Assembly: GCA_963753065.1 (NCBI GenBank)
Contig: CAVWAQ010000002.1
Span: 145,863-209,862, forward strand
Direction of reading: 5' to 3'
Length of the DNA stretch: 64,000 nt
Source: Candidatus Bathyarchaeota archaeon
GTDB taxonomy: Archaea; Thermoproteota; Bathyarchaeia; 40CM-2-53-6
Shown here one piece after another: positions 1-64,000 of this stretch. A program made the translations under genes and the position numbers. The notes under the pieces were generated by a model. That model was not told the origin of the DNA and ran no database searches. It was given only the letters and a program-made list of their open reading frames with translations. How positions within the stretch are numbered: the stretch's first letter is position 1; every line of letters starts with the position of its first letter.

Positions 1-28
1 CGTATTTACTGGACATGCCCGCGAACCT

Positions 29-40
29 GATTTATATATG
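29..40 (+). promoter_or_regulatory. Possible archaeal TATA box (TTTATATA) upstream of the geranylgeranyl reductase gene
   Basis: A TTTATATATG motif in AT-rich sequence at the window start. It lies about 100 nt upstream of the first possible start codon, so the assignment is weak. Confidence 0.2.
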
Positions 41-142
41 ATGCGCTTTTGCATTGACCAAATCCAATCCGGAACAGTGCTTAAACATCCAATTCCACAA
101 GTGGTCGAGGCGGACTTTCCTGCGCCGCGGCCTGAATGAGAA

Positions 143-1324
143 TTGGGAGATTCGCGAAGCTTCGAAGTCATCATCGCAGGAGCCGGCCCGGCCGGACTGC
201 AGGCGGCCATTGCTGCGGCAGAGCGAGGAGCGTCCGTCCTTGTCTTCGACAAGAAGACCACAATCGGTACGCCTGTAAGATGCGGCGAGTTCTTTCCCTG
301 CAAAGAGGAAATGCTCGATCTTCTGCCGGGATCCCGGGATTTCGCTCATCTCTTCGAGATGCCGCCTGATGCTATCACGAACACATGTAAAACGCTCCGG
401 ATGTTTTCTCCGCACGGGAAGTGCTGGGAGTTTCCGTTTAGGGCGCATGTCCTTGATCGAGTAGTCCTTGAGCAGCACATGGCAAAGGAGGCGCACAAGC
501 TCGGCGCAGAAATTAAGCTCGGACGTACCGTTCGCATCTTTGAAAGTGACGGTAAGATCAGAGTCGGCGCAAGCGAACAGGAGTCATTTGAGGCTCAAGT
601 GGTTATCGCTGCAGATGGTTTTCCGTCCGTAGCAGCCGCGTCAGGAGGGCTCTCTTGTGATCGCTATGCTCTTCCAGACAACGTGGCGATAAACTACCAG
701 TACGTCATAGATGGCTTGGATATCGAATCGGATGCCACCGAGATGTACATGGGTACCTCCATTGCCCCAGGCGGCTACGGGTGGATAATCCCGAAGAACT
801 CCACAACCGCGAACATTGGGATAGGCATCCGAACGACATTCAAATCCGGAAGAGCAAAGGACCGGCTTGACCACTTCGTACATAGCTATCCTCTCACGGC
901 CGACAAGCTGCATTCGGGCAGGATTCGAACTATGATCGCAGACGTGTTGCCAATTGATGGTGCAGTGTCCAAGACCTATTCTGAAAGAATCCTCTTGGCC
1001 GGAGATGCTGCCGGGATGGTGATGCCGACAAACGGCGGAGGAATCCCGACCGCGATGATATCAGGCCGAATCGCCGGCGAAATCGCAGCCCTTCACGTGA
1101 AGAAGAACGAGCCCCTTTCCACCTACGAGGCTAGGTGGAAGAAAGCCCTTGGACGCGAGCTCACTGCCTCGACGCGAATGAGACGATTTGCTGACGTCTT
1201 CATGCCTCACGATGTACTCTTCGATTGCACTTTGAGAATCCTTGGGACCGCAGGAATCAAGAGGATCGTTACTTGTAAGATACCCAGGCGAGTAGGCATT
1301 CTGATGAGATTGCTCGGATACTAA
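143..1324 (+). CDS. FAD-dependent geranylgeranyl reductase (digeranylgeranylglycerophospholipid reductase family)
   Basis: N-terminal Rossmann motif VIIAGAGPAGLQAAIAAAERG and a length of about 390 aa typical of archaeal GGR. The start is TTG at 143; no in-frame ATG lies upstream of the FAD-binding motif. Confidence 0.85.
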   Translation: MGDSRSFEVIIAGAGPAGLQAAIAAAERGASVLVFDKKTTIGTPVRCGEFFPCKEEMLDLLPGSRDFAHLFEMPPDAITNTCKTLRMFSPHGKCWEFPFRAHVLDRVVLEQHMAKEAHKLGAEIKLGRTVRIFESDGKIRVGASEQESFEAQVVIAADGFPSVAAASGGLSCDRYALPDNVAINYQYVIDGLDIESDATEMYMGTSIAPGGYGWIIPKNSTTANIGIGIRTTFKSGRAKDRLDHFVHSYPLTADKLHSGRIRTMIADVLPIDGAVSKTYSERILLAGDAAGMVMPTNGGGIPTAMISGRIAGEIAALHVKKNEPLSTYEARWKKALGRELTASTRMRRFADVFMPHDVLFDCTLRILGTAGIKRIVTCKIPRRVGILMRLLGY

Positions 1325-1339
1325 GCTGTTGAGGCACGC

Positions 1340-2224
1340 TCAGAGAAGCGCCCTGTCAATGACCATGCTGAGGAACAGCAGGAAGAGATAGGGACTGGAC
1401 ACCTTAAAGGCCCGATAGGCGTTGCCTCGAGTTGGCCTGACGAATAGGTAGAGATTCACCAACAAGACGACAACCCCGAGAACAAGGGCAGACGCAGCGT
1501 AGATCCAGCCAAATCCCCCTTCCAAATAGACAGCCAATGAGAAGGGAATCATCAGAATCACAGTCGCCACAATACATCGCAGGGCCGCCTTCTCTTCCAT
1601 CACGACTGGAAGCATCGGTACACCTGCGCGAGCATAATCCTCCTTGCTGAGAATGGCTAGACTCCAAATGTGGCTGGGGATCCATAGGACCACTAGCCCA
1701 GCAAGCAGGACCGGCAGAAGACCAATTGTGCCAGTGACCGTGCTCCATCCGAACATCGCTGGCAATCCTCCGCTGAAACCGCCCAAGACTATGTTGAGTG
1801 GGTTTCTCCTTTTCAGCAAGAGGCTGTAGACGACGACGTTATCGAGAACGCCAAGCAGCAGAATCACGAAAGATATGATATTGATCCATAGGCCCAGCAC
1901 AAGGCCTACTGCGATCAAGAACAGGCCCCATCCCAGTGCGCGCTGTGGAGGGGCGATGCGGCCAGTGGGAATTGGTCTGTGACTCGTCCGGTGCATGATG
2001 GCATCGATGTCCCTGTCGATGTAGCATGTTACCGTGTTGCATCCGGCTGTTGAGGTCGTGATCGCGATCAAGCCTGCCAGTATCGGGAGCAGTGCGAACC
2101 ACTTTTGTGAGAGCGCCGAGATCGCCATCGCCGCGACAGATGTGAACACAAGGAGCGCGACGGTCTTAGGTTTCGTTACTTCAATGTAGTCTCTTAGAGT
2201 GAGAAGAAGCGTCATCACGATCAC
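1340..2224 (-). CDS. UbiA-family prenyltransferase, most like protoheme IX farnesyltransferase (heme O synthase)
   Basis: Polytopic membrane protein with the UbiA signature YIDRDIDAIMHRTSHRPIPTGRI (D-rich motif followed by RT..RP). Confidence 0.65.
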   Translation of the reverse strand: MIVMTLLLTLRDYIEVTKPKTVALLVFTSVAAMAISALSQKWFALLPILAGLIAITTSTAGCNTVTCYIDRDIDAIMHRTSHRPIPTGRIAPPQRALGWGLFLIAVGLVLGLWINIISFVILLLGVLDNVVVYSLLLKRRNPLNIVLGGFSGGLPAMFGWSTVTGTIGLLPVLLAGLVVLWIPSHIWSLAILSKEDYARAGVPMLPVVMEEKAALRCIVATVILMIPFSLAVYLEGGFGWIYAASALVLGVVVLLVNLYLFVRPTRGNAYRAFKVSSPYLFLLFLSMVIDRALL

Positions 2225-2392
2225 GAAAGATTACTTTGATCCTCCTTGGTGAAACAGTCACGTTCGCAAACCCGCGTTGGATGCGAGACACCTCACTTAA
2301 GTCTTCAGCTCCCGATTGCCCAGGTGGATGCTCCATCACAGGTCGACACCTGTAATTCCCGCACCCAGCTGGAGTCTCTTCCGCGATGAAAC

Positions 2393-3856
2393 CTAGGCTA
2401 TTCCATGGTAGAGTTCTTCGCACAACGCGGAGAGTCTGGGGCTGAGCCGCACAGGCGCCTCGGCTACAACCGCAGGATCCCTGAATTCCTGCGGGACACT
2501 GTCCATCTGTTTCTTTCCATACTCGCGAGTTTCGAGCAAGGATGGCACGCTGTATGCCAGTCGTCCCTTATCGATCACCTTTGTAAGAAGTGGGCGAGCG
2601 ACAAGGCCTGGGAAGATCTCCTCGTCTATTGCTACGATGTCTTCCTTGATTAGGCCTGAACTGTCGTAGGCGCGATGTATCTGCTTGAGTTCGGGAATCG
2701 TGACCTTCGCTGGGCTCAGTTTCACCCGAGGAATACTTTCCGAGCCCCGGCGGAGTTCGACCAGCTTGTAGATGCCTGGTAGAGCCGGGTCCTCTCTTGA
2801 TGTGGTAAGTTCTGTTCCGACGCCGAAAGAATCGATCGGAGCTCCTTTCGCGATCAGATCCCGGATCTTGTATTCGTTGAGGTCTCCGCTTGCGAAGATC
2901 TTCGTGCTCTTGTGTCCTGCTGTGTCGAGGATCCGTCTGACCTTCACGCTCAAATCAAGGAGGTCGCCGCTGTCGAGACGTACGAGCGTTGGCGAAACTC
3001 CGAGATTCACAGCTGTCTTTGCTCCTTCGATCGTGTTGTAAGTGTCGATGAGAAGTGCCATGTTATCTGGGAAGGCTTTCTTGTAGGCTAGGAAAGCCTC
3101 TCGTTCTGAGTCGAACGTCATTATGAACGAATGGGCCATCGTTCCGAAGGTCGGTATACCCAATTCGTATCCAGCAAGCAGATTGGAGGTGCCCGTGCAG
3201 CCCCCGATGTACGAAGCTCTTGCTGCGAGAAGTGCGGCCTCTGGGCCATGCGCTCGTCTGGAACCAAACTCGACAACATCTCGGCCTTTCGCGGTCTCGA
3301 CGACCCTAGACGCTTTGCTAGCGATTAGAGTCTGGAAATTGATCATTGTCAGCAGATATGTCTCAACAATCTGTGCTTCAATGATACTCGCTTCAACTTG
3401 GACGAGAGGTTCTCCTGGGAAGATTACGGTGCCCTCTGGAACTGCCCAAACGTCGCCCCTGAATCTGAAATCCTTCAAGTACTCGAAGAATTCCCGGCTG
3501 ATGTGACGGAAGGATGGATGCTGTCTGATGAATTGTATCTGCTCATCGGTGAATCTCAGGTTGAGAATGTAGTCAAGAGCTTGCTCCAGCCCCGCCGCGA
3601 TTATGTAGGAGAAGTTCTTCGGGAGATGCCTGACGAATAGCTCGAAACCGGCCTCTCCAGGTATATTGTTCTCGAAGTAGGCGGCGGCCATGGTCAATTC
3701 GTAGAGGTCAGCAAGCATTGACGCGTTGGAGGCTGTGACAAATAGGCCGCGCGGTCTCTCCAGCTTCACCATCTCGGGCACCATCGGCTGACAGAAATCA
3801 TACATAAGAAGCACATAAGGCCGCAGATTGCGGAGCCCAAACGCTCGGCAAGCCAC
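2393..3856 (-). CDS. Nicotinate phosphoribosyltransferase (NAPRTase)
   Basis: The N-terminal motif ASMLADLYELTMAAAYF and a length of 487 aa are characteristic of the PncB family. Confidence 0.85.
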   Translation of the reverse strand: MACRAFGLRNLRPYVLLMYDFCQPMVPEMVKLERPRGLFVTASNASMLADLYELTMAAAYFENNIPGEAGFELFVRHLPKNFSYIIAAGLEQALDYILNLRFTDEQIQFIRQHPSFRHISREFFEYLKDFRFRGDVWAVPEGTVIFPGEPLVQVEASIIEAQIVETYLLTMINFQTLIASKASRVVETAKGRDVVEFGSRRAHGPEAALLAARASYIGGCTGTSNLLAGYELGIPTFGTMAHSFIMTFDSEREAFLAYKKAFPDNMALLIDTYNTIEGAKTAVNLGVSPTLVRLDSGDLLDLSVKVRRILDTAGHKSTKIFASGDLNEYKIRDLIAKGAPIDSFGVGTELTTSREDPALPGIYKLVELRRGSESIPRVKLSPAKVTIPELKQIHRAYDSSGLIKEDIVAIDEEIFPGLVARPLLTKVIDKGRLAYSVPSLLETREYGKKQMDSVPQEFRDPAVVAEAPVRLSPRLSALCEELYHGIA

Positions 3857-3924
3857 GCCTAATCTCAGAACGTTGGCTCCTTCCCTGGCGCGCGTTGTTC
3901 CATTATGAACTGAGCATCGTCAGC

Positions 3925-4278
3925 TCAGATGGTTTGGTCGTGATGACCCGATTGGGTTCTGGTGGACAGTTTGAACTCTACGATAGCACGTATTCTCTGC
4001 TCAGGATCAGGCATGGCTCTGACTCGCGCTTCGAGTTCTGCCGGTAACTCCGAGGTCTGGACAGGACGTGCTGATGCTGTTTCCCGCTCGAGTATGAGCC
4101 TCGCTTTCTCGAACGCGGCTTCCAAGCTTCGTTCAGTGTCCAATCTCCTTCGTTGCGCTATCTCAGCTATTGCGACGAGCTCGGGGTCTCGAGAGGGCGA
4201 CGCACGTGGCGGTGTATTGTTGACTCCGTGGCGAGCAGTCGACCATATCTTTCCCCAGAGCCACAGAATCCCACGCAT
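3925..4278 (-). CDS. Hypothetical helical protein
   Basis: ORF with protein-like composition and no recognisable motif. It overlaps another minus-strand ORF (4167..4415) that encodes a Cys-rich peptide. Confidence 0.3.
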   Translation of the reverse strand: MRGILWLWGKIWSTARHGVNNTPPRASPSRDPELVAIAEIAQRRRLDTERSLEAAFEKARLILERETASARPVQTSELPAELEARVRAMPDPEQRIRAIVEFKLSTRTQSGHHDQTI

Positions 4279-4661
4279 GTCTCGTCACACAGATTCAAGT
4301 CACCGAGCTGAACATTTCTGCTTCGTGGACAGTATCTGGTCACATAAGGCTTGACTCGATTGTACGCATGGGAGAATGTGTTGGTGACGCGGACATTCTG
4401 GTTTGTCTTGCCCAATTGCGAACTGTCGCCAACGTCATGACTCCGTGGACGAAGCGGCTAGAAAGACATAATTATGTCACATCCGTATCCGCTTAGAAAA
4501 CTCTGGAAGGACCTGAAGTTTAGTGAAGGGAGCCACTTGAAACGAGTCATCGCATCATTTGTTCTTCTCTTGGGGCTTACCTTCGTGACGCTGACCTTGT
4601 ATCTAGGCAACGTGGAGGCTGTTGTGAAGGTGCTGCAATCATATGCCGTGTCGTTTCCATA

Positions 4662-5637
4662 GTGGAAGTTGAGAGCTTCATGGCTGAGCAAAAGAAAAAG
4701 CGGTTCAAGTTCAAGTACGGCACACCCCGTTTCCTTGTCCAGCTCGTGTCGCTCCTGCTTCTGAACGGATTACTGCTAGCGGAACTCTACCCTAACCTGA
4801 ACCTTCAGCGGTATCCTGTGACTCTCCCCATCCTACTGAGCATAAACGCACCAACTAATCTCGCATACGGGAGCCTAGACGTGATCCAAGTAGCTCTAGC
4901 TAGTCCGGTTGTCCCTTGGGTTGCACTGGCTTTCGTGTTCGTGATCGGGGCAGTGCTAGGCAGAGCGTTCTGTGGTTGGGTTTGTCCGATGGGGTTCATT
5001 CAAGACATGGTCACGATCGTAAGAGGCCCGTTTGGCCAAGTCGACGTACGAATGCACGAGAGTGGGAAACGATTCAAGTATTTTGTGCTCGGGGTCGCGC
5101 TATTGGTCAGCGTATCGCTAGCCATATCGCTTTCAATGGGAATCGGAGCCGATTACAAGAACTCACTAGGGATCTTCGCAAACGGACTACTGATTCCCTT
5201 GGCACCTGAAGGCACTCTATTCTCAATGATTCCGCGAGCCATAATGTATCTAAGGCTGGAAGTGGCCCCGACGTTCCTGGACAAGATTTCCGCGAATCAG
5301 TTGGTAACGTGGATCCGATCAGTCCCGCTCATGATCTACGCCGGACTAATACTCCTGTTCGTATTCTTCTACGGCGCATACAAGGTCCCACGCTTTTGGT
5401 GCAGATACTCTATGTCCAGTCGGAGCCAAGATGGCTCCGTTCCAGAAGTACAGCTTCTTAGGCATGAAGAGAGATCCCGTGAAATGCAGCAAATGTCCAC
5501 ACTGCGAGGCAGCCTGCCCAATGCAGATCCGAATCCTATCGCTGCCTTGGGAGAAGTTCAACGATCCGGAATGCATCCTATGCGGGGAATGCGCAGACGC
5601 ATGCGCCAACAACTCGTTGAGCTACAAATTCCCCTAA
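4662..5637 (+). pseudogene. NapH/MauN-like membrane polyferredoxin (CxxCP motifs plus a C-terminal 2x[4Fe-4S] ferredoxin domain), apparent +1 frameshift near 5406-5412
   Basis: Frame 0 encodes transmembrane segments with GRAFCGWVCP and PRFWCRY. The expected continuation LCPVGA...CSKCPHCEAACP...CILCGECADAC is in the +1 frame (ORF 5431..5637). One extra T in tggtgcagatacTctatgtcc breaks the frame. Confidence 0.6.
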
Positions 5638-5768
5638 GCGCCCGAGTTGGCAAGACATCGGGTTCAGTCACAGATTGGAGCCTTAATAGCTAAGCCATCA
5701 TATCGCTTCGTGAACAAAGTTGGGACCGAAACGACGCGTTTCCCTGAAGGACTACTACTCACGACAGG

Positions 5769-6779
5769 TTGTCATGCGAGAGCTCGGTCAAGCAAGGCCA
5801 AGACAAGCTGACACACGCATCAGTCGCGATAATTGGACTCGGCGGCTTGGGTGCGGCTGCTGCAGCGTATCTCACAATGGCAGGCGTCGGGAGGATACGA
5901 TTGGTTGATCAGGATACGGTTGAGACTCACAATCTTCAGAGACAGATACTCTATGGCATAGATGACGTTAGGGCGCCGAAGGTTGAGGCGGCAGCTCGAA
6001 GACTCAAGACCCTCAATCCTCAGGTCCGCCTTGAACAAGTCGCAGAGAACGTCCGGGAAGCGAACGTTGACGCAATAGTCTCCGACTGCGACTGCATCGT
6101 AGACGGACTCGATAACATGGCGACGCGATACATAATCAATCGCGCGTCCGTGAAGCATTCTATTCCGTACGTCTTCGCAGGCGCAATCGGGATGGAAGGG
6201 AACATCTCAGTATTCAGACCACCAGCAACCCCATGCTTGGAGTGCATAATGCCGGGTCTCGATGATGCCTCTTTGCCGACCTGTGAGACGCGAGGAGTGC
6301 TTGGAACAACTACGGGAAGCATCGGTGCACTCGAAGCGGCGGAGACGATCAAACTGCTTGCCGGGATTCAGCCGTTGCTTGAAGGGAAACTACTCATCTG
6401 CGATCTTCGTGAGATGGATTTCAGAGCAATAGACATCCAAATCAGACGAGACTGCAAGGTGTGTCAGCTCAAGCAGCCAATTCGCGAAGTCGAGCAGGAA
6501 AGACTAAGCTGGCTTTGCGGCGATAGCACCGTGAACGTAAATCCGTCGAAGCAGTTGAAGATAGACCTGAGATCGGTCCCCCGGCGCCTCGGCAAGAGTG
6601 CTAGGGTTCATCTGAGAACTCCGATGGCTCTAGTCTTCCAATATGATCAATACGAGGTCACTCTTTTCACCCACGGCAGAATGCTGATCAAGGGCATCAG
6701 TTCTGAACAAGATGCAATCGAAGTCTATCGAAAAATCATGGACAAGGTTAGCGTGAAAGGAAGGAGCCGATCCGCGTGA
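5769..6779 (+). CDS. E1-like ThiF/MoeB/UbaA family adenylyltransferase with a C-terminal extension of about 100 aa
   Basis: Nucleotide-binding motif VAIIGLGGLGAAAAAYLTMAGVGRIRLVDQDTVETHNLQRQILY and CxxC pairs (CLEC, CKVC). The stop overlaps the start of the next gene (ATGA). Confidence 0.8.
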   Translation: MSCESSVKQGQDKLTHASVAIIGLGGLGAAAAAYLTMAGVGRIRLVDQDTVETHNLQRQILYGIDDVRAPKVEAAARRLKTLNPQVRLEQVAENVREANVDAIVSDCDCIVDGLDNMATRYIINRASVKHSIPYVFAGAIGMEGNISVFRPPATPCLECIMPGLDDASLPTCETRGVLGTTTGSIGALEAAETIKLLAGIQPLLEGKLLICDLREMDFRAIDIQIRRDCKVCQLKQPIREVEQERLSWLCGDSTVNVNPSKQLKIDLRSVPRRLGKSARVHLRTPMALVFQYDQYEVTLFTHGRMLIKGISSEQDAIEVYRKIMDKVSVKGRSRSA

Positions 6780-7465
6780 GCGTCACAGAATCAGTCATTC
6801 AGAGCTCAACTCGAACTGTCTTTCGAGGAAGAGCAGTGTGCTTGATCTCAGGAGGCATGGACTCCCCTGTCGCTCTCTGGCTGACAATGAAGGCTGGCAT
6901 GGCTCCAATCGCTGTCTTCTTCGACAGCTACCCGCTGGCAGACAGAAGAGGCAGAGAGATCGCTCTGCTCAGCATCAAAAAGGTGCGGGACTACTTGGGT
7001 GCTCCTCCGATCAAAACGTACGTCGTCGGGCACTCTCCAGACCTGTCAGAGATCGTTTCCTCCTGCCAGCGGAACTTGGCGTGCGTGATCTCGAGACGAA
7101 TGATGTTCAGAGTCGCGAGCGAGATCGCGCACAGGGAGATGGCGGACTGCATAGTCGCAGGAGATGTCGTGGGACAGAAAGCCAGCCAGACACTGCACAA
7201 CCTGTTTGTGACAGATGCGACCACAGATGGGCTTCCCATCATCAGACCTCTTGTCGGCATGAACAAGGACGAAATCGAACGACTCGCTAAGACTATCGGG
7301 ACGTTCGAACTCTCAACAAGCCCCGGCGTAGCAGCTTGCGGCATCCCGACACGCAAGCCTAGGACGCACTCTCGATCTGAAGAGATAGCGAAGTCCGAGA
7401 CGTACCTAGATCTGGATCATATGGTTTCACGTGCGCTCGAGAACGCGCAGATCGTGGACGCATAG
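6776..7465 (+). CDS. PP-loop ATPase resembling the C-terminal catalytic domain of tRNA sulfurtransferase ThiI (mini-ThiI with no THUMP or rhodanese domain)
   Basis: SGGMDSPVA PP-loop, a GDVVGQKASQTL motif and a conserved Cys in CGIPTRKP (as in ThiI CTIFTP). Translationally coupled to the upstream E1-like gene. Confidence 0.7.
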   Translation: MSVTESVIQSSTRTVFRGRAVCLISGGMDSPVALWLTMKAGMAPIAVFFDSYPLADRRGREIALLSIKKVRDYLGAPPIKTYVVGHSPDLSEIVSSCQRNLACVISRRMMFRVASEIAHREMADCIVAGDVVGQKASQTLHNLFVTDATTDGLPIIRPLVGMNKDEIERLAKTIGTFELSTSPGVAACGIPTRKPRTHSRSEEIAKSETYLDLDHMVSRALENAQIVDA

Positions 7466-7466
7466 G

Positions 7467-7793
7467 TTAGCGTTTGCTGGCCGCTAACTCAGGCAATAGG
7501 GTCTCCGCGATCTTCCGTGCAGCCTCTTCGTCGGCAACGTTCCTGATGATCAGGCGACCATCATCAACAATCGTGATCTCCGTCGCATCTCTTCGCTTCA
7601 CAACCATCAGCTGCCGAGTCCACAGAGTAGTCTCGCAATTCCACCCGCGCTCAAGAGAGCGCCTGAGTCTTGCTAGATCTACTTTGAACTTGCTTCTTGG
7701 AACGGCTTCATAGGCTGCCTTGTCGGAACACAGCCTGATAATGAACGCCGCTCCCTGTTCCATCGCGGACATCTCTCGACCATCAAGAGACAA
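7467..7793 (-). CDS. Hypothetical small protein
   Basis: ORF of 108 aa with plausible composition and no motif. Confidence 0.3.
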   Translation of the reverse strand: MSLDGREMSAMEQGAAFIIRLCSDKAAYEAVPRSKFKVDLARLRRSLERGWNCETTLWTRQLMVVKRRDATEITIVDDGRLIIRNVADEEAARKIAETLLPELAASKR

Positions 7794-7907
7794 TGATCAA
7801 ACAAAAAGCTGATGCCCCATGTCAGCAGAAATCGCAGCGTTAGTTCTCATTCTTGGTTCAATAGACTTATACGGCAAGAATCGAAGTTTCGGTTGCCGGG
7901 GGAAGAC

Positions 7908-8009
7908 GCCGGGGTCGGTCAGATGTGATGCGACCACCGAAGGCCGAACGGTTCAGGCGGCAGCCTGCAGAGCTGCAGTATATGGGTTCGACTCCCATCC
8001 CCGGCTCCA
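7908..8009 (+). tRNA. tRNA-Cys (anticodon GCA) with a 26-nt intron between positions 9 and 10
   Basis: 5' exon GCCGGGG-TC, intron about 7917-7942 (GGTCAGATGTGATGCGACCACCGAAG), then D arm GCCG/AACGGTTC/AGGC. Anticodon arm is GCAGC-CTGCAGA-GCTGC, variable loop AGTAT and T arm ATGGG-TTCGACT-CCCAT. The acceptor 3' strand CCCCGGC gives a perfect 7-bp stem with the 5' strand, followed by discriminator U73 (the Cys identity element) and an encoded CCA. The spliced length would be 76 nt. A second copy of GCCGGGG lies 13 nt upstream (7895-7901). Confidence 0.6.
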
Positions 8010-8082
8010 TCCTGACCCTCCTTACGAAGAATATGGACTGGTCGTATGGGCTGCATTGTGAAAGCCTTAAGTCGGGCAAATC

Positions 8083-8892
8083 ATGCCGGGTCGAGCACGT
8101 CCAACGATGTCTTTCAAACGGGCCTTGGTCGGCTGGCAGCGCAGATACATCATTCCAGTGCTGATCTTGGCGCTCATAGTCAACCTAGCACTCCATACGC
8201 AATTTGCGCAAGCAAACGCAACTGACCCGCAGACCTCTCAGCCGAGTTTTGTCAAGATGAGCTTTCACATATACGGGAAGGTGTATAGTAACTCGAACTC
8301 ATCGATATTCGTCTACAATGGCGCGGACACGAATGCTCCGACCTATGCAACCGCCCTGACCGCTCCAGTATCCTGTGCCATTCATCAGAGTACTCAGATC
8401 TGGTTCGCTGGCGTTGACGTCTGGTTCGGTGGCGTCTCATGGATCACTCAGCCACTGGCTGAGGAAATGACGATTCAAGGGAACATGAGCATGACTGTCT
8501 GGATGAGCGCAGTTGATTCACGTCCAATCGCATCAGGGTACGCGTTCGGTCTGACCGAAGTTGACAGCAAGGGGAACCCGATCGGCAGTCAATTCTACGA
8601 ATACACCTATGGTACCGGGAGCGTCCTCAGCCAATCTCCGACACGATATACGCTAGTTTTCGGCGTCAATCGAACCTTCGCAAAAGGCAACATCTTGGGC
8701 TTCTTCGTTATCGTCGGCTCGACCACTGAAGGATGGCGCTATCAAGCCTACTTCGATAGTCCCAGCAAGGATTCGTTCGTGGAGCTGCCAACCATGAGCA
8801 CGCCTATCCCGGAGTTCTCACAGCTCGGGACAGTAGCTTGCATGATGCTGACAGTGCTTTGTTTCGGCATTATCCATCGCCGAAAGCGCTAG
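8083..8892 (+). CDS. Secreted protein with an N-terminal signal or transmembrane segment and a C-terminal PEF-CTERM sorting signal (putative archaeosortase ArtE substrate)
   Basis: The C-terminus reads ...STPIPEFSQLGTVACMMLTVLCFGIIHRRKR: a PEF tripeptide, a hydrophobic helix and a basic tail. The N-terminus has a hydrophobic segment (IIPVLILALIVNLAL). Confidence 0.6.
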   Translation: MPGRARPTMSFKRALVGWQRRYIIPVLILALIVNLALHTQFAQANATDPQTSQPSFVKMSFHIYGKVYSNSNSSIFVYNGADTNAPTYATALTAPVSCAIHQSTQIWFAGVDVWFGGVSWITQPLAEEMTIQGNMSMTVWMSAVDSRPIASGYAFGLTEVDSKGNPIGSQFYEYTYGTGSVLSQSPTRYTLVFGVNRTFAKGNILGFFVIVGSTTEGWRYQAYFDSPSKDSFVELPTMSTPIPEFSQLGTVACMMLTVLCFGIIHRRKR

Positions 8893-9082
8893 GCACTCAT
8901 GATGCCGTAACTGCTCCACTTTGAGGCTGATGATGTGTTGGCCGTGCAAAGCTAGATACCCAGCATCTTGCGGAGATTTTTCTGACGGAGCGCTTTGAAA
9001 TCAGTCTCTACGGCCCAAAAGATGACACAACTCTCCCCGTTCGGAAGATCACATACCGATCATTTGCGGTCATTTACGGTTA

Positions 9083-9193
9083 TGGCGGGCGGGGCAGGAT
9101 TCGAACCCGCGACTCCAGGCTCCGGAGGCCTGTGCCCTATCCTGGCTAGGCGTCGGGAGAAACTACGCAGTCTATACCCGCCCATACCCGCCC
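9083..9193 (-). tRNA. tRNA-Arg (anticodon CCG) with a 23-nt intron between positions 9 and 10; the upper coordinate includes an upstream duplicate of the acceptor segment
   Basis: Read on the minus strand: acceptor GGGCGGG-TA (9183..9175), intron about 9174..9152 (TAGACTGCGTAGTTTCTCCCGAC), D arm GCCT/AGCCAGGATA/GGGC with A14, G18G19, A20 and A21. Anticodon arm is CAGGC-CTCCGGA-GCCTG and T arm GCGGG-TTCGAAT-CCTGC. The acceptor 3' strand CCCGCCC is followed by G73 and an encoded CCA ending at 9083. The spliced length would be 78 nt. A second GGGCGGGTAT copy lies immediately 5' (9193..9184). Confidence 0.65.
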
Positions 9194-9390
9194 GACATTG
9201 CAGCCAATAGCAAGCGAGAGCACATCATTTCTCCAGCCTGCGATCGCAGGCAGATACTTTCGTGAAAGATACTTAAGTTACGTCATTGACCAATCAGCCG
9301 AGTCGACATTCTCAGTGTCTCCCCAAATCTATTCAACAAGTTACATCTGTACAATGCCCATCCATACGCGGTGACTCGGCGGAAGCACAA

Positions 9391-11334
9391 ATGCCCTCAA
9401 CTCTCACGAGATTCAAGGAGCAATGCAATCAAGCCATAACATCGTCCGTTCAGCAACTCTATCATCTCGACTGCCCGGACCCCATGCTTGAGGAGCCCCC
9501 ATCACAAGAATTCGGTCAGTTGGCCTCTTCTATCCCGTTTGAACTTGCAAAAACACTGAAGACCAGTCCCCCGGAAATCGCAAAGAAGATAGCAGGTCAG
9601 ATTGTCCCATCCAAGTTTGAACTATTAGGCCGAGTTGAACCCGCAGGATCAGGATACGTGAACTTCCATTTAGATTTCAGCAAGGCCGCGCGGGAGATTC
9701 TCACGGTCGCGGTGTCGGCAGGAAAGAAGTATGGACTGGATGCGACGGCAGAACCGAAGAGGATCGTGGTCGAGCACACCAGCGCGAACCCAAGTGGCCC
9801 ACTTCACTTGGGGCACGCAAGAAACACTATCCTAGGTGATGCGCTCGCTAGGCTTCTGAGAGCTAGAGGTCATAGAGTTCAGACAAGGTTCTACGTCGAC
9901 GACGTGGGAAAGCAGGTCGCAATGCTCGCTTATGGGTACTCCCTCCTAGGCGAGCCTAAGCCCATCGGAAAACCAGACCAATGGTTGGGTCTACTATATG
10001 CATGCGTGAACTGCGCGGTACAAATCGAAACCCTGAAAGCTGAGATTTCACGTCTTCGCGAAACCTCCGATCCTGAACAGAAAGCTCCAGAGCTGACAAA
10101 GGAACTCGACGACTGGACAACAGTAGCCAAAGAGCTCGAGTCCATCGACTCGACACTGTTCTACAGGACTGTCGAAGCGGTTCGCTCAAGAACTGAGCCA
10201 ATGCGGGAGGTTGAGCAGATCGTCGTCCGATACGAGAAGGGTGACGAGAAGACGCGGAGGATCGTGAGGGGAGTCGCCGAATTGTCACTCGAAGGCATTC
10301 GCGAGACTCTCAAGCAGATGGAGGTCACCTTTGATGAGTGGGACTGGGAGAGCGAGTTGGTTTGGAGTGGCGAAGTCCGAGATTCGATGAAACGATTGTC
10401 CTCGACTCCATTCGCGATCACGGACGGAACATCGCTCGCGCTTGATGTGGACAAGATCGCGAAGACTTACGGACTGGACCGGACGCTCGGATTCGCCGAG
10501 AATTACGAAGTGCCCCAGGTAACACTTGTCAGGAGCGACGGGACGACCCTCTACGTTACGCGCGACATCGCCTACTCGATCAAGAAGTTCCGTGACGCTG
10601 ACATTGTTGTAAACGTGATAGGCTCGGAACAGAAACTCGCCCAGCTGCAGCTGAAACTGGCCCTCTATGCGCTGGGTGCCAAGCATATCGCGGAGAATCT
10701 GATTCATTACGCATATGGAATCGTCGAGCTGCCAGGAGTGAAGATGTCCAAACGCAGGGCACGATACATCAGTGTCGATGAAATCATCAACCAAGCCGTT
10801 TCGCGCGCGCAAGAGAAGATATCGTCCAGAGAGGAAACCCTGTCTGAGAAAGATCGGACGAACATCAGCAAGACAGTGGGACTGGCCGCGATAAAATACG
10901 CCATGCTCTCGACATCGAGTGCGAAGACTATCACGTTCACTTGGGATCGTGTGCTAAGCTTGGAAAGGAACAGCGCCCCTTTCATCAACTACGCTTACAC
11001 TAGGGGAGGCGGAATACTGTCCAAAGCCGGCGAGGTCCAGGAAGACCCAGACTACGCTGCCTTGACTGACCCATTGGAACACCTACTGATCCTCCAGATA
11101 GGCAAGTTCCCTATGATCTTCGCCGAGTCTGCAGATAGACTGAGACCTGAGCAGGTCGCCGCCTACGCAAATGTGCTTGCTGAGAAATTCCACGAATACT
11201 ACGAGAAAGTGAACGTCCTTCGAGCGGAAACACCAAAGCTGAAAGCCGCGAGGCTAATGCTGATTCGTGCGTTGAGGATCGTTCTAGCGAACTCGATGAA
11301 TGTGCTTGGTATGGATTTGTCTGAAAGAATGTGA
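9391..11334 (+). CDS. argS: Arginyl-tRNA synthetase (class I)
   Basis: HIGH-type motif HTSANPSGPLHLGHARN and a KMSKR-type motif GVKMSKRRARYI, with Arg-tRNA synthetase domain order. The ORF opens at 9286, but the conserved N-terminus begins at Met 9391 (MPSTLTRFKEQ). Confidence 0.9.
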   Translation: MPSTLTRFKEQCNQAITSSVQQLYHLDCPDPMLEEPPSQEFGQLASSIPFELAKTLKTSPPEIAKKIAGQIVPSKFELLGRVEPAGSGYVNFHLDFSKAAREILTVAVSAGKKYGLDATAEPKRIVVEHTSANPSGPLHLGHARNTILGDALARLLRARGHRVQTRFYVDDVGKQVAMLAYGYSLLGEPKPIGKPDQWLGLLYACVNCAVQIETLKAEISRLRETSDPEQKAPELTKELDDWTTVAKELESIDSTLFYRTVEAVRSRTEPMREVEQIVVRYEKGDEKTRRIVRGVAELSLEGIRETLKQMEVTFDEWDWESELVWSGEVRDSMKRLSSTPFAITDGTSLALDVDKIAKTYGLDRTLGFAENYEVPQVTLVRSDGTTLYVTRDIAYSIKKFRDADIVVNVIGSEQKLAQLQLKLALYALGAKHIAENLIHYAYGIVELPGVKMSKRRARYISVDEIINQAVSRAQEKISSREETLSEKDRTNISKTVGLAAIKYAMLSTSSAKTITFTWDRVLSLERNSAPFINYAYTRGGGILSKAGEVQEDPDYAALTDPLEHLLILQIGKFPMIFAESADRLRPEQVAAYANVLAEKFHEYYEKVNVLRAETPKLKAARLMLIRALRIVLANSMNVLGMDLSERM

Positions 11335-11416
11335 TGAGGCCCATGACCGCCAGTAGGTTACAGCGCGCAGGGAAACGATTCACAACCCGACGAATCTCCG
11401 AGGAGCGAGGGCATCT

Positions 11417-12688
11417 TTGGTCAGTCTGAGAGGCATCTTTGCGGTCGATTTCCATCCGAGAAGAAACCAATACGATCACGCTTTCATGTATCTCTTCGTC
11501 ATTAGTGCTGCGCTTAGACTCATCTGGCTCGATAAGCCTCCGGGGCTGCTCATCTTTGACGAGTCATACTACGTCAATGTCGCGAGAATCATCCTGAGGC
11601 TGCCTCAGCAGCCGAACGTGTTTCCGAATGCTATTCCTGGAATTGATTCCGTGAACCAGGAGCATCCGCTCCTCGCGAAACTGCTGATCGCGCTTTCGAT
11701 GAGTATCATAGGAGACAACGGATGGGGGTGGAGAATCCCAAGCGTTGTGTTCGGTCTGCTCTCGATCTTTGTCCTCTATCTCCTTCTGAAGAAGACCGCA
11801 AAGAATCCGCTGATTGCTCTGATGGGGACGTTCCTCTTCAGTTTCGATACGTTGGTCTTCGTGCATAGTCGAATCGCGACATTGGACATATTCGTTCTAG
11901 GATTCATGTTGCTGGGCTTCTATTGGTACTTCTCTAATAGAATGAACCTCAGCGCTCTCGGAATGGCGTTGGCTACGCTGTGCAAGATATCTGGGCTCTA
12001 TGGAATTCTAACTCTCGGAGCTTTCCACTTGGGAAGAGAACTCCTCTCAAGAGGCAGGAAAGTTGATTGGCAAAGCCTCTTGAGCGTCTTCGAGAAGTAT
12101 GCCATCGTCTACTTGGTTTCTTTCATAGGTCTGATGGCTGTGCTTGATTTCTTCTGGGCAGGCTACAAGAATCCGTTCGAGCATCTGTCCCACATCTACA
12201 GCTACACTTTCGCACTTCGTGCCCCTGATGTTCGAAAGCCGACCGACATCTGGAGTTACCCTTGGGAGTGGCTGGTTGATCAGGTGAGGATTCACTATGC
12301 GACCGTGAATGTCTCAGTGTTCACGGATCATAATGTCGCCCGAACATATCCGAGCGTGGACTTCATCGGGGCGATGAACCCAACCATAGTGTTCCTGACT
12401 ATTCCGGCGATGGCGTACAATGTATACCGATACCATGAGACTAAGAGTGAATTCTCTTTGTTCATGCTCGTATGGTTCGCGATGACCTATCTACCCTACT
12501 TCCCCGCGGCGATCTTCGGGCACCGGATAATGTACATCTTCTATTTCCTCAACACAGTGCCAGCCGTCGCCGCGTCAGTGGCGGGTATGATCGTTGATCA
12601 GAAACCGCCAAGAATAATCGTAGTGTTCTACCTCGCTGCCGTAATCATAGGTTTCTACATAATGTTCCCATTCAAGGTCATTCCATGA
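11417..12688 (+). CDS. GT-C-type integral membrane glycosyltransferase (PMT/ArnT-like, dolichyl- or undecaprenyl-phosphate sugar dependent)
   Basis: Polytopic membrane protein with a conserved DE-containing first loop (LIFDESYYVNVARII), typical of GT39/GT83-like enzymes. Confidence 0.55.
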   Translation: MVSLRGIFAVDFHPRRNQYDHAFMYLFVISAALRLIWLDKPPGLLIFDESYYVNVARIILRLPQQPNVFPNAIPGIDSVNQEHPLLAKLLIALSMSIIGDNGWGWRIPSVVFGLLSIFVLYLLLKKTAKNPLIALMGTFLFSFDTLVFVHSRIATLDIFVLGFMLLGFYWYFSNRMNLSALGMALATLCKISGLYGILTLGAFHLGRELLSRGRKVDWQSLLSVFEKYAIVYLVSFIGLMAVLDFFWAGYKNPFEHLSHIYSYTFALRAPDVRKPTDIWSYPWEWLVDQVRIHYATVNVSVFTDHNVARTYPSVDFIGAMNPTIVFLTIPAMAYNVYRYHETKSEFSLFMLVWFAMTYLPYFPAAIFGHRIMYIFYFLNTVPAVAASVAGMIVDQKPPRIIVVFYLAAVIIGFYIMFPFKVIP

Positions 12689-12800
12689 TGAGGCTCTGGG
12701 GCGCAGCTAGGGCACATGCACGGTCCGAGTAGTCCGGTGCAGACCTTAACGTGGGCAAGCTGGATGGAAAGTGTGGGTTTGAAAGGGCTCGTATTGGCGA

Positions 12801-13115
12801 TCAGTCGCTCTTCTCGATCTTGATGTCTATGGTGGAGACGTTCCGCATGTCTCCTCCTTCGCCGATCACTTGTGTTCCGATCGTGATCTCCTTGACGGAC
12901 AGTTTGCCGCCGAAGAATCTCCTCCTGACAACCTCGACAACATCGACCGCTGTGCTAATCGCTCTTCCTCGAGCTTTAATGGTCAGGATCTTTGCTCCGC
13001 TCTGGTAGTGCATCATGACCGCAGTCGCGTAGGCCATTACGGGTTTCTTCCCGATGAGTATCGTATCAGGGGGGATGGGCTCTCTCGGGGCAATCGGCGC
13101 TGGCTTTTCTGTCAT
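12801..13115 (-). CDS. albA: Alba DNA/RNA-binding chromatin protein
   Basis: Core sequence DTILIGKKPVMAYATAVMMHYQSGAKILTIKARGRAISTAVDVVEVVRRRF...RNVSTIDIKIE. The ORF extends to 13226, but the Alba domain begins at the internal Met (MTEKPAPIA). Confidence 0.85.
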   Translation of the reverse strand: MTEKPAPIAPREPIPPDTILIGKKPVMAYATAVMMHYQSGAKILTIKARGRAISTAVDVVEVVRRRFFGGKLSVKEITIGTQVIGEGGDMRNVSTIDIKIEKSD

Positions 13116-13624
13116 GCAATGCTCACCTCCGAAACAGAGTAATCTTGGGGTAAGTGCAAGCCTATGCTTTCGAGAAGTTGACTTAAGCCTTACCATCCCA
13201 GGGTCTTCAAGCGTGAGGCAAAGCACGAGAATTGACGCAGTTGAGTATATTCGACGTGCTTCGTGAATGTCGTATTCTCCTCATGCTTTCACTGTATGGG
13301 CTTGTTCAGTGTTTCAGACGCCATTGTAGAATCGTCTGTAAAGACCTCAAATCATTCGATGGAGACACACAACGAGCGCCACTCCGCTGTGGTCTCTCCA
13401 ATGCGTCTCTTGAAAAACACAAGAATGAATCCTATTTAAGCACCGGATTTGTGAGTGGTTCCAACTTTCGCTCCTGCCTCATGATATGTTCGTTCTCTTG
13501 GACCTGAGAGGGACTTGTTGTGAGAAAGCATCTCTTGGGATCATACTCTTTTTGACAGCTTTCTTTCCAGAAATCTAATGGCACTAGGACCCCTAAACGA
13601 CGAACTCACAACTCAATTTGTGGG

Positions 13625-14293
13625 TTGCACAATCTAGGAGAGACAATCTTGTCATATGGCTTCAGCAACTGGGATGAACCACCGCTTCGGACGCGAATAA
13701 CAGGCAAGATCCATCGCGGTGAATCGTTGAACGAAAGACTGGCCGAGGCGATCTTCCGTCTGCAAGCTCAAGAGAATAGGCTCGCAGGGGCAGCGGCTCG
13801 GATGCAGCAGCACGACAAGGAGATGTTTGACAAGTGCGTGCGAGCTCAAGTTGCCAAGGATAATGCCCGAGCAGCAATGTACGCTAACGAGTGCGCGCAG
13901 ATCAGGAAGATGGCCAAGATAACATTGCAGTGCCAGCTGGCACTCATGCAGGCTTCCCTGAGACTCGAGACTGCTCGTGAATTCGGGAACATCGCTTCCA
14001 TGATGGCCCCTGTCGCATCGGTTGTCAAGTCAGTACAAGGGCACATCACTGGAATCATCCCTGAAGTGGGATTCGAGCTCGCCGAGATCGGAGAGGTGTT
14101 AAACAATGCCGTGTGCGACATTGGCGGCCCTCTCGGCTCAGATTCAGCAGTACAAGCCTCTGGTGAAGATGCACAAAAGATCCTCTCAGAGGCCAATGTC
14201 CTAGCTGAACATAGAATTCAGCAACACTTCCCAGAGATACCAACGGCTCCGTCTCCTCTGACTCAGAGGACAGCAGAGCAGGGATTCCAGTAG
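13625..14293 (+). CDS. ESCRT-III (Snf7/CdvB) family protein, paralog 1
   Basis: Helical-hairpin core ANECAQIRKMAKITLQCQLALMQASLRLETAREFGNIASMMAPVASVVKSV, followed by an acidic MIM-like C-terminal region (SGEDAQKILSEANVLAE). Paralogous to ORFs 15029 and 17474. Confidence 0.75.
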   Translation: MHNLGETILSYGFSNWDEPPLRTRITGKIHRGESLNERLAEAIFRLQAQENRLAGAAARMQQHDKEMFDKCVRAQVAKDNARAAMYANECAQIRKMAKITLQCQLALMQASLRLETAREFGNIASMMAPVASVVKSVQGHITGIIPEVGFELAEIGEVLNNAVCDIGGPLGSDSAVQASGEDAQKILSEANVLAEHRIQQHFPEIPTAPSPLTQRTAEQGFQ

Positions 14294-14322
14294 CAGTACC
14301 GAACCCTTCATGGTGGATACTG

Positions 14323-15015
14323 ATGGTAATGCTCGTAGAGGATGTTGGAAGATACCTAGGCAAAACGGTTCAAACCCCCTACAACACCCCCGTCGGAAAA
14401 CTGATTGGTGTAGACACAAACATTCGCAACGAAGTAACTCAAGTCAACGTCGAGCAGGAATCAGGAATCCTCGCGAAATACCCCGCCACGCAAGTGAAGG
14501 TGGAGAACGGGTCTGTCGTGGTTACGCCTGCGTGGAAGCACGAAGCTTCGGACTTAGAACGCGAGTACTCGACCGCGTCGAAGCGTATTACCGCGCTAAA
14601 GTCCCTCCTCTCCGACGGCGATATCGACACAACAGCGTATAGAGAAATGGCCAGCGAATATGAAGGCGCCATACATGCAATGGAAAGTCGCCGTATTGCG
14701 CTTGTTGATTCGCTCAAGGAAAGAACGCTGAAGCTGGAAGATGAAATACGAAGACTCCAGCTAGTATTGACAGACAACAAGCTGCTCTATTCGTCTGGGG
14801 TGGTTGAGGCGATTGCGTACAAAGACGCCTCTCAAATCATACACGGGATGCTGAACGGGCACCTTACTGAGAAGAAGGACGTTCAGGCAACGCTTGAGAG
14901 CTTGACCTCCTTGGAAAGAGGTCCGCAAGTACAAGACCAGACTTTGCCTCGTAGAATTGACCAAGGGATCCCAGATTATGTTGTTGTGAAAATCAACGAA
15001 GAGATGCCTGCATAG
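14323..15015 (+). CDS. cdvA: CdvA-like protein (N-terminal PRC-barrel-like beta domain plus coiled coil)
   Basis: The N-terminus LGKTVQTPYNTPVGKLIGVDTNIRNEVTQVNVE...VKVENGSVVVTP resembles the PRC-barrel of CdvA. A long coiled-coil segment follows. The gene sits immediately upstream of the CdvB and CdvC homologs. Confidence 0.6.
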   Translation: MVMLVEDVGRYLGKTVQTPYNTPVGKLIGVDTNIRNEVTQVNVEQESGILAKYPATQVKVENGSVVVTPAWKHEASDLEREYSTASKRITALKSLLSDGDIDTTAYREMASEYEGAIHAMESRRIALVDSLKERTLKLEDEIRRLQLVLTDNKLLYSSGVVEAIAYKDASQIIHGMLNGHLTEKKDVQATLESLTSLERGPQVQDQTLPRRIDQGIPDYVVVKINEEMPA

Positions 15016-15028
15016 GCAGTGGCACAAT

Positions 15029-15802
15029 TTGACGATAGTCGATAGAATCGTTCCGCATCTCCATCAGGTCCCCCTCAAGGATCAAATCGTCAAAGCGAGG
15101 TCTAGACTTGAAATTCAAAAAGATAGACTTGAGGGCATGGCAATCAAGATCCAGCAGAAGGATCAGGAGCTTCTCGAACGATGCGTTGGCGCACAGGCGA
15201 ACAATGATCTTGCTCGCGCACGATTGTACGCGAACGAGTGCGCCGAGGTAAGAAAGATTGCTCACATAATTATCAGCGGCCAACTCGCGCTTGAGCAGGT
15301 TGTCTTCAAGCTCGACATGGCGCTTGAGTTCGGAGAACTCTTGGGCGACATGAAGCCCATTGTCGGCATTGTGGCTGAAACAAAAGGAAGGATCTCCAAC
15401 GTTGTTCCGCACATAGCGAACGAACTTGGAGAGATAAACACCATGCTACAGGACCTCAGCGATGAAGCTGGTCCGGTTCTCGACAACGCAGGAGCTGTCC
15501 AGACAACCAGCGAAGATGCGAAGAAGGTCCTTGAGGAGTCGTCTGTGATTGCACAGGAGCGGCTGTCTCAGACATTTCCCAAACTGCCGGAGCTTACTCT
15601 CGAACACAGGAACGCTTCGCCTGAGCCGATGCCTGCTGCGGCGAGCGAGACAGAAGTGGACCGGCGCGTCTACGAGTACATCAAGAGCCACCAAGGGAAC
15701 CTTCACGTATCCGATGCAGCACGCCTCATCGGGATACCGTCAGACAGAGTGAAGATCGCCCTCGACCGGCTGGAAAGTGAGGGAAAGGTAGTTGTCGAGT
15801 AG
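15029..15802 (+). CDS. cdvB: ESCRT-III (CdvB) family protein with a C-terminal winged-helix domain
   Basis: ESCRT-III core YANECAEVRKIAHIIISGQLALEQVVFKLDMALEFGELLGDMKPIVGIV plus C-terminal RVYEYIKSHQGNLHVSDAARLIGIPSDRVKIALDRLESEGKVVVE, a wH domain like that of crenarchaeal CdvB. It overlaps the cdvC start by 11 nt. Confidence 0.75.
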   Translation: MTIVDRIVPHLHQVPLKDQIVKARSRLEIQKDRLEGMAIKIQQKDQELLERCVGAQANNDLARARLYANECAEVRKIAHIIISGQLALEQVVFKLDMALEFGELLGDMKPIVGIVAETKGRISNVVPHIANELGEINTMLQDLSDEAGPVLDNAGAVQTTSEDAKKVLEESSVIAQERLSQTFPKLPELTLEHRNASPEPMPAAASETEVDRRVYEYIKSHQGNLHVSDAARLIGIPSDRVKIALDRLESEGKVVVE

Positions 15803-17009
15803 CACTCCACACAGGAGCCCGAGCAGCCTTCAGACAGTCGGATCTCCTTCTCCCTTTCGTTCTGAGACCAGATCGGGTTCGGCCTCTGAAGAGCTCGAGA
15901 GCTTAGCCGTCCGCTACGCGAACGAGGCGATCCAATTTGACCGACAGGGTTCGAAAGGGATGGCCATATCACGCTATCAGAGGGCATCTGAGGTGCTGCT
16001 CAAGCTATGCTCGCTGTACCCCGAAGCACCAACGAACAAAGTCTACATGGAGCACATCGAGAACTTCCGGCGAAGAATCAAGGAACTGAACGATCAAGGC
16101 TCGCGTGTTGGTGTAAATCCCTCCTCGCAGCTCGCTGTTGAGCAGATAGAGCATTTCGCTCCTATCCAGAAGCCGAATGTTAGATGGAACGACATTGCCG
16201 ACCTGCGCGACGCTAAGATGGCTGTTGAGGAATCTGTAGTCTATCCGGCTAGGCGTCCGGACTTGTTCCCGCTGGGGTGGCCTCGGGGGTTACTGTTTTT
16301 CGGCCCTCCAGGCTGCGGCAAGACCCTTCTAGCGGCTGCAATTGCGACTGAAATCAATGCCGATTTCTTCTGTGTCGACGCCGCAACTGTAATGGACAAG
16401 TGGCTGGGTCAGTCCGAGAAGAATGTCGCGAATTTGTTTCAGGACGCTAGGCGGGCGTCGGGTTCGGGGCGCCCTGCGATAATCTTCATCGACGAAGTGG
16501 ACTCTCTTGTTGGAATTAGGGGGGACGAGGTGGGCGGAGAAGTGCGTACCCGGAACCAATTCCTCAAGGAGATGGATAGCATTTCGGACAAGTCCAACCC
16601 ATCCCATGTGTATGTTGTTGGTGCAACAAATAAGCCGTGGGCACTTGACGAGGCGTTCATCCGCCGCTTTCAGAAGCGAATATTCGTTCCGTTGCCTAAC
16701 GTTGAAGCGCGAACTGAACTCGTCTCCATATACTCGAAAGACCTGACCACCAGTGGTGATGTTAGCACCGACGAGCTAGTCCATATGACAGAAGGCTACT
16801 CTGGAAGCGATATACGCGACATACTACAGGGAGCACAGATCAAGGTCGTCCGGGAGCTTTTTCAGTCTCAGAAGATCACAGAACGTTCACGGCCGAGAGC
16901 CATCTGCATGGAAGATATTCGAGAGGTCCTTCGCAAACGACGTCCAAGCGTGTCGCCGGAGATGCTTCGATTCTATGACAAGTGGTTTGAAAGGTACAAG
17001 GCGTTGTGA
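15792..17009 (+). CDS. cdvC: Vps4/CdvC AAA+ ATPase (MIT domain plus meiotic-clade AAA)
   Basis: N-terminal MIT-like helices (AVRYANEAIQFDRQGSKGMAISRYQRASEVLLKLCSLYPEAP), Walker A GPPGCGKT, Walker B IIFIDEVD and a Vps4-type C-terminal helix. Confidence 0.9.
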   Translation: MSSSTPHRSPSSLQTVGSPSPFRSETRSGSASEELESLAVRYANEAIQFDRQGSKGMAISRYQRASEVLLKLCSLYPEAPTNKVYMEHIENFRRRIKELNDQGSRVGVNPSSQLAVEQIEHFAPIQKPNVRWNDIADLRDAKMAVEESVVYPARRPDLFPLGWPRGLLFFGPPGCGKTLLAAAIATEINADFFCVDAATVMDKWLGQSEKNVANLFQDARRASGSGRPAIIFIDEVDSLVGIRGDEVGGEVRTRNQFLKEMDSISDKSNPSHVYVVGATNKPWALDEAFIRRFQKRIFVPLPNVEARTELVSIYSKDLTTSGDVSTDELVHMTEGYSGSDIRDILQGAQIKVVRELFQSQKITERSRPRAICMEDIREVLRKRRPSVSPEMLRFYDKWFERYKAL

Positions 17010-17559
17010 GGTCATGCAAATGTCAGCAGATTCAACCGACCTGAAGATCCTTGCAGAACTGGTGGAGAATGCGAAATCATCGTTCGTAGATATCGGCAAG
17101 AAGCTCGATCTTCACCCGAACGTGGTTGCATACAGAGTAAGCAAGCTCGAACGTTTAGGGATAATCAAGGACTACACGACTCGGCTCGACTTGGAGAAAC
17201 TCGGCCTTTCGGAGCAGGTCTTTGTTGCTGCGAGCTTACCAGGCAACTCCCAGCGCGAGCAAATCCTTAAAGAGATCGCCTCAATGCCTCAGACAATCCA
17301 AGTTGTGAGCTCCCTAGGCGAACCTGGAAACATCGTGTTCCTGGCTGGAAAGAACAAGGCTGATGTCGACAAGACAATGTGGAGGCTCAGAAACATGAAT
17401 GTGAAAATCGAGTACACCGGCTCGATAGTGCGCACCTATGATGAGGGAGGCCTTTGCAACTTCCTGAAACTTCTTGCGAAAGAATTCGAGGAGTCGAGGA
17501 GCCTTTCCAGACAGCCGGTCCCGGATCAACCTTGGGAAGGGGGGAAAGAGAGTGTTTAA
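16975..17559 (+). CDS. Lrp/AsnC-family transcriptional regulator (HTH plus RAM domain)
   Basis: HTH segment DLKILAELVENAKSSFVDIGKKLDLHPNVVAYRVSKLERLGII followed by a RAM fold. The true start is probably the internal MQMSADS. Confidence 0.8.
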   Translation: MTSGLKGTRRCEVMQMSADSTDLKILAELVENAKSSFVDIGKKLDLHPNVVAYRVSKLERLGIIKDYTTRLDLEKLGLSEQVFVAASLPGNSQREQILKEIASMPQTIQVVSSLGEPGNIVFLAGKNKADVDKTMWRLRNMNVKIEYTGSIVRTYDEGGLCNFLKLLAKEFEESRSLSRQPVPDQPWEGGKESV

Positions 17560-17572
17560 GGAAAACAGATCG

Positions 17573-18160
17573 ATGATGGGCAAAGTCAAGGAAGCTTTTC
17601 ACCCCACACCAGTCCGCAAGCGGATCATGGATGCGCTGCTAAGCCTCAAGATGCAGCTTTCACGCTTGGACAGGACAGCTCAGAAGATGCAGCAACGTGA
17701 CGCTACACTTTACAGCAAGTGCGTAACGGCGGTGCAGCAGAAGAACACAGAACTCGCGTCCATATATGCCAGCGAATGCGCCGAGATACGCAAAGTCGCG
17801 AAGGTCGTCCTGCACAGCCAACTCGCGTTGGAGCAAGTCGCTCTGAGACTGGACCTAGTCCGCGAATTCGGTGATGTCGCGCAGACCATGAGACCTGTCG
17901 CATCCGTTGTCAGGACGATCAAGACGCAGCTCCAAGGCATACTCCCTGAAGTGTCGCTTGAACTTGCATCAGTGAACGAGTCACTCGAAGACCTCGCATC
18001 ACAAGTCGGCGACGCCGCGGAGGAATCCTTTGCGGTACCCGTTTCAGGCGAGGACGCACAGAAAATCCTCAGCGAAGCAAATATCGTCGCAGAGCAAAAG
18101 ATGCGTGAACGTTTCCCAGACCTGCCCCCTGTTCCTGTGCAAGAAGCCAGAATCCAGTGA
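17573..18160 (+). CDS. ESCRT-III (Snf7/CdvB) family protein, paralog 3
   Basis: Core ASECAEIRKVAKVVLHSQLALEQVALRLDLVREFGDVAQTMRPVASVV and C-terminal SGEDAQKILSEANIVAE. The ORF opens at 17474, but the likely start is MMGKVKEAF at 17573. Confidence 0.75.
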   Translation: MMGKVKEAFHPTPVRKRIMDALLSLKMQLSRLDRTAQKMQQRDATLYSKCVTAVQQKNTELASIYASECAEIRKVAKVVLHSQLALEQVALRLDLVREFGDVAQTMRPVASVVRTIKTQLQGILPEVSLELASVNESLEDLASQVGDAAEESFAVPVSGEDAQKILSEANIVAEQKMRERFPDLPPVPVQEARIQ

Positions 18161-18255
18161 GATCCGAAAGCTCCTGGATTCGTCTCCTTTTTTCAACCCT
18201 TTTTTCGAAAGGCATATAGCCTGTCCGTTCACGCTCGCCCACATTGTGGGAATGA

Positions 18256-18669
18256 ATGAAGAACTTCGCCAAAGCCATCACTCTGTCAACAAGGGAGAAG
18301 TATCAACTTGTCGATCTCACGGAGATGGTTGAGGAGATCGTATCCGAGTCTCAAGTTGCAAATGGCTTATGTTTGGTGCATGCATCGCATGCAACCGCCG
18401 CCATAATCTGCAATGAGCATGAGAGCGGATTGATTCACGACCTTCTCAAGAAGGTGAAGGAGATCTTCCCTCCCAGTGCCGGATACCTGCACGATAGAAT
18501 TGACGACAATGCATCCGGTCACATAGCTTCAGCGCTGATCGGTGCATCACGTACGTTCCCAATCGAGGATGGGCGACTCGTCCGTGGCACTTGGCAGAAT
18601 ATCTTTCTCCTGGAACTTGATGGCCCAAGATCGCGACGCACGGTGAATGTGCATATCATTGGCGAATGA
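18256..18669 (+). CDS. YjbQ/UPF0047 family protein (secondary thiamine-phosphate synthase-like)
   Basis: 137 aa, with motifs LCLVHASHATAAIICNEHESGL and DGPRSRRTVNVHIIGE typical of YjbQ. Confidence 0.7.
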   Translation: MKNFAKAITLSTREKYQLVDLTEMVEEIVSESQVANGLCLVHASHATAAIICNEHESGLIHDLLKKVKEIFPPSAGYLHDRIDDNASGHIASALIGASRTFPIEDGRLVRGTWQNIFLLELDGPRSRRTVNVHIIGE

Positions 18670-18874
18670 GAAGGCGTTCCGTTGAACGATTGCTTTGGCA
18701 TTGATGGGCCATGACACCGATTGAGCAGCTACTGGTTGTTGACATATCCGCTGGTCCAGTGCAGAAGTCCAGCGAGTTGCTGTTGGTTTCCGCGTATCCC
18801 TTAAAGGGCGCTATGGGGTCAGGAGGCGTCGTACCAGAGAGCTTGGGAAGCCAAAGGGCTCCTACACATGAAGC

Positions 18875-20806
18875 GTGACAGAGTTGTCCAATGAAGGTGA
18901 GGAGCATGCGCTCAAACGTGAGGTTGGCTGGTACGGTTCCTTTGCAATGGGGTATGCCGATGTCGGAGCGGACCTCTATGTTGCGATTGGCCTTGTGGCG
19001 TTCTATGCCGCAGGCGCCTCACCGATCGCATTTGCGATCGCTTCGATAACCTATGTCTGCACAGGGCTTGCCTACGCGGAACTGGCAACGGCTTATCCGT
19101 ACGCCGGCGGGGCTCACGTCTATTCAATGAAAGCTTTCAACGACATCACCGGGTTTGTGGCGGGCTGGGCGGTGATGCTTGACTACACGGTGGACATCGC
19201 ACTGTTTTCACTTGCGAGCGCAGGCTATCTCAGCTTCTACCTGCCTTGGCTGAAGAGTTCGCACTTTCTATTTTCCCTTCTTGGTTTTCAGCTCAAGATA
19301 TCGTATATTGGATTCACCGCCTTCTTGCTGGTCATTGCTTTGTTGCTTCTCAACTCAGTCGGAATAAAGGAATCCTCGAAATTCAATGAAATCCTTGTGT
19401 CGCTCGACCTTGTTGTTGAGTCATCGATTCTGATAATAGGTATCTTGTTGGCCTTTGGTCTGGCGCTATTCCTGAGTCAGGTCAAGGATTTTGGTGCCAC
19501 TTCAATATTCTCGAACATTGTCTACATTATGCCACAGTATGGGACTCAGACACAGAATTTCATCTACGGCGTCACTCTCGCCATGACCTCGTTCATAGGC
19601 ATCGAATCCATTGCACAGGCTGCGGAAGAGACAAAGAGGCCTCAGCGGTGGATTCCACGGGCAAACAAGCTCTCGATAATCGCGGTTGTTATTTTCGCGG
19701 TTGGGCTTTCAACCTTGAGCATGGGGTTGATGCCGTGGCAAGATCTTGCCGCCGCCCAAACAGACCCAATGGCTGCTATCGCATCAAGAGTCCCGTATAT
19801 CGGACACCTACTCGCACCAATCGTCGCATTGACAGGCTTCACTATCTGTTATGTGTCCACTAACACGGGAGTGATCGGTGCATCTCGTGTCGTCTTCTCG
19901 ATGGGCCGCTTCTCGCTGATGCCGACTTGGTTCTACAAGGTTCACAAGAGATTTCGCACACCGGTTCGCACGATAGCCGTTTTCGGACTCATTGGTGCAG
20001 GGATGGCGCTTCTCGGCGAGCTTCATTTCGTTGCGGACTTGTACAACTTCGGGGCTCTTCTCTCGTACGTGATCGTGAATGTTTCGTTGATTGTTCTAAG
20101 AAACAAGGAACCTGACGCATATCGAGCTTGGAAGCTGCCGGGCACATTGAAGATTCACGTGGGAGCAAAAACAATTTTCATCCCTGTTGTGAGCGTGATC
20201 GGTGCGATCGCAACAGGAACAATGTGGACGCTGGTCGTCGGATTTCATGCTGAGGGACGAATAGTGGGGACGATCTGGCTCATTATCGGGGTCGTAGGTT
20301 TCGTCGCATTCAGAAGATCCCGTAAGATGAGCCTCCTCGGAAATGAGGTCGGCAAGACCATTGCCCCCGGCGCATATATGATGAATGCCACAGTTCTTAT
20401 CAGAACCCCTGAAGACGAGGATGCGGTTGTGAAATCTCTCAAGTACGAGCTTGACAACCGCTTCAGGGTCAGGCTCTTGAGTATCGTAGATCCACGAGAC
20501 TTCGGCCTAAGCACTGAGAATGTTCATGACTACTCCCAGCTGAAACAATGTCAAGCAATATCGTTAGACGAGTTAAGACGCGTGGGAAAGGCTCTCGCTT
20601 CAGAAGGATTCGACGTAGTCTCGCAAGTCGAGATCGGATCGACCACATCCATCGTGGAAAGAGAGATGGAATCACGCGATAACGATCTTATCGTTCTCAT
20701 CAAGAGAAAGACGTTAAAGGGCCATCTTGAAAAGAGAGAGGACACAGCGTACGCGATAGCGTCAAAGTACCCGGGCAAGCTCATGGTCGTCAGAAGAGGT
20801 GATTAG
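18875..20806 (+). CDS. APC-superfamily amino-acid permease fused to a C-terminal cytoplasmic UspA-like domain
   Basis: About 12 transmembrane helices with APC-type composition, then a 150-aa C-terminal extension (ATVLIRTPEDEDAVVKSLKYELDNRFRVRLLSIVDP...) that resembles a universal stress protein. Confidence 0.75.
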   Translation: MTELSNEGEEHALKREVGWYGSFAMGYADVGADLYVAIGLVAFYAAGASPIAFAIASITYVCTGLAYAELATAYPYAGGAHVYSMKAFNDITGFVAGWAVMLDYTVDIALFSLASAGYLSFYLPWLKSSHFLFSLLGFQLKISYIGFTAFLLVIALLLLNSVGIKESSKFNEILVSLDLVVESSILIIGILLAFGLALFLSQVKDFGATSIFSNIVYIMPQYGTQTQNFIYGVTLAMTSFIGIESIAQAAEETKRPQRWIPRANKLSIIAVVIFAVGLSTLSMGLMPWQDLAAAQTDPMAAIASRVPYIGHLLAPIVALTGFTICYVSTNTGVIGASRVVFSMGRFSLMPTWFYKVHKRFRTPVRTIAVFGLIGAGMALLGELHFVADLYNFGALLSYVIVNVSLIVLRNKEPDAYRAWKLPGTLKIHVGAKTIFIPVVSVIGAIATGTMWTLVVGFHAEGRIVGTIWLIIGVVGFVAFRRSRKMSLLGNEVGKTIAPGAYMMNATVLIRTPEDEDAVVKSLKYELDNRFRVRLLSIVDPRDFGLSTENVHDYSQLKQCQAISLDELRRVGKALASEGFDVVSQVEIGSTTSIVEREMESRDNDLIVLIKRKTLKGHLEKREDTAYAIASKYPGKLMVVRRGD

Positions 20807-21077
20807 CATGGCACCAGGCGTAGTCGTGATACTCAATATCTTCGTGCAGTCAAAAGAGTTGGATAAAGTGACGAAGAAGCTCCTTGCGCTGCCTGAAGTA
20901 AAAGACTTGTACGAAGTCACGGGAGAATATGACATAGTTGCCACGATCGAAACGAAGGACATTGCGGCATTCAGGATATTTATCAAGGAGAAGATTCTTG
21001 CCATCGACGGTATCCGAAGCACGGTCTCGGCGGTCATTCTCTACACACACAAGAAAGAAGGGAAGCCTGTATCCTGA
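20799..21077 (+). CDS. Stand-alone RAM (AsnC-type ligand-binding, ACT-like) domain protein
   Basis: 92 aa; VVVILNIFVQSKELDKVTKKLLALPEVKDLYEVTGEYDIVATIETKD matches the RAM-domain pattern. It overlaps its neighbours at both ends, which suggests an operon. Confidence 0.6.
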   Translation: MISMAPGVVVILNIFVQSKELDKVTKKLLALPEVKDLYEVTGEYDIVATIETKDIAAFRIFIKEKILAIDGIRSTVSAVILYTHKKEGKPVS

Positions 21078-21544
21078 TGCGAGGCAAGACTCAGAAGCCT
21101 CCAGTCAAGATACTGGTCCCAATTGCCACAAGCGCGGATAGGAAGCTGATGACAAGGGCTCTGTATGCCTTGTCGGCTTTCAAGGACCCAGAGATCGTTC
21201 TGTTTCATGTTGTGGAATTGCCGAGTCGCACTGTGCCCATCGAGGTGGTTTCGCATAGGGAAGAGATCACTCTCGCTGACGAGGTCCTGTCCCCGATTGC
21301 TGAATGGCTGAAGGAACAACGTTGCACTAGCCGTAAGAAGATCGTGGTAGCTCGCGACATTGCAGAGGCTATTGTCAACGAGGCGAATGCTGAAGACTAT
21401 GCTTTCGTAATCATGACGAAACGTCACCCGAAGAAAGGGGTTAAAGGGCTTTTTCATCATAGTGTCAGCGAGCGTGTGATCCGGGAGACTAGGTGCATGG
21501 TGCTCACAACACTGACGAACGGGTCGGACCTCCCGGATAGTTGA
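21077..21544 (+). CDS. Universal stress protein UspA
   Basis: 155 aa Usp fold (ILVPIATSADRKLMTRALYALSAFKDPEIVLFHVVE...). Confidence 0.75.
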   Translation: MRGKTQKPPVKILVPIATSADRKLMTRALYALSAFKDPEIVLFHVVELPSRTVPIEVVSHREEITLADEVLSPIAEWLKEQRCTSRKKIVVARDIAEAIVNEANAEDYAFVIMTKRHPKKGVKGLFHHSVSERVIRETRCMVLTTLTNGSDLPDS

Positions 21545-21710
21545 ACAATTTCGGCAAACACTAAATAGATCGGTACGAGGGTAGAGGCCGAAATAGTGCG
21601 TTTGAGGGAACAGACGTGAGGGTGTCAATTATCGCGGGTGGCTCTGTTCCAGAGCCATAGCGCTTGTTGCATGCTACCTCGAACGTTCTACCGCACGTGG
21701 TGTTCTGCAG

Positions 21711-23153
21711 ATGAGCAAAGAGATTGGAATCACTGTCTCTAAGAAAGACGATCTGTCCGAGTGGTACACTCAGGTCGTCACGAAGTCAGGGCTTGCTGAT
21801 TACGCTAGTGTCAAAGGATTCATGGTCCTGATGCCGTATGGCTACTCGATCTGGGAGAAGATCAAGGAATTCCTTGACAAGCGTCTCAAGGCAATGGGTC
21901 ATAGTAACGCCTACTTCCCACTGTTGATACCTGAGAGTTTTCTCAGAAAGGAAGCTGAGCACTTCTCAGGTTTCACACCTGAAGTCTTCTGGGTGACCTC
22001 GGCCGGAAATGACAAGCTCGGAGAACGGTTAGCAATTAGACCTACCTCTGAGACCGTCATCTACGACTCGTATGCAAAATGGATCAGAAGCTGGAGGGAC
22101 CTACCGCTCTTGATCAACGTATGGAACTCAGTACTTCGAGCTGAGATCAAGATGACCAAGCCGTTCATGCGAACTTCGGAATTCCTCTGGCAAGAGGGCC
22201 ACACTGTCCACGCCGACAAGGAGGATACCGACGCGGAGGTCATGAGAATCTTCGAATTGTACAGACAGCTCATAGAGGAACAGCTTGCCATTCCGGCGCT
22301 CGCTGGGTCCAAGACGGACCGAGAGAAATTCGTTGGCGCGCTGTATACAATGACTCTCGAATCCATGATGCCTGACGGAAAAGCGCTCCAGATGGGCACA
22401 TCGCACAACTTGGGACAAAACTTCTCAAAGGTTTTCGAGATTAGGTACCTGGGCAATGACGAGGAAACGCACTACGCCTGGAACGCTTCATGGGGCGTCT
22501 CTTGGCGACTGATCGGAGCAGTCATCATGCTTCATGGAGATGATCGAGGCTTAGTAATTCCACCGCGCATCGCCCCGATACAAGTTGTTGTCGTACCGAT
22601 TCCTTACAAGGCAGAGGGAGTCGACATTTTGGGTCGGGCCAAGTCACTAGCGGACAAGCTGCAGGAAGCCGGCATCAGCGTAAACCTCGACGACCGGGCG
22701 CAGTACACACCTGGGTGGAAATTCAACGAGTGGGAGCTGAAAGGGGTCCCTGTCAGGATTGAGATTGGCCCTCGAGATGTCAGCCGTCAGCAGGTTACGA
22801 TCGTCCGTAGAGACACATCAGAACGCTCAGCGATTCCTGAGATGGATGTGGTCAATGAGACGAAGAGATTGCTCGACGCTGTTCAATCATCCTTGTTCGA
22901 GAAGGCCAGTCGTGCACTCAAGCAGGCTATCCACGACGTTCACACTTACGACGACCTGAAACGGACCATCGAGACCGAAGGCGGGTTTGTGAGGGCCTGC
23001 TGGTGCTCGGAGACTGCGTGTGAAGACCGAATCAAGGACGAGACTGGCGCCACTATTCGTGTGGTTCCTGTACATGATGAACAGGTCTTCTCGGAATGTG
23101 TTTGCTGTGGAAAGACCGCCAAGAAGGTCGTCTACTTCGCCAGAGCATACTGA
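21711..23153 (+). CDS. proS: Prolyl-tRNA synthetase, archaeal/eukaryotic type
   Basis: Class II motifs (FRAEIKMTKPFMRTSEFLWQEGHT; GTSHNLGQNF) and the archaeal-type C-terminal zinc-binding domain that ends in Tyr. Confidence 0.9.
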   Translation: MSKEIGITVSKKDDLSEWYTQVVTKSGLADYASVKGFMVLMPYGYSIWEKIKEFLDKRLKAMGHSNAYFPLLIPESFLRKEAEHFSGFTPEVFWVTSAGNDKLGERLAIRPTSETVIYDSYAKWIRSWRDLPLLINVWNSVLRAEIKMTKPFMRTSEFLWQEGHTVHADKEDTDAEVMRIFELYRQLIEEQLAIPALAGSKTDREKFVGALYTMTLESMMPDGKALQMGTSHNLGQNFSKVFEIRYLGNDEETHYAWNASWGVSWRLIGAVIMLHGDDRGLVIPPRIAPIQVVVVPIPYKAEGVDILGRAKSLADKLQEAGISVNLDDRAQYTPGWKFNEWELKGVPVRIEIGPRDVSRQQVTIVRRDTSERSAIPEMDVVNETKRLLDAVQSSLFEKASRALKQAIHDVHTYDDLKRTIETEGGFVRACWCSETACEDRIKDETGATIRVVPVHDEQVFSECVCCGKTAKKVVYFARAY

Positions 23154-23235
23154 CAGCCTGTCGCGATGCCTGCTTTACGGCGGGCACAAGGTTTAAGCGA
23201 AGTCTCTTAGAACTAGGCCGTAGTCGTGGATACGA

Positions 23236-23514
23236 ATGGGAAAGAAAAGGAAATCCGGAGGACGCAAGGGAGGCTCAAGAGGCAGCAGCACACTGGTACA
23301 ATGCACCAACTGCGGGATGCAGGTGCCACGTGACAAGGCAAAGCGAGTCACTAGCTTCGTCTCATTAGTGGAACCATCCCTTGCTCGGGAGCTGCGTGCC
23401 CACGGCGCTTACATCGCTCGACAGAAAGTCTTCAAGTATTACTGCATTTCATGCGCAGTTCACTTCGGAGTGTCCAAGGTCCGAGCACGTGACGAGAGAC
23501 GATTCGCGTACTAG
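23236..23514 (+). CDS. rps26e: Ribosomal protein eS26
   Basis: MGKKRKSGGRKGGSRGSSTLVQCTNCGMQVPRDKAKRVT...YYCISCAVHFGVSKVRARDERR aligns to S26e, including the CxxC...CxxC zinc ribbon. Confidence 0.8.
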   Translation: MGKKRKSGGRKGGSRGSSTLVQCTNCGMQVPRDKAKRVTSFVSLVEPSLARELRAHGAYIARQKVFKYYCISCAVHFGVSKVRARDERRFAY

Positions 23515-23531
23515 ACGCTCGAAGCAACTGC

Positions 23532-24449
23532 CTAGGCTTCTCTGATCTCGCCCATTAGCTTAGTCCTTCTTCTCACCTCTTCATCAGTGAGGATGAAGTT
23601 TGGCCGCAGACTCTCAACCATGATCGACGCTGCGGCGGAAGCATAGAGGCACGAAGAACGAATGTTTTCTGTTCGACTGAACTCTGCCAAGAAGGCGCCA
23701 GCGTAGAATTCCCCTGCTCCGGTTGGATCGACTGCCATGGTCTCGAAGGCGGGGACACGGAAGCACGTTCTTCCGTCGCAGACAAGCGACCCGTTTGCTC
23801 CAAGGGTGACGATTGCTGTTTTAGCGCCCCATTCGACAAGCTTCTTCGCTGACTCCATGTGGTTCTGCAGACCGGTAATTACCTGAGCCTCCAGCCCGTT
23901 CGGTTTGACGAAATCCACCCGCTCTAAGAGTTTCTTGAGTTGTCCTCTTTCACAGAAGTGTTCCACTTCTCCGTCCTTTCCGAGGCGGCGAAGCAGACCC
24001 TGTGGGTCTAAGAATACCTGGCTATGCGATGATTCAACGAGACTGGTAATCTCAGGGACATCAATCTCAGAGAATACTGGACCAAGCAGGAGATAGCGGC
24101 TTTGCTGACACTCTGACCAAACACCTCTGAGTGATATCTTGCCCGCGTCGGCTATCAGTCTGAGCGTGCGTTCCCCGTTTTCAGCGTTCTTAATGCTGAA
24201 GCCAGTGGTTCGATCTGTCGTTCTCGTGTTGATCACCTTGACTCCATGGCGTCTCATTATGGTGTGGAAATCGTGGCTGAAATCAGTTCCAATGTTTCCA
24301 ACAAGTGCTACTTTCTTCATGCCGAGCCTTTTTGCGGAAAGACACACGTTCGTGCTGCATCCAGACAATATCCGCCGGTTGCTCCTCGTTCGTAGGGTGT
24401 TTATGAAGTCGTACACGGGGTTCCCTATGGCGACTAGGTCGTATGTCAT
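23532..24449 (-). CDS. PfkB-family carbohydrate or nucleoside kinase (ribokinase fold)
   Basis: N-terminal GNPVYD and VGNIGTDFSHD, and a C-terminal GAGD-like anion-hole motif (DPTGAGEFYAGAF). Confidence 0.75.
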   Translation of the reverse strand: MTYDLVAIGNPVYDFINTLRTRSNRRILSGCSTNVCLSAKRLGMKKVALVGNIGTDFSHDFHTIMRRHGVKVINTRTTDRTTGFSIKNAENGERTLRLIADAGKISLRGVWSECQQSRYLLLGPVFSEIDVPEITSLVESSHSQVFLDPQGLLRRLGKDGEVEHFCERGQLKKLLERVDFVKPNGLEAQVITGLQNHMESAKKLVEWGAKTAIVTLGANGSLVCDGRTCFRVPAFETMAVDPTGAGEFYAGAFLAEFSRTENIRSSCLYASAAASIMVESLRPNFILTDEEVRRRTKLMGEIREA

Positions 24450-24626
24450 CTTAGGTAGCTCTCATGTTTCCTCTGTACATGATGAAGTTCCCGAAATCAA
24501 TCTGGCGATTACTGCTAGATCACACTTCTTATGAGCCTTGAATGCAAGGGGTTTGCTGTGGTCAGACGTGAGGCCGGCGGCTGAAAGAATAGTGTGCTGC
24601 CTTTGTGAGTCCTGCGTGGGGTTCGC

Positions 24627-25223
24627 TTGATCGGTAGACTGTCGCGATTCGTGGAGCCTGGATTAGGTCGGCTTGCGAGAGGCCTTCACGGTCTCGGTCT
24701 GAAACCAAACCACATCACGCTAATGTCCTTTTGCTGCAGCGTGGCTGCGGCTATCGCATTTGTCGTTGTGGCCGAACCTTCCCTCAAGGGAGTCTCCGCA
24801 GGTATCCTTCTTCTCTTGTCCGGACTTCTTGATGCGACGGACGGTGCAATGGCTCGACTGTACGGTGAGGTATCGCATTTTGGTGCATTCCTAGATTCGG
24901 TGCTCGACCGAATTTCTGAGATCGTCGTCTACTGGAGTCTTGTCTACTCGAAACTCGTTGACTGGCCGATCGGATTGGCTGCTCTTTCGGGTTCTCTAAT
25001 GGTTAGCTATGCTCGCGCGCGTGCCGAGCAGCTGGGGGCTGAGATGAAAGGAGTCGGTATCGCAGAACGTCCAGAACGTCTCCTCATTCTGATAGTGGCG
25101 GCTTTCGTGGGTCAACTCGACGCAGGTGTTTTCCTGATAGCTTTGTTCTCTGCAATAACGGTGGTCCAGAGAATCAATCACGCAAGATCTACCATGACCG
25201 ACGCTCAGCGTCCGGCCAAGTAG
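24627..25223 (+). CDS. CDP-alcohol phosphatidyltransferase family enzyme
   Basis: Membrane protein with a DGxxAR...G...D...D signature (LLDATDGAMARLYGEVSHFGAFLDSVLDRISE). Confidence 0.75.
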   Translation: MIGRLSRFVEPGLGRLARGLHGLGLKPNHITLMSFCCSVAAAIAFVVVAEPSLKGVSAGILLLLSGLLDATDGAMARLYGEVSHFGAFLDSVLDRISEIVVYWSLVYSKLVDWPIGLAALSGSLMVSYARARAEQLGAEMKGVGIAERPERLLILIVAAFVGQLDAGVFLIALFSAITVVQRINHARSTMTDAQRPAK

Positions 25224-25378
25224 CGGAGGACAGAGCACCGATTGTGGAGCGCCTGCCTTGAAGGCACGCCGTGGACCGTCTCGCAAGCGTTGCGAAGAAT
25301 GCCGGAGACGTCGCAAGCGGGACAAGCAGAGAACCTGGCACGCCAGGCATCCTGAGTACTACCAGATGAAAAACATGG

Positions 25379-25416
25379 GTGTAGCACACTGTGTGCTACA
25401 CAGAGAATTCTTACGG
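25379..25416. repeat. Palindromic element R1 (GTGTAGCACAC-T-GTGTGCTACAC) followed by AGAGAATTCTTACGG
   Basis: A 23-bp near-perfect palindrome plus a conserved tail. A second copy with a compensatory-variant palindrome lies at 25657. Confidence 0.6.
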
Positions 25417-25656
25417 CTACGCATTCATGGTAGGCGATGAGTCACGCCTTCACCGCGTTGCTCAGGGCTCTCAAACGGGCCCCCGTTTCCCTGAAACGGG
25501 CCCCCCTTTGGGGGATATGATCGTGAACCACCTCTTCCATGGAAAGCGGCACCTAGTGTCCTAAACTCTGCAGCGTATAGATGTGCTGATCAAGACCCTT
25601 GAATTGCAGATCTTCCGCGTCGGCATAGCAGGCCTGGACATGCAGGAGAATGCAGG

Positions 25657-25693
25657 TGTAAGACGCAGTGTCTTACACAGAGAATTCTGACGC
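25657..25693. repeat. Palindromic element R2 (GTGTAAGAC-GCAGT-GTCTTACAC) followed by AGAGAATTCTGACGC
   Basis: The outer GTGTA/TACAC arms and the AGAGAATTCT tail are the same as in R1. The inner arms differ from R1 but remain self-complementary. Confidence 0.6.
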
Positions 25694-26057
25694 ACATGCT
25701 CCCCGACTAGCGAGCGTAGGGGGTACCGGGCTGCTCGGCAACCCGGTTACCGGGGATACTATTGTGGTCAATTTGCCTCTTACCGAGGATCAAATCGAGA
25801 GAACCCGCGGCACTCCCAAGAGAGCGCGGATGCCGTTTGTACTGCAGCTTGCGCGCATACCGGCTCTGAACATTTGCGGCCGAGCGCTAGCGCTTGCTTC
25901 TCCTGGCTCCTACGGAAGGTCGTCCTCTCGGATTTGTTGCTAAGACGAGCCTCTCGACTGAGACGGCTTCCAACTGTGGTTACCCAAGGAAAACGCAGAC
26001 ACGCTTGAATAGGTCCTAAGCACGAAGGTTTGCGGCACAGGAGAGGGCATCTCAGAA

Positions 26058-26264
26058 TTGGGCAAAGTCTCGAAAGGGGTCAAATGCAACGTCACTGGAT
26101 GCACCCAGACTGCCTTGCGTTCCGTTTCACCAGATGCGGTGGCGCAGGCGAAGATGGACGTCGGAGGCGCCAGACGTGCATACCTGTGCCGAACGCACTA
26201 TAAAGAGATGAAGAAGCGGTCAAAGAAGGACCGACAGATAGAGAGATGGCGCCTGTCAGGATAA
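26058..26264 (+). CDS. Small basic putative zinc-binding protein
   Basis: 68 aa with C-x4-C ... C-x2-H (KCNVTGC ... CRTH) and a Lys/Arg-rich C-terminus. No family assignment is possible by eye. Confidence 0.3.
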   Translation: MGKVSKGVKCNVTGCTQTALRSVSPDAVAQAKMDVGGARRAYLCRTHYKEMKKRSKKDRQIERWRLSG

Positions 26265-26280
26265 TGCGGAGTGAGTATCA

Positions 26281-28134
26281 TTGCGAGTCCTATTGATCCA
26301 CGCTGAGTCCTTCGAGTATCAAGTGCGGGAGAAGGCAGTTGAAGAACCAGAGAAGTTCGAGACTTCTCGTTCTCACGGCCAGATGGAGAATGTCTTGGTC
26401 GCGTTTTGCACGATCGAGAAGGACGATGAGAAAGACCCGGTACGGGTCGCGGCAAACGGGTCCGAAGCGGTCAGAGAGGTTGCCGATCAGGTCAGAACCA
26501 AGAACATTATGGTCTACCCATATGCGCACCTCTCAAGTAGTCTAGCCTCAAGAGATCCAGCAATCAAAGTAGTCGCGACAATGGAAGATCTTCTCAAGAA
26601 GATGGGCTTCACAGTTCAAAGAAGTCCGTTCGGCTACTACAAGAGCTTCCGATTACATTGCTTGGGGCATCCTCTGGCGGAGCTGTCCCGAACCATAACG
26701 GCGGAGAAGAAGCCTGAGGAACGTGCGCCGATTCAGACGGAATACATGATAATGGATCTTGAAGGCGGCTTGCACGCTCCAGGGGAGTATCGCTACTCGA
26801 AGGGAGAAGAGGAGTTCAGAACGCTCGTTGAAAAGGAAGCCCTCAAGAAAGGGCTTGCTGGCGGCGGCGAGCCGCGTTTCCTGGACTACTGCAGGAAGTT
26901 CGGAATCGAGTGGGAGCCGTATTCGGATGTCGGCCACATGAGATACGGTCCGGAAGCTACGCTCATCTTCGATCTGATTGCCGATTATTCGTGGGCCATT
27001 GCAGGCCACGTAGGTATACCAGTCCTTCAGGTTCGCGGGACAAACTTGTTCGATCTCTCTGTGAGACCCGTGAAGGAGCATGCAGACCTATTCGGCGCGA
27101 GGCTGTACAAGGTCGACTTGGACGAGAAGAGCTTCGTCATGCGGTATGCCGCTTGTCACCAGCAATTCGCGATGGTGAAGGACTGGACTATCAGCTATCG
27201 GAACGTCCCATTCGGCACATTCGAAGTTGCAGATAGCTATCGACTTGAGCAAAGCGGAGAACTGCTGTTATGCTTCAGAGTGAGAAAACTGCACATGCCC
27301 GACCTTCACATCTACTGTCGTGATCTAGAGAACTCGAAGAATGTCTCCATCAACACGCACAAAGTCATCTATGAGGAGATAGGGAAACTCGCAAGAGACT
27401 ACGTCTCAGTATACAACACGACAAGGAGTTTCTTTGAAGGAAACAAGCCATACTTCATTGAACTCGCAAAGCTCGAAAGAAAGCCTATACTCCTCAACTT
27501 TGTGCCAGAGGGGATCTACTACTGGGTCCTCAACATCGAGTATCATATCATCGATGAGCTAGACCGGCCTAGGGAAATAGCCACGTTCCAGATCGACATG
27601 GGCAACGCCAAGAGATTCAACATCTCATACGTTGACCAGAACGGTGCGAGACAGTTCCCGCCGATAATTCACACCGCACTCATTGGAACCGTTGAGCGTT
27701 ACATCTTTACGATCTTGGACAGTTGTGCTAGGATGGAGAGAGAGGGCAAGAAACCTCAACTCCCCCTCTGGTTGGCTCCAAGCCAGGTTAGGATCATACC
27801 CGTAACAAGAGAATTCTTGCCATATGCTGATGAACTCGCCAAGAAATTGAACGATGGAATAGTCAGAACCGATGTCGACGATTCCGACGAGACTGTTGAG
27901 AAGAGAGTGCGGGACGCCGAGATGTTGTGGGTTCCGTACATCATAGTCGTCGGAGCCAGAGAGAAGGGAGTGACTGAGTTGCCGGTTCGTGTCAGGGAAA
28001 TAGGTACGCAACCCAGAATATCGATAGAGAAATTGGCGGCTGAGATTAGGGAGAAAACGGCAGGGTATCCATTCCGGCCCCTCACGCTTCCTCTTCACGT
28101 TAGTAGCAGGCCAGGTTATCGATCATATCAGTGA
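26281..28134 (+). CDS. thrS: Threonyl-tRNA synthetase, archaeal type with the N-terminal archaea-specific editing domain
   Basis: The N-terminal MRVLLIHAESFEYQVREKAV editing-domain signature, the class II catalytic core and the C-terminal anticodon-binding domain. Confidence 0.9.
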   Translation: MRVLLIHAESFEYQVREKAVEEPEKFETSRSHGQMENVLVAFCTIEKDDEKDPVRVAANGSEAVREVADQVRTKNIMVYPYAHLSSSLASRDPAIKVVATMEDLLKKMGFTVQRSPFGYYKSFRLHCLGHPLAELSRTITAEKKPEERAPIQTEYMIMDLEGGLHAPGEYRYSKGEEEFRTLVEKEALKKGLAGGGEPRFLDYCRKFGIEWEPYSDVGHMRYGPEATLIFDLIADYSWAIAGHVGIPVLQVRGTNLFDLSVRPVKEHADLFGARLYKVDLDEKSFVMRYAACHQQFAMVKDWTISYRNVPFGTFEVADSYRLEQSGELLLCFRVRKLHMPDLHIYCRDLENSKNVSINTHKVIYEEIGKLARDYVSVYNTTRSFFEGNKPYFIELAKLERKPILLNFVPEGIYYWVLNIEYHIIDELDRPREIATFQIDMGNAKRFNISYVDQNGARQFPPIIHTALIGTVERYIFTILDSCARMEREGKKPQLPLWLAPSQVRIIPVTREFLPYADELAKKLNDGIVRTDVDDSDETVEKRVRDAEMLWVPYIIVVGAREKGVTELPVRVREIGTQPRISIEKLAAEIREKTAGYPFRPLTLPLHVSSRPGYRSYQ

Positions 28135-28483
28135 CAACATTTTATATGTCATGAACAGGCCGTAAGTAGCAGGATAGTGATCTCAAATGAACCGTGACCA
28201 GTTGTACGGAGGTACAATTTTCGCGATCTCACTCATTGTTGCCTTGGGGTACCTTGTTGCTTTCTTCCCGCAGGTCCTTTCGCTGCCAGGATGGTTGCAC
28301 GAGTGGGCCGTGGGGCTGCCTGTGCTTCTTTTCGTGCTTGCCGTCCTCGTGATTGCGATGTGGATTGGATGGACGATGATGACGACTCCTCCTCCAGCAC
28401 CGTTGGAGCCCGAGACGCTACCGGAGACCAAGACCGAACAGAAGAACTGACGATAAGAGGCAATGCCGTCCCACCCCGACTGA

Positions 28484-29020
28484 TTGCATGTCGCGATAGA
28501 GCTAACTACCTTGCCCGCGCCACACTGGGATAGGAAGACGGGGAGGATGCACAGGAAGTTGGATCTCGCATTCTGGGCTACCGTGATACTGATAACTGTA
28601 ATAGGAACGGTAGGTGGTGTGCTGTTCAAGTCAGGTACGAACGTGCTGGGAACCATCGACTTCAAACGACTTCTCGATATCAGAATGTCCACCACCACGC
28701 TTGTCTTTGGTGGGCTGGTTGTGTTCAGCGTCTTCCTATTCTTCTATAGCGGCTACAGCCTGCGGGGTCAAGTCTTTGCCGCAGAGTACCTTTTCACTCC
28801 GATAATCTTCTTGGCTCTAGTAATGATGGCTCTCTCGCGTTTTCTCATCGGGATCCCCATGTCTGTAACGGGGCTGGGACGACTAACCGGACTGCTCACA
28901 GCACTTACGGTGCTAACCACGGCTGTTGCAAGTAACCTCATCTTCAAGGAAACATTCTCCACGCGAGTGCTCGTAGGGATGGCCCTCGCGGTCGTCGCCG
29001 TTGTCCTCATAGGAGAGTAG
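28484..29020 (+). CDS. Small multi-pass membrane protein (EamA/SMR-like transporter fold)
   Basis: Four to five hydrophobic helices; the C-terminal NLIFKETFSTRVLVGMALAVVAVVLIGE resembles EamA/ArnE-type proteins. Confidence 0.45.
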   Translation: MHVAIELTTLPAPHWDRKTGRMHRKLDLAFWATVILITVIGTVGGVLFKSGTNVLGTIDFKRLLDIRMSTTTLVFGGLVVFSVFLFFYSGYSLRGQVFAAEYLFTPIIFLALVMMALSRFLIGIPMSVTGLGRLTGLLTALTVLTTAVASNLIFKETFSTRVLVGMALAVVAVVLIGE

Positions 29021-29101
29021 CGACCCACCACCTACGTGTAATCTTGCATTCAGAATCGTTCGGGAAACATAATATGCCCCGTATGCCTACGAGGGCGCAC
29101 G

Positions 29102-29509
29102 GTGTGGAAGTTGATCAAGGGCCTACACCATGTCGGAGTAGCCGTTTCGAATCTTGATGAAGCCTTGAAGACTTACAAGATGACGCTCGGTCTTGAACCT
29201 AGTTTCGTGAAAGAAGTCAAGGACCAGAAGATTCGCGTGGCAAGCTTCAAGGTCGGAGAGAGCTCGCTGGAGTTGTTTGAACCAACTGACCCAAGCAGCA
29301 CTATTGCCGCCTTCCTCGCCAAGCGGGGCGAGGGGATGCACCATATCGCGCTAGCTGTTGACGATATACGCGCGACGCTGGATGCCGCGCAGAAAGCAGG
29401 AGCGACCGCTATTGACCGGGAGCCGAGAGTTGGAGCTGAAGGTCAGTTGATCGCTTTTCTTCACCCTAAGTCGACTAGGGGAACGCTGGTCGAGCTCTGC
29501 CAAGAGTGA
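29102..29509 (+). CDS. Methylmalonyl-CoA epimerase (VOC/glyoxalase fold)
   Basis: The motifs LHHVGVAV, ...ELFEP... and GEGMHHIALAVDDI are typical of the methylmalonyl-CoA epimerase metal ligands. Confidence 0.75.
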   Translation: MWKLIKGLHHVGVAVSNLDEALKTYKMTLGLEPSFVKEVKDQKIRVASFKVGESSLELFEPTDPSSTIAAFLAKRGEGMHHIALAVDDIRATLDAAQKAGATAIDREPRVGAEGQLIAFLHPKSTRGTLVELCQE

Positions 29510-29545
29510 TTGGGCGAACGCATAGCACTGAGGTCTGCATGCGAT

Positions 29546-29944
29546 CTATGGCTCTGTGAAGAAGTAGCGAGGCCAGCGCGGCCACTCGCTCGGAACGGTC
29601 ACTTCGAAGTCTGTTTGAAGCTCCATTCCGATTTTCAGATTCTCGAGCTTGACGTTTCTTATCATTCCAGGGAGTCTTACTCCTTTTCCGAACTCAACAA
29701 TACCGACAGCGTAGGGAGTTAGCTCTTGGAACTGGACAGGCGATACGTGTATCACAGTGTACGTGACCAACTTTCCCTTGCTTGGCAGCTCGGTCCAGTT
29801 CATGTCGCTACTCCCGCAGTGCGGGCACAGACTCCGCGGGGGCACGGTGACTTTCTTGCATTTGGCACATACAACTCCCATTAGTTTCTTCTCGGCGCAG
29901 AATTTGTAGAAATTCTCTATTGTGGGTGCGAGTGTGGCTGTCAT
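29546..29944 (-). CDS. DUF35 protein (zinc ribbon plus OB fold) partnering the adjacent thiolase
   Basis: CAKCKKVTVPPRSLCPHCGS zinc ribbon and an OB-fold C-terminus. It lies immediately downstream of the thiolase. The ORF opens at 29998, but the likely start is MTATLAP. Confidence 0.7.
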   Translation of the reverse strand: MTATLAPTIENFYKFCAEKKLMGVVCAKCKKVTVPPRSLCPHCGSSDMNWTELPSKGKLVTYTVIHVSPVQFQELTPYAVGIVEFGKGVRLPGMIRNVKLENLKIGMELQTDFEVTVPSEWPRWPRYFFTEP

Positions 29945-29945
29945 T

Positions 29946-31118
29946 CTAGTCACCTCTACTATAGATCTGCACCACAGCGGTTGAAGCTGATCCGCCAATG
30001 TTTTGTGTGAGGCCGATCTCTGCTCCCTTCACTTGGCGCCCTCCTGCCTGGCCAGTAAGCTGCAAGTATATTTCGCAAGCTTGAGCAGTCCCGGTGGCAC
30101 CAACGGGATGGCCCTTGGCCTTCAACCCCCCACTGGTATTAACTGGGATTTGTCCTCCTATTCTCGTGATGCCCTCATCGATGAGCTTTCCTCCAGCCCC
30201 CTCTTTGCAGAAGCCCAAGGCCTCGTATGCCATGATCTCGGCGATTGTGAAGCAATCGTGGGCCTCGGCCACATCGACGTGTTTGGCATCGATCTTCGCC
30301 ATTTCGTAGGCCTGCTTTGCGGCAAGCTTCGTCACATTCATGGTTGTGACATCATCTCTCTCGAATAGGCCGAGGGTGTCTTGTGCTTGGCCTGATCCGA
30401 CGATGTGAACGGGGGTATCAGTGAATTTCTTCGCGAGTTTCGGGTTTGCCAGAACAATGCAACTTGCGCCGTCAGATACTAGCGAGCAGTCGTAGAGTTT
30501 CAGGGGGGATGCGATCGGCCGGGATGAGAGCACGTCACTAACGGTTATCTTCTTTTGCAAATGCGCTTTGGGATTCAGCATTCCGTTCTCATGGTTTTTC
30601 ACAGCGACTTTTGCGAGTTGTTCCTCTGTAGTTCCATACTTTGCCATGTGTGCAGTAGCCATCATCCCGAATATCCCTGGGAACGTGATGCCATGCCATT
30701 GTTCGAAGGGAAAGTCGGAGGCCATACCTAGGTTCTCGGTCACTGTTGCGGTGCGACGATTCGTCATCTTCTCCACACCGCCAACCAGAACGATATCGTG
30801 CATCCCTGACTGGATCGCAAAAATCGCGCACCTCATTGCAACTCCTGAAGAGGCGCAGGCAGCCTCAGTGCGATACGCGGGAGCGGGCAATAGGCCGACC
30901 CAGTCGCTAATCATGGGTGCTACGTGTGCTTGGTGCTCGTATGATTCGCTCATCTGGCCAACAAACAAGCCATCGATATCTTTCTTTGGCGACAGGTTGG
31001 GGCATCTCTCGAAGGCCTCTGAGGCGGCTTCGACGAAAAGTTCGCGAGCATACAGTCCTTCTCTAACGCCGAATTTCGAAAGGCCAGCAGAGACAATAGT
31101 TGCCAGTGGCTTTGTCAT
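29946..31118 (-). CDS. Thiolase (acetyl-CoA C-acyltransferase, archaeal SCP-x-like type)
   Basis: Active-site Cys context YRTEAACASSGVAMRCA and C-terminal GHPVGATG/ GGSASTAVV thiolase motifs. Confidence 0.85.
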   Translation of the reverse strand: MTKPLATIVSAGLSKFGVREGLYARELFVEAASEAFERCPNLSPKKDIDGLFVGQMSESYEHQAHVAPMISDWVGLLPAPAYRTEAACASSGVAMRCAIFAIQSGMHDIVLVGGVEKMTNRRTATVTENLGMASDFPFEQWHGITFPGIFGMMATAHMAKYGTTEEQLAKVAVKNHENGMLNPKAHLQKKITVSDVLSSRPIASPLKLYDCSLVSDGASCIVLANPKLAKKFTDTPVHIVGSGQAQDTLGLFERDDVTTMNVTKLAAKQAYEMAKIDAKHVDVAEAHDCFTIAEIMAYEALGFCKEGAGGKLIDEGITRIGGQIPVNTSGGLKAKGHPVGATGTAQACEIYLQLTGQAGGRQVKGAEIGLTQNIGGSASTAVVQIYSRGD

Positions 31119-31212
31119 GATCTTTCACGATTCCATGGGTGATTGCGATTCGGGCAAGGTTATCGCTTCAATCTGCCTTGTAGCTTCTCGTAGACCGCAA
31201 CTGGCATGAGGT

Positions 31213-31890
31213 CTATTTCTTGAATTTTTCCTTAACCCAAGCGCGTATCGGTTCGAGTTGAGTGCGCATCCGGGCCTTTTGCTCTGCGGATCGCCTGTTA
31301 AGCGGTGGGCCTTCGGGCACGAAGTAGATGTCCATTGGGTTCCCGGAGGGGTGTTCAACGAACTTGATGTTGACCTTCATGTCGCATTCCACGTCTTCTG
31401 GACTCATTCCTACCAATCGGCCAGCGATGAGTGTATTCGCGCCTTCAACTCTCACGTACGCCAATATGAAGGGCAGGTCTGAGAGAAATGCCTCCCCTGC
31501 GAAACCGAGAACTGTGAAACAGTGAAGCATGCCGTGCATGGGCATATCTATCCATTCAGTCTCGGCCAGCTTGCACTTGTTTCTCCAGCAATGCGCTCTC
31601 GGCGGGCAGAAGACATCTCCGCATTTTGGACACTTTGTTCCGACGAGTTTCTTCTCCGTGAGTGCTTCGAAGAATCTTGAGACTAGTCCGTAGCTGTGTT
31701 CATACATTACGTCCCATGGCCTGTTCACGAGCATGTAGCGTGCTCTTTGGAGTTTGTCGGTTCGAGGGCCCTTGTTTCCCTCGATGATCTTGTATCCGAC
31801 AACGTTCCACTTTCCGAGTCTGCCCCAGTCTGACCATTTCGAGTCCGGCTTCTTTTCCTTGATGATTTTGTCAGGTTCCATTTCGCTCAT
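31213..31890 (-). CDS. DUF35 protein (zinc ribbon plus OB fold), second copy
   Basis: TKCPKCGDVFCPPRAHCWRNKC ribbon; its start overlaps the stop of the upstream thiolase-like gene by 4 nt. Confidence 0.7.
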   Translation of the reverse strand: MSEMEPDKIIKEKKPDSKWSDWGRLGKWNVVGYKIIEGNKGPRTDKLQRARYMLVNRPWDVMYEHSYGLVSRFFEALTEKKLVGTKCPKCGDVFCPPRAHCWRNKCKLAETEWIDMPMHGMLHCFTVLGFAGEAFLSDLPFILAYVRVEGANTLIAGRLVGMSPEDVECDMKVNIKFVEHPSGNPMDIYFVPEGPPLNRRSAEQKARMRTQLEPIRAWVKEKFKK

Positions 31891-33167
31891 CTCTCCATAA
31901 TCATGACCGAAATCGCGGTCCCAGTTCCTGCGTGACTGTGGTTCAGTCCGACCTCTGCGTCCTTGACTTGGGTCGCGTCGCTCTTGTGCTTCTTTCCAAT
32001 TTCTTGTCTCATTTGCCAGAAGAGTTCCACTGTCTGGCCGATTGCGGTCGAGCCCACGGGGTGTCCAAAGCCTTCTAGCCCTCCGCTCACATTGACTGGA
32101 ATGTCGCCATCAACATAGGTCTGTCCTTCTCTGATGAGCGTCTTGCCCTGGCCTCTCTTGCAGAAGTCTAGGTCTTCGTACGTTTGAAGTTCACTCGAAT
32201 CATATGCGTCGTGTATTTCGGCAATATCTATCTGTTTGAGCGGGTTCTTGATCCCTGCCATCTTGTATGCCATTCGAGCTGCGACTTTGCACGCACCGAA
32301 GTTCGTCATCTCAGGGTATGGCTCCCGGGGTTTCACTGCATACTTTGGGTAGGCTCGGGCCTCGCTCGGGAACATGCCATGGAAACCGGGATTATCTGGG
32401 CGATCTCCGGGTCTCATCATGTCGCTTCCGAGCCCGACTCCCGTTATCCAGATGGGCATATCCGTGATCTTCTTTGCGTACTTCTGCGACGCCAGCACAA
32501 TCACACTTGCTCCCTCGCTTAGTAGGCAGCAGTCTAGCACTTTCAAAGGCCAAGCGATAAGGCGAGAGGATAGTACGTCATCAACTGTGATCTTCTTTCC
32601 TCCACATTCGATAGGCCACTGCGCGTATGGGTTGTCCAAGCTGTAGTTCCGGTTCTTCACCGCGATCATCGCGAGATCCTCTTCAGTCTCGCCGTAGAGG
32701 TACATGTGGCGTGCCTCCATCGCAGCGTAGTAACCGGTGTAGTAGCCGCCTACCGGAAAGTCGAAGTCTGTGTCGCTCGCCAATGCGATGAATTCATTTG
32801 CTTTCGCAGAGGACACTTCTCCCTGCTTCTCGAAGCCGCTCACAAGGCATACGTCGGAGAGGCCGGATACCACAAGTGCCCACGCGGTCCTGATTGCGGT
32901 ACCAGGCCCGGCCCCTCCATTTTCGACCCTAAAGACGGGTTTCGGAGTCAGACCAAGGTAGTCGTTGGGTATCCAAGAGGCCGCAAGCTGTTGCTCGAAA
33001 TGGTCGCTGAAGTAGGAACACACATGGTTGTCTATGTCCTTGATTGAGAGATTGGGGGTGTCCTCAAGCGCCTCCTTCATTGCCTCAGCAACCATCTCTT
33101 CCTGGTTCTCATGTCTTGGTCTTTCATATCGGGAGATTCCACCGGCAACTACCGCCACTTTTCTCAC
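31887..33167 (-). CDS. Thiolase-fold protein that lacks the nucleophilic Cys (Ltp2-like aldolase or non-catalytic scaffold type)
   Basis: Thiolase-like fold (GHPVGSTAIGQ, SGGLEGFGHP), but the position of the catalytic Cys reads VENGGAGPGTAI. Confidence 0.65.
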   Translation of the reverse strand: MRKVAVVAGGISRYERPRHENQEEMVAEAMKEALEDTPNLSIKDIDNHVCSYFSDHFEQQLAASWIPNDYLGLTPKPVFRVENGGAGPGTAIRTAWALVVSGLSDVCLVSGFEKQGEVSSAKANEFIALASDTDFDFPVGGYYTGYYAAMEARHMYLYGETEEDLAMIAVKNRNYSLDNPYAQWPIECGGKKITVDDVLSSRLIAWPLKVLDCCLLSEGASVIVLASQKYAKKITDMPIWITGVGLGSDMMRPGDRPDNPGFHGMFPSEARAYPKYAVKPREPYPEMTNFGACKVAARMAYKMAGIKNPLKQIDIAEIHDAYDSSELQTYEDLDFCKRGQGKTLIREGQTYVDGDIPVNVSGGLEGFGHPVGSTAIGQTVELFWQMRQEIGKKHKSDATQVKDAEVGLNHSHAGTGTAISVMIMER

Positions 33168-33895
33168 GGGTTTCGCCTCGAAGCCAAGAACGTGAACCTG
33201 TTCTACGATAAAGCACTTTGTTCCCCTGTTCGTCTTGGAAGGGCGTAGCGGCCCAAGCGCCGGGTCCTCAGCGGTAGCTGAGCTGTTCCGGCAGCCGTCT
33301 TGTGCAGCCTCGACAGATCAGAAGGGGAAGGTCACTTTGGAGACGTTTGCGGCGCCAATCACATCGCTTGCCTGTTTTCAATATAGGTCTCATGCCGGCA
33401 GGGAGCCTTGCCGCGAACGACAATGGAAAAAGGGCGCGCCGGCATACCCGGAATTGGAGACGAGTGAAGAAGATCCCATCTCCGCTAAGCGACTAGATAC
33501 TACTCGGGACCGCAGCAGAGTGGACAAAGACTAGTTGGGCAGCCTCGGCGCGTGACGCCGACAGTTGCGCTCATACCCTGAGAGGGTGGTGCCCCTGAGA
33601 CGCCTGAAGTGCAACGATGCACCAGGTTCCCCGTGGACATCTGGCCTCTCGGCGTGTCGCAGACCTCGGCCAACAGTCTTGGCTTTTGACTGCCCGAAGA
33701 GCAATTGCCCAATCGTGCCTACAAGCAGGTGTGTGTCACAACAGCTGTGACAAGGGCCGGACAAGCTGCCGCCCAAGTGTGGTTCGCGTTCTGGAGGAGC
33801 GCTGCAAGGCACCGTTGGGTCATCGAACAGCTTGGTTAGAGACTAGACCGCTCAGGGTTTCCGCTTGCACTTGCTTCGAAGAGGCGCTTGCTAGT

Positions 33896-34346
33896 CTACC
33901 TGCGGGGCCCTTCTTCCTTCACCCTCGCAACAATATGGTCGATGATCTCGCTCAGAGGGGTTCCCGGCCCGAAGTTGCCCGTTATCCCTTCTTTCTCCAA
34001 TGTGGGCTTGTCCTCCTCCGGGATTATCCCGCCACCGACCAGAACGATGTCACCGGCACCCTTCTGTCTAAGCAAGGTAGCAACTTTCGGGAAAGCTGTC
34101 AAATGCGCGCCGTTAAGGAGGCTCATCGCCACTACATCCACGTCCTCGTCTATTGCAATCTGTGCCACTTGCTCAGGCGTCGCCAGCAGCCCGGCATAGA
34201 TGACTTCCATGCCGGCGTCTCTGAATGCTCGGCAGAGAACCAGTGCCCCTCGGTCGTGCCCGTCTGGCTGTCTAGATCTGCACTAGCCCGGGTTTGGCGA
34301 CGAGGATCCTGATCCCTACGCCTGACTTCGGTTCTGGTGATTTCAT
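33896..34346 (-). pseudogene. Methylmalonyl-CoA mutase B12-binding subunit, interrupted by a 19-nt insertion
   Basis: Translation from ATG at about 34346 reads MKSPEPKSGVGIRILVAKPGL, then 19 extra nt (gtgcagatctagacagcca) introduce a TAG. The DxHxxG motif and the rest of the domain (DGHDRGALVLCRAFRDAGMEVIYAGLLATPEQV...) continue in the -1 frame. Confidence 0.7.
34266..34286. other. 19-nt insertion that carries overlapping XbaI (TCTAGA) and BglII (AGATCT) sites inside the mutase B12-binding subunit gene
   Basis: Plus strand reads ...ggtcgtgcccgtc[tggctgtctagatctgcac]tagcccgggtttggc. Removing the bracketed 19 nt restores ILVAKPGLDGHDRG. Coordinates are approximate to within 2 nt. Confidence 0.6.
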
Positions 34347-34429
34347 TACTGCCGCTTGCGTGGGAATCCACCTTGACGTGTATGTCTCATCTGGCTCTCA
34401 TAACGTTAACGTCAGTTAGGACTGGGGTT

Positions 34430-36196
34430 CTACAGGATGCCTGGCTCTTTCCAGTCTCCGAAAACCTGTCGGCCAACATCCACAATCTCGCCAAGCGTTG
34501 CGTATTGCTGCACGGCGTCGAGGATCGGAGCGATGCAGTTCGCTTTGTCATCCTCCAACGTGCGGCGTAGTCTTTCCAGTGTTCTCTTGACTCGTGAGTC
34601 GTCACGATGTGCCTTAAGTTCCCTCAGTCTACGTATCTGCCTCTCTTGAGCGGCAACATCGACTTTCAACGTGCTCAGGGGGTGTTGTTCTTTGATCATG
34701 TACTTGTTCACTCCCACGACTGTCCTTTCCCCTCGCTCGATCTGTCTCTGGTACTTGTATGCGGTGTCGGCGATCTCCTTCTGGAAGAACCCGTCCTTGA
34801 TTGCAGGGAGCACTCCTCCCAGAGATTCTATCTTGTCGAAGTACTCGTATGCTCGCCTCTCCATCTCATCTGTAAGCGCTTCCAGATAGTACGATCCGCC
34901 GAGCGGATCAATCACATCCGCAACGCCAGTCTCCTCGGCTATGATCTGTTGGGTTCTCAGTGCGATTGTCGCGGCCTCCTCGGTGGGCAGTGCCCAAGCC
35001 TCATCATATGAGTTCGTGTGAAGTGACTGCGTGCCGCCCAGAACCGCGGCAAGAGCCTCAATCGCGGTCCTGACAATATTGTTCAATGGCTGCTGCCAAG
35101 TAAGCGAAGCACCCGAAGTCTGCGTGTGGAATCTCAATAGCATAGATCGTGGATCTTTGGCTCGAAATCTGTTCTTCATCACGTGAGCCCAGATGCGGCG
35201 GGCGGCTCGAAACTTCGCAACCTCCTCAAAGAAGTCCATTCCGCAGTTGAAGAAGAAAGATAGCCGGGGGGCGAAATCGTCGACACCAAGGCCGGCCCCT
35301 GTGCCGAGCTTGACGTATTCAAAACCATCAGCGAGTGTGAACGCAAGTTCTTGGAGCGCGCTCGATCCAGCCTCGCGGATGTGATACCCGCTGACGCTGA
35401 CGTAGTTCCAGTTGGGTAGATTCTTGGTCGAGTACACGATCATGTCGCGGATAATGCGCAGGTGCGCCTCAGGCGGGTAGTTCCACTCCTTCTGAGCTAT
35501 GTACTCCTTGAGGATGTCCGTCTGAACTGTCCCTCTCAGCTGGTCAGCTTGCACTCCTTGTTTCTGCGCGACCGCGACATACATGCAGGTGAGCACAGCT
35601 GCCGGGGCATTGATTGTCATTGAGGTACTGACCTTGCCCAACGGAATGCCAGCAAAGAGATGCTCCATGTCCTCGAGTGAAGAGACCGAGACGCCGCATT
35701 TCCCTACTTCTCCAAGAGCACGAGGATGATCCGCATCATACCCATAGAGGGTCGGCATATCGAAGGCTATGCTAAGACCTGTTTCGCCATGGTCAAGCAA
35801 GTACCGGAGCCTCCGGTTCGTGTCCTCGGGAGCACCGAATCCTGAGAAGAGGCGCATTGTCCATGTTCGGCCGCGGTACATCGTCGGATAGATTCCTCGC
35901 GTGTATGGGAATTCTCCGGGGAACCCAAGATCCCTGGTGTAATCGCCGGACGCAATGTCTTTTGGAGTGTACATCCGATTCAAGGTGATGCCGGACAGAT
36001 TCTCGGATACGTTTCTTCGTTCCGGTGTGTCCGAGAGCCGCGGGCGCAGAAGCTTCCTTTCCCATCTCTTCTGTGTGGCCGCTAGAGTTCTCCTCTGAGA
36101 CTTCGAGAGCGTACCTGATCGTGATCTGCGTCTTGCTTTCAGTTGTCGTAGAGTCGCTTTCCAGAAGTCCGTATTGCCCGACGGGGACATTGTCAC
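34430..36196 (-). CDS. Methylmalonyl-CoA mutase large (catalytic) subunit
   Basis: [60 protein letters not shown], a hallmark of the mutase N-terminal (substrate-binding) barrel. Length 588 aa. Confidence 0.85.
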
Positions 36197-36292
36197 GTCC
36201 TAGCCTCCTGGTCTCAAATCTGGGGCATAAGCTATAAGCACTTTTTCTAGCTGTCTCTCTGACAACGTAAGCTGCGGAAGCGTGCAGAAAAG

Positions 36293-37879
36293 ATGGCCTC
36301 ATCAAAAGAGACTCGGACAGACTCCGGAATTCCAGTAGACCCTTGTTACTCAGGATCGCCGGCTGCCTCCGAAAGCACTGCTGGTTCCAAACCAGGAGCG
36401 TATCCATTCACTCGCGGGATCTACCAGACCATGTACAGAGAGAGAGTCTGGACGATGAGACAGTACAGCGGTTTCGGCAGCGCTGAGGAGACCAATGAAC
36501 GATTCAGATACCTCCTGCAGCAGGGACAGACAGGACTAAGCGTCGCGTTCGATCTTCCCACTCAACTTGGGCTTGATGCAGACAGCCCGCGTGCGCGCGG
36601 CGAAGTCGGCAAGGTCGGAGTTCCCATCAACACGATCGAAGACATGCGTACTTTGCTGAACGATATTCCTCTTGACAAGGTGAGTACTTCAATGACGATC
36701 AATTCGACGGCCCCGACACTCTTGGCGATGTATGTGGCTGTGGCTGAAGAGAGGGGCGTTTCACCCGAGGCTCTGAGAGGAACAACTCAGAACGACATTC
36801 TGAAGGAATATGTTGCCAGGAACACGTACATCTACCCTCCGCGCGCCTCTCTGAGACTCAGCGCAGATCTGATTGACTACTGTGCAAAGCAAGTTCCGAA
36901 ATGGTACCCTATTAGCATTAGTGGGTACCACATTAGAGAGGCCGGAGCAAACGCTATCCAAGAACTCGCGTTCACATTCGCGAATGCAACTGAGTACGTC
37001 AAGACGTGCTTGGCTAGAGGCATGGCCGTGGATTCCTTTGCACCTCGGCTATCTTTCTTTTTTGCCTGCCAGAACGATTTCTTTGAGGAGGTCGCGAAGT
37101 TTCGAGCCGCCCGCCGCATCTGGGCCAAGATCATGAAAGCCACGTTCAACGCTCAGACAAAGGAATCGTGGATGCTGAGGTTCCACACGCAGACGAGCGG
37201 GGAAAGCCTCACCGCGAAGCAACCGCAGAACAACATCGTGCGAGTCACGCTCCAAGCTCTTGCGGCGGTTCTCGGAGGCACACAATCACTCCACACAAAC
37301 TCCTTTGACGAAGCCCTATGCCTGCCCACGGAAGATGCAGTGAAAATTGCCCTACGGACTCAGCAGATCTTGGCGCACGAGTCGGGAGTAGTGAGGGCTG
37401 TTGATCCACTTGGAGGGTCATACTATGTTGAGTATCTGACCGATGAAATCGAGAAGAGGGTGAATCAGGAGATCGCGAAGGTAGACGCAATGGGAGGTGC
37501 TCTTGCAGCGATCGAATCAGGATACATGCAAGATGAGATCCGACGAAGTGCGTACGACGCAAAACTGCGTCAGGACAGTGGCGATAGGACGGTTGTGGGG
37601 ATAAACAAGTTCACCGACAAGGGGACGATGGATTTCGCCATTCATCGAGTTGACCCAAAGGCGGAAGCGAGGCAGCTTGAGAAGCTTCAGAGATTCAAGA
37701 CCTCGAGAGGTGTGCAGGGTGTCGACCGTGCCCTGCAGAACCTAAGGTCTGCCGCGAGTACCTCTGAGAATCTGATGCCTAGCATACTGAGCGCGGTGAA
37801 GGCGGGTGCAACGAATGGGGAAATCAGTAACGTTCTCAGGGAAGTCTACGGTGAATACAAACCGAAGTTGTCGTTCTAG
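36293..37879 (+). CDS. Methylmalonyl-CoA mutase-family large subunit, paralog 2 (possibly an acyl-CoA mutase of different specificity)
   Basis: FTRGIYQTMYRERVWTMRQYSGFGSAEETNERFRYLLQQGQTGLSVAFDLPT; 528 aa, transcribed divergently from paralog 1. Confidence 0.85.
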   Translation: MASSKETRTDSGIPVDPCYSGSPAASESTAGSKPGAYPFTRGIYQTMYRERVWTMRQYSGFGSAEETNERFRYLLQQGQTGLSVAFDLPTQLGLDADSPRARGEVGKVGVPINTIEDMRTLLNDIPLDKVSTSMTINSTAPTLLAMYVAVAEERGVSPEALRGTTQNDILKEYVARNTYIYPPRASLRLSADLIDYCAKQVPKWYPISISGYHIREAGANAIQELAFTFANATEYVKTCLARGMAVDSFAPRLSFFFACQNDFFEEVAKFRAARRIWAKIMKATFNAQTKESWMLRFHTQTSGESLTAKQPQNNIVRVTLQALAAVLGGTQSLHTNSFDEALCLPTEDAVKIALRTQQILAHESGVVRAVDPLGGSYYVEYLTDEIEKRVNQEIAKVDAMGGALAAIESGYMQDEIRRSAYDAKLRQDSGDRTVVGINKFTDKGTMDFAIHRVDPKAEARQLEKLQRFKTSRGVQGVDRALQNLRSAASTSENLMPSILSAVKAGATNGEISNVLREVYGEYKPKLSF

Positions 37880-37933
37880 GAGCTGCGTTTGTTCTGCCCC
37901 CAAAGCTGGACATCTAAGGTATCGTGACGCCAA

Positions 37934-38899
37934 GTGGATCCAAGTAGAGAAGAAGATCTCAATCAACTCATAGCAGACGCCTTGCATGGTGATCGAAGAT
38001 CACTTTCTCGTTTGATCTCAAAGGTCGAGAACGATCGAGATGCAGCTAAGCAAGTAATCAGAACATTGTTTCCGCAGACTGGACGTGCCCGTGTCGTCGG
38101 GGTTACCGGGCCGCCAGGTTCCGGGAAGAGCACTCTAATCGCAGCTCTGGCCAGAGAACTAAGTAGGACACAACAAAAGATCGCCGTTGTCGCCATCGAC
38201 CCCAGCAGCACATTCTCAGGCGGCGCGCTTCTGGGCGACAGGATAAGGATGAAAGATCTGACAGAAGATCCAAACGTCTTCATCAGGAGCATGGCAACTC
38301 GCGGAGCTGTAGGAGGACTCTGTCGCGCAGCTATGGATGCCGTGAGGATACTGGACGCTGCGTCTTGGAACTACGTCATTGTGGAGACGGCTGGTGCAGG
38401 CCAGACCGATCTAGACATAGTTGAGCTGGCCCAGACTGTGGTGGTCGTTCTATCTCCCGGAGCGGGAGACGAGATACAGGCGTTCAAGGCTGGTCTTATG
38501 GAGATAGGCGATGTCTTTGTCGTGAACAAGTCGGATTTGCCGGGTGCGAACAGGACTCTACTCGATATCAGGAGCATGCTTCAAACCTACGGCTCCGAAC
38601 GCCCTTGGCATCCTCAAGTGCTTCTTGCAGATTCTCTCAAACCTAACGGAATGCATGAGCTGATAACTGCTATCACAGAACATCAAGCATATGTTGCGAA
38701 CTTTCATATCGCTAAGCGCGGACTTGCAGACGGTGAGGCTCAACTTCTGGCTGCTGTCAAGCAGGAGCTGGAGTTCGAATTCTTACCCGATCTGCAGACA
38801 ACACAAGCTTTCATAGAGTACGGGAAGAAGGTAGCGAATCGTACGATTGATCCCTACACGGCTGCCTCAAGCCTTATCCACTCCCTGAAACGCGAGTAG
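37934..38899 (+). CDS. meaB: MeaB/ArgK-like mutase-associated GTPase (G-protein chaperone)
   Basis: P-loop GVTGPPGSGKST, D...GxGQ and NKSD motifs; 321 aa. Confidence 0.85.
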   Translation: MDPSREEDLNQLIADALHGDRRSLSRLISKVENDRDAAKQVIRTLFPQTGRARVVGVTGPPGSGKSTLIAALARELSRTQQKIAVVAIDPSSTFSGGALLGDRIRMKDLTEDPNVFIRSMATRGAVGGLCRAAMDAVRILDAASWNYVIVETAGAGQTDLDIVELAQTVVVVLSPGAGDEIQAFKAGLMEIGDVFVVNKSDLPGANRTLLDIRSMLQTYGSERPWHPQVLLADSLKPNGMHELITAITEHQAYVANFHIAKRGLADGEAQLLAAVKQELEFEFLPDLQTTQAFIEYGKKVANRTIDPYTAASSLIHSLKRE

Positions 38900-38941
38900 G
38901 TGTCAGACCGCACAGGATCAGTTTCCCGGCAACGTGATTCG

Positions 38942-39514
38942 TCAACTTCCGATCTGAGCGAGAATCGCTTTGTGTTGATCGTCCTCGATCACTCCTGACT
39001 CATGTAGACGGCGAGCGATTCTTGTCACTGTCGTGAACGCGCATAGTTTTAGTTGCGCTTGCGCGAGCGCGGCTGCGCCTCCTTCCTGTCTATCTATCAG
39101 CACAATGACGTCTTCCACTTTTCCGCCCTCTGCTCGGATGGCTTCTGCTGCCTGCAGCGTGTTCTTCCCTGTCGTTATGAGATCGTCAACCAGCACCACA
39201 CGCTCTCCGGGGAACAGTTGTCCCTCGACTCTTCTTTCTCCTCCGTGCGTTTTCGTCTCTCTTCTCACGTACAGGAAAGGTTTCGAGAGTGTGTAGGCAA
39301 GGATCGAGGCGTACGGAACTCCTGCTGTGGGCACGCCCGCGATTCTATCAAAGGATGTGACGCCTATCTTTGACCTCGCCATCGTCTCGTAGATCTCGAT
39401 CACTGTCTGGAGTGCCTTGGGGTCTCCAGGAATCATTCGGAGATCGATGTAGTATGGGCTCAGCTTTCCGCTAGAGAGCTTGAACAGACCGAACTTTGTC
39501 GCGCCAGTCTTCAC
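38942..39514 (-). CDS. pyrE: Orotate phosphoribosyltransferase-like (type I PRTase)
   Basis: FGLFKLSSGKLSPYYIDLR and the PRPP-binding motif VVLVDDLITTGKN. Confidence 0.7.
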   Translation of the reverse strand: MKTGATKFGLFKLSSGKLSPYYIDLRMIPGDPKALQTVIEIYETMARSKIGVTSFDRIAGVPTAGVPYASILAYTLSKPFLYVRRETKTHGGERRVEGQLFPGERVVLVDDLITTGKNTLQAAEAIRAEGGKVEDVIVLIDRQEGGAAALAQAQLKLCAFTTVTRIARRLHESGVIEDDQHKAILAQIGS

Positions 39515-39701
39515 AAGGATCTTGGAAAGCTCAGCCTCAAAGTCCCGTGCAGTCGTGGCTCGAGTCTTCCTTCTTCCGCAAGCGGGTCACCGCGCTTATA
39601 CACCTGAACCGGTATTGTCGCGGTGCTTTAATTAGTTCTGTCGTCTCTCAATGGAGGCGCCTCCAGGATACGTGCCTAGTGTTTGACCGGTTGATGCAGA
39701 A

Positions 39702-40932
39702 TTGGAGTTCTGGCTGCCATATGGAGCAACGGATGTCGCGGTTGCTGTTCCGGACGAGAATCTGCTTGGTTACCTGTCGCCTCTTGAGGATTCGACGAGT
39801 CAGAACATCGATGAGATAGTCTCCGCTGGTTTGCAGCACCAGATGGGCGAGAAAACCCTCCTCGAGGCTGCTAGCCACGCCGAGAAGACAGTAGTGGCAT
39901 TCAATGGAAAATCGATGGCATGTACCTCGATTGCGAATCGGCTCGTGGAGGAACTCCTGAAGCGCGGCGTTCACAGTGTTGAGCTGCTTGAGGGCGCCCC
40001 TGATGCGACAGCTGCCAAGATCAGGCGGAACATCTGCTGACAGCAACTCACTGCCCCTCGGTACGACGATTAGACATGACACCAGGACCTCCCCGGTTGC
40101 CAAAGTGGGGCAACTAGAGGATGGAACCGAGATACTGCTGAACGAGACATTTGCGAGTGCTGACCTGAGATGCGTAGTAGCGGATGTTACCATCAATCCG
40201 TTCTGGGGATACAGTGGGGGACCGAACTTTGTGATCCCTGGGCTGGCATCAGAAAAGACAATCAAAGCCTGTCTCGCTCCCAGCCTAAGGACCGAAAGGC
40301 TGCCGGGAATCCTGTCGGGTAATCCCACATATGAAACGCTTCTTCGTGCGTCGCAGACAACGCGGATTGATTCTGCGATTCACCTCTTGGAGCGTCCAGA
40401 TGGAAAAATTGCAGGTGCCTTCACAGGCGACTTCACGGGAACATTCGAACAGGCTTGTGCTCTGGCAGCAAAGATATTCAGGCCATCCTTGCGGCGAAAG
40501 GTTGACATCGTGATTTCGAGCGCTGGCGGCGCTCCGTGGGATCGCTCCCTTTTTGAAGCATCTTCAAGCACCGTCATGGCAGCGAGTATCTGCAAAGACC
40601 AAGGAATAGTCATTCTAGTGGCGGAATGCTCGGGTGGGCTCGGCGGGTTCCCATCAGGCGGACTGACAGGCTCCGAGTTGAAAGCTCGACTTGCGCATGC
40701 GCGGAAGTTCTTCTCCGTTGACATGTTGCTTGAGCATTCATTCCGGAAGGTCTCTGGCGAACGCCGTACGTATCTAGTGTCCACGCTGCCTGAGCACCAA
40801 GCTTCGTCGTGTGGGCTCCTAGGGGCGAAGAGTGTAAGAAGTGCCCTGGAGCGAGCGATCCGACACGCCGGGAAAGATGCCACAATTGCACTAGTGCCAT
40901 ACGGTTCGCACACCGCTCCAATGCTCGAATAG
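39702..40932 (+). pseudogene. LarA (nickel-dependent lactate racemase, DUF2088)-like protein with an apparent frameshift near 40030-40045
   Basis: N-terminus LPYGATDVAVAVPDENLLG...KTVVAFNGKSMACTSIA in frame 0 (stop at 40040). The continuation ...LPLGTTIRHDTRTSPV...INPFWGYSGGPNFVIPGLASEKTI is in the +1 frame (ORF 39976..40932). Confidence 0.5.
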
Positions 40933-40998
40933 GAATACTGCGATCGCTCTAGGCGCGATTTATTAGCCCGAACTTCGTCTTGCCTAGGCGATCCGCTC

Positions 40999-43006
40999 TT
41001 GAGAGTCAGTAGCTTATTCTTGGTTCTCGTTCTGATTTTGGTGGTCTCTTCTCCGTTCCCTAGTGCCCTGGCTGACCAGCAGACTGTTCCCAGCACTGTG
41101 GCAACACGGACTGCTTCGCTCGACATCAAGGTGGTGCTGGTCGGATTCGATGAAAAACTGATAGACAAAGACTATCTGAAGTGGAATTCTCCCACGATGC
41201 GATACCAGCTGTTTCAGAATCCTGGCATAAGCACGAACACGGAGTACTCTCTAACATACGATTACGTCTTTCCCGGCAAAGCTTTCACAGATGAATTTGT
41301 TCAATTTCTCCAGTCCGTCGGGAAGGAGGAGCCTCGCCAAAACGTCATCTGGAACATTTCATATTCGAAAATCAGGACTGCCTACTTACTGGAACTACAC
41401 CCACTTCGCCGCACAGAGCACAAATACCTACTACCCGGCTGATGATGCAGAAGCATGGCTGATTCAGCATGACTCCGATTACGGAGGATTTCCCAAGAAT
41501 GGATACGTCCTCGTACTGGCTGATCTGTCGACCCGGCTTCCTTCAGCGACACCTGCTCAGTTTGAGCTCGCGCTGCAACGCAAGGAAGCTGTGCTAACAC
41601 CACACTTCTACAACAAGACATACGTGGATAGCGACCTCGGAATCGTCCTGAACCGGCGGTATATGACCGCTTGGGGTGGCCATTCCAGGCTCTTCTTTGC
41701 CGACCTGTCAGCAGGGCCTGAGCAAACGGCTGAGCAATTGCCAATACAGCTCGCATATGCCGCTAATTCCGTCGACATCTCGACGACGTATGGGAAAACG
41801 TGGGTCAACCAGTTCCTCTCGGACTACATCAGCGGAGCCGTCTACAATCTGTTCACCCCAGACTTCGTTTACCCGATCAACTTTTCATACTCATACAAGA
41901 TGAAAGTCGTTGTCATCGACAACCGAACCGACGGGCAGGATCCCCCCATCGCGAACACATTCGATCAGCATATTGCGGTCAGAGAGTGGCAGGCTCTGGT
42001 TCCATGGGCCAATGTCACTGCCGAAACACGATATGTGAGCATCAGCGACTACCCAGACCTCCAAAAGATTGTTGTAGATGCAAGAAGTTCTGCCAAGTAC
42101 GGATCTGAACCAGGTGTAGCGGCCGTAGACGCGCGTCCTGTCTGGTACTGGCTTAGCGAACAAGGTCAGGGACACATCAAAGATTTCATGAATGTCACAC
42201 GAGACTTGAACGAGTTTGACATCCCAGTCTTTGTATTTGCGTTCACAGGCGACTATGAATTCGGTTTCACGTTCAAGGAGTCAGTTTCAGAAGACTTCGA
42301 CAGAACGATCTGGGGAGTAGCGCTGTACGATCTTGTCCTGATCAGTCACTCCACAGACGACTTCAGAAGAGGAGACACTTGGATGTCGGATCCACGTCAA
42401 CCTGGAAAAGGCTTCGGCTTCACCAACACAGTCATCCACGAAGTTGGTCACATGCTGGGCCTGATGCACCCGTTCGCGACACTATCCGACCCAACCGAGA
42501 ACTTCGTAGCGTCAGTGATGGCGTACTATCCATATGATAACAGTTTTAGCGTATTCGATCGGGATGCGCTTGGTCGCGGCCAGGCTGATCAACTGTTGCG
42601 TGTGACCGCACAGCTACTTGGCGACACCCCATCCATTCTTGTCAACCAGGGAGACATCTCATCCGCCAAGGCCAGCGTGGCGCGTGCAGAGGAGGCTTAC
42701 TCTTCTATGAATTACACGGACGCGATCAAGAACAGTCTAGATGCTTTGCTCTCGGCGGCTAGGGCTAACTCGATTGGGGGCGGATTCATTCCCGCGTCAG
42801 CTTTCGGAGCGATCCAACTGATCGGCAGTTTCATCTTGGGCGTACTAGTCACTTACCTCGTACTTCGAAGAAAAGGAAGAACTAGAACCCCAGCCATGCA
42901 GACTCAGACTGCACATGTGAGCTATTGTGCAACATGTGGAAAGCCACTCACCTGGATCAACGAGTACAGCCGATGGTACTGTTACAACTGCCGGAAGTAT
43001 CAGTAG
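40999..43006 (+). pseudogene. Secreted metzincin-like zinc metalloprotease with a C-terminal transmembrane helix and cytoplasmic zinc ribbon; apparent frameshift near 41365-41375
   Basis: Signal peptide MRVSSLFLVLVLILVVSSPFPSALA in frame 1 (ORF 40999..41442). The body is in frame 2 (41291..43006), with HEVGHMLGLMHPF (HExxHxxGxxH) and a downstream Met (SVMAYYP). The C-terminus has a TM helix and CATCG...CYNC. The frame switch falls at the run ttcgaaaatc. Confidence 0.55.
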
Positions 43007-43055
43007 TCCTGCCGCGAGAAAACGCCATATATGATGCACATCAATAGTTCAGGCT

Positions 43056-43619
43056 GTGATAGTTTTGCCGCGAATGGTCAAGGCATTCGAATTGATTCGG
43101 GCGCGAACAGGCAGCGAAGATGCACTTATGCAACGCCTGATGAAGTTGCCCCAAGTGAAGGAAACTCACCTTCTTGCCGGCACTTGGGATGTCATGGCAA
43201 CGCTGGCTTTCGAAGAAGAACCAGTTGACCCGAGGGAACGAATGCTTCACGTTGTGACAGACAAGATACGAAAGATGCCTCTCGTCAGGGACACAAACAC
43301 GATTGTGCCGGCAATGTCCAAGATGCGAGAGATGCACTTGGTTCATCCAGAGCGACGAGCATACGCATTCGTCTTCATAAGTGCCAAGCTAGGCAAGAGC
43401 CAAGGCGTAATGAATCAGGTCATGAGGTACAGCGCAGTCATGGAATCGCACCTTCTGCTTGGAAAATCTGATGTCCTTGCAGTGCTGGAGTTCGAGAAGG
43501 GGATTGTCCCGTCGGTGCCTGAGAGAGTTGCTCGTATAGTGACGGAAGAGATTGCCAACATTAAGGACATCACTGGCACAGAAACGTTCTGCCCAATAAG
43601 ATCCTTGGTAAAGGACTAG
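43056..43619 (+). CDS. Tandem RAM/ACT-like (AsnC ligand-binding type) domain protein with no HTH
   Basis: Two repeats of the RAM pattern (MVKAFELIRARTGSEDALMQRLMKLPQVKETHLLAGTWDVMATLAFEE and YAFVFISAKLGKSQGVMNQVMRYSAVMESHLLLGKSDVLAVLEFE). Confidence 0.55.
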   Translation: MIVLPRMVKAFELIRARTGSEDALMQRLMKLPQVKETHLLAGTWDVMATLAFEEEPVDPRERMLHVVTDKIRKMPLVRDTNTIVPAMSKMREMHLVHPERRAYAFVFISAKLGKSQGVMNQVMRYSAVMESHLLLGKSDVLAVLEFEKGIVPSVPERVARIVTEEIANIKDITGTETFCPIRSLVKD

Positions 43620-43650
43620 CCAATTCTCGCCGAACTGTTTCCGCGAACGA

Positions 43651-44277
43651 TCAGCGCATTTTCTTTAGAAGACCGTGCAAACCTTCTTTTCGAAAGCCAA
43701 GTTCGCCGCTGTCGGTGAACGGTCGTTTTGAACTATTTGGGAAGCCGCCTCTAGGCGGATGGAGCCGGAAGCATGGCTCGATGCCCATTTCCCGCAATTT
43801 GGCAAATGGAACTTTGCCCGAGTAGAGCCCTGAGACAAGTTCACTCATCCCTGAAAGGTCCGATTTCTCCTTCACGAGCTTCGAAGTCAACCCCAGACCA
43901 CTAGGCGTTCTTGCTCTGTTTGATAGCAGTAGCTCGATGTCTTCTTTCCTAGCTTCAGCCCAAGTGACGTGATCTTTGATACGTTGGAGCATCCCTCTCA
44001 CAGACGGGTCATCTCGAAGCAGGACCGTACTGAATCGGCTCTTCATCCTCAGTGAGTTGAGCGTCAGCTCTTCAGGATGCTTGACGTTTGGTGTACCGTC
44101 GAGACGGATCGCAACAAGGTAGCGTTCAGCAGGCTCTTGTTCCCTTTCAACTGGTTTCTCGGCTGGTTTGGATGGAGGAACCTTCGGGGGTGCACGTCGT
44201 GGCCTTGCAGTCTTCCTTGCGGGTTTCTCGGCCTTCTTCTCTCGACGGGGATGTGCCGTCTTCGTTTTCTTGCTCAA
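43651..44277 (-). CDS. rpl30: Ribosomal protein uL30 with a Lys/Pro/Ala-rich N-terminal extension of about 50 aa
   Basis: Core ERYLVAIRLDGTPNVKHPEELTLNSLRMKSRFSTVLLRDDPSVRGMLQRIKDHVTWAE...FRLHPPRGGF. The N-terminus reads MSKKTKTAHPRREKKAEKPARKTARPRRAPPKVPPSKPAEKP. Confidence 0.8.
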   Translation of the reverse strand: MSKKTKTAHPRREKKAEKPARKTARPRRAPPKVPPSKPAEKPVEREQEPAERYLVAIRLDGTPNVKHPEELTLNSLRMKSRFSTVLLRDDPSVRGMLQRIKDHVTWAEARKEDIELLLSNRARTPSGLGLTSKLVKEKSDLSGMSELVSGLYSGKVPFAKLREMGIEPCFRLHPPRGGFPNSSKRPFTDSGELGFRKEGLHGLLKKMR

Positions 44278-44283
44278 TTATCT

Positions 44284-44880
44284 TCAGGCCTTCTTCTCAA
44301 AGGAGTGTGCAATCTTCTCGGTCACTTCGTCAAAATGCAGCGGGATCTCTTCGGGTTTGAGTTTGTTCTTCAAGTAAGTAGCGAAGCGTTTTTGATACAA
44401 GTCGGGTTTCTCAGAGAGCAGTTTGCCGTAGGCTGCTATGTGTTCTCCTCGTAGCCGTTCTTTGGCTGGAATCGTATCGTCGCCGTGGGGTATCTCCATT
44501 CCGGAGTCCACGGCTCCGCTCATTGCCGCATACAATCGTGATCCTGTGCTGACTGGTCTTGTCCCCACATCTAGTACTGCCTTCGCGATTCCCTTGCTCT
44601 TGGCTCTGTACCCGGCCAAGCGTCCTGTGAGATATGCGGCAGGAACGTTCCCTCCCGCTCCCTTCCAAGCGTATTTCTTCAACTCAGATGAGTGCGCAGA
44701 TGCGAGGACCAAGTCTCCAGTGGCTTTCGCCTCGACCACCTGTACTGTAACGTGCTTGTTAGCAGGCCGCACAACTAGTCTAGGTAGGCCGGATAAGACT
44801 AGGCGTTTTCTCTTACCGTAGTCGGTTCTTGCGTCTCTTCTTCTTCGGTACGACAGGTTGTATTGCGAGCCTTTGACCAT
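44284..44880 (-). CDS. rpl18: Ribosomal protein uL18 (L5e)
   Basis: YRRRRDARTDYGKRKRLVLSGLPRLVVRPANKHVTVQVV is the archaeal uL18 N-terminal signature. Confidence 0.85.
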   Translation of the reverse strand: MVKGSQYNLSYRRRRDARTDYGKRKRLVLSGLPRLVVRPANKHVTVQVVEAKATGDLVLASAHSSELKKYAWKGAGGNVPAAYLTGRLAGYRAKSKGIAKAVLDVGTRPVSTGSRLYAAMSGAVDSGMEIPHGDDTIPAKERLRGEHIAAYGKLLSEKPDLYQKRFATYLKNKLKPEEIPLHFDEVTEKIAHSFEKKA

Positions 44881-44904
44881 CTTCAGTCTACTTCCGTCAA
44901 TCTT

Positions 44905-45339
44905 CTAGTATACATATGCTAGTAGTCTGCCGCCGACCTTGCGTTCCTTTGCGTCCTTTTGTGAGATAACCTCGCCTGGGCTACTTACAATTAGCAGCCC
45001 TACTTCCTTTGAGGGCAGAAATCGTTTCTCCCAATCCTCGATGGCGGCGGACTTGACGGAATACCGAGGTTTCACGACAGCACAGCTGTTGATGCGGCCG
45101 AGGAGCTGGATTCTGAACTTGCCCGAGCGTCCATCATCGATGTATTCGAACTCTCCGATGTAACCGTTCTTCTGCATCACGCGCAGGACTTGACCCATCA
45201 GCTTGGACGCCGGCCACACAAGACATTCGCGCTTGTGTCTGCGTTCATTATTACTGATTGTGGAAAGTGCATTAGCCAGAGGATCTAACAGCGTCAATTC
45301 AAGTCTACTCCGTGCGGATTCTCCTCTTCGACCGGCCAC
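44905..45339 (-). CDS. rps8: Ribosomal protein uS8
   Basis: [16 protein letters not shown]...PASKL...[27 protein letters not shown]...GGRLLAYVY. Confidence 0.85.
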
Positions 45340-46048
45340 TCTGTCTGGCTGCTATTAGTCCTACCTTACGTCCCGGAGGCGTGTTCCTACCGACAGTCGT
45401 CGGCTTGCCAGCGTGCTTGTGACGCCCACCACCGTGCGGGTGTGAAGCTGCGACCATGGCTTGTCCCTTCGTAATGGGCCACAGTCGCCCTTTCGGCAAT
45501 AGCCAAGCCCTTCTTGTTCCAGCTTTCATGAACGGCTTCTCAGTGCGGCCTGCACCGCTCACGACACCGATCGTGGCTCTGCAGTTGTCCGGCACAGAAA
45601 CCGAGGTTCCTGAAGGCAACCGTAGTTCCGTTTTGCCTTGTCTGTGTGCGACGACCATCGCGTAGCTGCCTGAGGCTTTTGCCATCTTGCCGCCGTCCCC
45701 CGGTTCTCTCTCAATACTGGAGATCATTGTTCCTTCGGGTATCTTGCCTACTGGGAGTATGTTGCCGATTTCGGGTGGTGATTCGGTGCCCCGGGAAACT
45801 GTCTGGCTGACTAAGATCCCTTCTGGAGCGTTGAGGCAACACGACTTTCCGTCGGAGAACTGCACAAAGGCTAATGGTGACCCCCGGCCTGGGTCGTGAA
45901 TGATGTCGACAATTGTACCATCCACTCGTCCGGCACTGTCTGTGGGTGTCAATGGGGGATACGAGGCAGGAGCGATTCTCCGATAGATGTGGGCCCTGAA
46001 TACAGTGCCCCCTCGCCCTCTTCTCTGAACACGTATTCGTTTACCCAT
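45305..46048 (-). CDS. rpl2: Ribosomal protein uL2
   Basis: [14 protein letters not shown]... and the C-terminal ASHPHGGG motif. The ORF opens at 46135, but the likely start is MGKRIRV at 46048. Confidence 0.9.
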
Positions 46049-46356
46049 CCGTTTTTCCTCAAGACGACCTGTACCTTCTTGGCTGCGAGCCGTGGCTTGC
46101 TCCAGAGGAGCGGTAGCAGAGTCTTTCGATGTCACCCTTCGGACTCAAAATAAACGTTGCGGTCGATGGTTCTGTTGCATCTATGGGACACATCCTTTCC
46201 TGTTCTCGGTGTTGCGTGTCGGGACATGACCGTTCTTCTTACTGGCGTTTTGGATTAGGGTTAGCCACTTGTTTTCTCGGTTCTGTCAAGTCTGCGTCGG
46301 ATCAAGCAAACCTCAAGAAGTGTCAAAAAGCGTCGGTTTTGGTGGGTCTGTTAACT

Positions 46357-46800
46357 TCAGGTGATGTGACACCAGCAATCGCAATCAGTTGCGGCTCTCG
46401 GACAACCAAAGTGAAGGAATGCGTCGGCTAGACTTGGTCCAAGGCGTTCTGCTTGGGCTTGGTTATCTCTTTGTACTGCATTGCAGTGCTCAGTATGCTT
46501 ACGTTCCACTCCAATCTGGAAGTTAGTTTGACCCGGCCCGATTACAACAGTAGCCCTTCCGCTACCTTGGCCTACTCCAGTTGCCTTCATCGACTGGATA
46601 AGTTCGTTACGTTGAATCTTGAGTCCAGCATAGATTCCAACTACGACACAAAGACAACTGATAACTAGACCTAGAACAACTTGGGCAAAATACACAGAGA
46701 GAATTGTCGAACCCGCACTCCCAATGATCCCAACAAGAACAGCTACAAAGAATGCTTTCCAGTCTGTTGTTTGCTTTTGCTGGACACTTACTAGGCCCAT
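46357..46800 (-). CDS. Hypothetical small membrane protein
   Basis: Two to three hydrophobic helices. Its start abuts the putative IS end. Confidence 0.3.
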   Translation of the reverse strand: MGLVSVQQKQTTDWKAFFVAVLVGIIGSAGSTILSVYFAQVVLGLVISCLCVVVGIYAGLKIQRNELIQSMKATGVGQGSGRATVVIGPGQTNFQIGVERKHTEHCNAVQRDNQAQAERLGPSLADAFLHFGCPRAATDCDCWCHIT

Positions 46801-47540
46801 AAATAGGGATAATTCGCGGTTAGTATTTGCGGCTTGCGTTCTGAATGAGGGTCAACCACCTATCTTTGCCCTTAACTGCGATCCCTGCTTTCTCGCTAGG
46901 TGTCTGTCCGTCTAATCCCGTATGTGGTCTGATGTAGTTGTGGAAGATTTGCATACCCGTTAGGATCGGTGTGTCCTCTTTCTTGAGTGACCGCATGACC
47001 TTCTCTCGGTCTCTGATCTCGCCGTTGAGCCGTTCCATCTTGTTGTTATTGTGCTTGCCAGTGAGGGTGATTTGGCGTATGTGGACTGTGTTGTCCACAT
47101 TCTTGTTGGTTCGGAACTCTTTGAGCCATGCGTCGTGATATGACCGCAGGCCATCGGTGATGAGTACGCCGGGTTTCTTTCCTGCCCTATCCCTCGCCAT
47201 TTGGAACAAGTGCCTAGCATCGTGCGTATCTTTCGTATCTGCGACCTCTTGCGCTATCCAGAATCTTGTCTCGTCGTCCATCATGGCGAAAACGTATTTC
47301 ATGTTACCCTTGATCTTCACGTACAGTTCATCGGCTCGCCAAGTGTCGCTGACCTTGGGAGTTATCTTGTCTAGGTACTTCTGCATGAGGGCAGCATACC
47401 GCTTGATCCAGTTGTGGGCCGTAAGAAGCCGGTCGATCAAGATATCACATAAGGTAGGGCTCGGTTCTGGTTTCAACGATCACAAGCTTCTCCAATACCA
47501 GCTCTCATCATCGCCCCGCAATGCCTATGTTCGAATACAG
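46795..47540 (-). mobile_element. Putative IS6-family insertion sequence (about 0.75 kb) with imperfect terminal inverted repeats
   Basis: ATAGGGATAATTCGCGG near 46797-46815 pairs imperfectly with the reverse complement of CCCCGCAATGCCTATG near 47515-47535 (ATAGGcATTGCGGGG). The boundaries are approximate. Confidence 0.35.
46820..47476 (-). CDS. IS6-family DDE transposase
   Basis: WRADELYVKIKGNMKYVFAMMDDETR...VLITDGLRSYHDAW...RLNGEIRDREKVMRSLK...FHNYIRPH aligns to IS26/IS6-type transposases; 218 aa. Confidence 0.8.
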   Translation of the reverse strand: MKPEPSPTLCDILIDRLLTAHNWIKRYAALMQKYLDKITPKVSDTWRADELYVKIKGNMKYVFAMMDDETRFWIAQEVADTKDTHDARHLFQMARDRAGKKPGVLITDGLRSYHDAWLKEFRTNKNVDNTVHIRQITLTGKHNNNKMERLNGEIRDREKVMRSLKKEDTPILTGMQIFHNYIRPHTGLDGQTPSEKAGIAVKGKDRWLTLIQNASRKY

Positions 47541-47672
47541 CAAAAAGTGTGTCGGAGTCTGATTGACGGGAGCCTGCACGTTTTTCCGTCGGCCGAACTT
47601 GTCGGAAAGGTTGTTGTTTGTCCGTGGAACCCTTGAATCTAGAAACCTATGTTGACGCTATAGCAGGGGCTT

Positions 47673-48806
47673 TCAGATTCCTATCAATTCAGTTGGCATC
47701 CTAGCTAGAGGATAATCGTAAGTAACAACCAGCCATGAATCGAGAATCTTGTAGTCTCCAGCATTCTTGTAGATCTCATGCGCTTGGTTCCAGCGTGCTA
47801 GGGCGATGTCAGATGTCGGAAAGAGAAGTGCTCTTGACACTGAAATGGAATCGCCATTGCCAATTACAGATTTGATTATCATCTGCGTATCGTTCAGTTG
47901 AGTTGGAAACATGCCTATGAAGAGAGCCACGTAGCTTTGATCCGAGACTCCGGATGCAAACACGCCTTTTCTGACGCTGAGTTCGTCGAACAGGCCCTCA
48001 CTGTGCGAGCTCACTTGATCAACAATCGCTTCTACGTTCTTGAGGGAAGCGGACATGTCGTTGCTGAGAATCAAGTCATGATTGATCACAGTCAAGTATC
48101 CGAGGTTTGAATTTTGATCTCCAAACTTGCGCATCAGGAACTGATAGATCGTGTATCCGCTGTAGTTCAGAGTATGCATCTTTGCCAGACTGGCGGAAGT
48201 GATATCGTTGACGAGGTCAGACTGTGCTTGGGCGGTCAATTGGAGGACTGTCGCGGACCCGCTGTATTTCGGCTCCGGCAACTGGATTTCTAACTCATAA
48301 GTGAGGTCATTTGGAACGATCTTGAAGCCCAACTGGGGGAGTTCAAAGACGGTCTTCGACCCGAAGAGCGATGAGTTATCGCTCACGTAGAACGCTTGTC
48401 CGTAGTTCACATATCCGACATATTGTGCATCGGTGGGAACGTACGGCATCCATTCCTGCAGTTTGAATTCAAAGTTTGCAGGAATATGCTCGACCGTCGG
48501 GAGGGATAAATAGTACGCTCCGGCTATGGCGATCATTATGACAATAGTCGTTACTGCGAAGGAGTATGTCCGAAGCCGAGTCCGGTCTCTTTTGTTTGGT
48601 CGATCTCCTTTGCGCTGTTTCAAGGCCTTGGCACGCGCTTGATTCCTCGTAACGAATGGTGGTGCTGAAGGGCTTATGTTAAGCTTTCCGAGAATTGTAC
48701 GTCGATCTGTCCAGCTTGCCACGGGTATCCTCGTCGCTGACTCTATTGTGGGGTTTCTTCTAACATTTCTCAGGTTCACTTTCGTCGAGGTTGTGGGGGA
48801 CCTCAT
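47673..48806 (-). CDS. Membrane-anchored extracellular protein of unknown function (basic cytoplasmic N-terminus, one TM helix)
   Basis: Basic stretch KRDRTRLRTYS followed by TM FAVTTIVIMIAIAGAYYL and a 300-aa extracellular domain. Confidence 0.4.
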   Translation of the reverse strand: MRSPTTSTKVNLRNVRRNPTIESATRIPVASWTDRRTILGKLNISPSAPPFVTRNQARAKALKQRKGDRPNKRDRTRLRTYSFAVTTIVIMIAIAGAYYLSLPTVEHIPANFEFKLQEWMPYVPTDAQYVGYVNYGQAFYVSDNSSLFGSKTVFELPQLGFKIVPNDLTYELEIQLPEPKYSGSATVLQLTAQAQSDLVNDITSASLAKMHTLNYSGYTIYQFLMRKFGDQNSNLGYLTVINHDLILSNDMSASLKNVEAIVDQVSSHSEGLFDELSVRKGVFASGVSDQSYVALFIGMFPTQLNDTQMIIKSVIGNGDSISVSRALLFPTSDIALARWNQAHEIYKNAGDYKILDSWLVVTYDYPLARMPTELIGI

Positions 48807-49088
48807 CTTAGTTGAGGTTGCGGTCTTGTTTATTACAGCAGGTCTAATTGATTTTGCGTCTTCGATAGGCGTCGCTCAATTCAGAAAAACCTTCTTGGCT
48901 TCGAAACAGGGATATTCATCGTCGGAACACAAGATGTCAGAACGGAGGGCGTCTGTGCTGTTTCTAGCGGGGGTAATCTTGTTCTCAATATTGATAGCCG
49001 TGTCAATTTACATGCACCTCTAGGATCAGAGGGATGTAAGAAAAAACGTGGGAGCTTGGAGGGGTTTCCCTCCAAGCGCTTGTGGCGA

Positions 49089-51507
49089 CTACTTGGTAGT
49101 GGGTGCGGGTTTCTTTCGGCTTCGCCAGACCACTGCGCCTACCAGTGCAATGATGACTACGATTACGACGCCGAGCACCGTTGCGTCGGTAGACGTGGAC
49201 GAAACCGCGATGGGATCTGTCATGGTTTGTGGAAGCAATTGTCGACCGTTAAGCCAGTCATCTCTTCGTCGCTGGTTATTTCTTGGAATTTCGCATGGGT
49301 CGAGTTTGATTGTGCCATTTTGTATTGCCTGCACCAAGTCCGGGGCAGGGACGATACCAGTGAAGTTTGCCCGATACCATGTCGTGCCAAAGGCTGGTGG
49401 TGCGGGTGCTGCGAGTTGGTAGTTACTTGCGTTGTCGCTCATTGCTGGCGCGAAGTTGGTCCATGTGTTGCCACCATCTGTACTCTGCTGGATCATTACT
49501 AGCACGTTCGCCACCGGGGCGCGTCCGGTGATGGTGACGGAACCAGTGCCCAGCATTGGGCTACCAGCGTATGCGATCTGCGCTGGAGGAGGTCCGACTT
49601 TGACCGTATAGCCGGCTTGCTGCAGCAGAGTTGCTGCGGCGTTAACGTCGTAGCTGTCCGGTTTGAGGGTCGGGTCGTACCACTGTCCCCAGCCTGGACC
49701 AAGGAAGGTCGCCAATGGGTATGCGGATCCAGCCAGGAGTTGGCTTACGATCAGGTCCCTCGGGATGAGGTGACTGATTGCCTTGCGTATCAGGCGAGCG
49801 GCTTCGCCTGCCTGCGAGGGGTTACTCTTCCCAAGGGGCGTATCGACACCTGTACCAAAGACAGGATTGTTCATGTTGAATCCCATCTCCTGCCAGCCCA
49901 GCTCAGTTGCAGTTATGATGTTGATATTGGGAATCTGCTGTAGTGTTGGCTTGTCTTTGGCGAGTGCATAGTTGTAGTCCAACAGGTCCACTTGACCGTT
50001 CTTCAATGCTGCGATAGCGGCGTCCTTGCTGCCAATCCATTGCACTTTGTAGGTGTTGACCGTGAATTGGCCGAGAGCTTGCAGGCCAGTAGCGTTCCAG
50101 TATCCCGGATACTTCACTAGGGTTGCAATATTGTTCGTAAAGTCATAATCCTTAAGATAGTATGGACCAGCGCCGACGGGACCAACTGCAGTGTAGCTGC
50201 CTGAACCGCCGTACCGTGTCGCATCCCACTTGTACGTGTAGGGCGCGGAAGCGGTGCTGAACGGTGCGCTGTCCCAGCCAGCGAATGGAAAGCCTCTCCA
50301 TTATGTGCATAGGTAGCGGTGCGAACGCGGCGTAGACGGTGCTTGTGAAAGCATAGATTGCTGGTATATGGAACTGGAATTCATATTTGCTAATCGCTTT
50401 CCACGAACCATCAGTCTCAGGAACCTGCGGGCCGGTGTTGTCATCTATTCGGGAGGTTCCGTTGAGGAATGTGAATGTGACTTTGCTGCCAAGGTATTGC
50501 ACGTTGCTTCCCAGTCCGACCGATGCGGTGTTGGGGTTGGTCAACGCATATTGTGTGTAGACGAAGTCGTCTGCGGTGACCTCAACTCCGTCTTGGAATG
50601 TGACGCCTGGCTTTATGTCAACAGTCCATGTCAATCCGTCTGCACTTGGAGTGATCCTCTGTGCCGTGCCCATTATGTAGCTGGAAGTCCGCGGATCTGG
50701 TTCCTGTAGGTATCCTCCCATTATTTGGAACCATACGTAAGCTGCGTAGAAGCTGTTTGAGGAAGCAGTGTTTGCGGGATTCAGCGTGTTGCCCGGGAAG
50801 ATGTTGCTTCCTTCAGCCATAGTGAGACTGTCTGATCCTGCCCAGTGCTGAACGTCGGGGAAAGTAACCTCACTGTAGACGTTAGGGTCACCCCAAGCCG
50901 TAAATTTCGCGGCTCTCGGGACGGGGTCAATTGTCTCGTAGATATAGTTGTACGGGGCGTCGTTGAACACGATCTCTTGGAACTGATGAGTCAGTTGGAC
51001 CTGGGTCGCGGGATCTGTTGAGCTGTAGAGCTTGTCAAATATGGCGTTCACTTGAGGGTTATTGTAGTACGCGTAATTGCTCCCGGAGGGCGGGAGATAC
51101 GCGGGCCTTCCGTCAAAGTTGGCTCTGAAATCTGGCACGAATGCGGTATAACCCCATCCTATGAAGCCGATATCGTAGCCACCTTGGCTGAACGATGATC
51201 CCGGAGGAGCCGTCGCGGCGAACAGTCGATTCGAAAGCTGGTCGAAGTTTACGTAGAACAGTTTCGCATCGATTCCTAGTGAGATCATGTTGCTGGTGAT
51301 GATGCTGGAGTACTGTCTCCTAACGGTATTTCCGCCGGTCGGCGCGATTAGCGTCACCGAAAACAGACTTGGCCCCTGGGCGTATGCAGTTGTGAAAAGA
51401 CATGGCACTGCACTTGAAGCAATAACGTATATCAGGAGTGCCATAGCTATGCCTTGAACAATATACTTTGCTGATCTATCCGACATTTTCATATCACGTA
51501 AGCACAA
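49089..51507 (-). pseudogene. ABC transporter substrate-binding protein (family 5, oligopeptide/dipeptide/nickel type) with a C-terminal TM anchor; apparent frameshift near 50300-50315
   Basis: The N-terminal half (ORF 50152..51507) has a signal or TM segment and SBP_bac_5-like sequence that ends in out-of-frame residues. The second half (49089..50117) continues upstream in its own frame to a stop at about 50303 (…FAGWDSAPFSTASAPYTYKWDATRYGG…) and ends with the TM anchor VVIVVIIALVGAVVW. Confidence 0.65.
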
Positions 51508-51694
51508 GTTCTGGCTATCAACTCTATTTATGTCTTCTCAGGAAGATAGAGAGGAACTGGATTTCCACTCGCCTCTGCGCGAACCACAGGAAGGCGCTTT
51601 GTGTTGCCTGAGGGGAGGGCATTGAACCGATCCCTAATCGAACGCAAACGTTAATTGCGTAGTGGCCTGACCACTTCGAGTTTAGGGGTAGCAT

Positions 51695-52664
51695 TTGGCT
51701 AGCCTCATCCGTTACATCATTCGCCGCTTGCTCTTCATGATTCCCGGTATTCCTGGGTGTTGCGATCCTGACCTTTGGTGTCGGAAATGCGGCGGGAAAC
51801 CCGCTGGATCTCATTCGAGCAGGCCTAAAAAACCCGAGCCCCGCAGTGCTGGATGCGCTCAGGCACTACTACCACCTTGACCAGCCCCTTTGGGAGCGTT
51901 TCCTTCTCTGGCTTTGGGATCTGTTGCACGGGAATCTTGGCGTGTCGATTTCTGGAAGGCCTGTAGCTTCTTCGATTGGTGCATGGACTGTGACTACGTT
52001 GGAGCTGCAAATTCTAGCGCTGATACTTTCAGTCGCTATCGGAGTGCCAGTTGGTGTCTACTCCTCGAAGCATCAGTATTCGAAGACTGATTACGCGATC
52101 ACTTCAGTCGCGATTTTCGGGTATTCGATGCCAACTTTCTGGCTCGGGATTATATTGGTTATAATCTTCTCATTCAACTTGGGCTGGCTGCCTAGCAGCG
52201 GAGCGGTCAGCGTAAGCTACATGTGGTGGGGAACACCTCTTCTCGACTGGATTGCGCACCTGATTCTACCTACGCTCGTTCTAACGTATGTGAGCTTGGC
52301 TACTATAGTTCGTCTTGTGCGAGCCAATATGCTTGAGGTAATGCGACAAGACTACATCCTGGCAGCTCGTGCGAGTGGCCTCAGTGAACGTACGGTTACC
52401 TACCGCTATGCGTTGAGAAATGCGATTAGTCCAGTGGTGACAATTATCGGACTTGGATTTGGCGCCGCGCTCGGTGGCGCGCCTGCACTTGAAACCACTT
52501 TCTCGTGGCCGGGATTGGGTTACGCGTTCACCCAGGCGGCCCTCACCTTGGACATTCCTCTTGTTGAGGGAATAACAATCGTCATCACGGTGATGGTCTT
52601 GATCGCTAACTTGATCACGGACTTGTCATATGCTTTGCTTGATCCACGCGTAACGATAGATTGA
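51695..52664 (+). pseudogene. ABC peptide transporter permease (DppB/OppB-like) with an apparent frameshift near 51745-51760
   Basis: N-terminus MASLIRYIIRRLLFMIPGI (frame of ORF 51695). The continuation FLGVAILTFGVGNAAGNPLDLIRAGLKNPSPAVLDALRHYY... is in the frame of ORF 51846..52664. Confidence 0.65.
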
Positions 52665-52668
52665 GGAA

Positions 52669-53565
52669 TTGTGTTTGTCTGAGAAACAGCGTACCCGAGG
52701 AGCTAGTACGTGGTCCCTTGCGTGGCGTCGGTTCAGGAGAAACAAGTCCGCTCTTGTCGGGAGTGCAATTGTTGTCTTCTTCATTGCAATTGGCATATTC
52801 GGACCTTATGTTGCCCCTTACCCGGCTCGAAGTTACCTGTCATTATACACGGGAGATGCCGGGTCTCCTCCGTCATTTAAGCACCCATTCGGAGTTGAAG
52901 ACTCGGGCATAGATGTCTTCAGCGAGACTATTCATGGGACTAGGAACGATCTATACGTCGGGCTTGCGGCCACTCTTGTTACGATGATTATCGGAATCGC
53001 GGTGGGCGCTGTCGCTGGATACTTCAAGGGCGTTGTATCGGATATATTGCTCGGGGTAATACAAGTCTTCTTCGTCATTCCGGTTCTACTGCTCATTCTC
53101 CTATTCGCGAGAGTGTTCTCCGTGTTAGTTTTCAAGGGCTTGGGTCTGACGCTGATTGTCCTCATATTGGCGTTTTTCGGATGGTCTCAAATTGCTTTCA
53201 TCGTCAGGGGAGAAACGCTGAGACTGAAGGAGATGGAGTTTATTCAAGCGGCCCGCTCTCTGGGAGCAGGCTCCTTCAGGCTTCTCTTCCGCCACATTGT
53301 TCCGAACATCTTGTCACCAGTCATCGTGATTGCAACGCTTGACATCGCAGGTTTCATCTTGACAGAAGTGGTTGTGAGTTTCCTAGGCTTTGGCGACCCG
53401 AACACCTCAACGTGGGGTCTGCTTCTAAACGAGGGTTTCTCTTTCGTCAGGACTACTTGGTGGGTTTCGCTGTTTCCTGGTTTGGCCGTAGTGATATGTG
53501 TTTTAGGGTTCAACCTGATGGGCGATGGATTATCGGACGCGCTAAACCCTAGGCTGCGTGAATGA
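52669..53565 (+). CDS. ABC peptide transporter permease (DppC/OppC-like)
   Basis: N-terminal WRRFRRNKSALVGSAIVVFFI, an EAA-like loop (IQAARSLGAGSFRLLFRHIVPNI) and six TM helices. Confidence 0.85.
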   Translation: MCLSEKQRTRGASTWSLAWRRFRRNKSALVGSAIVVFFIAIGIFGPYVAPYPARSYLSLYTGDAGSPPSFKHPFGVEDSGIDVFSETIHGTRNDLYVGLAATLVTMIIGIAVGAVAGYFKGVVSDILLGVIQVFFVIPVLLLILLFARVFSVLVFKGLGLTLIVLILAFFGWSQIAFIVRGETLRLKEMEFIQAARSLGAGSFRLLFRHIVPNILSPVIVIATLDIAGFILTEVVVSFLGFGDPNTSTWGLLLNEGFSFVRTTWWVSLFPGLAVVICVLGFNLMGDGLSDALNPRLRE

Positions 53566-54568
53566 GAGGGGCCACCTGTTGACAGAAAGACTCCTGGAAA
53601 TCTCCGATTTGCGCACCTACTTCTTCACGGAAGCAGGCGTGGTAAAGGCATTGGATGGAATGTCCCTGGAAGTCAACAAAGGACAGACAGTCGGCCTTGT
53701 GGGGGAATCCGGGTCAGGCAAGTCTGTAACTGCTCAATCTGTGCTGCGTATAGTTCCCCGGCCGGGACGCATAGTGGATGGATCAGTCAAATTCGAAGGC
53801 GAAGAGCTCCTTTCGAAAACGGAAAATGAAATGCGAAAACTTAGAGGCCCCAAGATGGCTATCGTATTCCAAGATCCAACTACGTCACTTAACCCTATCT
53901 ATACTGTGGAGAAACAGCTCACGGATATTTTGACACTCCACCGAGACCTGGGGAAATCCGAAGCTTCCGAGAGAGCATTGTACCTTCTGGAACTCGTTGG
54001 AATTCAGGAACCAGAGAAAAGACTCAGGACTTACCCTCATGAATTAAGCGGCGGCATGAAGCAGCGTGTTGCAATAGCGAGGGCTTTGTCATGCGAACCG
54101 ACACTCCTCTTCGCTGATGAACCAACAACGAACTTGGACGTCACTGTCCAGGCTCAAGTCCTAGAATTGCTTAAGAAGTTGCAGAAGGAGCTGAAAATGA
54201 CTATGGTTATGATTACCCATGACATGGGGATCATAGCCGATATGGCCGAACATGTCACCGTCCTCTACGCAGGCAAAGTCTTGGAGGTCGCCGACACGGT
54301 CACACTATTCAAGTCGCCGAAGCATCCATACACCGAAGCACTTCTCAAAGCTGTCCCCAGTGTAAAGCAGACGCGTACGCTTGAGGTCATACCCGGCAAC
54401 ATCCCGAACTTGATAGAACTTCCTACTGGCTGCGTGTTCCACCCCCGATGCAAGTACGCCAAGGATGTTTGCGTGAAAGAGGAACCTTCGTTGGAGAAAG
54501 CAGAAGATGGACACTACGCGGCATGTCACCTATGGCGGGAATTGAAGCTTGAAGGCAGAAGTGGCTGA
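53558..54568 (+). CDS. ABC transporter ATP-binding protein (DppD/OppD-like)
   Basis: Walker A GESGSGKS, signature LSGGMKQR, Walker B LLFADEPTTNLD and the oligopeptide C-terminal domain. Confidence 0.9.
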   Translation: MNERGHLLTERLLEISDLRTYFFTEAGVVKALDGMSLEVNKGQTVGLVGESGSGKSVTAQSVLRIVPRPGRIVDGSVKFEGEELLSKTENEMRKLRGPKMAIVFQDPTTSLNPIYTVEKQLTDILTLHRDLGKSEASERALYLLELVGIQEPEKRLRTYPHELSGGMKQRVAIARALSCEPTLLFADEPTTNLDVTVQAQVLELLKKLQKELKMTMVMITHDMGIIADMAEHVTVLYAGKVLEVADTVTLFKSPKHPYTEALLKAVPSVKQTRTLEVIPGNIPNLIELPTGCVFHPRCKYAKDVCVKEEPSLEKAEDGHYAACHLWRELKLEGRSG

Positions 54569-55586
54569 GATGCAGGCATCGACGGATCCGAAAGGGCTGA
54601 TCCTCCAAGTGAGGTCCCTCGTTAAGCATTTCGATGTCATTGAACGTGGTATCCTTCGAAAGAAAAAAGCGGGTGAAGTACACGCTGTTGACGACGTCTC
54701 GTTCCATATCCTCAAAGGCGAGACACTCGGACTTGTTGGAGAAAGTGGATGTGGCAAGACAACCGTTGGCAAGGTAATCCTTTACCTTGAAGAGCCAAGT
54801 TCAGGTTCAGTGATATTCGAGGGCGAGGATGTTTTCGAAGTCTTCGCAAATGGGAATCAAAACGAATCAAAAAGGGTTAGACGCAAAATGCAGATGGTGT
54901 TTCAGAACCCTTACAATTCTCTGGATCCACGTATGACTGTCTACGATATCATAAGCGAAGCATTTACGATCCATAAGAATCTACCGAAAAACGAATGGAA
55001 AAGTCGCGTCTACGAGCTTCTGAGGATGGTGAATTTAGAAGAGTACCACGCAGAGCGATATCCACACGAGTTCAGTGGCGGTCAGAGGCAGAGAATCGCA
55101 ATCGCGCGTGCTCTGGCAGTTGATCCGAAGTTCGTCATTCTAGATGAACCAGTTTCGTCGTTGGATGTTTCGATCAGGGCTCAAATCCTGAATTTACTTA
55201 TAGATCTGCAACAAAAGAAACATCTGTCTTATCTTTACATTTCGCACGACTTGAGTTCAGTTCGTCAGATCAGTGAGCGCGTTGCGGTCATGTACCTTGG
55301 GGAAATTGTTGAGTTGGCAGGCTCAGAGCAGTTGTTCGACAAACCCTTGCATCCATACACTCAGGCTTTGATTTCCGCGGTTCCAGCCCCGGACGTTGAT
55401 CACAAGACAACTCGAATTATCCTTCCAGGCGAGGTACCTAGCCCGATCAATCCTCCGCAAGCGTGCAGATTCCATCCGCGGTGCCCACACGCCACGGACA
55501 TATGCAGACAGGTTGCCCCAAGACTTGAGGACAAGTTGGTCAAGGAGCATTTCGTTGCTTGCCACCATGCGGATAAGTTCATCTAG
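54549..55586 (+). CDS. ABC transporter ATP-binding protein (DppF/OppF-like)
   Basis: Walker A GESGCGKTT, signature FSGGQRQR, Walker B ILDEPVSSLD and the oligopeptide C-terminal domain. Confidence 0.9.
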   Translation: MKAEVAEMQASTDPKGLILQVRSLVKHFDVIERGILRKKKAGEVHAVDDVSFHILKGETLGLVGESGCGKTTVGKVILYLEEPSSGSVIFEGEDVFEVFANGNQNESKRVRRKMQMVFQNPYNSLDPRMTVYDIISEAFTIHKNLPKNEWKSRVYELLRMVNLEEYHAERYPHEFSGGQRQRIAIARALAVDPKFVILDEPVSSLDVSIRAQILNLLIDLQQKKHLSYLYISHDLSSVRQISERVAVMYLGEIVELAGSEQLFDKPLHPYTQALISAVPAPDVDHKTTRIILPGEVPSPINPPQACRFHPRCPHATDICRQVAPRLEDKLVKEHFVACHHADKFI

Positions 55587-55595
55587 GGTGCAGTC

Positions 55596-56171
55596 TTGCG
55601 AGTTAGAAAAGGACAAGCGACAGGAATCGTTCTTTTTACTCTGGCCCTCATTTTCCTGTTTGTCGGAACAGTGATGCCATATTACAAGTCGCCGCAGCGA
55701 ATTCAAGGAAGTGGGCCTAAGGTGGAGTTCACTTCTTCCCTTCCGTATTGGATTGACACTTACTTCATACCACCAATTGACGTAGGAACCCCAATTAGCC
55801 TAAGCGTGTCCAGTGATCGAACGGGAGCCACGACAGTCTTATTGGCGTCCTATGATCAGGATCGTCAAACGATAATAGGGCCACCATTGGTTAACGTCGT
55901 TTTTGCGTCAGCCGAGAAGGGTCTCGTCGTCTTCACAAATGCAGGTAGATCTGGACCATACCTCCTGACGATTACTAGTTACAATAGCTCATACACATTC
56001 TATCTAAGTTCTGTTTGGTCACCTTTCTATGCGCTCAGAAGCCTGACCATCTATGGTCTCGGGCTTCTCCCACTTGGGGCAGCCACCTTGTACTATGATA
56101 GGATAGTCGAAGGGCGTGAGAAAATGGCTGAGGAGGCTCTGAGGGGGATCAAGAAAACTCGACAACCTTGA
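55596..56171 (+). CDS. Hypothetical membrane-anchored or secreted protein downstream of the ABC operon
   Basis: N-terminal TM (IVLFTLALIFLFVGTV) and a Ser/Thr-rich beta domain. Confidence 0.35.
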   Translation: MRVRKGQATGIVLFTLALIFLFVGTVMPYYKSPQRIQGSGPKVEFTSSLPYWIDTYFIPPIDVGTPISLSVSSDRTGATTVLLASYDQDRQTIIGPPLVNVVFASAEKGLVVFTNAGRSGPYLLTITSYNSSYTFYLSSVWSPFYALRSLTIYGLGLLPLGAATLYYDRIVEGREKMAEEALRGIKKTRQP

Positions 56172-56178
56172 TGGTTTC

Positions 56179-57405
56179 CTACGAACCAAGAAAGGATTGC
56201 GTCATTCTTGAATTGATTAAGATCCAGTTGGGCCCTCTAATTGAGAATTCGAAATTGTCCTCAGCTTCAATCAGGATATGCCAGATAGATTCGTCACTTG
56301 CATTTACTTTCTTGAGTTTTGACCTGGATCTGCGCTTCCGCGTTAGCAGGAACAAGAAAGCCCCCACGATAAGTAAGGCTGTAGTCAGGAGCGTAGGTAC
56401 GGTGGTATCTGTAGTCCATCTTGCTCGGATGCTCTTACTTGAATCCATAAGCACCCGCACGGTCGAGTTTCTTGATTGGATGCCGTCTGTCCACTCCTGA
56501 AACTGGTCATTCGCACCGATGAATCCTAACCCGCCGGGAGTACTCGCCGTGGTAGCTGATAACGAAACGTAAGCAAACATGTCTTTAGGAAGCTTAACTT
56601 GCGCACTCTCATAGAAGGAATTCGTCCCGAGAACCGACGTTACTAGAAATCGAACGTTAGGGTGAACACTGACGTTGAGTGTCACATAGTCGCTCGTCCA
56701 TAGAATGACGCCGTCCCTGGATCTTGGCACCAATGAACCCGCTAGCAACGTGTTCGCTTCAACAACCTTCACTCCGTAAGGGTTTTCCACGCAATACGCA
56801 TTCGTGCGGCAAGTGCTGATCGTAACCAGCGAGTTCACACAGCGCCATTCACCTGCATTGAGGTAGGCTACATGCCTGAATTCTACTGGACCCAGCTCCA
56901 GTGTCGCGTTGGAGGCGGAATTTTTCTCCGCTACAACGAAAACTGGGTCTATTGAATAATCCACGGAGAAACTTGTGTTTGCGACCACTTGTCCATCGAT
57001 TGCAAAGCGCCAGGAGCCTGAGACACTCGGATCTATTGTGTAGACGTGCCAAGTGCCATTCTGCCCAGCAGAGCCGGCCGGGCCTATCTGATAGTAGAAG
57101 TCGGGCCCAAGGCGATTAGGCCAGTACTGCCACTGCCAACGTGCGTCCGAATCCGTTATGAGTTCCGATGACCCCACGCAACTGAACGTACCTGCGATCA
57201 GGGCGCCTTTGAGACAATAGACTCCTGGCTCCAATGAGTATCCAAATTGTATGAACGATCCATCGCCTAAATTGTCCCCAACCCAGAAGTAGTCTAGCAC
57301 ACCTTGGTAAGACTCGTACGCGTGTGTCTCGATCTCCGCTTGGACGCCGCGATTAGATCTTGATTCATCATCGCCCCAAGCACCAACTTTGAAGACGGCC
57401 GCCAT
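56179..57405 (-). CDS. Extracellular beta-rich protein with a C-terminal TM anchor (unknown function; lectin or glycosidase-like jelly-roll composition)
   Basis: C-terminus PTLLTTALLIVGAFLFLLTRKRRSR. A hydrophobic segment (EWFIVLLLLNPIILASAP) lies in-frame upstream of the annotated Met but has no standard start codon. Confidence 0.4.
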   Translation of the reverse strand: MAAVFKVGAWGDDESRSNRGVQAEIETHAYESYQGVLDYFWVGDNLGDGSFIQFGYSLEPGVYCLKGALIAGTFSCVGSSELITDSDARWQWQYWPNRLGPDFYYQIGPAGSAGQNGTWHVYTIDPSVSGSWRFAIDGQVVANTSFSVDYSIDPVFVVAEKNSASNATLELGPVEFRHVAYLNAGEWRCVNSLVTISTCRTNAYCVENPYGVKVVEANTLLAGSLVPRSRDGVILWTSDYVTLNVSVHPNVRFLVTSVLGTNSFYESAQVKLPKDMFAYVSLSATTASTPGGLGFIGANDQFQEWTDGIQSRNSTVRVLMDSSKSIRARWTTDTTVPTLLTTALLIVGAFLFLLTRKRRSRSKLKKVNASDESIWHILIEAEDNFEFSIRGPNWILINSRMTQSFLGS

Positions 57406-57911
57406 CTGGCGTGGAGCTGAAGCAAGGATGATGGGATTAAGAAGAAGGAGGACAATGAACCATTCCCCATACGGCAGGATGTCTCAACTCGGTCAATTGA
57501 AACTATATTCATCACTTAAGGTAACCTGGGAATAACTCTGCTTCCATTTGTGACGACGCTGAGGGATGCGTCGGACACAAGTGAACATTGAGCCGCTTGT
57601 AATGTTGTGTTTACCGTCCTAGCGGGTCGCATATCGAAGACGCTCGCCAAACGGTGATCACCATTTGCTAAAACATGGCGTAGCCGATGGATTCTATCGC
57701 ACGCCGCGGAAAGGCAGGCAAGAATGCCCGCAAGTCGAACACATTACCTGAACTGGATCCGAAATATCGTAGCTCTTTGCCTTACAAGGTACTCATTATG
57801 TGGTACAGAGCCTTCGAAGCAACAGACAGAAAGTTGATGACGCGAACTTCAGAGGATTACATGCGATGGACCCTGCACCAGAGCTCTCCTCAGTGCGTGA
57901 ATGATAGGCCT

Positions 57912-59465
57912 CTAGATCGCAGAGGACGATGCGCAAGGGTTCAAACTGCTCTCTTGGGAATCGCTTTGTTTCAGAACTTTGGCCAAGCTGTTGATATCTC
58001 TTGATATCTCTCGGTCTTCTTGGAGTTTCGGAACAACTTTCCTCACAAATCCGCATGTCTCCATATTCGCTGGACTTAGGTTCTCGATTCCCCGAGTCTC
58101 TGCGGCTTCAGCAGCGCACAGGAGTTCGATCGCAACGATGATACGGACGTTCTCCTCGATGCGCATCAACTTGAGTCCTGCCGTCGGACCCATGCTGACG
58201 AAGTCTTCGAAGTCAGCAGATGTCGGTATCGAGTCCACGCTGGCTGGATGAGCCATGACTTTGTTCTCCGAGGCCAGTGCAGCTGCAGTGTATTGGATAG
58301 CCATCAGGCCTGAACTCACTCCTGGTTTCGCGCTGCGAGGAATAAGGAACGCAGGCAACCCAGAGTTCAGCTTGGGATCAAGGAGCCTAGCGATCCTTCT
58401 CTCAACGAGGTTGCCGATGGTCGTAGCTGCTATCGCCAACATGTCCAGAACGATTGCTACTGGTTGTCCGTGGAAGTTGCCGCCTGAGAGAACCTCGCGG
58501 TCCTCCGGAAATATGAGCGGATTATCATTTGCCGAGTTGAGTTCCGTCTGAATCGTCTTCGATGCATAGCCAGTTGCGTCGCGTGCTGCGCCCATTACCT
58601 GAGGAACACATCTTAGAGAATACGGGTCCTGACGGTGCATTCCTTTCAGGATGCGATGTTCACCGGAGCTAACGAGTTTGCTCCCAGCAAGCAGCTCTGC
58701 CATATGCTCGGCGCTTGAGACTTGGCCCATGTGGGGCCGGGCTTGATGCAGTCTCTTGTCGAAGGGCTCGGTGAGGCCCTCCAACGCCTCAAGTGACAAG
58801 GAAGCTGACCGCTCAGCAAAGTCAATGAGTCGCGTGATATCGTGGATCATGAGCGCACCGATGGCGGTCATCATCTGGGTTCCATTGATCAGTGCCAGAC
58901 CCTCCTTTGCTTTCAGACGCACAGGAGCGATCGACGCTGTGCGGAGAGCTTCAGAGCCAGTCATAGTCTGGCCCGAGTGTTCGGCGTAGCCTTCTCCAAT
59001 CATCACAAGCGCCAAGTGCGCCAGTGGCGCGAGATCGCCGCTTGCACCGACCGATCCTCTTTCAGGTATTATCGGGTGGACTCGGGAATTGATCATGGCG
59101 ATGAGTGTTTCGAGTGTTGGAAGCCTTATTCCGGAGAGTCCCTTCGCTAGGGTGTTGGCCCTGTGGAGCATCATCGCTCGGGTTACATCCGTAGGCAAGG
59201 CTGGCCCGACACCTGCCGCGTGACTTCTGATTAGATTAAGCTGGAGGTCCTCCAGATCTGCTGACGAGACCATTATGTTGCTCAATGCACCGAAACCCGT
59301 GTTTATGCCATAGATCACCTTAGAGTCTGCAAGCTCTTCTAGCACGTTCCGGCATCTTACAACTTTTTCTCGAGCAACATCTCCGAGCGCGACGTGCTCG
59401 TAGTGTCGTGCGACATGAACGACATCGTCAATTCCTAGAGAGGCTCCGTCAAGCACAATGGTCAT
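57912..59465 (-). CDS. hutH: Histidine ammonia-lyase (MIO-dependent aromatic amino-acid lyase family)
   Basis: MIO precursor motif GSVGASGDLAPLAHLA, 517 aa and HAL/PAL architecture. Confidence 0.85.
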   Translation of the reverse strand: MTIVLDGASLGIDDVVHVARHYEHVALGDVAREKVVRCRNVLEELADSKVIYGINTGFGALSNIMVSSADLEDLQLNLIRSHAAGVGPALPTDVTRAMMLHRANTLAKGLSGIRLPTLETLIAMINSRVHPIIPERGSVGASGDLAPLAHLALVMIGEGYAEHSGQTMTGSEALRTASIAPVRLKAKEGLALINGTQMMTAIGALMIHDITRLIDFAERSASLSLEALEGLTEPFDKRLHQARPHMGQVSSAEHMAELLAGSKLVSSGEHRILKGMHRQDPYSLRCVPQVMGAARDATGYASKTIQTELNSANDNPLIFPEDREVLSGGNFHGQPVAIVLDMLAIAATTIGNLVERRIARLLDPKLNSGLPAFLIPRSAKPGVSSGLMAIQYTAAALASENKVMAHPASVDSIPTSADFEDFVSMGPTAGLKLMRIEENVRIIVAIELLCAAEAAETRGIENLSPANMETCGFVRKVVPKLQEDREISRDINSLAKVLKQSDSQESSLNPCASSSAI

Positions 59466-59546
59466 TCGGGAATCATTTCACGAGTATGACGCAGAATAGG
59501 GTCTAAATGTATCGGTCTCTCGCCTAGTCGCATCGCGCGGCCGCTC

Positions 59547-62447
59547 TCAAAGGAACCTTCTCTTCAAGGCGTCACGCTCAGCCTGCATAATCAATTCGAA
59601 TATCTTGTCTGAGATCCGCTTCTCTTTGCGGAGTATCTTCTTGGCGTCCCCCGGTCCGAGTCTGCGTCCCGCCTGCACCACAACGGCTGCCCTTCCGTAC
59701 TTGCGTATGACTTCTGCGGATTCCAAGAGCTGATCGAGTATCCGCTTGTCGGCCTTGGCGACTACCCTGCCCTTCCTACGCATAATTACCTCCACATCGT
59801 TGGGATCACGGGAGAGAGCACCAACCGATTTTGACCCGCACTTCGGACAGACAACAGAGTTCTCTAAATCGCTGATGCGTACGATCGCGCCATAGTTCCA
59901 ACATGACGTGCACACTAGCGTCATAGATTCACCCAGTATCCTCGCACGAGCAGAATCGATCAGGATGCGCTTCATCTTATCTGATGGGATCAGGTCAGTT
60001 TTCATGCTGATGCGTTCTATTCCAAGTTTCGCCACGGGGCTGAGTTCCTGCAATCCACTCTGAACGGTTAGCTTGATTCGTTCGTCGCGTATGTCAAGGA
60101 GCACCCGTCTGGTGTTGGGGAGATCCAGATCCTTTCTCAATGTCTCATTGAGCGTCTCTTCAGAGATCACGGTGCCTTCGAAGCTTCTCATCAAGCGCCC
60201 AAGTCGCACGCTACTAAGATCTGCCCACTTAGATATCGCTCCAAATCGCTTCGCGACATGAACCATCCGTCGCTTGTACATGCCTGTCTTGACGGAAGCC
60301 TTCCTAGCCAAGTCCTCAAGGTCCATCTTCCCGAGTCTACGCAACACGGCCGCAATTCGAGCCGCATCTGCAACGCCAGCAGATTGGATGACAATCCTGT
60401 ACGCGTCTTGCTGAACTCCAACTGTGGATCCGGCTTCTTCAGAGAGAATGTATCCGACAAGTCTGGCGAGCGTGCGGTTGACAAGCAGTCCGAAGTGACA
60501 GCAGATCACCACGTACTCATCCCAATCTTCCAATGTGACAAGCTGGTCTGTTGGGACATCAATCTCCAGTGCGGCCTGATCGATTGTCTCTGAGAGGGCT
60601 GAGTGCATCGTTTCTGTGTCGCAAGGGTACTCATGCAACAGTTCGATTGCTATTGCTTCTTTGCCCTTGCCGCTTCGCAGTGCTTCAACAACACGTCTGC
60701 GAATTGCTCCGACCTCGATTCCCACTTCGTAGGGGACAGGGATCTCTTCTCCGATCCAGCTGGGTATGGCTCCTGTTGGGTCGGTTATTGCTCGCACGTA
60801 GATCGTTTCGCCCTTGATGCTCTCCATCTTCCAGGGGCTTCCGCGCACGATGAACTTGGTTCCGGGTGTGCCGTATTCCGCAACGAATGCCTCGTCAAGG
60901 ACACCAACTGGAGAGTTCCCGGACTTGTCGACAATTAGGTACTGTTTCTCATCCGGGATCATCGAGAGTTTCCCGAAATAGTAAGTGTATATGTCTTTGA
61001 GTCGACGCGGTCTGAGCAGGACCTGGTCCTGAGGGGAGAACCAGCAAAGCCTAGGGTAACGCGAATGCATGTACTCGACTACGCGCGTTAGATCAGACTC
61101 GCTTAGATTCTTGTAGGGTCCGGCGTTCTTGAAGATGTCAAGTATCTCGCGGATGTACCAGCGACTCTTCTGTATCAATAGACCAACGATCTGGTGTGTT
61201 AGCACATCAAGTGGTTTTTCAGGCACCTCCACTGGCTCGAGCTCCTCCTGCATCGCCCGACGGGCTATTACCAGTGCCTCGAGGGCATCATCTGAATCCA
61301 TTGCGATGATTACCCCCTCCGCAACGCCCCCAACGCTGTGTCCGCTTCTCCCTACCCGCTGAATCAGCCTGGTCACTTGGCGTGGGCTCATGTATTGTAT
61401 GACGAAGTCAATCCTCCCAACGTCTATTCCAAGTTCAAGCGATGAGGTCGCAACAAGTCCTTTCAGCTCACCGCTCTTCAGCCCTTGCTCAGCGGACACG
61501 CGTGACGGTTTTGCCAAGGATCCGTGATGGATCGAGATTGGGAAGTTCATGTCCCAGATCTTGAATCGACTTGTCAAGACCTCGGCGACCGCACGAGTGT
61601 TCGTGAATAGAATAACTGACCGGTGTTTGTCGATTAGCTCTCGCATCAGCCTCAAGCGGGCAGCGACGTCAGGATGAGTATACAGTCTGGCCGCAAGTCG
61701 CGAACTCTCCGCGTCAGACTGAGGCAGTTGGACCTTCACGTCCATCTTGCGCCCCACTGGAACGCGCACGATAGAAACAGGTCGAGCGGTTCCCGCAAGG
61801 AACTCTGCAACTCTTTCTGGAGTTCCGATCGTCGCTGAGAGACCGATTATTTGGAAGTCTCTGCCTGTTATCCATCGCAACCTTTCCAATCCGAGTGAAA
61901 GCTGGCTTCCTCGCTTATCCTCCGCGAGCTCATGCACCTCGTCCACTATGACATAGGCGACCTTCCGGAGATTCTTTCGCATTATTCTTCCTGGCATTAT
62001 CGCTTGCAGAGTCTCAGGGGTTAGGATTAGCATGTCGGGTGGGTTGCGTGACTGCAATCCGCGTTCCTTCGTCTCCGTATCTCCATGCCTGACAGCGACC
62101 CTGACGTCTATGCGGTGGCACCACCACTCCAGTCTCTGTAGCATGTCGCGATTCAGCGCACGCAGGGGGGAAATGTACAGGATCGCAATCCCGGGTTCAT
62201 CCGTCTTCGAGGTGATGAACCGGCTTAGGACGGGAAGAACTGCTGCCTCCGTCTTCCCAGAAGCGGTGGGCGAGATCAGGAGGACATTCTCTCCATCTAC
62301 GATCTTTGGGATGGCTTGTGCCTGAGGTTCTGTCGGTTCAGTGAAGCCGCGTTCGCGCACTGCCTCAAGGACCGGTCTCGCGAGCAGAGAGAAAACGTCG
62401 CTTTCAGCAGTGCTCATGTTAGCGTGGCCTCGGCTGCAAGAGAACAA
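59547..62447 (-). CDS. lhr: Lhr-type large ATP-dependent helicase (SF2, DEVH box)
   Basis: Motif I SPTASGKTEAAVLP, motif II DEVHEL, an SAT-like motif, and a long C-terminal Lhr-core extension ending in a zinc ribbon (CPKCGS...C); 966 aa. Confidence 0.85.
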   Translation of the reverse strand: MFSCSRGHANMSTAESDVFSLLARPVLEAVRERGFTEPTEPQAQAIPKIVDGENVLLISPTASGKTEAAVLPVLSRFITSKTDEPGIAILYISPLRALNRDMLQRLEWWCHRIDVRVAVRHGDTETKERGLQSRNPPDMLILTPETLQAIMPGRIMRKNLRKVAYVIVDEVHELAEDKRGSQLSLGLERLRWITGRDFQIIGLSATIGTPERVAEFLAGTARPVSIVRVPVGRKMDVKVQLPQSDAESSRLAARLYTHPDVAARLRLMRELIDKHRSVILFTNTRAVAEVLTSRFKIWDMNFPISIHHGSLAKPSRVSAEQGLKSGELKGLVATSSLELGIDVGRIDFVIQYMSPRQVTRLIQRVGRSGHSVGGVAEGVIIAMDSDDALEALVIARRAMQEELEPVEVPEKPLDVLTHQIVGLLIQKSRWYIREILDIFKNAGPYKNLSESDLTRVVEYMHSRYPRLCWFSPQDQVLLRPRRLKDIYTYYFGKLSMIPDEKQYLIVDKSGNSPVGVLDEAFVAEYGTPGTKFIVRGSPWKMESIKGETIYVRAITDPTGAIPSWIGEEIPVPYEVGIEVGAIRRRVVEALRSGKGKEAIAIELLHEYPCDTETMHSALSETIDQAALEIDVPTDQLVTLEDWDEYVVICCHFGLLVNRTLARLVGYILSEEAGSTVGVQQDAYRIVIQSAGVADAARIAAVLRRLGKMDLEDLARKASVKTGMYKRRMVHVAKRFGAISKWADLSSVRLGRLMRSFEGTVISEETLNETLRKDLDLPNTRRVLLDIRDERIKLTVQSGLQELSPVAKLGIERISMKTDLIPSDKMKRILIDSARARILGESMTLVCTSCWNYGAIVRISDLENSVVCPKCGSKSVGALSRDPNDVEVIMRRKGRVVAKADKRILDQLLESAEVIRKYGRAAVVVQAGRRLGPGDAKKILRKEKRISDKIFELIMQAERDALKRRFL

Positions 62448-62507
62448 CGCTGAATAAAAGTGCGAAGCGTATCTTCACGTGGGTCTCGCTTGACGCTAGC
62501 TGGCTTC

Positions 62508-62530
62508 GTTGTGTCAAATGTTTAAGAGAG
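62508..62530 (+). promoter_or_regulatory. Possible BRE/TATA element (AAATGTTTAAGAGAG) about 45 nt upstream of aIF5B
   Basis: AT-rich TTTAAG motif in the divergent intergenic region between lhr and infB. Confidence 0.2.
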
Positions 62531-62569
62531 ATTGTCTTCATGAAGCGCCTGCCGGTCGTGTGATGAGAT

Positions 62570-64000
62570 ATGCCTTTGCGACAACCAATTGTGGCCGTGC
62601 TTGGCCACGTAGATCATGGAAAGACGACGCTTCTTGACAAGATCAGAGGCACATCTGTCGCATCCCGGGAACCAGGGCAGATAACTCAGTGGATAGGGGC
62701 AAGTCTGCTGCCGTCCTCAGTTATCAAAGAGACCTGCGGTACCTTGTTGGATCAGTTCAAAATCACGATACAGGTACCAGGACTGCTATTCATCGACACC
62801 CCTGGGCATGAGACGTTCTCCAACCTCAGACGAAGAGGTGGCTCTGCAGCTGACATAGCTATTCTCGTCATCGATATTTCGAAAGGTGTTGAGCCCCAGA
62901 CAACTGAGTCCCTGAATATTCTGAAGAGCAGGAAGACGCCTTTCGTGGTGGCCGCTAACAAGGTTGATCTCATAAAGGGATGGAAATCCACGGCAGATGC
63001 CTCGTTCGTGGCCTCCTACAAGCAACAGGCGCCTGAGATCCAGACCGAGCTTGATAATCGAATATACACCATAATGGGCACTCTCTCGAGACTCGGTTTC
63101 AGGTCAGAGCGGTTTGACAGGATCACAGACTTCACGAAAGATGTTGCGATAATTCCAACTTGCGCCCGCACGGGTGAGGGAATTCCGGAGCTATTGGTTG
63201 TTCTGGCGGGGCTAACACAGGCCTACATGCATGACAAACTCGAGACCAGAGCTGGGCCTGCAGTTGGAACAGTCCTTGAGGTCAAGGAAGAACCAGGTCT
63301 GGGCATGACGATAAACGCCATTATCTACGATGGTGTCCTCAAGGTGAACGACACAATTGTACTCGGAGGAAGACAAGGTCCACTGACAACGAAAGTTCGT
63401 GCACTTCTTCTTCCCAAGCCTCTTGACGAAATTCGAGATCCCAGAGAGAAATTCGTGAACGTGGAACGAACAGCCGCCGCGTCAGGAGTAAAGATCGCTG
63501 CCCCGAACCTTGACGACGCCTTGGCGGGATCAGCTATCTACGCCGTCCCTCATGGCAAGAACGCAAAAGAGTATGCGCGAATGATAGTGGAAGAGGTTGA
63601 GAAACTGAGAATACAGACCGATCGAGACGGTGTCATTCTCAAGACTGACACTCTGGGCTCACTCGAAGCCATAACGGCATCGCTATCAAACTACGGTATC
63701 CCACTTAGACTCGCCGACGTGGGTGATGTTTCGAAACGCGATATAGCGGAGGCCGAAGCCGTCTGGGTCGACGATAGACTGCATGCCGTGGTGCTAGCGT
63801 TCAACGTCAGAGTGCTTCCGGATGCCCAGCAAGAGGCAGCCAGTGCAGGGATTCTAATCTTCAAGGCCGAGATAATCTACCACCTGCTCGAGGACTACCT
63901 AAAGTGGTTTGAGGACCAGCGGGCGGCAGGCGTGAAAGCCGAGCTGGACAGTCTGATCAGGCCAGGATCGGTCAAGGTGCTTCCTGGATTTGTCTTCAGA
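62570..64000 (+). CDS. infB: Translation initiation factor aIF5B (IF2 homolog), 5' partial (continues beyond the window)
   Basis: MPLRQPIVAVLGHVDHGKTTLLDKIRG (G1), DTPGHETF (G3) and NKVD (G4). No stop codon before the window end. Confidence 0.8.
   Translation, partial: MPLRQPIVAVLGHVDHGKTTLLDKIRGTSVASREPGQITQWIGASLLPSSVIKETCGTLLDQFKITIQVPGLLFIDTPGHETFSNLRRRGGSAADIAILVIDISKGVEPQTTESLNILKSRKTPFVVAANKVDLIKGWKSTADASFVASYKQQAPEIQTELDNRIYTIMGTLSRLGFRSERFDRITDFTKDVAIIPTCARTGEGIPELLVVLAGLTQAYMHDKLETRAGPAVGTVLEVKEEPGLGMTINAIIYDGVLKVNDTIVLGGRQGPLTTKVRALLLPKPLDEIRDPREKFVNVERTAAASGVKIAAPNLDDALAGSAIYAVPHGKNAKEYARMIVEEVEKLRIQTDRDGVILKTDTLGSLEAITASLSNYGIPLRLADVGDVSKRDIAEAEAVWVDDRLHAVVLAFNVRVLPDAQQEAASAGILIFKAEIIYHLLEDYLKWFEDQRAAGVKAELDSLIRPGSVKVLPGFVFR

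Follow-up and report, generated by a model that had tools for sequence, protein, structure and literature searches.

A tRNA-Cys(GCA) gene in a Candidatus Bathyarchaeota archaeon (contig CAVWAQ010000002.1) raises the question of how a tRNA matures when its 5′ acceptor strand is cut off from the D stem by a short insert and stands in duplicate. A tRNA-Arg(CCG) gene in the same 64,000-nt stretch of DNA (the window) poses the same question. We consider both loci to be colinear, functional tRNA genes, each with one short archaeal BHB-type intron that would be spliced out in vivo, and the upstream copy to be a surrogate partner of the 3′ acceptor strand. We give this joint reading, the best explanation of the two loci, a probability of about 55%.

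The tRNA-Cys gene lies at positions 7908–8009 of the plus strand and has one short intron between acceptor stem and D stem. Its 3′ part is that of an ordinary tRNA-Cys, as the initial annotation had claimed, and each part was confirmed in place: the D arm (starting at 7943), the anticodon arm (7960–7976, GCA at 7967–7969), the T arm (7982–7998), the 3′ acceptor strand CCCCGGC (7999–8005), U73 (8006) and an encoded CCA (8007–8009), all on the plus strand. The Rfam tRNA model recognizes this core with 36.5 bits, covering positions 9–63 only (7942–7998). The 5′ acceptor strand GCCGGGG (7908–7914), followed by TC, opens exon 1 (positions 1–8, GCCGGGGU, 7908–7915), which is invariant in 15/15 genes; a 26-nt intron (7916–7941) and exon 2 (positions 9–76, D arm to CCA, 7942–8009) follow. 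The second GCCGGGG reported earlier is present at 7895–7901, 13 nt 5′ of the first, and is separated from it by a variable A-rich spacer (GAAGAC, 7902–7907) that is 4–6 nt long and differs in sequence between relatives.

The tRNA-Arg(CCG) gene (9183–9083, minus strand) likewise has one short intron between acceptor stem and D stem. It reads, in order, GGGCGGG, TAT, GGGCGGGTA, a 23-nt insert and GCCTAGCC, and the earlier statement that it shares the tRNA-Cys architecture holds for both the copy of its own acceptor strand and the insert. Exon 1 (positions 1–9, GGGCGGGUA, 9175–9183; entropy 0.00) is followed by the intron (9152–9174) and by exon 2 (positions 10–76, 9083–9151), with the CCG anticodon, G73 and an encoded CCA; Rfam matches positions 10–63 only (9151–9094, minus strand, 33.1 bits). 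A leader block, CGGGCGGG (9187–9194, minus strand), comprises the 5′ acceptor strand copy and C(−1), and the spacer TAT (9184–9186, minus strand) lies between it and exon 1. In both genes, then, a second copy of the gene's own 7-nt 5′ acceptor strand sits 3–6 nt upstream.

ARAGORN finds no tRNA in the unspliced window, and run on the window together with about 120 related loci it reports uninterrupted genes only. Rfam at E-values up to 5 yields no further tRNA fragments, no other RNA families and no intron family in the window. Once the inserts are removed in silico, ARAGORN reports a tRNA-Cys(GCA) of 76 nt and a tRNA-Arg(CCG) of 78 nt, excision restoring the canonical cloverleaf in both, and chooses the downstream GCCGGGG as the tRNA-Cys 5′ end. 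The gene-finder check recommended in the initial annotation therefore fails on unspliced DNA and succeeds on the spliced sequences, and the earlier view of the loci as intron-containing genes, not fragments, agrees with these cloverleaves.

The relatives compared include ArgRS homologues and 33 genome loci of Bathyarchaeia/Bathyarchaeota. Counted over the related genomes, the layout occurs in 19 Arg and 15 Cys genes that differ from one another, a part of them belonging to distant Bathyarchaeia. A scan of 938 kb for genes with their own 5′ acceptor strand twice within 20 nt returned these two families only. Judged by sequence comparison, the recurrence is far beyond chance, and the suspicion that a lineage feature was involved is borne out lineage-wide. 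Among the distant tRNA-Cys genes are ones with three introns.

It is barely credible on this evidence that we are dealing with decaying pseudogenes, or with gene fragments that a mobile element left behind on integrating, and that neither locus is expressed as a tRNA. Such events do touch the family: tRNA-Cys serves as an integration target in relatives, two loci (L034 and L075) keeping just its last 29 nt beside foreign DNA and a third (L116) carrying an integrase gene immediately 3′ of it. Pseudogenes also occur at related loci (L044/45 for Cys and, probably, L046/47 for Arg); the L046/47 tRNA-Arg has changes at A10, G14 and C54, which are universally conserved tRNA positions, and is therefore probably a pseudogene. 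Against decay of the window genes stand exons that are near-invariant across many lineages (0.00–0.12 bits), compensatory T-stem changes (20 Arg precursors), inserts that retain BHB geometry, spliced products that ARAGORN recognizes as canonical tRNAs and the lack of any other tRNA-Arg(CCG) or tRNA-Cys copy in the loci examined. We scanned viral contigs for the 3′ end of tRNA-Cys, which could serve as an att site, and found no match.

The BHB motif consists of a central 4-bp helix and two 3-nt bulges on opposite strands, with the splice sites within the bulges (PMC7714728). The tRNA-Arg junction has exactly this form (hBHBh′): C4–G7 pair with CCCG as the central helix, and the two opposite-strand bulges are U8 A9/N and A Y/G10, the slash marking the cut. 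The exon-side helix comprises G1–U13, G2–C12 and G3–C11; the intron-side helix is 3–7 bp long and covaries, as do all 5/5 counted pairs of the intron hairpin. Across 20 precursors pairing holds in 96.6% of cells, and every change in the central helix preserves the pair, bar one G·A; the L023 precursor has 3/4 central pairs and a G·A mismatch. Our enumerator, whose strict class demands a 4-bp helix, 3-nt bulges and outer helices of at least 3 bp, places a strict BHB at this junction in 7/8 precursors scanned. The junction is fixed at 9/10, because 55 distinct uninterrupted tRNA-Arg(CCG) genes, located beside argS in relatives, read GGGCGGGTA directly followed by GCCTAGCC, which the 5′ end and junction of the spliced tRNA-Arg match.

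The tRNA-Cys intron had been described as 26 nt long at position 9/10. Its length is 26 nt in either register, and 9/10 is correct for tRNA-Arg, but in tRNA-Cys a near-canonical BHB can be drawn only at 8/9. The 26-nt stretch first proposed, GGTCAGATGTGATGCGACCACCGAAG (7917–7942), contains the GGTC/GACC hairpin pointed out before, which is real and covaries (7917–7920/7932–7935, 4–8 bp). Over the 15 Cys sequences 98.5% of cells are paired. This alternative 9/10 register would end exon 1 at 7916, and the predicted spliced junctions would be GCCGGGGU/GGCCGAACGG (8/9) and GCCGGGGUC/GCCGAACGG (9/10). The enumerator gives no BHB candidate for 9/10 and, in 7/7 precursors scanned, a BHB of 3 bp plus a G·A mismatch for 8/9. 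The central helix in that register is C3–G5 with CCG, plus G6·A, and the bulges are G7 U8/C and A A/G9, with Y after U8 across precursors; both cuts fall two nt 3′ of the central helix. The exon-side helix is only 2 bp long (G1–C11, C2–G10); outer helices of at least two Watson–Crick pairs on each side are found in both tRNAs. G7942 is position 9 of the Rfam tRNA model, in agreement with 8/9. We therefore rank 8/9 with a near-canonical BHB as the most likely position under these models; ViennaRNA and RNAalifold favor another local pairing (ViennaRNA in 4/5 sequences), and the G·A variant would fit the "relaxed" class that TACK-type enzymes accept (PMC7714728). The search for BHB motifs suggested in the initial annotation thus returns a strict one at tRNA-Arg 9/10, a near-canonical candidate at tRNA-Cys 8/9 and none at tRNA-Cys 9/10. 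A 24-nt register (7917–7940) is BHB-like but was rejected, as it would leave four nt between acceptor and D stems. The ThiI-anchored loci L120–L124 contain no tRNA-Cys, and no uninterrupted tRNA-Cys was obtained.

Two other classes of interrupted tRNA gene were rejected. Each gene has all its parts in colinear order on a single strand, in a span of about 115 nt, which excludes split or permuted genes. Self-splicing group I and group II introns of tRNAs are hundreds of nucleotides long, have a conserved core and usually occupy the anticodon loop; the inserts here are only 23 and 26 nt. Bathyarchaeota belong to the TACK archaea, in which the (αβ)2 splicing endonuclease, an enzyme with a broad substrate range, predominates (PMC7714728). 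Noncanonical BHB tRNA introns are known from TACK lineages, namely Thermoproteales and Thaumarchaeota (Marck and Grosjean 2003; Sugahara et al. 2008; PMC4090602, PMC8450103). The Bathyarchaeia introns resemble these in being short, located outside 37/38, BHB-defined and predicted substrates of a broad-specificity splicing endonuclease; they are also clade-specific, with uninterrupted genes in relatives, and several can occur in one tRNA. Intron positions reviewed previously are 3/4, 20/21, 22/23, 25/26, 29/30, 30/31, 45/46, 53/54, 56/57, 59/60 "etc." (PMC4090602, PMC8450103); 8/9 and 9/10 are not among the positions given in those non-exhaustive lists, and our literature search on introns at 8/9 or 9/10 and on tRNA introns of Bathyarchaeia found nothing specific. 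We assign the introns to the noncanonical archaeal tRNA kind, which is already known. The leader element is apparently undescribed, as we found no account in the literature of an intron that comes with a conserved acceptor-strand copy in the leader.

Nothing in the leader is better conserved than the copy, and its occurrence goes strictly with this intron position. Column entropy of the tRNA-Cys copy, identical in 15/15 distinct Cys genes, is 0.00 bits versus 1.35 in the 8 nt upstream and 0.80 in the spacer; that of the tRNA-Arg block is 0.11 bits versus 1.21 and 1.31 in its flanks, and the Arg spacer occurs as TAT, CTT, TTT, TAA, TCT, TCC, CCT, CAT, GTT or GCCTA. A copy matching in at least six of seven positions precedes 19/19 interrupted Arg genes and 0/55 uninterrupted ones. 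The association can be seen within a single contig (CAZYOZ010000002), where the tRNA-Arg (L020) is uninterrupted and has no copy and the tRNA-Cys (L119) is interrupted at 8/9 and has one. The conserved Arg block is C(−1)G1′–G6′, which fits pairing with C67–G73, discriminator included, better than it fits a plain duplicate of positions 1–7.

The box CTTATAC (7866–7872, plus strand), an A/T-rich predicted TATA-like element, is probably the tRNA-Cys promoter; AATAGACTTATACGG is kept in 8/8 close Cys loci. TTATAC ends 22 nt short of the leader copy. Among 48 uninterrupted tRNA-Arg genes from relatives, the distance between the end of the equivalent box and the mature 5′ end is 21–31 nt, with 39/48 within 21–27 nt and a mode of 24. 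This spacing places the tRNA-Cys leader copy at the transcript start, and transcription would begin upstream of the copy.

We think it unlikely that the introns are genuine BHB introns and the leader copy a functionless scar of a tandem 5′-end duplication or of recombination with a mobile element, although several observations could be read in this way. The copy in tRNA-Cys lies at the distance from the promoter where ordinary genes have their mature 5′ end, the duplication in the window subclade is a perfect 10-nt tandem repeat (GGGCGGGTAT twice), and the leader of L022/L023, GGGCGGAGCCTA/G, resembles tRNA positions 1–6 and then 10–14, like a decayed 5′-end duplicate. A neutral copy should, however, decay like its flanks, whereas the copies (0.00–0.11 versus 0.8–1.35 bits) are as conserved as the exons, and this across lineages whose ThiI and ArgRS are just 45–50% identical. 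The sole truncated leader copy, that of the L046/L047 tRNA-Arg, sits in the probable pseudogene. A scar origin is compatible with later functional use. Copies of tRNA sequence at att sites usually comprise tens of nucleotides of the 3′ part and lie beyond an integrated element, and we rejected such a duplication as the origin of the leader copy, which is 7 nt of the 5′ strand at a distance of 3–6 nt with no intervening element. The 29-nt 3′ ends beside foreign DNA in L034 and L075 are a true example of such a duplication. In the tRNA-Thr(GGU) of Caldiarchaeum subterraneum, intron gain is tied to a duplicated 5′ fragment of the same tRNA via a mobile element (Sugahara et al. 2012, PMC3293823), a parallel that fits the leader copy having arisen as a by-product of intron gain. 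The Caldiarchaeum fragment, though, lies at a distance of 1.8 kb or >500 kb, is linked to an element that carries a recombinase and was read as debris (PMC3293823); the Bathyarchaeia copy is 7 nt long, 3–6 nt upstream, inside the predicted transcript and conserved across deep divergence.

We favor a function for the copy, namely that of a built-in surrogate acceptor strand: the leader copy of positions 1–7 would pair with the 3′ strand and so free exon 1 for the splice-site motif. We advance this specific mechanism tentatively, at slightly less than even odds. The BHB would be built from nucleotides 1–7 of exon 1, which form its central helix with the 3′ end of the intron and its outer helix with the start of exon 2; a precursor can therefore adopt either the splice-competent fold or the acceptor stem, not both. 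As long as exon 1 is engaged in the BHB, the leader copy would occupy the 3′ acceptor strand, maintaining a helix like that of acceptor stem and T arm. The archaeal splicing endonuclease would then cut in both 3-nt bulges and an RNA ligase join the exons, after which the acceptor stem would exchange the leader copy for exon 1, and copy and spacer would be trimmed off by RNase P, in this presumed order. The strand would thus be a cis-acting RNA folding device that permits protein-spliced introns at the junction of acceptor and D stems, and would have evolved or been retained in two tRNAs, anciently in Cys and later, in two separate clades, in Arg.

Folding calculations are consistent with this arrangement. 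RNAalifold pairs the tRNA-Cys leader copy with 7999–8005 and C(−1)–G6′ of tRNA-Arg with C67–G73, and in both tRNAs it pairs exon 1 with the end of the intron and the start of exon 2. When the leader is absent, 11/13 sequences have exon 1 in the acceptor stem with P ≥0.85, and a forced BHB carries a penalty of +7 to +15.5 kcal/mol; once the native leader is present, the probability of exon 1 being in the acceptor stem is 0.00 in 13/13, and the forced BHB costs −8 to +8 kcal/mol, an energy gain that is a near-automatic result of supplying a 7-bp complement. ViennaRNA rarely predicts the BHB itself (central-helix P ≤0.18 for tRNA-Arg), and in the minimum-free-energy fold of tRNA-Arg both copies are tandem-paired with the 3′ region and the T arm is broken. 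Neither acceptor stem varies in any of the sequences, and the helix of leader copy and 3′ strand accordingly shows no covariation; we infer the pairing from conservation, association and thermodynamics. In sequences spliced in silico the leader copy beats exon 1 for the 3′ strand (P 0.11–0.99 versus 0.00–0.02), so maturation needs tertiary structure or RNase P to shift the equilibrium.

The hold of the copy on the 3′ strand after splicing could also suit a regulator or timer that delays splicing or RNase P cleavage, or enforces the order of processing, through pairing with the 3′ acceptor strand or with the 3′ end of the intron (UCGGG with CCCGA in Arg). Almost every Arg sequence allows U(−2)C(−1)GGG of the leader to pair with CCCGA at the 3′ splice site; U(−2) hardly varies, and the Arg leader has further conserved structure. 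A timer is nevertheless unlikely to be the explanation: tRNA-Cys has no equivalent pairing of leader and intron, the trait shared by the two tRNAs is a copy complementary to the 3′ acceptor strand, and nothing condition-dependent is evident. A 6-bp helix of the window tRNA-Cys, UUCGGU:ACCGAA, which would join the end of the intron to sequence preceding the first copy, was discarded, as it is not conserved in relatives.

According to the enumerator the Arg leader copy also forms a BHB-like motif with the same 3′ splice site, and by this model it could compete with splicing rather than aid it. The motif bears on whether the copies are alternative 5′ splice donors, the upstream copy acting as exon 1 and giving the tRNA or a variant directly, which seems to us very improbable. 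The Arg copy does make a 4-bp central helix and 3-bp outer helices there, and where UA follows it (the window subclade and L040/L041) the product would be identical to the proper tRNA. In 11/19 Arg genes, however, the copy is followed not by UA but by CU, UU, UC, CC, CA, GU or GC, four Arg genes have GGGCGGA, and the intron-side helix is three wobble-rich pairs; in tRNA-Cys the copy is followed by G, A or C instead of U8, and no BHB can be drawn. The first copy was rejected as the true exon 1, since it is not followed by a conserved U8 and A9/G9. A second BHB cutting at the 5′ end was dismissed on inspection, the bulge polarity being wrong relative to the helix strands.

The proposed surrogate strand recalls the split (trans-spliced) tRNAs of Nanoarchaeum equitans and Caldivirga, and permuted tRNAs, in which base pairs made by leader and trailer enable processing by the endonuclease (PMC4090602, PMC4033280), in that flanking sequence would join the pairing that enables processing. 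There the tRNA is encoded in separate or permuted pieces, and the BHB arises from pairing between the flanks. The Bathyarchaeia genes, by contrast, are colinear and contiguous. Their BHB is drawn from the two exons and the intron, and the role we propose for the leader element is pairing with the 3′ acceptor strand, not a share in the BHB.

Archaeal introns removed by the endonuclease are thought free to sit wherever a BHB can form, and we know of no explanation so far of how a precursor folds into the BHB against a strong competing helix of the mature tRNA. The present loci suggest one solution to this competition, a leader that holds a spare of the strand to be displaced. If true, this would be a general rule for BHB introns that invade regions base-paired in the mature tRNA. 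The comparative data also reveal that, in a single archaeal class, one tRNA has repeatedly gained and lost introns at many positions. Bathyarchaeia are abundant in sediments and peat and, to our knowledge, have barely been studied at the RNA level. Standard tRNA finders miss genes of this type, ARAGORN reporting none and Rfam the core only, and the tRNA complements of Bathyarchaeia genomes will consequently be under-counted; tRNA-Cys and tRNA-Arg(CCG) may appear missing.

The tRNA-Arg leader has additional elements. The A/T-rich box CTTAAGTATC (9268–9277, minus strand), the sole TATA-like element upstream of tRNA-Arg, is kept in all window-clade loci and has a variant, TTTTAAGTAT, in L022 and L023. 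As a promoter it would imply about 50 nt of leader before the Arg leader copy; it could serve the divergent argS instead. A short ORF (ATG to TAG, reaching the exon/intron border) was rejected, as it is not kept in L005 and L007. A helix of a GCUCGC box with the leader copy, given by RNAalifold for the isolated Arg leader, was also rejected, an internal leader hairpin replacing it in the full precursor. RNAalifold predicts a hairpin, CTGCCTGCGATCGCAGGCTGG, at 9233–9253 (minus strand), whose stem shows CG-to-UA covariation among 12 leaders.

Read directly from the sequence, the tRNA-Cys core (7942–8009, plus strand) comprises the D arm, the anticodon arm (GCA), the variable loop (5 nt), the T arm, the 3' acceptor strand CCCCGGC, U73, and CCA. 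Between its 5' acceptor strand GCCGGGG (7908–7914, plus strand) and the D stem are TC and a further 26 nt, and a second GCCGGGG, here called the leader copy, lies upstream on the same strand (7895–7901). Core, insert, and second GCCGGGG are present as described in the initial annotation, as is the same architecture in tRNA-Arg(CCG) on the minus strand, which reads GGGCGGG, TAT, GGGCGGGTA, a 23-nt insert, and GCCTAGCC (core match 9151–9094). ARAGORN reported no tRNA across the 64-kb window, and matches to the Rfam tRNA model were limited to model positions 9–63 for Cys (7942–7998, 36.5 bits) and 10–63 for Arg (9151–9094, minus strand, 33.1 bits); a permissive Rfam search of the window returned nothing beyond these two cores. 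Neighboring genes encode a nicotinate phosphoribosyltransferase, a Fer4_5 protein, ThiF, a short ThiI-domain protein, and an arginyl-tRNA synthetase (ArgRS) divergent from the tRNA-Arg gene, and two neighboring ORFs are without Pfam matches. Both ArgRS homologs and the titles carried by 33 genome contigs place the window in the Bathyarchaeia.

Related loci (L-numbers) were collected around ArgRS homologs, 33 from genomes and 80 from metagenomes. Where ArgRS is ∼50% identical, an uninterrupted tRNA-Arg(CCG) detected by ARAGORN occupies the same place. Because these genes (55 distinct sequences) join GGGCGGGTA directly to GCCTAGCC, the Arg intron is fixed between tRNA positions 9 and 10 (9/10), bearing out the position first suggested for this architecture. 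The interrupted form is found in every locus with ArgRS 74–98% identical and in two deeper loci (L022 and L023), amounting to 19 distinct sequences and one apparent pseudogene (L046/L047) that has A10, G14, and C54 and whose leader copy is truncated (GTCGGGAT). In a neighbor-joining tree of ArgRS the window clade is monophyletic and L022 and L023 fall in a separate basal clade; hence the Arg architecture either is old and has since undergone losses or has arisen or spread on more than one occasion. In the sister lineage of L022/L023 the position directly upstream of argS is taken by another tRNA-Arg(CCG), uninterrupted, codirectional with argS, and with the acceptor strand GGGCTCG (L021, 35–113; L024, 3806–3884), so the locus has undergone changes in both gene order and tRNA identity. 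In other Bathyarchaeia the same tRNA-Arg next to argS has introns in the D loop (L082, L084, and L086), the T loop (L009, L027, L032, L092, L095, L100, L102, and L107), or the anticodon loop (L016). The leader copy is absent from all of these genes, which belong to a lineage rich in noncanonical introns.

Among close relatives, tRNA-Cys has the same architecture in eight distinct sequences. Anchoring on the neighboring ThiI-domain gene extended the comparison to genomes with ThiI just 45–50% identical, yielding seven further distinct tRNA-Cys sequences at the same locus (L114, L116, L117, L118/119, L125/126, L127, and L128). All seven have the leader copy and an intron probably between positions 8 and 9 (8/9), so that the Cys architecture is old within the class, and all have two extra introns, at 37/38 and between the variable loop and T stem. 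These three-intron genes (in L114, ∼7090–7260) were undetected by ARAGORN and by Rfam at the gathering threshold; removal of all three segments leaves a 76-nt tRNA-Cys. It is very improbable that the loci under study are pseudogenes. One contig carries both an uninterrupted tRNA-Arg without leader copy (L020) and an interrupted tRNA-Cys with one (L119), showing that within a single genome the leader copy accompanies the interrupted gene only. Recurrence in close and distant tRNA-Cys and in tRNA-Arg upholds the earlier suggestion of a lineage-specific feature rather than chance, and the feature is lineage-wide.

The archaeal splicing endonuclease recognizes the bulge-helix-bulge motif (BHB), canonically a 4-bp helix with a 3-nt bulge on either side and cuts within the bulges, whose outer helices require at least two Watson–Crick pairs (PMC7714728). 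In tRNA-Arg, the central helix pairs exon-1 nucleotides C4–G7 with CCCG at the 3' end of the intron, U8 A9|N and A Y|G10 form the bulges, the helix on the exon side comprises G1-U13, G2-C12, and G3-C11, and the intron-side helix is a hairpin. Of eight Arg precursors scanned with a purpose-written enumerator, seven contain this strict BHB, and in the eighth, L023, a G.A mismatch interrupts the central helix. Across an alignment of 20 Arg sequences 96.6% of cells are paired, with compensatory changes at all five hairpin pairs, only one-sided pair-preserving changes in the central helix (save the G.A of L023), and a freely variable third nucleotide in the 5' bulge. For tRNA-Cys, the Arg rule of a cut two nucleotides 3' of each central-helix strand works only in the 8/9 register. 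There, C3–G5 pair with CCG next to a mismatched G6.A, G7 U8|Y and A A|G9 make up the bulges, G1-C11 and C2-G10 constitute the helix on the exon side, and the intron hairpin has 4–8 bp. This register places the intron at 7916–7941 and makes G7942 position 9, consistent with the Rfam alignment; a purine is usual at this position in tRNAs. Splicing in silico in either register gives a 76-nt tRNA accepted by ARAGORN, and conservation does not separate the two. For tRNA-Cys the enumerator obtained no BHB motif at 9/10. The intron proposed for tRNA-Cys is retained, with 8/9 a more likely position than the original 9/10.

The leader copy is the most conserved leader segment in both tRNAs. Its column entropy in Arg is 0.11 bits, versus 1.21 upstream, 1.31 in the spacer, and 0.00–0.12 in the exons; in Cys it is 0.00 bits, versus 1.35 upstream and 0.80 in the spacer. 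Within 30 nt upstream, 19/19 interrupted and 0/55 uninterrupted Arg genes repeat their own 5' acceptor strand with a match of at least 6/7, and a generic scan of 938 kb of collected sequence for the duplicated-acceptor-strand signature returned these two gene families alone. A nonfunctional duplication scar has real support as the origin of the copy, the leaders of L022 and L023 resembling a decayed copy of positions 1–14, but leaves exon-like conservation over deep divergence unexplained, and we consider it unlikely as a full account. The conserved Arg block CGGGCGG extends from C(-1) to G6' of the leader copy, with position 7' varying (G or A), and is complementary to C67–G73, discriminator base included.

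A BHB at 8/9 or 9/10 is incompatible with the acceptor stem because the motif uses up exon-1 nucleotides 1–7. ViennaRNA folding without the leader placed exon 1 in the acceptor stem with P ≥ 0.85 in 11 of 13 sequences, and forcing the BHB cost +7 to +15.5 kcal/mol. Once the native leader was included, exon 1 was never in the acceptor stem and the cost fell to a range of −8 to +8 kcal/mol, an energy gain that is a near-automatic consequence of adding a complement. In both tRNAs, unconstrained RNAalifold paired the leader copy to the acceptor stem's 3' strand and had exon 1 pair with the end of the intron and the beginning of exon 2; since both acceptor stems are invariant, the leader-copy helix is without covariation. 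From these models and the incompatibility of the two structures, we propose that the leader copy acts as a surrogate acceptor strand: by occupying the 3' strand it would preserve an acceptor/T-arm-like helix while exon 1 builds the splice-site motif, and after splicing exon 1 would take its place and the leader would be cleaved off by RNase P. The leader copy still outcompetes exon 1 for the 3' strand after in silico splicing, so the last step would depend on tertiary structure or RNase P. The two copies might instead be alternative 5' splice donors, in that, for Arg, the enumerator could also build a weaker BHB-like motif from the leader copy and the 3' site used by exon 1; we regard this alternative as improbable. 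The BHB is seldom the predicted optimum. In the optimal Arg fold both 5' copies lie in tandem on the C-rich 3' region and the T arm is broken, because in the window clade the T-stem 3' strand with C66 C67 (CCUGCCC; 9083–9100, minus strand) is also complementary to GGGCGGG. This complementarity is absent in L022, L023, and uninterrupted Arg genes and is probably a coincidence of compensatory T-stem change.

Every Cys gene has an A/T-rich box (CTTATAC or TTTATTAG) whose end lies 22–25 nt ahead of the leader copy. Of 48 uninterrupted Arg genes that possess such a box, 39 have it ending 21–27 nt ahead of the mature 5' end and the remaining nine 31 nt ahead. This spacing predicts that the leader copy is transcribed, and we infer from sequence that the boxes are the promoters of both tRNAs. 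The only A/T-rich box of tRNA-Arg (CTTAAGTATC; 9277–9268, minus strand) lies ∼80 nt upstream of the leader copy, implying a longer, structured leader. A regulatory or timing role for the leader copy is likewise considered unlikely. The segment between this sole TATA-like box and the Arg leader copy (9195–9277, minus strand) is conserved in the clade and contains a hairpin with covarying pairs; a GCUCGC box within it is complementary to GGGCGGG via wobble pairs and is paired inside the leader hairpin when the full precursor is folded.

TACK archaea are well known to carry noncanonical BHB introns, among them introns in the D arm, in the T arm, and at 3/4 in the acceptor stem (PMC4090602; PMC12397907; PMC8450103), so the introns themselves are new members of an established kind. 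An incomplete literature search turned up no mention of tRNA introns at 8/9 or 9/10, nor of any leader in which a copy of the displaced strand is conserved; the leader copy is a new, testable variant feature. The nearest analogies are split tRNAs, whose flanking sequences pair to build the motif, and the Caldiarchaeum tRNA-Thr locus, where a duplicated 5' fragment accompanies the gain of an intron (PMC3293823).

Incomplete tRNA-Cys sequences also occur in related loci. In L044/L045 an exon-2-like sequence with a GCG anticodon and a broken T stem, without exon 1, looks like a pseudogene. Two strains with ArgRS 97–98% identical to that of the window retain only the last 29 nt of tRNA-Cys, from T loop to CCA (L034, 2093–2121; L075, 280–308), preceded by unrelated DNA that in L034 encodes an Mrr-type restriction endonuclease domain (1551–2000, minus strand). 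The remnant looks like an att-type partial duplicate from an inserted island whose other end is off the contig. A phage-integrase-family gene directly downstream of tRNA-Cys on a distant Bathyarchaeia contig (L116, 3870–5057) again marks this tRNA as an integration hotspot.

Follow-up and report, generated by a model that had tools for sequence, protein, structure and literature searches.

Archaeal bulge-helix-bulge (BHB) motifs consist of two 3-nt bulges with a 4-bp helix between them, and cuts are made after the second nucleotide of each bulge. Pairing between the leader and the 3' end of a pre-tRNA can affect processing by RNase P and has to be resolved before 5' maturation. The leader/3'-end pairings known to us are incidental or inhibitory, and we know of none that uses a copy of an acceptor strand. 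BHB introns at positions other than 37/38 have been described in the tRNA genes of Thermoproteales and Thaumarchaeota (PMC4090602, PMC4033280, PMC8450103), and split and permuted tRNA genes in Nanoarchaeum, Caldivirga and Thermofilum (PMC3218864, PMC4390854). Integrating elements of the SSV and pNOB8 types leave direct repeats of tRNA fragments behind, and a model of intron gain has been linked to them (PMC3293823).

Here we describe a tRNA-Arg(CCG) gene in a 64,000-nt stretch of DNA (the window), whose source lineage is Bathyarchaeia, and compare it with these systems. Like the known non-canonical archaeal introns, its intron is short, lies away from the anticodon, has two 3-nt bulges flanking a 4-bp exon/intron helix, and restores the cloverleaf on removal. 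Also as in that class, the position is clade-specific, tRNA-Arg(CCG) of Bathyarchaeia being interrupted at 9/10, ~17/18, 59/60 or ~32. What sets the gene apart from those described is its host, Bathyarchaeia, and the conserved repetition of the acceptor stem's 5' strand in its leader. Split and permuted tRNAs would resemble it in that sequence outside the mature tRNA is selected for pairing that creates the endonuclease substrate. Their added segments build the BHB itself, between two transcripts or permuted ends, whereas the present gene is contiguous and colinear and its leader copy is proposed to occupy the strand competing with the motif; the leader/trailer complementarity of split and permuted tRNAs is the closest functional analogy. 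Measured against known pairing between leader and 3' end, the present case would differ in being under selection, in mimicking the full strand and in its coupling to splicing. The cases treated under the integration model (PMC3293823) share a direct repeat of the 5' end upstream of an intron-containing tRNA copy, but their repeats run to tens of nucleotides and flank a kilobase-scale element with an integrase, whereas the repeat here is 7-10 nt long and 3-6 nt away, with nothing between, and is conserved across a deep clade and found in two tRNAs. We found no paper on Bathyarchaeia tRNA introns, nor, in reviews and primary papers (a coverage that is incomplete, so that a prior description is possible), any mention of a leader copy or pseudo-acceptor in archaeal intron-containing pre-tRNAs. 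As far as this literature search shows, the conserved pseudo-acceptor copy in the leader is a new feature.

The tRNA-Arg(CCG) gene and its intron

Positions 9083-9193 hold a tRNA-Arg(CCG) gene of a Bathyarchaeia archaeon, predicted to be functional, with a 23-nt intron between tRNA positions 9 and 10 (Table 1). On the minus strand the order is GGGCGGGTAT (9193..9184), GGGCGGGTAT again (9183..9174), AGACTGCGTAGTTTCTCCCGAC and GCCTAGCC, continuing to a GCCA end at 9083; read from 9200 to 9083, the strand is caatgtc-GGGCGGGTAT-GGGCGGGTAT-AGACTGCGTAGTTTCTCCCGAC-GCCTAGCCAGGATAGGGCACAGGCCTCCGGAGCCTGGAGTCGCGGGTTCGAATCCTGCCCCGCCCGCCA.

Table 1. Coordinates of the tRNA-Arg(CCG) and tRNA-Cys(GCA) features and of their surroundings in the window
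Feature	Position	Strand	Basis or remark
tRNA-Arg exon 1, GGGCGGGTA, tRNA positions 1-9	9175..9183	-	needed for the ARAGORN cloverleaf
tRNA-Arg intron, TAGACTGCGTAGTTTCTCCCGAC, 23 nt, between tRNA positions 9 and 10	9152..9174	-	
tRNA-Arg(CCG) exon 2, tRNA positions 10-76, D arm to encoded CCA	9083..9151	-	Rfam RF00005 and ARAGORN
tRNA-Arg 3' acceptor strand, CCCGCCC	9093..9087	-	
tRNA-Arg G73	9086	-	
tRNA-Arg encoded CCA	9085..9083	-	
Leader copy, C + GGGCGGG, complementary to G73 + CCCGCCC (9086..9093)	9187..9194	-	conservation, co-occurrence, folding
Spacer TAT, leader copy to true 5' end	9184..9186	-	last U can pair with A14
TTAAGTAT, TATA-box-like, likely promoter of pre-tRNA-Arg	9269..9276	-	inferred
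argS, arginyl-tRNA synthetase, divergent from tRNA-Arg	9391..11334	+	Pfam tRNA-synt_1d, DALR_1, Arg_tRNA_synt_N
ORF, 71 aa	8995..9210	+	antisense over tRNA-Arg
Leader copy of tRNA-Cys, GCCGGGG, same sequence as the 5' strand of its acceptor	7895..7901	+	
tRNA-Cys(GCA) exon 1, GCCGGGGT	7908..7915	+	
tRNA-Cys(GCA) intron, 26 nt	7916..7941	+	
tRNA-Cys(GCA) exon 2	7942..8009	+	

ARAGORN reported no tRNA in the raw window. The Rfam tRNA model gave two matches there, 9094-9151(-) and 7942-7998(+), and a more permissive scan at an E-value threshold added no further tRNA. The first match (RF00005, 33.1 bits) covers model positions 10-63 only, as predicted for a gene broken at 9/10. When 9183..9175 is joined to 9151..9083, the resulting 78 nt are identified by ARAGORN as tRNA-Arg(ccg); the acceptor stem has 7 bp, position 73 is G and CCA is encoded. 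ARAGORN accepts this spliced form only and rejects the precursor. Arginine identity features predicted from the spliced sequence are the anticodon CCG, the D loop AGCCAGGAUA with A20, and G73; the anticodon, A20 and G73, together with the encoded CCA, had been listed in an earlier reading of the window made from the sequence alone (the sequence-only reading). Since the exons are colinear, on one strand and only 23 nt apart, the gene is neither split nor permuted. The parse of the locus as a 78-nt tRNA-Arg(CCG), proposed in that reading, is borne out by ARAGORN, by the covariance-model scans, which did not reject it, and by 20 further distinct sequences from relatives, and its placement of a 23-nt intron at 9/10 agrees with the truncated Rfam match and with the splice-motif geometry in 21 distinct sequences. 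The tandem decamer duplication it described was recovered by TRF (9174-9193, period 10, 2.0 copies, 100% identity). With 12 TRF rows of comparable short tandem repeats in the window, the decamer repeat alone is not statistically remarkable, and its weight comes from the comparative data rather than from TRF statistics.

The intron is predicted to be presented in a BHB motif formed with both exons. The outer helix h pairs U(-1)G1G2G3 with C11C12U13A14, the central helix H pairs C4G5G6G7 with CCCG of the intron (intron nt 18-21), and the inner helix h', AGA/UCU, closes the intron loop. The 3-nt bulges are U8-A9/U and A-C/G10, where the slash marks the cut after the second bulge nucleotide expected from the archaeal rule, U8 and A9 belonging to the 5' bulge. 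From its 5' end the intron thus consists of the third bulge nucleotide b3 (U), the h' hairpin AGA...UCU, the 3' strand of H (CCCG, 9157..9154) and the bulge nucleotides AC (9153..9152). This geometry is identical in all 21 distinct intron-bearing sequences, and exon 1 is unchanged in every one of them. In an alignment of 18 sequences, 97.6% of cells are paired under this structure, compared with 42-57% for slid controls. Helix H is paired in 98.6% of cells and varies only through G-U, while helix h is paired in 93%, with U(-1):A14 present in 13 of the 18 sequences. Pairs of h' were changed on both sides in four of four cases (A-U, G-C and G-U), a covariation reached by none of 500 shuffles. 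The predicted bulges, helices and canonical excision product all fit the archaeal hBHBh' motif, and they place the intron itself in the known class of non-canonical archaeal tRNA introns.

The gene lies divergently beside argS, at a distance given as 200 bp by the sequence-only reading. Pfam confirms argS, and the measured distance is 198 bp, from 9193 to the start ATG at 9391, a start supported by full-length matches in relatives and by Pfam. The short ORF that was earlier put down as an artefact of the tRNA is present on the opposite strand, antisense over it.

Intron positions and the leader copy among relatives

Searches with ArgRS returned 32 relatives from GTDB genomes, nearly all of them Bathyarchaeia/Bathyarchaeota MAGs from peat and soil with identities up to 94%, and 80 loci from metagenomes. 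Within the few kb fetched around argS, tRNA-Arg(CCG) was matched 96 times, mostly just upstream of argS and divergent from it. The states of the gene follow the ArgRS tree. It is uninterrupted in most clades, scoring 62-65 bits over Rfam model positions 1-71, whereas interrupted orthologues score 32-36 bits over positions 10-63. The 9/10 intron is present in the whole clade of the window (ArgRS 73-98% identical) and in the deep branch L022/L023 (47-48%). Other orthologues have a D-loop intron near 17/18 (L082, L084, L086) or a T-loop intron at 59/60 (L009, L027, L032 and others), or are broken after about position 32 (L013, L016, L031, L064, L078). Close orthologous loci have the same interruption and the same repeat as the window; uninterrupted orthologues free of the repeat occur in more distant Bathyarchaeia, in separate ArgRS clades. 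This separation on the tree identifies the difference as evolutionary rather than as an assembly error, and the 21 distinct sequences, coming from independent MAGs and metagenome contigs, likewise argue that the structure is not an assembly artefact. On these comparisons the interruption in the window is a stable inherited feature.

Across the 21 distinct sequences, the conserved core of the leader is C + GGGCGG(G/A), located 3-5 nt upstream of the true 5' end. Entropy is zero at six positions of the heptamer and 0.70 bits at the seventh (G/A), and the C before it is nearly invariant, whereas the spacer, the upstream leader and the intron loop range from 1.1 to 1.9 bits per column. The spacer itself (1.1-1.4 bits per column) is found in relatives as TAT, CAT, CTT, TTT, GTT, CCT, TCC, TCT and TAA, all 3 nt long, or as the 5-nt GCCTA and GCCTG. 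Between L022/L023 and the window clade, at 47-48% ArgRS identity, the heptamer is kept although the leaders are otherwise unalignable. The exact decamer is restricted to the sub-lineage of the window. The sequence-only reading overlooked that the conserved unit is the heptamer and not the decamer, and that its presence tracks intron position 9/10.

With a leader copy defined as at least 6 of 7 bases matched no more than 30 nt upstream, one is present in 17 of 18 distinct leaders of genes with the 9/10 intron and in none of 53 distinct leaders of orthologues without it, a co-occurrence that is not phylogenetically independent, the 9/10 state comprising essentially one large clade and one deep branch. 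The sole exception is L046/L047, where the leader retains only GUCGGG. The tRNA body of this locus is degenerate, with A14G and U54C changes and G18 lost, and its D stem is broken, which makes a pseudogene the probable reading. No leader copy accompanies the T-loop or D-loop introns of other orthologues, whose splice motifs leave the acceptor strand unused: H is UUCG:CGAA with the T stem as h for the 59/60 introns, and CUAG:CUAG for those at ~17/18.

Of the 22 leaders listed for relatives, nearly all have the conserved motif CCTTAAGTATC upstream. The TATA-like motif and the Arg copy are ~76-83 nt apart in the window clade, as against 34-39 nt in L023, and the predicted Arg leader, heptamer copy included, is likely to be ~50 nt long. 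In view of the promoter-like motifs inferred upstream, the leader copies of tRNA-Arg and tRNA-Cys should be transcribed. Another candidate promoter, GCTCGCTAT, 14-21 nt upstream of the Arg copy, was rejected: it was judged not TATA-like and instead supplies the 3' strand of a hairpin within the leader. We also considered a box C/D RNA within the Arg leader and set it aside, the AUGAUGU...CUGA-like motifs being, by eye, not conserved among relatives.

The neighbouring tRNA-Cys(GCA) has a similar arrangement. Its Rfam match covers model positions 9-63, and the spliced form is a 76-nt tRNA-Cys(gca) for ARAGORN. A copy of its own acceptor heptamer lies 5-6 nt upstream of the true 5' end, and none of its 7 nt varies among 8 distinct sequences, in contrast to the purine-rich spacer. 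The copy begins 22 nt after a TATA-like CTTATAC (7866..7872), a spacing that puts it probably at or near the 5' end of the transcript. The splice motif of tRNA-Cys is relaxed, with H formed by C3G4G5 and CCG plus a G6xA mismatch, and h reduced to 2 bp; its h' is a 4-8-bp hairpin with compensatory changes. The likeness to tRNA-Cys drawn by the sequence-only reading holds for the acceptor heptamer duplicated upstream but not for the intron position: although the 8/9 and 9/10 parses each yield a valid tRNA-Cys, motif geometry places this intron at 8/9. The comparison of leader copies covers these two tRNA families, Arg and Cys. A T-arm/acceptor scan of L001-L113 (~0.75 Mb) found no clear case in a further tRNA family, returning only Arg and Cys and one doubtful match in L038.

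The leader copy as a candidate placeholder strand

Based on modelled folding together with the comparative pattern, we propose, with a probability of about 0.5, that the leader copy acts as a placeholder that pairs with the 3' acceptor strand until splicing is done. The splice motif would use the whole 5' acceptor strand (positions 1-7) and the 5' strand of the D stem (positions 11-14). A motif that takes both strands is incompatible with the cloverleaf, and the G/C-rich 7-bp acceptor stem would be expected to outcompete it. Once the 3' acceptor strand and G73 are transcribed, the leader copy could pair with them in an 8-bp helix. In such a precursor the acceptor stem would be a pseudo-acceptor, the T and anticodon arms would be normal, and the hairpin of the splice motif would stand in place of the D arm, leaving the true 5' strand free for the splicing endonuclease. 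Excision and ligation would remove H and h', allowing the true 5' strand to displace the copy with the help of D-stem and tertiary contacts, and RNase P would then cut off the leader, copy included. tRNA-Cys(GCA), with its intron at 8/9, may use the same device with its own heptamer, GCCGGGG.

Folding calculations are in part consistent with this arrangement. With only the T and anticodon arms enforced, the leader copy is bound to the 3' acceptor strand in the minimum free energy (MFE) structure of all 11 Arg precursors, and in the 9 precursors of the window clade the true 5' strand pairs with the intron's 3' end and with the D strand. If A7 takes the place of the copy in the window clade, helix H goes from a probability of 0.006-0.28 to one of 5e-6 - 4e-3, a drop of ~40- to 10,000-fold. 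In unconstrained ensembles, motif plus placeholder reaches about -51 to -54 kcal/mol, compared with about -48 to -49 kcal/mol for the cloverleaf and about -36 to -44 kcal/mol for the motif without the copy; motif plus placeholder wins in 8 of the 9 window-clade precursors, the cloverleaf in L026. For tRNA-Cys the helix between leader copy and 3' strand appears in the unconstrained MFE structure of all 8 sequences, and removal of the copy lowers the probability of H from 0.003-0.55 to 1e-8 - 3e-3.

Other results of the same model call for care. The fully unconstrained MFE structure of the Arg precursor is a rod: the two copies are bound out of register to CCUGCCC and GCCCGCC, and the T arm is broken. 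We treat this rod as an artefact of low-complexity G/C repeats, yet it is a caveat. In L022/L023 the canonical helix H is not favoured even with the copy. The nearest-neighbour model shows no thermodynamic switch after in-silico splicing, the placeholder helix still being favoured by ~4-6 kcal/mol in the window clade, so the final switch must need tertiary structure or capture by RNase P, which lie outside the model. Because neither strand of the placeholder helix varies, its covariation cannot be scored, and for this reason its evidence takes the form of conservation and co-occurrence.

A stronger form of the proposal, which we advance tentatively and at somewhat less than even odds, is that introns at positions 8-10 are kept only if the leader has a pseudo-acceptor strand. 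The copy would then be an obligatory folding device in cis, and splicing would precede the final RNase P cut.

Other readings of the copy and what it may mean

An alternative that we consider unlikely holds that the copy is a neutral scar of the intron's origin, left by duplication of the 5' end or by a lost element with an intron-bearing 5' fragment (the model of Sugahara et al. 2012). Intron gain accompanied by a 5' tRNA fragment directly repeated upstream, the product of an integrating element, has been documented (PMC3293823). The copy of L022/L023 runs on as GGGCGGA-GCCTAG or GGGCGGA-GCCTGG, resembling positions 1-15 of the uninterrupted gene, GGGCGGGTAGCCTAG, minus 2 nt, and the Cys copy, at 22 nt, stands about as far from its TATA-like motif as position 1 does from the TATA box of intronless genes (~25 nt). 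A scar of this kind fits poorly with a copy that is invariant at 6 of 7 positions next to a spacer and leader saturated with change, that persists across 47% ArgRS identity and occurs in two different tRNAs 3-6 nt from the true 5' strand with nothing between, and that has decayed along with the tRNA in the apparent pseudogene L046/L047. The locus also gives little sign of an element. The seven neighbouring genes, with ThiF, ThiI, ArgRS, PMT and Fer4 families among them and two without a Pfam match, include no integrase. The uninterrupted tRNA 5' region has no exact match in the viral contigs of IMG/VR, where two loose repeat patterns had tRNA context in 0 of 240 loci and gave chance matches in G/C-rich contigs. 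The suggestion in the sequence-only reading that the decamer might mark an att-site remnant finds no support as a present function of the repeat: the two copies are 3-5 nt apart in the clade (3 nt in the window), nothing lies between them, no integrase is nearby, and the repeat stays constant while its flanks diverge. A duplication or integration origin of the repeat is possible. The scar account may well explain that origin, but it leaves maintenance unexplained.

More improbable is a second alternative, in which the leader UCGGG pairs with CCCGA of the intron and the true 5' strand stays in the acceptor stem, so that the pairing could delay or regulate the splice motif or present the 3' splice site. 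This pairing is possible in 17-18 of the 18 sequences, with 92.6% of cells paired, and is as compatible with the Arg data as the placeholder. It would account for the near-invariant U(-2') and C(-1') before the copy, and GUCGGG is exactly what the apparent pseudogene L046/L047 keeps. The invariance of C4'G5'G6' in the copy is, however, left unexplained, as is tRNA-Cys, where 7 nt are invariant and only 3 could pair with the intron end. A sixth pair, joining -3' to the final base of the intron, is absent from 6 of the 18 sequences with no association seen, and the helix would compete with H and so oppose splicing.

It is very doubtful that the upstream copy serves as an alternative 5' exon. The splice motif can be built on either copy, and with the exact decamer repeat GGGCGGGTAT either choice would lead to the same tRNA, with a 23- or a 33-nt intron; in the window, ARAGORN indeed obtains an identical 78-nt spliced product with the upstream copy as exon 1, and the exact repeat is kept in seven distinct sub-clade sequences. 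In place of U8-A9, however, most lineages have CT, TT, GT, CC, TC or GC after the heptamer, and in four lineages A stands at position 7, so that use of the copy as an exon would make defective tRNAs. The Cys copy is likewise followed by G or A and not by U8, and h' does not directly follow the upstream copy. A pseudogene, or an error of assembly, is a scarcely credible reading of this locus: a raw window without an ARAGORN tRNA and an Rfam score of only 33 bits would agree with it, but the structure is reproduced in independent assemblies, the exons show no variation, unlike the loop of the intron, h' is kept paired through compensatory substitutions, splicing yields a canonical tRNA, and the probable true pseudogene of the same clade, L046/L047, looks clearly different.

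The placeholder reading bears on a folding problem common to the non-canonical archaeal introns, whose splice motif takes up exon strands that the mature tRNA has to pair differently. At 9/10 the motif competes with the strongest helix of the molecule, and a way out of this conflict is suggested by a leader copy that follows this intron position in two unrelated tRNAs. Bathyarchaeia, like Thermoproteales, have several non-canonical intron positions (9/10, ~17/18, 59/60 and ~32) in one tRNA species. Interrupted in this way, these genes are missed by standard tRNA finders, as ARAGORN's failure to find any tRNA in the window illustrates, and the leader copy offers a sequence signature for locating such introns. 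If the copy is an obligatory device, the precursor would gain a surrogate acceptor/T minihelix, and the finding would amount to a previously unrecognised rule of archaeal pre-tRNA architecture as well as a general signature for finding such introns.

The tRNA-Cys neighbour and the genes upstream of it

The tRNA-Cys(GCA) gene (window 7866-8009, plus strand) shares its architecture with tRNA-Arg(CCG), as the sequence-only reading had noted, including a leader copy of the acceptor 5' strand. The two introns had also been placed at the same position; this part did not stand, and the geometry of the bulge-helix-bulge splice motif puts the tRNA-Cys intron at 8/9 and not at 9/10. The motif itself is relaxed, with an outer helix (h) of 2 bp and a G6xA mismatch within the central helix (H). 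The genes directly 5' of tRNA-Cys encode a ThiF-family E1-like protein and a short ThiI (PP-loop) protein. ThiI family enzymes produce 4-thiouridine at tRNA position 8, and this position adjoins both introns, though the proximity is probably a coincidence.

Features flanking tRNA-Arg(CCG) and of the tRNA-Cys(GCA) region (window coordinates)
Feature	Position	Strand	Remark
ThiF-family E1-like gene and short ThiI (PP-loop) gene	5769-7462	+	
TATA-like CTTATAC of tRNA-Cys	7866-7872	+	
tRNA-Cys leader copy GCCGGGG	7895-7901	+	
tRNA-Cys spacer GAAGAC		+	between leader copy and exon 1
tRNA-Cys exon 1	7908-7915	+	
tRNA-Cys intron	7916-7941	+	
tRNA-Cys exon 2	7942-8009	+	
Short tandem repeat TCATTTACGG x2.1	9060-9080	+	immediately 3' of tRNA-Arg CCA
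Leader hairpin	9205-9241	-	
Palindrome GCCTGCGATCGCAGGC	9236-9251	-	

Orthologous, broken and degenerate tRNA-Arg(CCG) genes

Among relatives' argS loci (L-numbers), another Bathyarchaeia clade carries a T-loop intron of ~41-42 nt at 59/60 in tRNA-Arg(CCG), just upstream of argS (L009, L027, L032, L072, L092, L095, L100, L102 and L107), in which the T stem serves as h and UUCG:CGAA as H. These genes lack the leader copy, and they escape detection at Rfam's gathering threshold. A third clade (L082, L084, L086), also upstream of argS, has a D-loop intron of ~39 nt near 17/18, with GTCTAGTG at its 3' end resembling a duplicate of exon GCCTAGCC; the resemblance is a consequence of the self-complementarity of CUAG, the sequence that forms H.

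At five loci (L013, 3769-3793 region; L016, L031, L064, L078), the tRNA-Arg(CCG) 5' part ends after approximately position 32; in L031 and L078 it resumes with CCGGAGCCT ~37 nt further on, followed by a second break. The breaks reflect either several introns in one gene or a split into fragments, and L013 has an additional intact copy ~3.3 kb from the broken one. One lineage inside the intron-9/10 clade (L046, L047) has a degenerate tRNA-Arg upstream of argS, with A14G, G18A, U54C, a broken D stem, the 3' strand CUCGCCC and a leader copy reduced to GUCGGG-AU; this gene is probably a pseudogene.

Trailer and leader of tRNA-Arg

The 3' strand of the T stem plus C66-C67 gives CCUGCCC in the window clade (window 9087-9098, minus strand), a second near-complement of GGGCGGG that accounts for the rod-like minimum-energy fold; the deep-branching L022 and L023 have CCCUUCC instead. 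Beyond the CCA, the TCATTTACGG repeat, a second short tandem repeat at this gene, showed no apparent conservation over the few trailer bases compared in relatives.

Upstream, the palindrome GCCTGCGATCGCAGGC sits between the TTAAGTAT motif and tRNA-Arg, and its second half (GCAGGC) is able to pair with GCUUGC ~20 nt downstream to form the leader hairpin, a pairing kept in relatives by other sequences (GCGAG/CUCGC, GUGAG/CUCGC). The palindrome and hairpin could represent a structured element of the RNA leader, or else a site where a protein binds the promoter region of the divergently oriented argS and tRNA genes.

Follow-up and report, generated by a model that had tools for sequence, protein, structure and literature searches.

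Six adjacent genes on the chromosome of an uncultured soil or peat archaeon of the Candidatus Bathyarchaeia very probably make up a complete ESCRT-type (Cdv) locus for membrane scission and cell division. They occupy positions 13625-18160 on the plus strand of the window, the 64,000-nucleotide stretch of DNA that was analysed, as six co-directional, tightly packed ORFs encoding, from 5' to 3', (i) an ESCRT-III paralog without a winged helix (wH), (ii) CdvA, (iii) a wH-bearing CdvB, (iv) the CdvC/Vps4 ATPase, (v) an Lrp/AsnC protein and (vi) a second wH-less ESCRT-III paralog (Table 1). An earlier note, made from the sequence alone, had claimed a complete Cdv/ESCRT locus with the cdvA-cdvB-cdvC order of Sulfolobus: all six ORFs are present, the order is as described, and profile and structure matches support every component. 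Profile searches back the assignments, as do the solved Sulfolobales Cdv structures that the proteins match and two AlphaFold models. Neighbouring genes are spaced by -11 to +29 nt, the lower value being an 11-nt overlap of the cdvC start with the cdvB stop, and this tight spacing and overlap suggest that the locus is co-transcribed and translationally coupled. The arrangement is far beyond chance, because the same gene order is found in every related locus examined.

Table 1. Features of the cdv locus and its upstream region (window coordinates).
Feature	Position	Strand	Evidence
Upstream wH-less ESCRT-III paralog (CdvB1/B2-like), 214 aa	13649..14293	+	NCBIfam CdvB1/B2 E = 4.9e-53
CdvA, 230 aa	14323..15015	+	Pfam CdvA PF18822, 65 bits vs cut-off 30
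CdvB, 257 aa	15029..15802	+	PDB CdvB2 9s97, CdvB 9s9j; NCBIfam CdvB model
CdvC/Vps4 AAA+ ATPase, 405 aa	15792..17009	+	NCBIfam CdvC E = 5.4e-151; PDB 4lcb
Lrp/AsnC (FFRP) transcription regulator, 181 aa	17014..17559	+	Pfam HTH_AsnC-type E = 2.7e-10
Downstream wH-less ESCRT-III paralog (CdvB1/B2-like)	17552..18160	+	NCBIfam CdvB1/B2 E = 3.4e-56
Conserved non-coding leader	13520..13640	+	Nucleotide-level conservation across loci
Leader motif GTGAGAAA	13520-13527	+	
Leader block TTGACAGCTTTCTTTCCAGAAAT with TTTC-N6-GAAA inverted repeat	13552-13574	+	
Leader 15-bp dyad TTGTGGGTTGCACAA	13618-13632	+	
Leader GGAG	13637-13640	+	
TATA-box-like element CCTATTTAAGC	13431..13441	+	Core conserved in the window's clade

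The three ESCRT-III proteins have one core in common, as had been proposed: they are 38-42% identical in pairwise comparisons and align through the ANECAQIRKMAKIT / ANECAEVRKIAHII / ASECAEIRKVAKVV stretch. Pfam Snf7 (PF03357) stays below its gathering threshold of 27.3 bits, with 13.7 for the upstream paralog, no match in CdvB and 25.6, slightly under the cut-off, for the downstream paralog, but the NCBIfam CdvB1/B2 model matches all three strongly (E = 5e-53, 2e-44 and 3e-56). Assignment to the ESCRT-III superfamily therefore rests on NCBIfam, PDB sequence matches and Foldseek instead. The NCBIfam CdvA, CdvB, CdvB1_B2 and CdvC equivalog models are trained on Sulfolobales, and their cut-offs are missed by all the proteins (CdvA 85.6 vs 350; CdvB 118 vs 370; CdvB1/B2 151-190 vs 350; CdvC 502.7 vs 650). 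Together with the low Snf7 scores, this marks the proteins, at the level of sequence, as divergent family members and not strict equivalogs, so that neither wH-less paralog can be equated one-to-one with CdvB1 or CdvB2. Across related lineages the three genes fall into three positional orthogroups, which indicates that the triplication predates the sampled lineages. Directly behind helix 5, all three proteins carry an FP[KDE][LI]P motif that lines up with the ends (FPSLP/LPDLP) of CdvB2 and CdvB from Sulfolobales; FPxLP is a candidate MIM2-like motif for the CdvC MIT domain.

CdvB consists of a five-helix ESCRT-III core (residues 16-182), the motif FPKLP (183-187), a variable linker and a three-helix wH (207-257). 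Its sequence matches CdvB2 (9s97, E = 4.5e-33), CdvB (9s9j, E = 2.1e-20) and yeast Vps24 (E = 1e-5). In Foldseek the CdvB model matches the CdvB2 filament at E = 2e-10, with target-normalised TM-scores of ~0.8-0.87 for CdvB2 and closed CdvB, and resembles CHMP1B, IST1 and CHMP3 more weakly. Residues F183, P184 and L186 of the motif are invariant in 42 CdvB homologs. The C-terminal winged helix, which the earlier note had placed on this middle paralog, is assigned with moderate confidence from profiles and the model. The NCBIfam CdvB alignment runs over model positions 21-259 of 260, and a profile built from 24 homologous C-termini finds the Sulfolobus CdvB wH (2xvc_A) as its best PDB match, end to end, at E = 0.00099. 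Weak Pfam wH matches fall on residues 204-257 (RPA_C, E = 0.001; HTH_24; EAP30), and the C-terminus is modelled as three confident helices (207-250) with no beta wing.

The two wH-less paralogs flank the core genes. The upstream one ends in FPEIP, a MIM2-like motif; its ORF opens with TTG 13625, and the start most likely used is the conserved TTG 13649, preceded by the leader GGAG. The downstream one has a conserved C-terminal tail, FPDLPPVP...EARIQ, and starts at GTG 17552 (202 aa) or ATG 17573 (195 aa). The starts first annotated for these two genes and for the Lrp gene need small shifts.

The CdvA-like gene had been described as encoding a PRC barrel and a coiled coil, and both were found, together with a C-terminal tail: an N-terminal beta-barrel of the PRC type (residues 1-67) is followed by a coiled-coil domain of three helices (70-198), a disordered linker and a C-terminal motif. 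This motif, IPD[FY]VVV[KR], is conserved, and the linker that precedes it is variable and modelled with low confidence; IPD[FY]VVVK is a candidate ESCRT-III-binding peptide, consistent with E3B. The protein matches solved Sulfolobales CdvA in sequence at ~24% identity. CdvC, described earlier as a Vps4 ATPase with an MIT domain whose gene overlaps the wH-bearing one, has that domain (39-100) behind a Ser/Pro-rich N-terminal extension of ~35 aa, then an AAA domain (167-301), a lid and the Vps4 C-terminal helix. Pfam scores the MIT domain at 27.9 bits, a little short of the cut-off of 30, and finds AAA at E = 6.6e-39 and Vps4_C at E = 8e-4; the match to CdvC 4lcb (E = 6e-117) covers residues 35-405 and includes the MIT domain. 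TTG 15792 is the sole in-frame start 5' of that domain. A PRC barrel, a wH domain and ESCRT-III membership of the helical proteins, any of whose absence would by the earlier note's own account have undone it, are thus all in place.

By homology with Sulfolobales, and following the CdvA/CdvB/MIM2 mechanism of Sulfolobus (PMC12818579), the steps of a division mechanism can be proposed for this locus. CdvA would polymerise via its PRC barrel and coiled coil, and its C-terminal IPDxVVVK would dock on the incomplete CdvB winged helix, bringing CdvB to the site of division. Next, the wH-less paralogs would co-assemble as the polymer that constricts. CdvC would bind, through its MIT domain, the proline-rich FPxLP (MIM2-like) motif at the core end of all three ESCRT-III proteins, and its AAA+ hexamer would pull out subunits, leading to remodelling and scission.

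That the locus acts in division rather than in budding of vesicles or repair of membranes is not certain, because FtsZ homologs are reported in some Bathyarchaeia (PMC9723716). The locus might encode a genuine ESCRT machine used mainly to bud vesicles, repair membranes or release viruses, with FtsZ/SepF encoded elsewhere responsible for cytokinesis: in those Asgard and euryarchaeal lineages that possess both systems, ESCRT is proposed to serve sorting and vesicles (PMC11188069), and in Sulfolobales the same Cdv proteins also form extracellular vesicles. This is improbable, since CdvA is a component diagnostic of division-type systems and the locus is universally kept in a housekeeping context, beside ArgRS, Alba and YjbQ. 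Nitrososphaeria (thaumarchaea) such as Nitrosopumilus maritimus, whose system likewise comprises CdvA, several ESCRT-III paralogs and CdvC, also have FtsZ yet divide by Cdv. Furthermore, no FtsZ or SepF occurs among the large ORFs annotated over all but ~30 kb of the window.

Among the closest known systems, the Sulfolobales locus (S. acidocaldarius Saci_1374-1372; S. islandicus structures 9s9g, 9s9j, 9s97 and 4lcb) has the same order of cdvA, wH-bearing cdvB and cdvC. Common to both are a CdvA with PRC barrel, three-helix coiled coil and C-terminal peptide, a CdvB with core, MIM2-like motif and wH, a CdvC with MIT and AAA+ domains, and extra wH-less paralogs. In contrast with Sulfolobales, where these paralogs are dispersed, both flank the core genes inside the locus here, and an Lrp/AsnC gene is embedded behind cdvC. 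The sequences are divergent, the paralogs have no one-to-one match to CdvB1, B2 or B3, and the host is a mesophilic archaeon of soil or peat.

Thaumarchaeal cdv genes are not known to form a single cluster, and the earlier note, taking the organism for a thaumarchaeon, had presented the clustering as unusual for its lineage. Neither the thaumarchaeal origin nor the unusual clustering is supported. That a thaumarchaeon (Nitrososphaeria), unlike its relatives, has retained or reacquired a cdv operon that is clustered as in Sulfolobus and includes a wH CdvB is highly improbable, although the proteins are of the TACK type, the window's G+C content of ~53% would be compatible with Nitrososphaera, and the earlier note had named PEF-CTERM and eS26 from other parts of the window in its favour. 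The nine species-level genome relatives, with CdvA 67-97% identical and the same gene order, are all titled Candidatus Bathyarchaeia or Bathyarchaeota MAGs, and the named Lrp orthologs and members of the CdvB cluster are labelled likewise at NCBI. Moreover, according to PMC10936438 none of the thaumarchaeal CdvB proteins carries a fused wH, and an arCOG08707 coiled-coil gene lies 5' of thaumarchaeal cdvC, where cdvB, with its wH, stands here.

In Bathyarchaeia, clustering is the rule and has already been catalogued for the lineage. Members of this group encode the full CdvABC set (PMC9723716), and a bathyarchaeal 'cdv locus' is mentioned by Makarova et al. 2024 (PMC10936438), whose tables give consecutive accessions for ESCRT-III, CdvA, ESCRT-III (the wH-type arCOG00453) and Vps4 in genomes BA2 (KPV61739-61742) and B24 (KYH37564-37567), the same run as in the window; the downstream Lrp and third ESCRT-III genes and the conserved leader go unmentioned in the text of that paper. 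The window's clade is a separate terrestrial group. The six-gene order is kept even in the other, more distant sampled clade, where CdvB is only ~40-49% identical, and recurs in three loci picked via Lrp alone and in dozens of metagenome contigs.

It is scarcely credible that the cluster is an envelope-stress locus whose three helical proteins belong to the PspA/Vipp1 membrane-stress type, given that no PspA/IM30 family match appears at E <= 0.1, that by sequence and by structure CdvB and CdvB2 of Sulfolobales match best, followed by eukaryotic Vps24, CHMP and IST1, and that MIM2-like motifs and linkage to a Vps4 with an MIT domain are present.

The Lrp/AsnC regulator noticed earlier does have an AsnC-type HTH (PF13404, E = 2.7e-10; PF13412, E = 3.9e-11; both over cut-offs) and most likely regulates transcription of the cdv locus. 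Its ORF spans 16975-17559, with the start at ATG 17014 or 17020. Like archaeal Lrp/FFRP regulators (Ss-LrpB, FL11, LysM; operators abcdeWWWedcba), it aligns with LrpC (E = 4.9e-11) and FL11, in PDB matches to ~residue 125; with FL11/PH1519 and the LysM model the alignment reaches ~residue 125-146. At E <= 0.1, Pfam finds no C-terminal RAM effector domain (AsnC_trans_reg, PF01037). Wherever a related locus extends far enough, the gene lies behind cdvC and ahead of the downstream ESCRT-III gene, in two of these loci with an additional ABC-ATPase gene behind it. Neither this position nor the conserved leader with its dyad was found described in the searchable literature.

In the leader, the 15-bp dyad TTGTnGnnnGCACAA adjoins the first gene's ribosome-binding site and occurs in 84 of 89 distinct leaders, and metagenome matches to the leader block lie at a fixed offset 5' of cdv loci in 94 of 120 cases. 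In its length and its outer TTG...CAA the dyad agrees with the Ss-LrpB site TTGCAA[AAT/ATT]TTGCAA (PMC2715240), but the innermost positions of the predicted dyad are not complementary and, in the window's clade, GTT forms its spacer. Further upstream, ~210 nt 5' of the first start codon, the CTATTTAA core of the TATA-like element shows no variation inside the window's own clade; in the more distant clade the element is not conserved. A second dyad, TGTGA-N3-TCACA, lies 5' of the TATA box in the window's clade.

The fixed position of the Lrp/AsnC gene and the conserved leader dyad hint at autoregulation. It is conceivable, if rather unlikely, that the six genes of the cdv locus form one self-contained operon under autoregulation, in which the Lrp/AsnC (feast/famine) protein would bind TTGTnGnnnGCACAA, and perhaps also the TGTGA-N3-TCACA dyad, so that expression of the division machinery would be coupled to amino-acid or nutrient status. 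If true, this would be a cell-cycle control logic unlike the RHH (aCcr1) and TFB2 circuits of Sulfolobales.

The cdv locus at 13625-18160 consists of six closely spaced ORFs, all on the plus strand and all present where the earlier note had placed them. The intergenic spacing, in order, is 29 nt, 13 nt, an 11-nt overlap (cdvB/cdvC), 4-10 nt, and an 8-nt overlap to a 13-nt gap. Some start codons proposed earlier are revised (upstream ESCRT-III paralog, Lrp/AsnC gene, downstream ESCRT-III paralog). TTG 13625 is rejected as the first gene's start codon: the protein likeness 5' of 13649 is accounted for by a conserved DNA dyad and GGAG. No further cdv genes turned up in the window when all its ORFs of 50 aa or more were searched by phmmer with every Cdv protein and the extra CdvA-like proteins of relatives.

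Features of the cdv locus, its leader and neighbouring regions (window positions unless a related locus, L015, L017 or L019, is named)
Feature	Position	Strand	Remark
Possible tRNA gene	7942-7998	+	Rfam, 36.5 bits
Possible tRNA gene	9094-9151	-	Rfam, 33.1 bits
Alba gene	12801-13226	-
Degenerate palindrome TGTGGTCTCTCCA	13388-13400
TATA-like CCTATTTAAGC	13431-13441		core CTATTTAA invariant; window's clade only
(A/G)TGAGAAA motif	13520-13527		kept in distant clade
Block TTGACAGnTTTCTTTnnnGAAAT	13552-13574		TTTC-N6-GAAA inverted repeat; kept in distant clade
19-codon ORF MALGPLNDELTTQFVGCTI	13578-13637
Candidate hairpin	13605-13625
15-bp dyad TTGTGGGTTGCACAA (also given as TTGTnGnnnGCACAA)	13618-13632		abuts GGAG and start codon; kept in distant clade
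Upstream ESCRT-III paralog	start TTG 13649	+	aligns with ATG in distant relatives; conserved GGAG precedes
cdvA	14323-15015	+
cdvB	15029-15802	+
cdvC	start TTG 15792	+	sole in-frame start 5' of MIT domain; overlaps cdvB stop
CdvC N-terminal extension	15792-15905	+
Lrp/AsnC	start ATG 17014 or 17020	+
Downstream ESCRT-III paralog	start GTG 17552 or ATG 17573	+
SBP_bac_5 ORF	49089-50117	-	one of two consecutive parts
SBP_bac_5 ORF	50152-51507	-	one of two consecutive parts
ABC permease and ATPase genes	51846-55586
Expanded-locus gene, L015	5015-6166	-
Expanded-locus gene, L015	12525-12869	+
Expanded-locus gene, L019	3767-5140	-
Expanded-locus gene, L019	10067-10771	+
Expanded-locus gene, L019	11421-12041	+
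Alba gene, L017	5962-6297	+

The product of cdvA scores above the Pfam CdvA gathering threshold, and its residues 6-199 match a solved Sulfolobales CdvA (E = 3.4e-16). The AlphaFold model (pLDDT 85.5) has a beta-barrel (residues 1-67), three long helices (70-198) and a disordered tail, in keeping with the identity given to the gene earlier. At the end of the tail, after a variable linker, stands a conserved IPD[FY]VVV[KR] motif; in Sulfolobus CdvA, an ESCRT-III-binding peptide occupies the same tail position (PMC12818579).

The three ESCRT-III proteins have 38-42% mutual identity, and the alignment of all three runs through the ANECA.(I/V)RK motif, as expected of the shared core attributed to them. 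Against the PDB, CdvB matches CdvB2 (E = 4.5e-33), CdvB (E = 2.1e-20) and yeast Vps24 (E = 1e-5), and Foldseek matches its model to CdvB2 and CdvB structures. Three observations give moderate support to a winged helix (wH) at its C-terminus: the last 50 residues are predicted to form three confident helices, the alignment to the NCBIfam CdvB model reaches the model's penultimate position, and a profile built from 24 homologous CdvB C-termini places the Sulfolobus CdvB wH (2xvc) at the top of 177,635 PDB sequences, aligned end to end (E = 0.00099). The flanking paralogs match the CdvB1/B2 model (E = 5e-53 and 3e-56) and both lack a wH. A PspA-type identity for these helical proteins is rejected on the family searches and the best sequence and structure matches. 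Directly C-terminal to helix 5, all three proteins carry an FP[KDE][LI]P motif, whose F183, P184 and L186 in CdvB are invariant among 42 homologs; it aligns with the C-terminal FPSLP/LPDLP of Sulfolobales proteins, the position of the MIM2 motif for the Vps4 MIT domain.

CdvC residues 35-405, MIT domain included, match solved CdvC (E = 6e-117), and profile and PDB matches identify the fifth gene as Lrp/AsnC. Ahead of the CdvC MIT domain lies a Ser/Pro-rich N-terminal extension of ∼35 residues; automatic public gene calls (349 aa) begin downstream of TTG 15792 and truncate the MIT domain. None of the outcomes that the earlier note named as refuting it (a cdvA product with no PRC-barrel fold, a neighbour with no wH, helical proteins outside the ESCRT-III/Snf7 superfamily) was observed. 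The NCBIfam Cdv scores all lie under the curated equivalog cut-offs and the Pfam Snf7 score under its gathering score, and these proteins are divergent family members, not strict equivalogs.

The gene identities in the earlier note are right; the lineage and significance are wrong. It took the host to be thaumarchaeal and, on that premise, the clustering to be unusual. A scan for CdvA relatives in which each species is represented by one genome gives nine loci (67-97% identity) from peat, soil and similar metagenomes, all Candidatus Bathyarchaeia or Bathyarchaeota, a label also borne by the named members of the CdvB and Lrp family clusters. Bathyarchaeia and Nitrososphaeria are separate classes; Bathyarchaeia encode a full CdvABC (PMC9723716), and a bathyarchaeal ‘cdv locus’ has been named (PMC10936438). 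In that paper's supplementary table the accessions run consecutively, both for BA2 (KPV61739 ESCRT-III, 61740 CdvA, 61741 ESCRT-III, 61742 Vps4) and for B24 (KYH37567 down to KYH37564). A thaumarchaeal origin is rejected on the Bathyarchaeia relatives together with the wH on CdvB, a domain fused to no thaumarchaeal CdvB according to PMC10936438; because relatives, family labels and literature all point to Bathyarchaeia, the premise fails, and with it the claim of unusual clustering, the block being standard in this class. Several near-identical Cdv and Lrp proteins (P0026, P0030, P0097, P0117, P0248, P0349) have been deposited as bacterial (Candidatus Acidoferrum sp., [Eubacterium] cellulosolvens, Candidatus Saccharimonadales), most likely because archaeal contigs were mis-binned into bacterial MAGs or contaminate them.

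Within the reach of each contig, all nine close loci have the order Alba, ESCRT-III, CdvA, CdvB, CdvC, Lrp, ESCRT-III, YjbQ. The same six-gene block occurs on contigs whose CdvB homologs are just 39-49% identical, often with the neighbours that it has in the window (ArgRS, PMT-type glycosyltransferase, Alba, YjbQ), and in three contigs picked by Lrp similarity alone (62-65% identical) the Lrp gene again separates cdvC from the last ESCRT-III gene. Across three distant loci (L013, L015, L017), conservation of Lrp (53-65% identity) is close to that of CdvC (58-65%) and exceeds that of CdvA (35-40%) or CdvB (40-48%). The paralog phylogeny called for in the earlier note was obtained within Bathyarchaeia: in a neighbour-joining tree of the ESCRT-III genes from 11 loci, the paralogs separate by position into three orthogroups whose internal branching is congruent, so that the triplication is older than the sampled bathyarchaeal lineages.

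In one bathyarchaeal subgroup (L015, L019) the locus is expanded: an ABC-type ATPase gene separates Lrp from the last ESCRT-III gene, and a short CdvA-like gene comes next. Directly upstream is encoded an additional long CdvA-like protein, whose disordered middle is rich in Pro, Thr and Glu and whose C-terminus resembles a zinc ribbon (CxxC...CxxC); extra CdvA-like proteins are described in the literature as encoded outside the cdv locus. The Alba gene beside the cdv locus has opposite orientations in the window's clade and in the other bathyarchaeal clade (L017, L022, L024); the leader remains with the cdv genes in both.

Elsewhere in the window, two Rfam tRNA matches cover model positions 9-63 only, and no tRNA in the window is predicted by ARAGORN; the two matches may represent archaeal tRNA genes that are atypical, truncated or interrupted by introns. 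A pair of neighbouring ORFs matches successive stretches of Pfam SBP_bac_5 (profile 5-98 and 136-281) beside ABC permease and ATPase genes. The pair looks like a substrate-binding protein gene broken by a frameshift or stop, and may be a pseudogene or result from an assembly error.

The ∼220 nt 5' of the first cdv gene are conserved as nucleotide sequence between genomes that share only 59-97% identity in their Cdv proteins. The conserved leader (13380-13650) is also seen at related loci L006-L012, L017, L020 and L022-L024 and at 94 of the metagenome loci L025-L144. When metagenomes were scanned with the block, of which 19 bases were specified, at least 120 contigs matched; among the 120 matches listed, 94 have an ESCRT-III gene and CdvA at fixed downstream offsets and 26 are unrelated. 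Among the same matches, TTGT-N6-CACAA lies at a fixed offset in 84 of 89 distinct leaders and TGAGAAA is present in 68 of 89, positions outside the search pattern and so free of ascertainment bias. The strict-form dyad occurs once in the window. Two relatives (L007, L010) carry a perfect 13-bp palindrome, TGTGATCTTCACA, of the form abcde-N3-edcba, ∼45 nt 5' of the TATA-like box; it is limited to the window's clade, and the window has a degenerate version.

Three readings of the leader can be weighed. A structured RNA is rejected: a cut-off as loose as E ≤ 10 brings no Rfam match, folding energy is no better than that of shuffles (z = -0.65), and no two-sided, compensatory pair changes were found in candidate stems among the relatives compared. 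Within the TTTC/GAAA stem, a G-C to G-U substitution is the sole one compatible with pairing, and relatives disrupt the candidate hairpin without compensation. A leader peptide is unlikely too. The 11-codon ORF that begins at (A/G)TGAGAAA varies in length and peptide in the distant clade, and the motif is therefore better read as a nucleotide signal; the 19-codon ORF, which within the window's clade differs at third codon positions, is probably not a gene, its ATG being ATA in the distant clade. With no Rfam match, excess folding, covariation or conserved small ORF, the leader is more likely a protein-binding DNA or RNA signal than a riboswitch or leader peptide.

Archaeal Lrp-type regulators bind dyads of the form abcdeWWWedcba, as in the Ss-LrpB site TTGCAA[AAT/ATT]TTGCAA (PMC2715240). 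Since the cdv dyad has the 15-bp length and outer TTG...CAA of that site, the co-encoded Lrp is the obvious candidate binder, as a lead only. The searchable literature yielded no link between an Lrp and a cdv locus.

By analogy with Sulfolobales (PMC12818579; bioRxiv 10.1101/774273; PMC11796394), CdvA filaments would template CdvB through contact between tail and wH, the wH-less paralogs would form the constricting polymer, and Vps4 would engage the MIM2 tails, so that the polymer is remodelled and disassembled. Domain content, motifs and synteny are established for the window's locus; the mechanistic steps are carried over. In Bathyarchaeia the machine may carry out cytokinesis or may serve mainly for membrane scission of other kinds; FtsZ homologs are reported in the class.

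This is a standard bathyarchaeal cdv locus, in a lineage already known for full CdvABC, and its residual value is descriptive: all three ESCRT-III paralogs, CdvA, Vps4 and a dedicated-looking Lrp travel together in Bathyarchaeia as a single block, conserved along with its leader, so that the lineage offers a ‘complete Cdv operon’ in compact natural form. The regulatory lead suggested by the leader and Lrp sequences is modest, and offers a testable candidate for division regulation in an uncultured archaeal group.

Follow-up and report, generated by a model that had tools for sequence, protein, structure and literature searches.

Genomic context of the hairpin pair

The stretch of DNA analysed here (the window, 64,000 nucleotides at its full length) contains two hairpins, R1 and R2, between the gene for archaetidylinositol-phosphate (AIP) synthase (24627–25223) and that for a 68-aa zinc-ribbon protein (26058–26264), in a neighbourhood that also includes genes for ProRS, a PfkB kinase and ThrRS. 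For the AIP synthase, as for a neighbouring transposase family, the closest relatives with a name are Bathyarchaeia, and the source is accordingly an uncultured TACK archaeon. The 834 nt separating the AIP synthase and zinc-ribbon genes (25224–26057) hold no recognisable gene, in agreement with a previous sequence-only reading of the window, but they do hold fragments of ORFs that recur in related loci (Table 1).

The unusual length of this intergenic region, to which the same reading had drawn attention, is real, and the reason for it is strain-specific inserted DNA. In two contigs of a close relative (L033/L034), whose flanks are 95–97% identical to those of the window, the AIP synthase gene and thrS lie 359 nt apart, compared to 1057 nt in the window, and a much shorter sequence stands in place of positions 25243–26000 (Table 1). 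The segment 25243–26000 was furthermore unalignable in the orthologous loci L004, L006, L009 and L035. At the same site, L035 carries a 316-aa orphan gene, L004 two small genes, L005 an HTH gene together with another ORF, and L006 and L009 unalignable sequence of 525–748 nt. In L004 and L035, ACTCTTGAR stands to the left of the cargo and ACGCTTGAATAGG to its right as brackets, and L033 has a single ACTCTTGAATAGG; the positions noted for this site are 26001–26013 in the window, ~3675–3690 in L033, ~3655–3670 and 5262–5275 in L035, and ~2860–2875 in L004. Judged from these comparisons, the site between the AIP synthase and zinc-ribbon genes looks like a recurrent insertion hot spot, and the bracket sequence resembles the core of an att-like site or a duplicated target. 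The 316-aa ORF of L035 (4029–4979, minus strand) has no Pfam match on record, and just beyond it lies a 34-nt piece (5198–5231) of the mosaic family described below, matching L010 1144–1175 and L026.

Only the last ~60–110 nt before the zinc-ribbon gene are conserved (83–94% identical in L006, L009, L033 and L035), the conservation starting at ~25976 in L006, L009 and L035 and at ~26001 in L033. The zinc-ribbon/thrS unit probably has its actual promoter and 5' region in the stretch ~25976–26057.

These comparisons bear directly on the regulatory roles that had been considered for the palindromes, namely as an element of the zinc-finger gene and thrS or as an operator pair for the Lrp or RAM-domain proteins encoded in the window. 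Neither role is tenable, with the insert missing or unalignable in the relatives named above and the palindromes absent from L006, L009 and L033, in which the AsnC/RAM genes or, as a minimum, the ProRS–PfkB–AIP synthase–thrS neighbourhood have been retained. Since relatives without the insert keep these genes, R1 and R2 are not Lrp/RAM operators, nor are they a conserved control element for thrS or the zinc-ribbon gene. For annotation, the long region upstream of thrS is a strain-specific insert with gene fragments and not a conserved regulatory or ncRNA locus, and the removal of this false lead is the main value of the present analysis.

Table 1. Positions of the insert, the hairpin units and the surrounding gene pieces in the window
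Feature	Position	Strand	Description
Strain-specific segment	25243–26000		758 nt; 57 nt instead in the close relative L033/L034
Recurring mosaic stretch	25240–25800		Seen in metagenome loci L010–L027, in other gene contexts
ORF fragment left of R1	25240–25378	+	3' part of a longer ORF of L015/L024 (..KRCQECRRRRNRDKQRT..); reads into R1
R1 hairpin	25379–25401	+	GTGTAGCACAC-T-GTGTGCTACAC; 11-bp perfect arms, effectively 10 bp and a 3-nt loop
R1 tail	25402–25411	+	AGAGAATTCT, then TACG
Y ORF fragment	25412–25552	-	..VHDHIPQRGARFRETGARLRALSNAVKA*LIAYHECVAV; small orphan ORF family
Tandem 21-nt units (two)	25470–25510		CTCAAACGGGCCCCCGTTT / CTGAAACGGGCCCCCCTTT
R2 hairpin	25656–25678	+	GTGTAAGAC-GCAGT-GTCTTACAC; nine Watson-Crick pairs and a G.T closing pair on the plus strand
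R2 tail	25679–25688	+	AGAGAATTCT, then GACG
Hairpin and start of a small ORF	25742–25800	+	CCCGG-TTA-CCGGG; overlaps a GGGGA ribosome-binding-like site

Sequence of R1 and R2 and expectation by chance

Re-reading of the sequence confirmed that R1 and R2 are perfect palindromes (Table 1). A repeat search of the window placed both in a 38-nt direct repeat (25378–25415 and 25655–25692, 277 nt from start to start) with 82% identity. The pattern GTGTA-N(7–19)-TACAC matched twice in the 64 kb, at R1 and R2, against an expectation of 0.22, with two matches being reached in 3 of 100 shuffles, and exact matches to ACACAGAGAATTCT in the window were confined to the R1 and R2 sites. Perfect hairpins with a stem of at least 9 bp were present at four loci in the window compared to ~1.9 in simulations, and a 9-bp hairpin is by itself unremarkable in this DNA. 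What goes beyond chance in R1 and R2 are the common outer arms, the 13-nt inner part and the identical 3' stretch of 15 nt. Two more perfect hairpins, at 1117–1140 (TTCCACCTA-CGAGGC-TAGGTGGAA) and 49054–49077 (GCTTGGAGGG-GTTT-CCCTCCAAGC), are unrelated to R1 and R2.

The tail had likewise been described as palindromic, which is correct for AGAATTCT only. Since AGAATTCT is changed to AATTTT or AATTTC in related copies without compensation, its symmetry is probably incidental. No Rfam family matched the R1/R2 region at the gathering score, relaxed thresholds gave chance-level matches only (E ≥ 0.6), and the modules of the related loci were also without an Rfam match.

A contig of the same strain from Logan (L002) has its first position at window position 25420 and breaks 9 nt after the R1 tail, which suggests a branch in the assembly graph caused either by another R1-type copy or by a polymorphism in the sample.

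A hairpin family with conserved pairing

Metagenome contigs were scanned with the pattern GTGTA-N(9–17)-TACACAGAGAATTCT, which yielded 18 matches. An identical inner length of 13 nt (GTGTA-N13-TACACAGAGAATTYT) and recognisably related flanks were found for 13 of the 18, and these exact-pattern copies all reside on contigs of related uncultured archaea, which bears out the expectation that further copies exist outside the window. Relaxed searches in the same loci recovered more copies, including truncated ones and one with altered outer arms. The scan of genome representatives gave one chance match lacking a hairpin, viral contigs contained no copy, and comparison with plasmid and phage DNA gave no match.

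Across 11 distinct copies, 109 of the 110 stem cells (99.1%) form a standard pair, and compensatory double changes are seen at 4 of the 10 stem pairs. Neither the observed pairing nor the covariation score was reached in any of 500 shuffles, and slid controls paired at 16–62%. The near-complete pairing together with the compensatory double changes demonstrates that the stem is under structural selection, and thereby substantiates the earlier proposal that symmetry rather than sequence is conserved; single-strand base pairing is what selection maintains. The inner stem occurs as GCACAC/GTGTGC, GCACGC/GCGTGC, GCCCGC/GTGGGC, AGACGC/GCGTCT, AGACAC/GTGTCT and AGACGC/GTGTCT, and in L021 as CGGACGC/GTGTCGG. 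The invariance of the outer arms and of the tail is partly a matter of construction, both being fixed by the search pattern. The L021 copy (GTGTCGGAC..GTCGGACAC) lies outside this pattern and has its outer A–T pair replaced by C–G, and the outer arm can thus also change with compensation.

Another explanation is that the hairpins have no function and go back to a palindrome that arose by chance, underwent one duplication and has been drifting since. Both window copies do lie in decaying, dispensable DNA, and hairpins with a 9-bp stem arise by chance at ~2 loci per 64 kb. Drift would, however, break the pairing, whereas nearly all stem cells pair and double changes have accumulated at four positions, and the 33-nt core is conserved better than the rest of the mosaic, which has been reshuffled. 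We therefore regard this explanation as highly improbable.

Regarding the folding strand, the closing pair read on the plus strand is G.U in six copies, A–U in three and G–C in two, and the six copies with G.U would have a C.A mismatch if read on the minus strand. This pattern weakly favours the plus strand, an argument that is weakened by many of the G.U copies being identical by descent. As the folding molecule, RNA and single-stranded DNA both fit the conservation of pairing. A larger fold from R1 into the 21-nt repeats, in which RNAalifold pairs the tail with a downstream AGGGCUCU, was rejected, since it showed one-sided changes only and a covariation term of ~0.

The palindromes had also been proposed to be either a family of RNA hairpins or operators for a dimeric regulator. 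The first half of this proposal stands in so far as the family is real and its pairing conserved, and the second fails for the Lrp/RAM proteins of the window, the insert being absent from relatives. In a broader form, the palindromes would be duplex operators read by a cassette-encoded, RHH-like small protein or by the local Lrp/RAM regulators, with half-sites that covary because they are read symmetrically. Several features would suit such operators. A small ORF (IVVNLPLTDEEIEAKVAELV..) whose strand-helix pattern is CopG-like begins ~75 nt downstream of R2-type copies, and most hairpins are followed on the minus strand, after 2 nt, by an ATG that opens an apparently intact ORF of the Y family in L014 and L022. 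The symmetry includes the very centre (C-N-G), although a loop of 1 nt is impossible, and homogenisation within a locus, as would be the case for iterons or centromere repeats, is seen for the 21-nt direct repeats nearby. On the other hand, at least four compensatory stem changes have occurred between copies whose flanks are ~90% identical, and each of them would presumably have needed a new protein specificity; the stem changes appear to fit intramolecular pairing better than such repeated specificity switches. No RHH or other DNA-binding family was significantly matched (the best, RHH_3, at E 0.045, was below the cut-off), the local regulators are excluded as readers because thrS and the Lrp/RAM genes are still present in close relatives without the region, and the hairpins occur alike at convergent, divergent and tandem ORF junctions. 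Altogether, an operator function is considered improbable.

Gene pieces around the hairpins

The DNA surrounding the hairpins consists of pieces of small orphan ORFs. Between R1 and R2 lies a fragment of the Y family, which lacks a start and is interrupted by an in-frame stop (TCA on the plus strand at 25442–25444), and whose similarity to intact copies (..YHECVAVAAGL.., P0242 and P0249) ends exactly at the R1 tail. Because at least this piece is disrupted, the hairpins lie among ORF fragments. Proteins of the Y family contain internal repeats of ~50 aa (..VPVSEYVREMVHDHILQRGARFRETGARLRALSNAVKAWLIAYHECVA..), and when 1.84 billion representatives were searched in full with HMMER, only nine relatives were retrieved, one of which is an unrelated tandem-repeat protein of 1106 aa. 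Similarly, searches of Pfam, NCBIfam and PHROGs with the orphan ORFs of the loci gave nothing significant. In a multi-copy count, the minus-strand frame of Y showed 9 synonymous-type versus 14 non-synonymous-type changes, compared to 4 versus 19 on the plus strand in the same phase, and a hand count of two paralogues gave 8/20 synonymous changes on the minus strand versus 4/20 on the plus strand, which weakly favours minus-strand coding between R1 and R2.

Tandem 21-nt units in two to three copies are found at the same position in L014, L017, L019, L021 and L026. They are near-identical within a locus and differ between loci (AAACGGGCCCCCGTTT, AAAGCGGCACCTCTTT and AAAGCGTTACCGCTTT), a pattern of apparent concerted evolution as in iterons, or of gene conversion inside a repeat protein.

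On the other side of R1, a 60-aa ORF on the plus strand runs through the hairpin. No homologue was found among 5.8 billion proteins, and with its best domain match below the cut-off (Pfam HEWD, E 0.0016) it was discarded as a candidate for a real small protein. To the right of R2, a small ORF (VVNLPLTEDQIE..) begins with a GTG at 25764 and is cut off at ~25800, where its similarity to the family ends; the L021 version contains an in-frame indel. Upstream of this ORF lies another hairpin (25742–25756), the 3' arm of which is the GGGGA ribosome-binding-like site. In the window and at the same position in L012 and L027, its stem differs between loci and is nonetheless kept (CCCGG-TTA-CCGGG versus CCCC-GCTTAA-GGGG), and the hairpin may mask the predicted ribosome-binding site.

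The hairpin-plus-tail unit at module joints

Alignment of the copies defines a conserved unit of ~45 nt, comprising semi-conserved 5' bases (..AAAAACATRG, ..ATGCAK or ..TTRATATGTT), the 23-nt hairpin and the 10-nt tail AGAGAATT(C/T)T. The family loci are mosaics of short modules in varying order, in which the 33-nt core of the unit is the best-conserved part. When window positions 23000–29000 were compared by BLAST with the family loci, all matches fell inside 25240–25800 and none in the flanking genes, and no other family piece was found elsewhere in the window. The R1/R2 pair recurs in L024, similarly spaced pairs are present in L026 and L021, and the distance between copies in relatives ranges from 88 to 278 nt. 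The hairpins were found at convergent, divergent and tandem ORF junctions.

The right flanks diverge directly after the 10-nt tail and fall into four classes (TACGGCTACGC.., GAYGCAYATGCTCCC.., CAAACGG.. and CGAGAAATG..), while at least five left-flank classes occur in differing combinations with them. The class with the X fragment (class a) is joined to TACGGC.. in the window, L015 and L024 and to CAAACG.. in L021, the class ..ATGCAK to GAYGCAY.. in many loci and to ACGGCTACGC.. in L026, and the class without the 5' arm to TACGGC.. in L027 and L010 and to CAAACG.. in L026. Seen from the right, TACGGC.. alone is paired with five different left classes. Since the left and right classes reassort at the unit, it is a joint at which modules were exchanged. 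The differences among L012, L015 and L024 start 5 nt from R2 and end at unrelated places with microhomology, and deletions at short repeats, CGACTAKCC for example, could account for them. Integration beside a tRNA gene was not apparent, as a tRNA was present in L021 only, where it points away from the module at a distance of 50 nt, and the other loci had none.

The explanation we favour, at a probability of roughly one half, is that R1 and R2 each represent a lineage-specific hairpin-plus-tail unit of ~45 nt at the joints of fast-decaying mosaic modules, acting in the manner of a PeSL cassette. PeSL cassettes of T4-type phages combine a promoter with stem-loop motifs, are found in hyperplastic regions rich in non-essential genes and mediate modular shuffling (PMC2839356). 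The likeness consists in a short conserved stem-loop motif between small orphan genes, with the flanking modules exchanged there, and is one of function rather than descent: in both cases a stem-loop sits at the borders of variable modules whose flanks are exchanged. The archaeal unit differs in being located in a chromosome and not in a phage, in its much lower copy number and in having no sequence relationship to PeSLs, and it is without a recognisable promoter or U-tract terminator. The unit would be a stem-loop cassette between small orphan genes which, as a transcript, might act as a boundary, terminator or stabiliser and, as a short homology block, could let modules swap by recombination. 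The modules would belong to the flexible genome of their host, the uncultured and probably Bathyarchaeia-like TACK archaeon. This dual role as a transcript-level cassette and recombination patch is the favoured one for the family; the copies in the window are most likely relics that play no role in the expression of the neighbouring housekeeping genes. Given the low copy number and the single mosaic family, the junction pattern could alternatively reflect a small number of old rearrangements with subsequent duplication. Should the junction role prove true, the unit would offer a tractable case of how islets of the flexible genome are assembled in uncultured TACK archaea, with a defined signal of 45 nt.

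As for transcription signals, most copies have no convincing archaeal TATA/BRE on either side, the exception being TTTAATAT in L017 and L019. The tail on the plus strand is not U-rich, and the unit is not a classical terminator in this direction. On the minus strand, R1-type copies show a run of T5–6 beginning 5 nt after the stem, which R2-type copies lack, and promoter and terminator scans, which use a bacterial consensus only, flagged the hairpin followed by a T-run on the minus strand of R1.

Comparison with transposon ends and other palindromic repeats

The main alternative to the cassette is a single-stranded DNA signal of the IS200/IS605 type. The hairpins would then be subterminal palindromes of a degraded non-autonomous element (PATE), in which hairpin and ~10-nt tail form a Y1 (HUH) substrate, and R1 and R2 would mark either both ends of a single element or, with two elements inserted in tandem, the right end of each. 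Elements of this type have similar subterminal palindromes near both ends, on one strand, and no terminal inverted repeats. For IS608, cleavage at the right end takes place 10 nt 3' of the foot of the hairpin, and the palindromes of the two ends are alike and located on one strand (PMC3201880). The hairpin and tail match this geometry, as R1 and R2 are similar palindromes present as direct copies on the same strand, 277 nt apart, within the few hundred nt also seen for archaeal PATEs, and in both systems ~10 nt are conserved 3' of the stem before the sequences diverge. Terminal-only PATEs of ~52 bp and core deletions mediated by repeats are known (PMC3119063), and among the present copies, too, truncated and 'terminal-only'-like ones occur, those without the 5' arm keeping the 3' arm and the tail, with other mobile DNA and short-repeat deletions nearby (PMC3119063; PMC3201880). 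TnpB elements of the IS200/IS605 family are moreover abundant in the lineage and have a right end of similar layout (an imperfect palindrome with 11-bp arms and a 6-nt tail), and the region lies at a hot spot for inserted DNA.

Other observations speak against transposon ends. The empty-site allele of L033 is bounded at 25243 and 26000, far from the hairpins, and there is no precise empty site at the hairpins themselves. The right flanks, with only four classes that each occur in several loci, appear inherited and not the outcome of independent insertions, and the R2-type right flank is itself conserved for at least 15 nt (GAYGCAYATGCTCCC). Neither the bases next to the tail (CCGTA, GCGTC, GCATC, GTTTG and TCTCG) nor those 5' of the would-be left end, where a conserved target of 4–6 nt would be expected, reveal a common target oligonucleotide. 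The copy number is low, with two copies in 64 kb and 13 exact matches in the metagenomes, no matching transposase-bearing element was found, and no tnpA was seen in a non-exhaustive look at the loci inspected. The strain differences among L012, L015 and L024 can be attributed to deletions at short repeats. Taken together, a transposon-end origin is regarded as unlikely, though a degraded PATE of another IS subfamily is possible.

In L019, a TnpB gene lies beside the mosaic modules. The IS to which it belongs (TnpB with a Cas12f1-like TNB domain; L019 1053–2201 in stored orientation, and L028–L032) has 1311 homologues at E ≤ 1e-30. Its right end, ..GTTAACAGAACC, lies ~35 nt after the stop codon and is sharply defined by six copies (L019 and L028–L032), which terminate in ..CAGTTAACAAGTCAGCCNNGNNCCGACAAGTTAACAGAACC with an imperfect palindrome of 11-bp arms 6 nt from the end. 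In the one TnpB family compared, the hairpin was rejected as the end of the adjacent IS, since the five other copies end at GTTAACAGAACC without the motif and the motif in L019 lies outside the IS.

A more active role was also considered, in which the unit would be a recombination or mobilisation signal of archaeal chromosomes, with an HUH-type or novel enzyme cutting or joining the single-stranded hairpin at a fixed distance of 10 nt from the foot. Small orphan-gene modules would in this way be moved and swapped between hot spots of the flexible genome, in a chromosomal archaeal counterpart of integron cassettes or phage PeSL mini-circles. We consider such an active signal rather improbable.

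The REP/BIME sequences of bacteria are palindromic extragenic stem-loop units of ~35–45 nt that resemble IS200/IS605 hairpins and occur in tens to hundreds of copies genome-wide. The tetranucleotide GTAG is conserved in them, and they are found on either side of a RAYT gene. The present family differs from them by its two copies in 64 kb and 13 exact metagenome matches, and has GTAG in R1-type stems only. With none of the viral contigs carrying a copy either, the high copy number of REPs was not found. We know of no RAYT in the host lineage.

CRISPR repeats offer a further likeness in the length of the unit (~33–38 nt), the stem-loop and the conservation of a 3' tail. In CRISPR arrays identical repeats alternate at a regular spacing of 25–50 nt. 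The spacing of 277 nt (88–278 nt in relatives) and repeats that are 82% identical with compensatory changes led to rejection of this possibility; no Rfam CRISPR-DR model matched R1 or R2, and no cas genes adjoin the window copy. The R1/R2 family is best described as a lineage-specific hairpin-plus-tail repeat which separates a small set of dispensable modules of the flexible genome and was their point of exchange, and of which the window contains a decayed copy within strain-specific DNA.

Other features of the window

A cell-division cluster of CdvA, Snf7 (ESCRT-III) and a Vps4-like AAA ATPase is encoded at ~13000–18500 of the window (located by correspondence with L002 7261–11772) and adjoins an HTH_AsnC regulator. 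The cluster helps to assign the organism to the TACK archaea. ARAGORN called no tRNA in the window. Rfam gave tRNA matches at 7942–7998 (plus strand) and 9094–9151 (minus strand), which cover model positions 9/10–63 only and may correspond to intron-containing, split or otherwise atypical archaeal tRNA genes.
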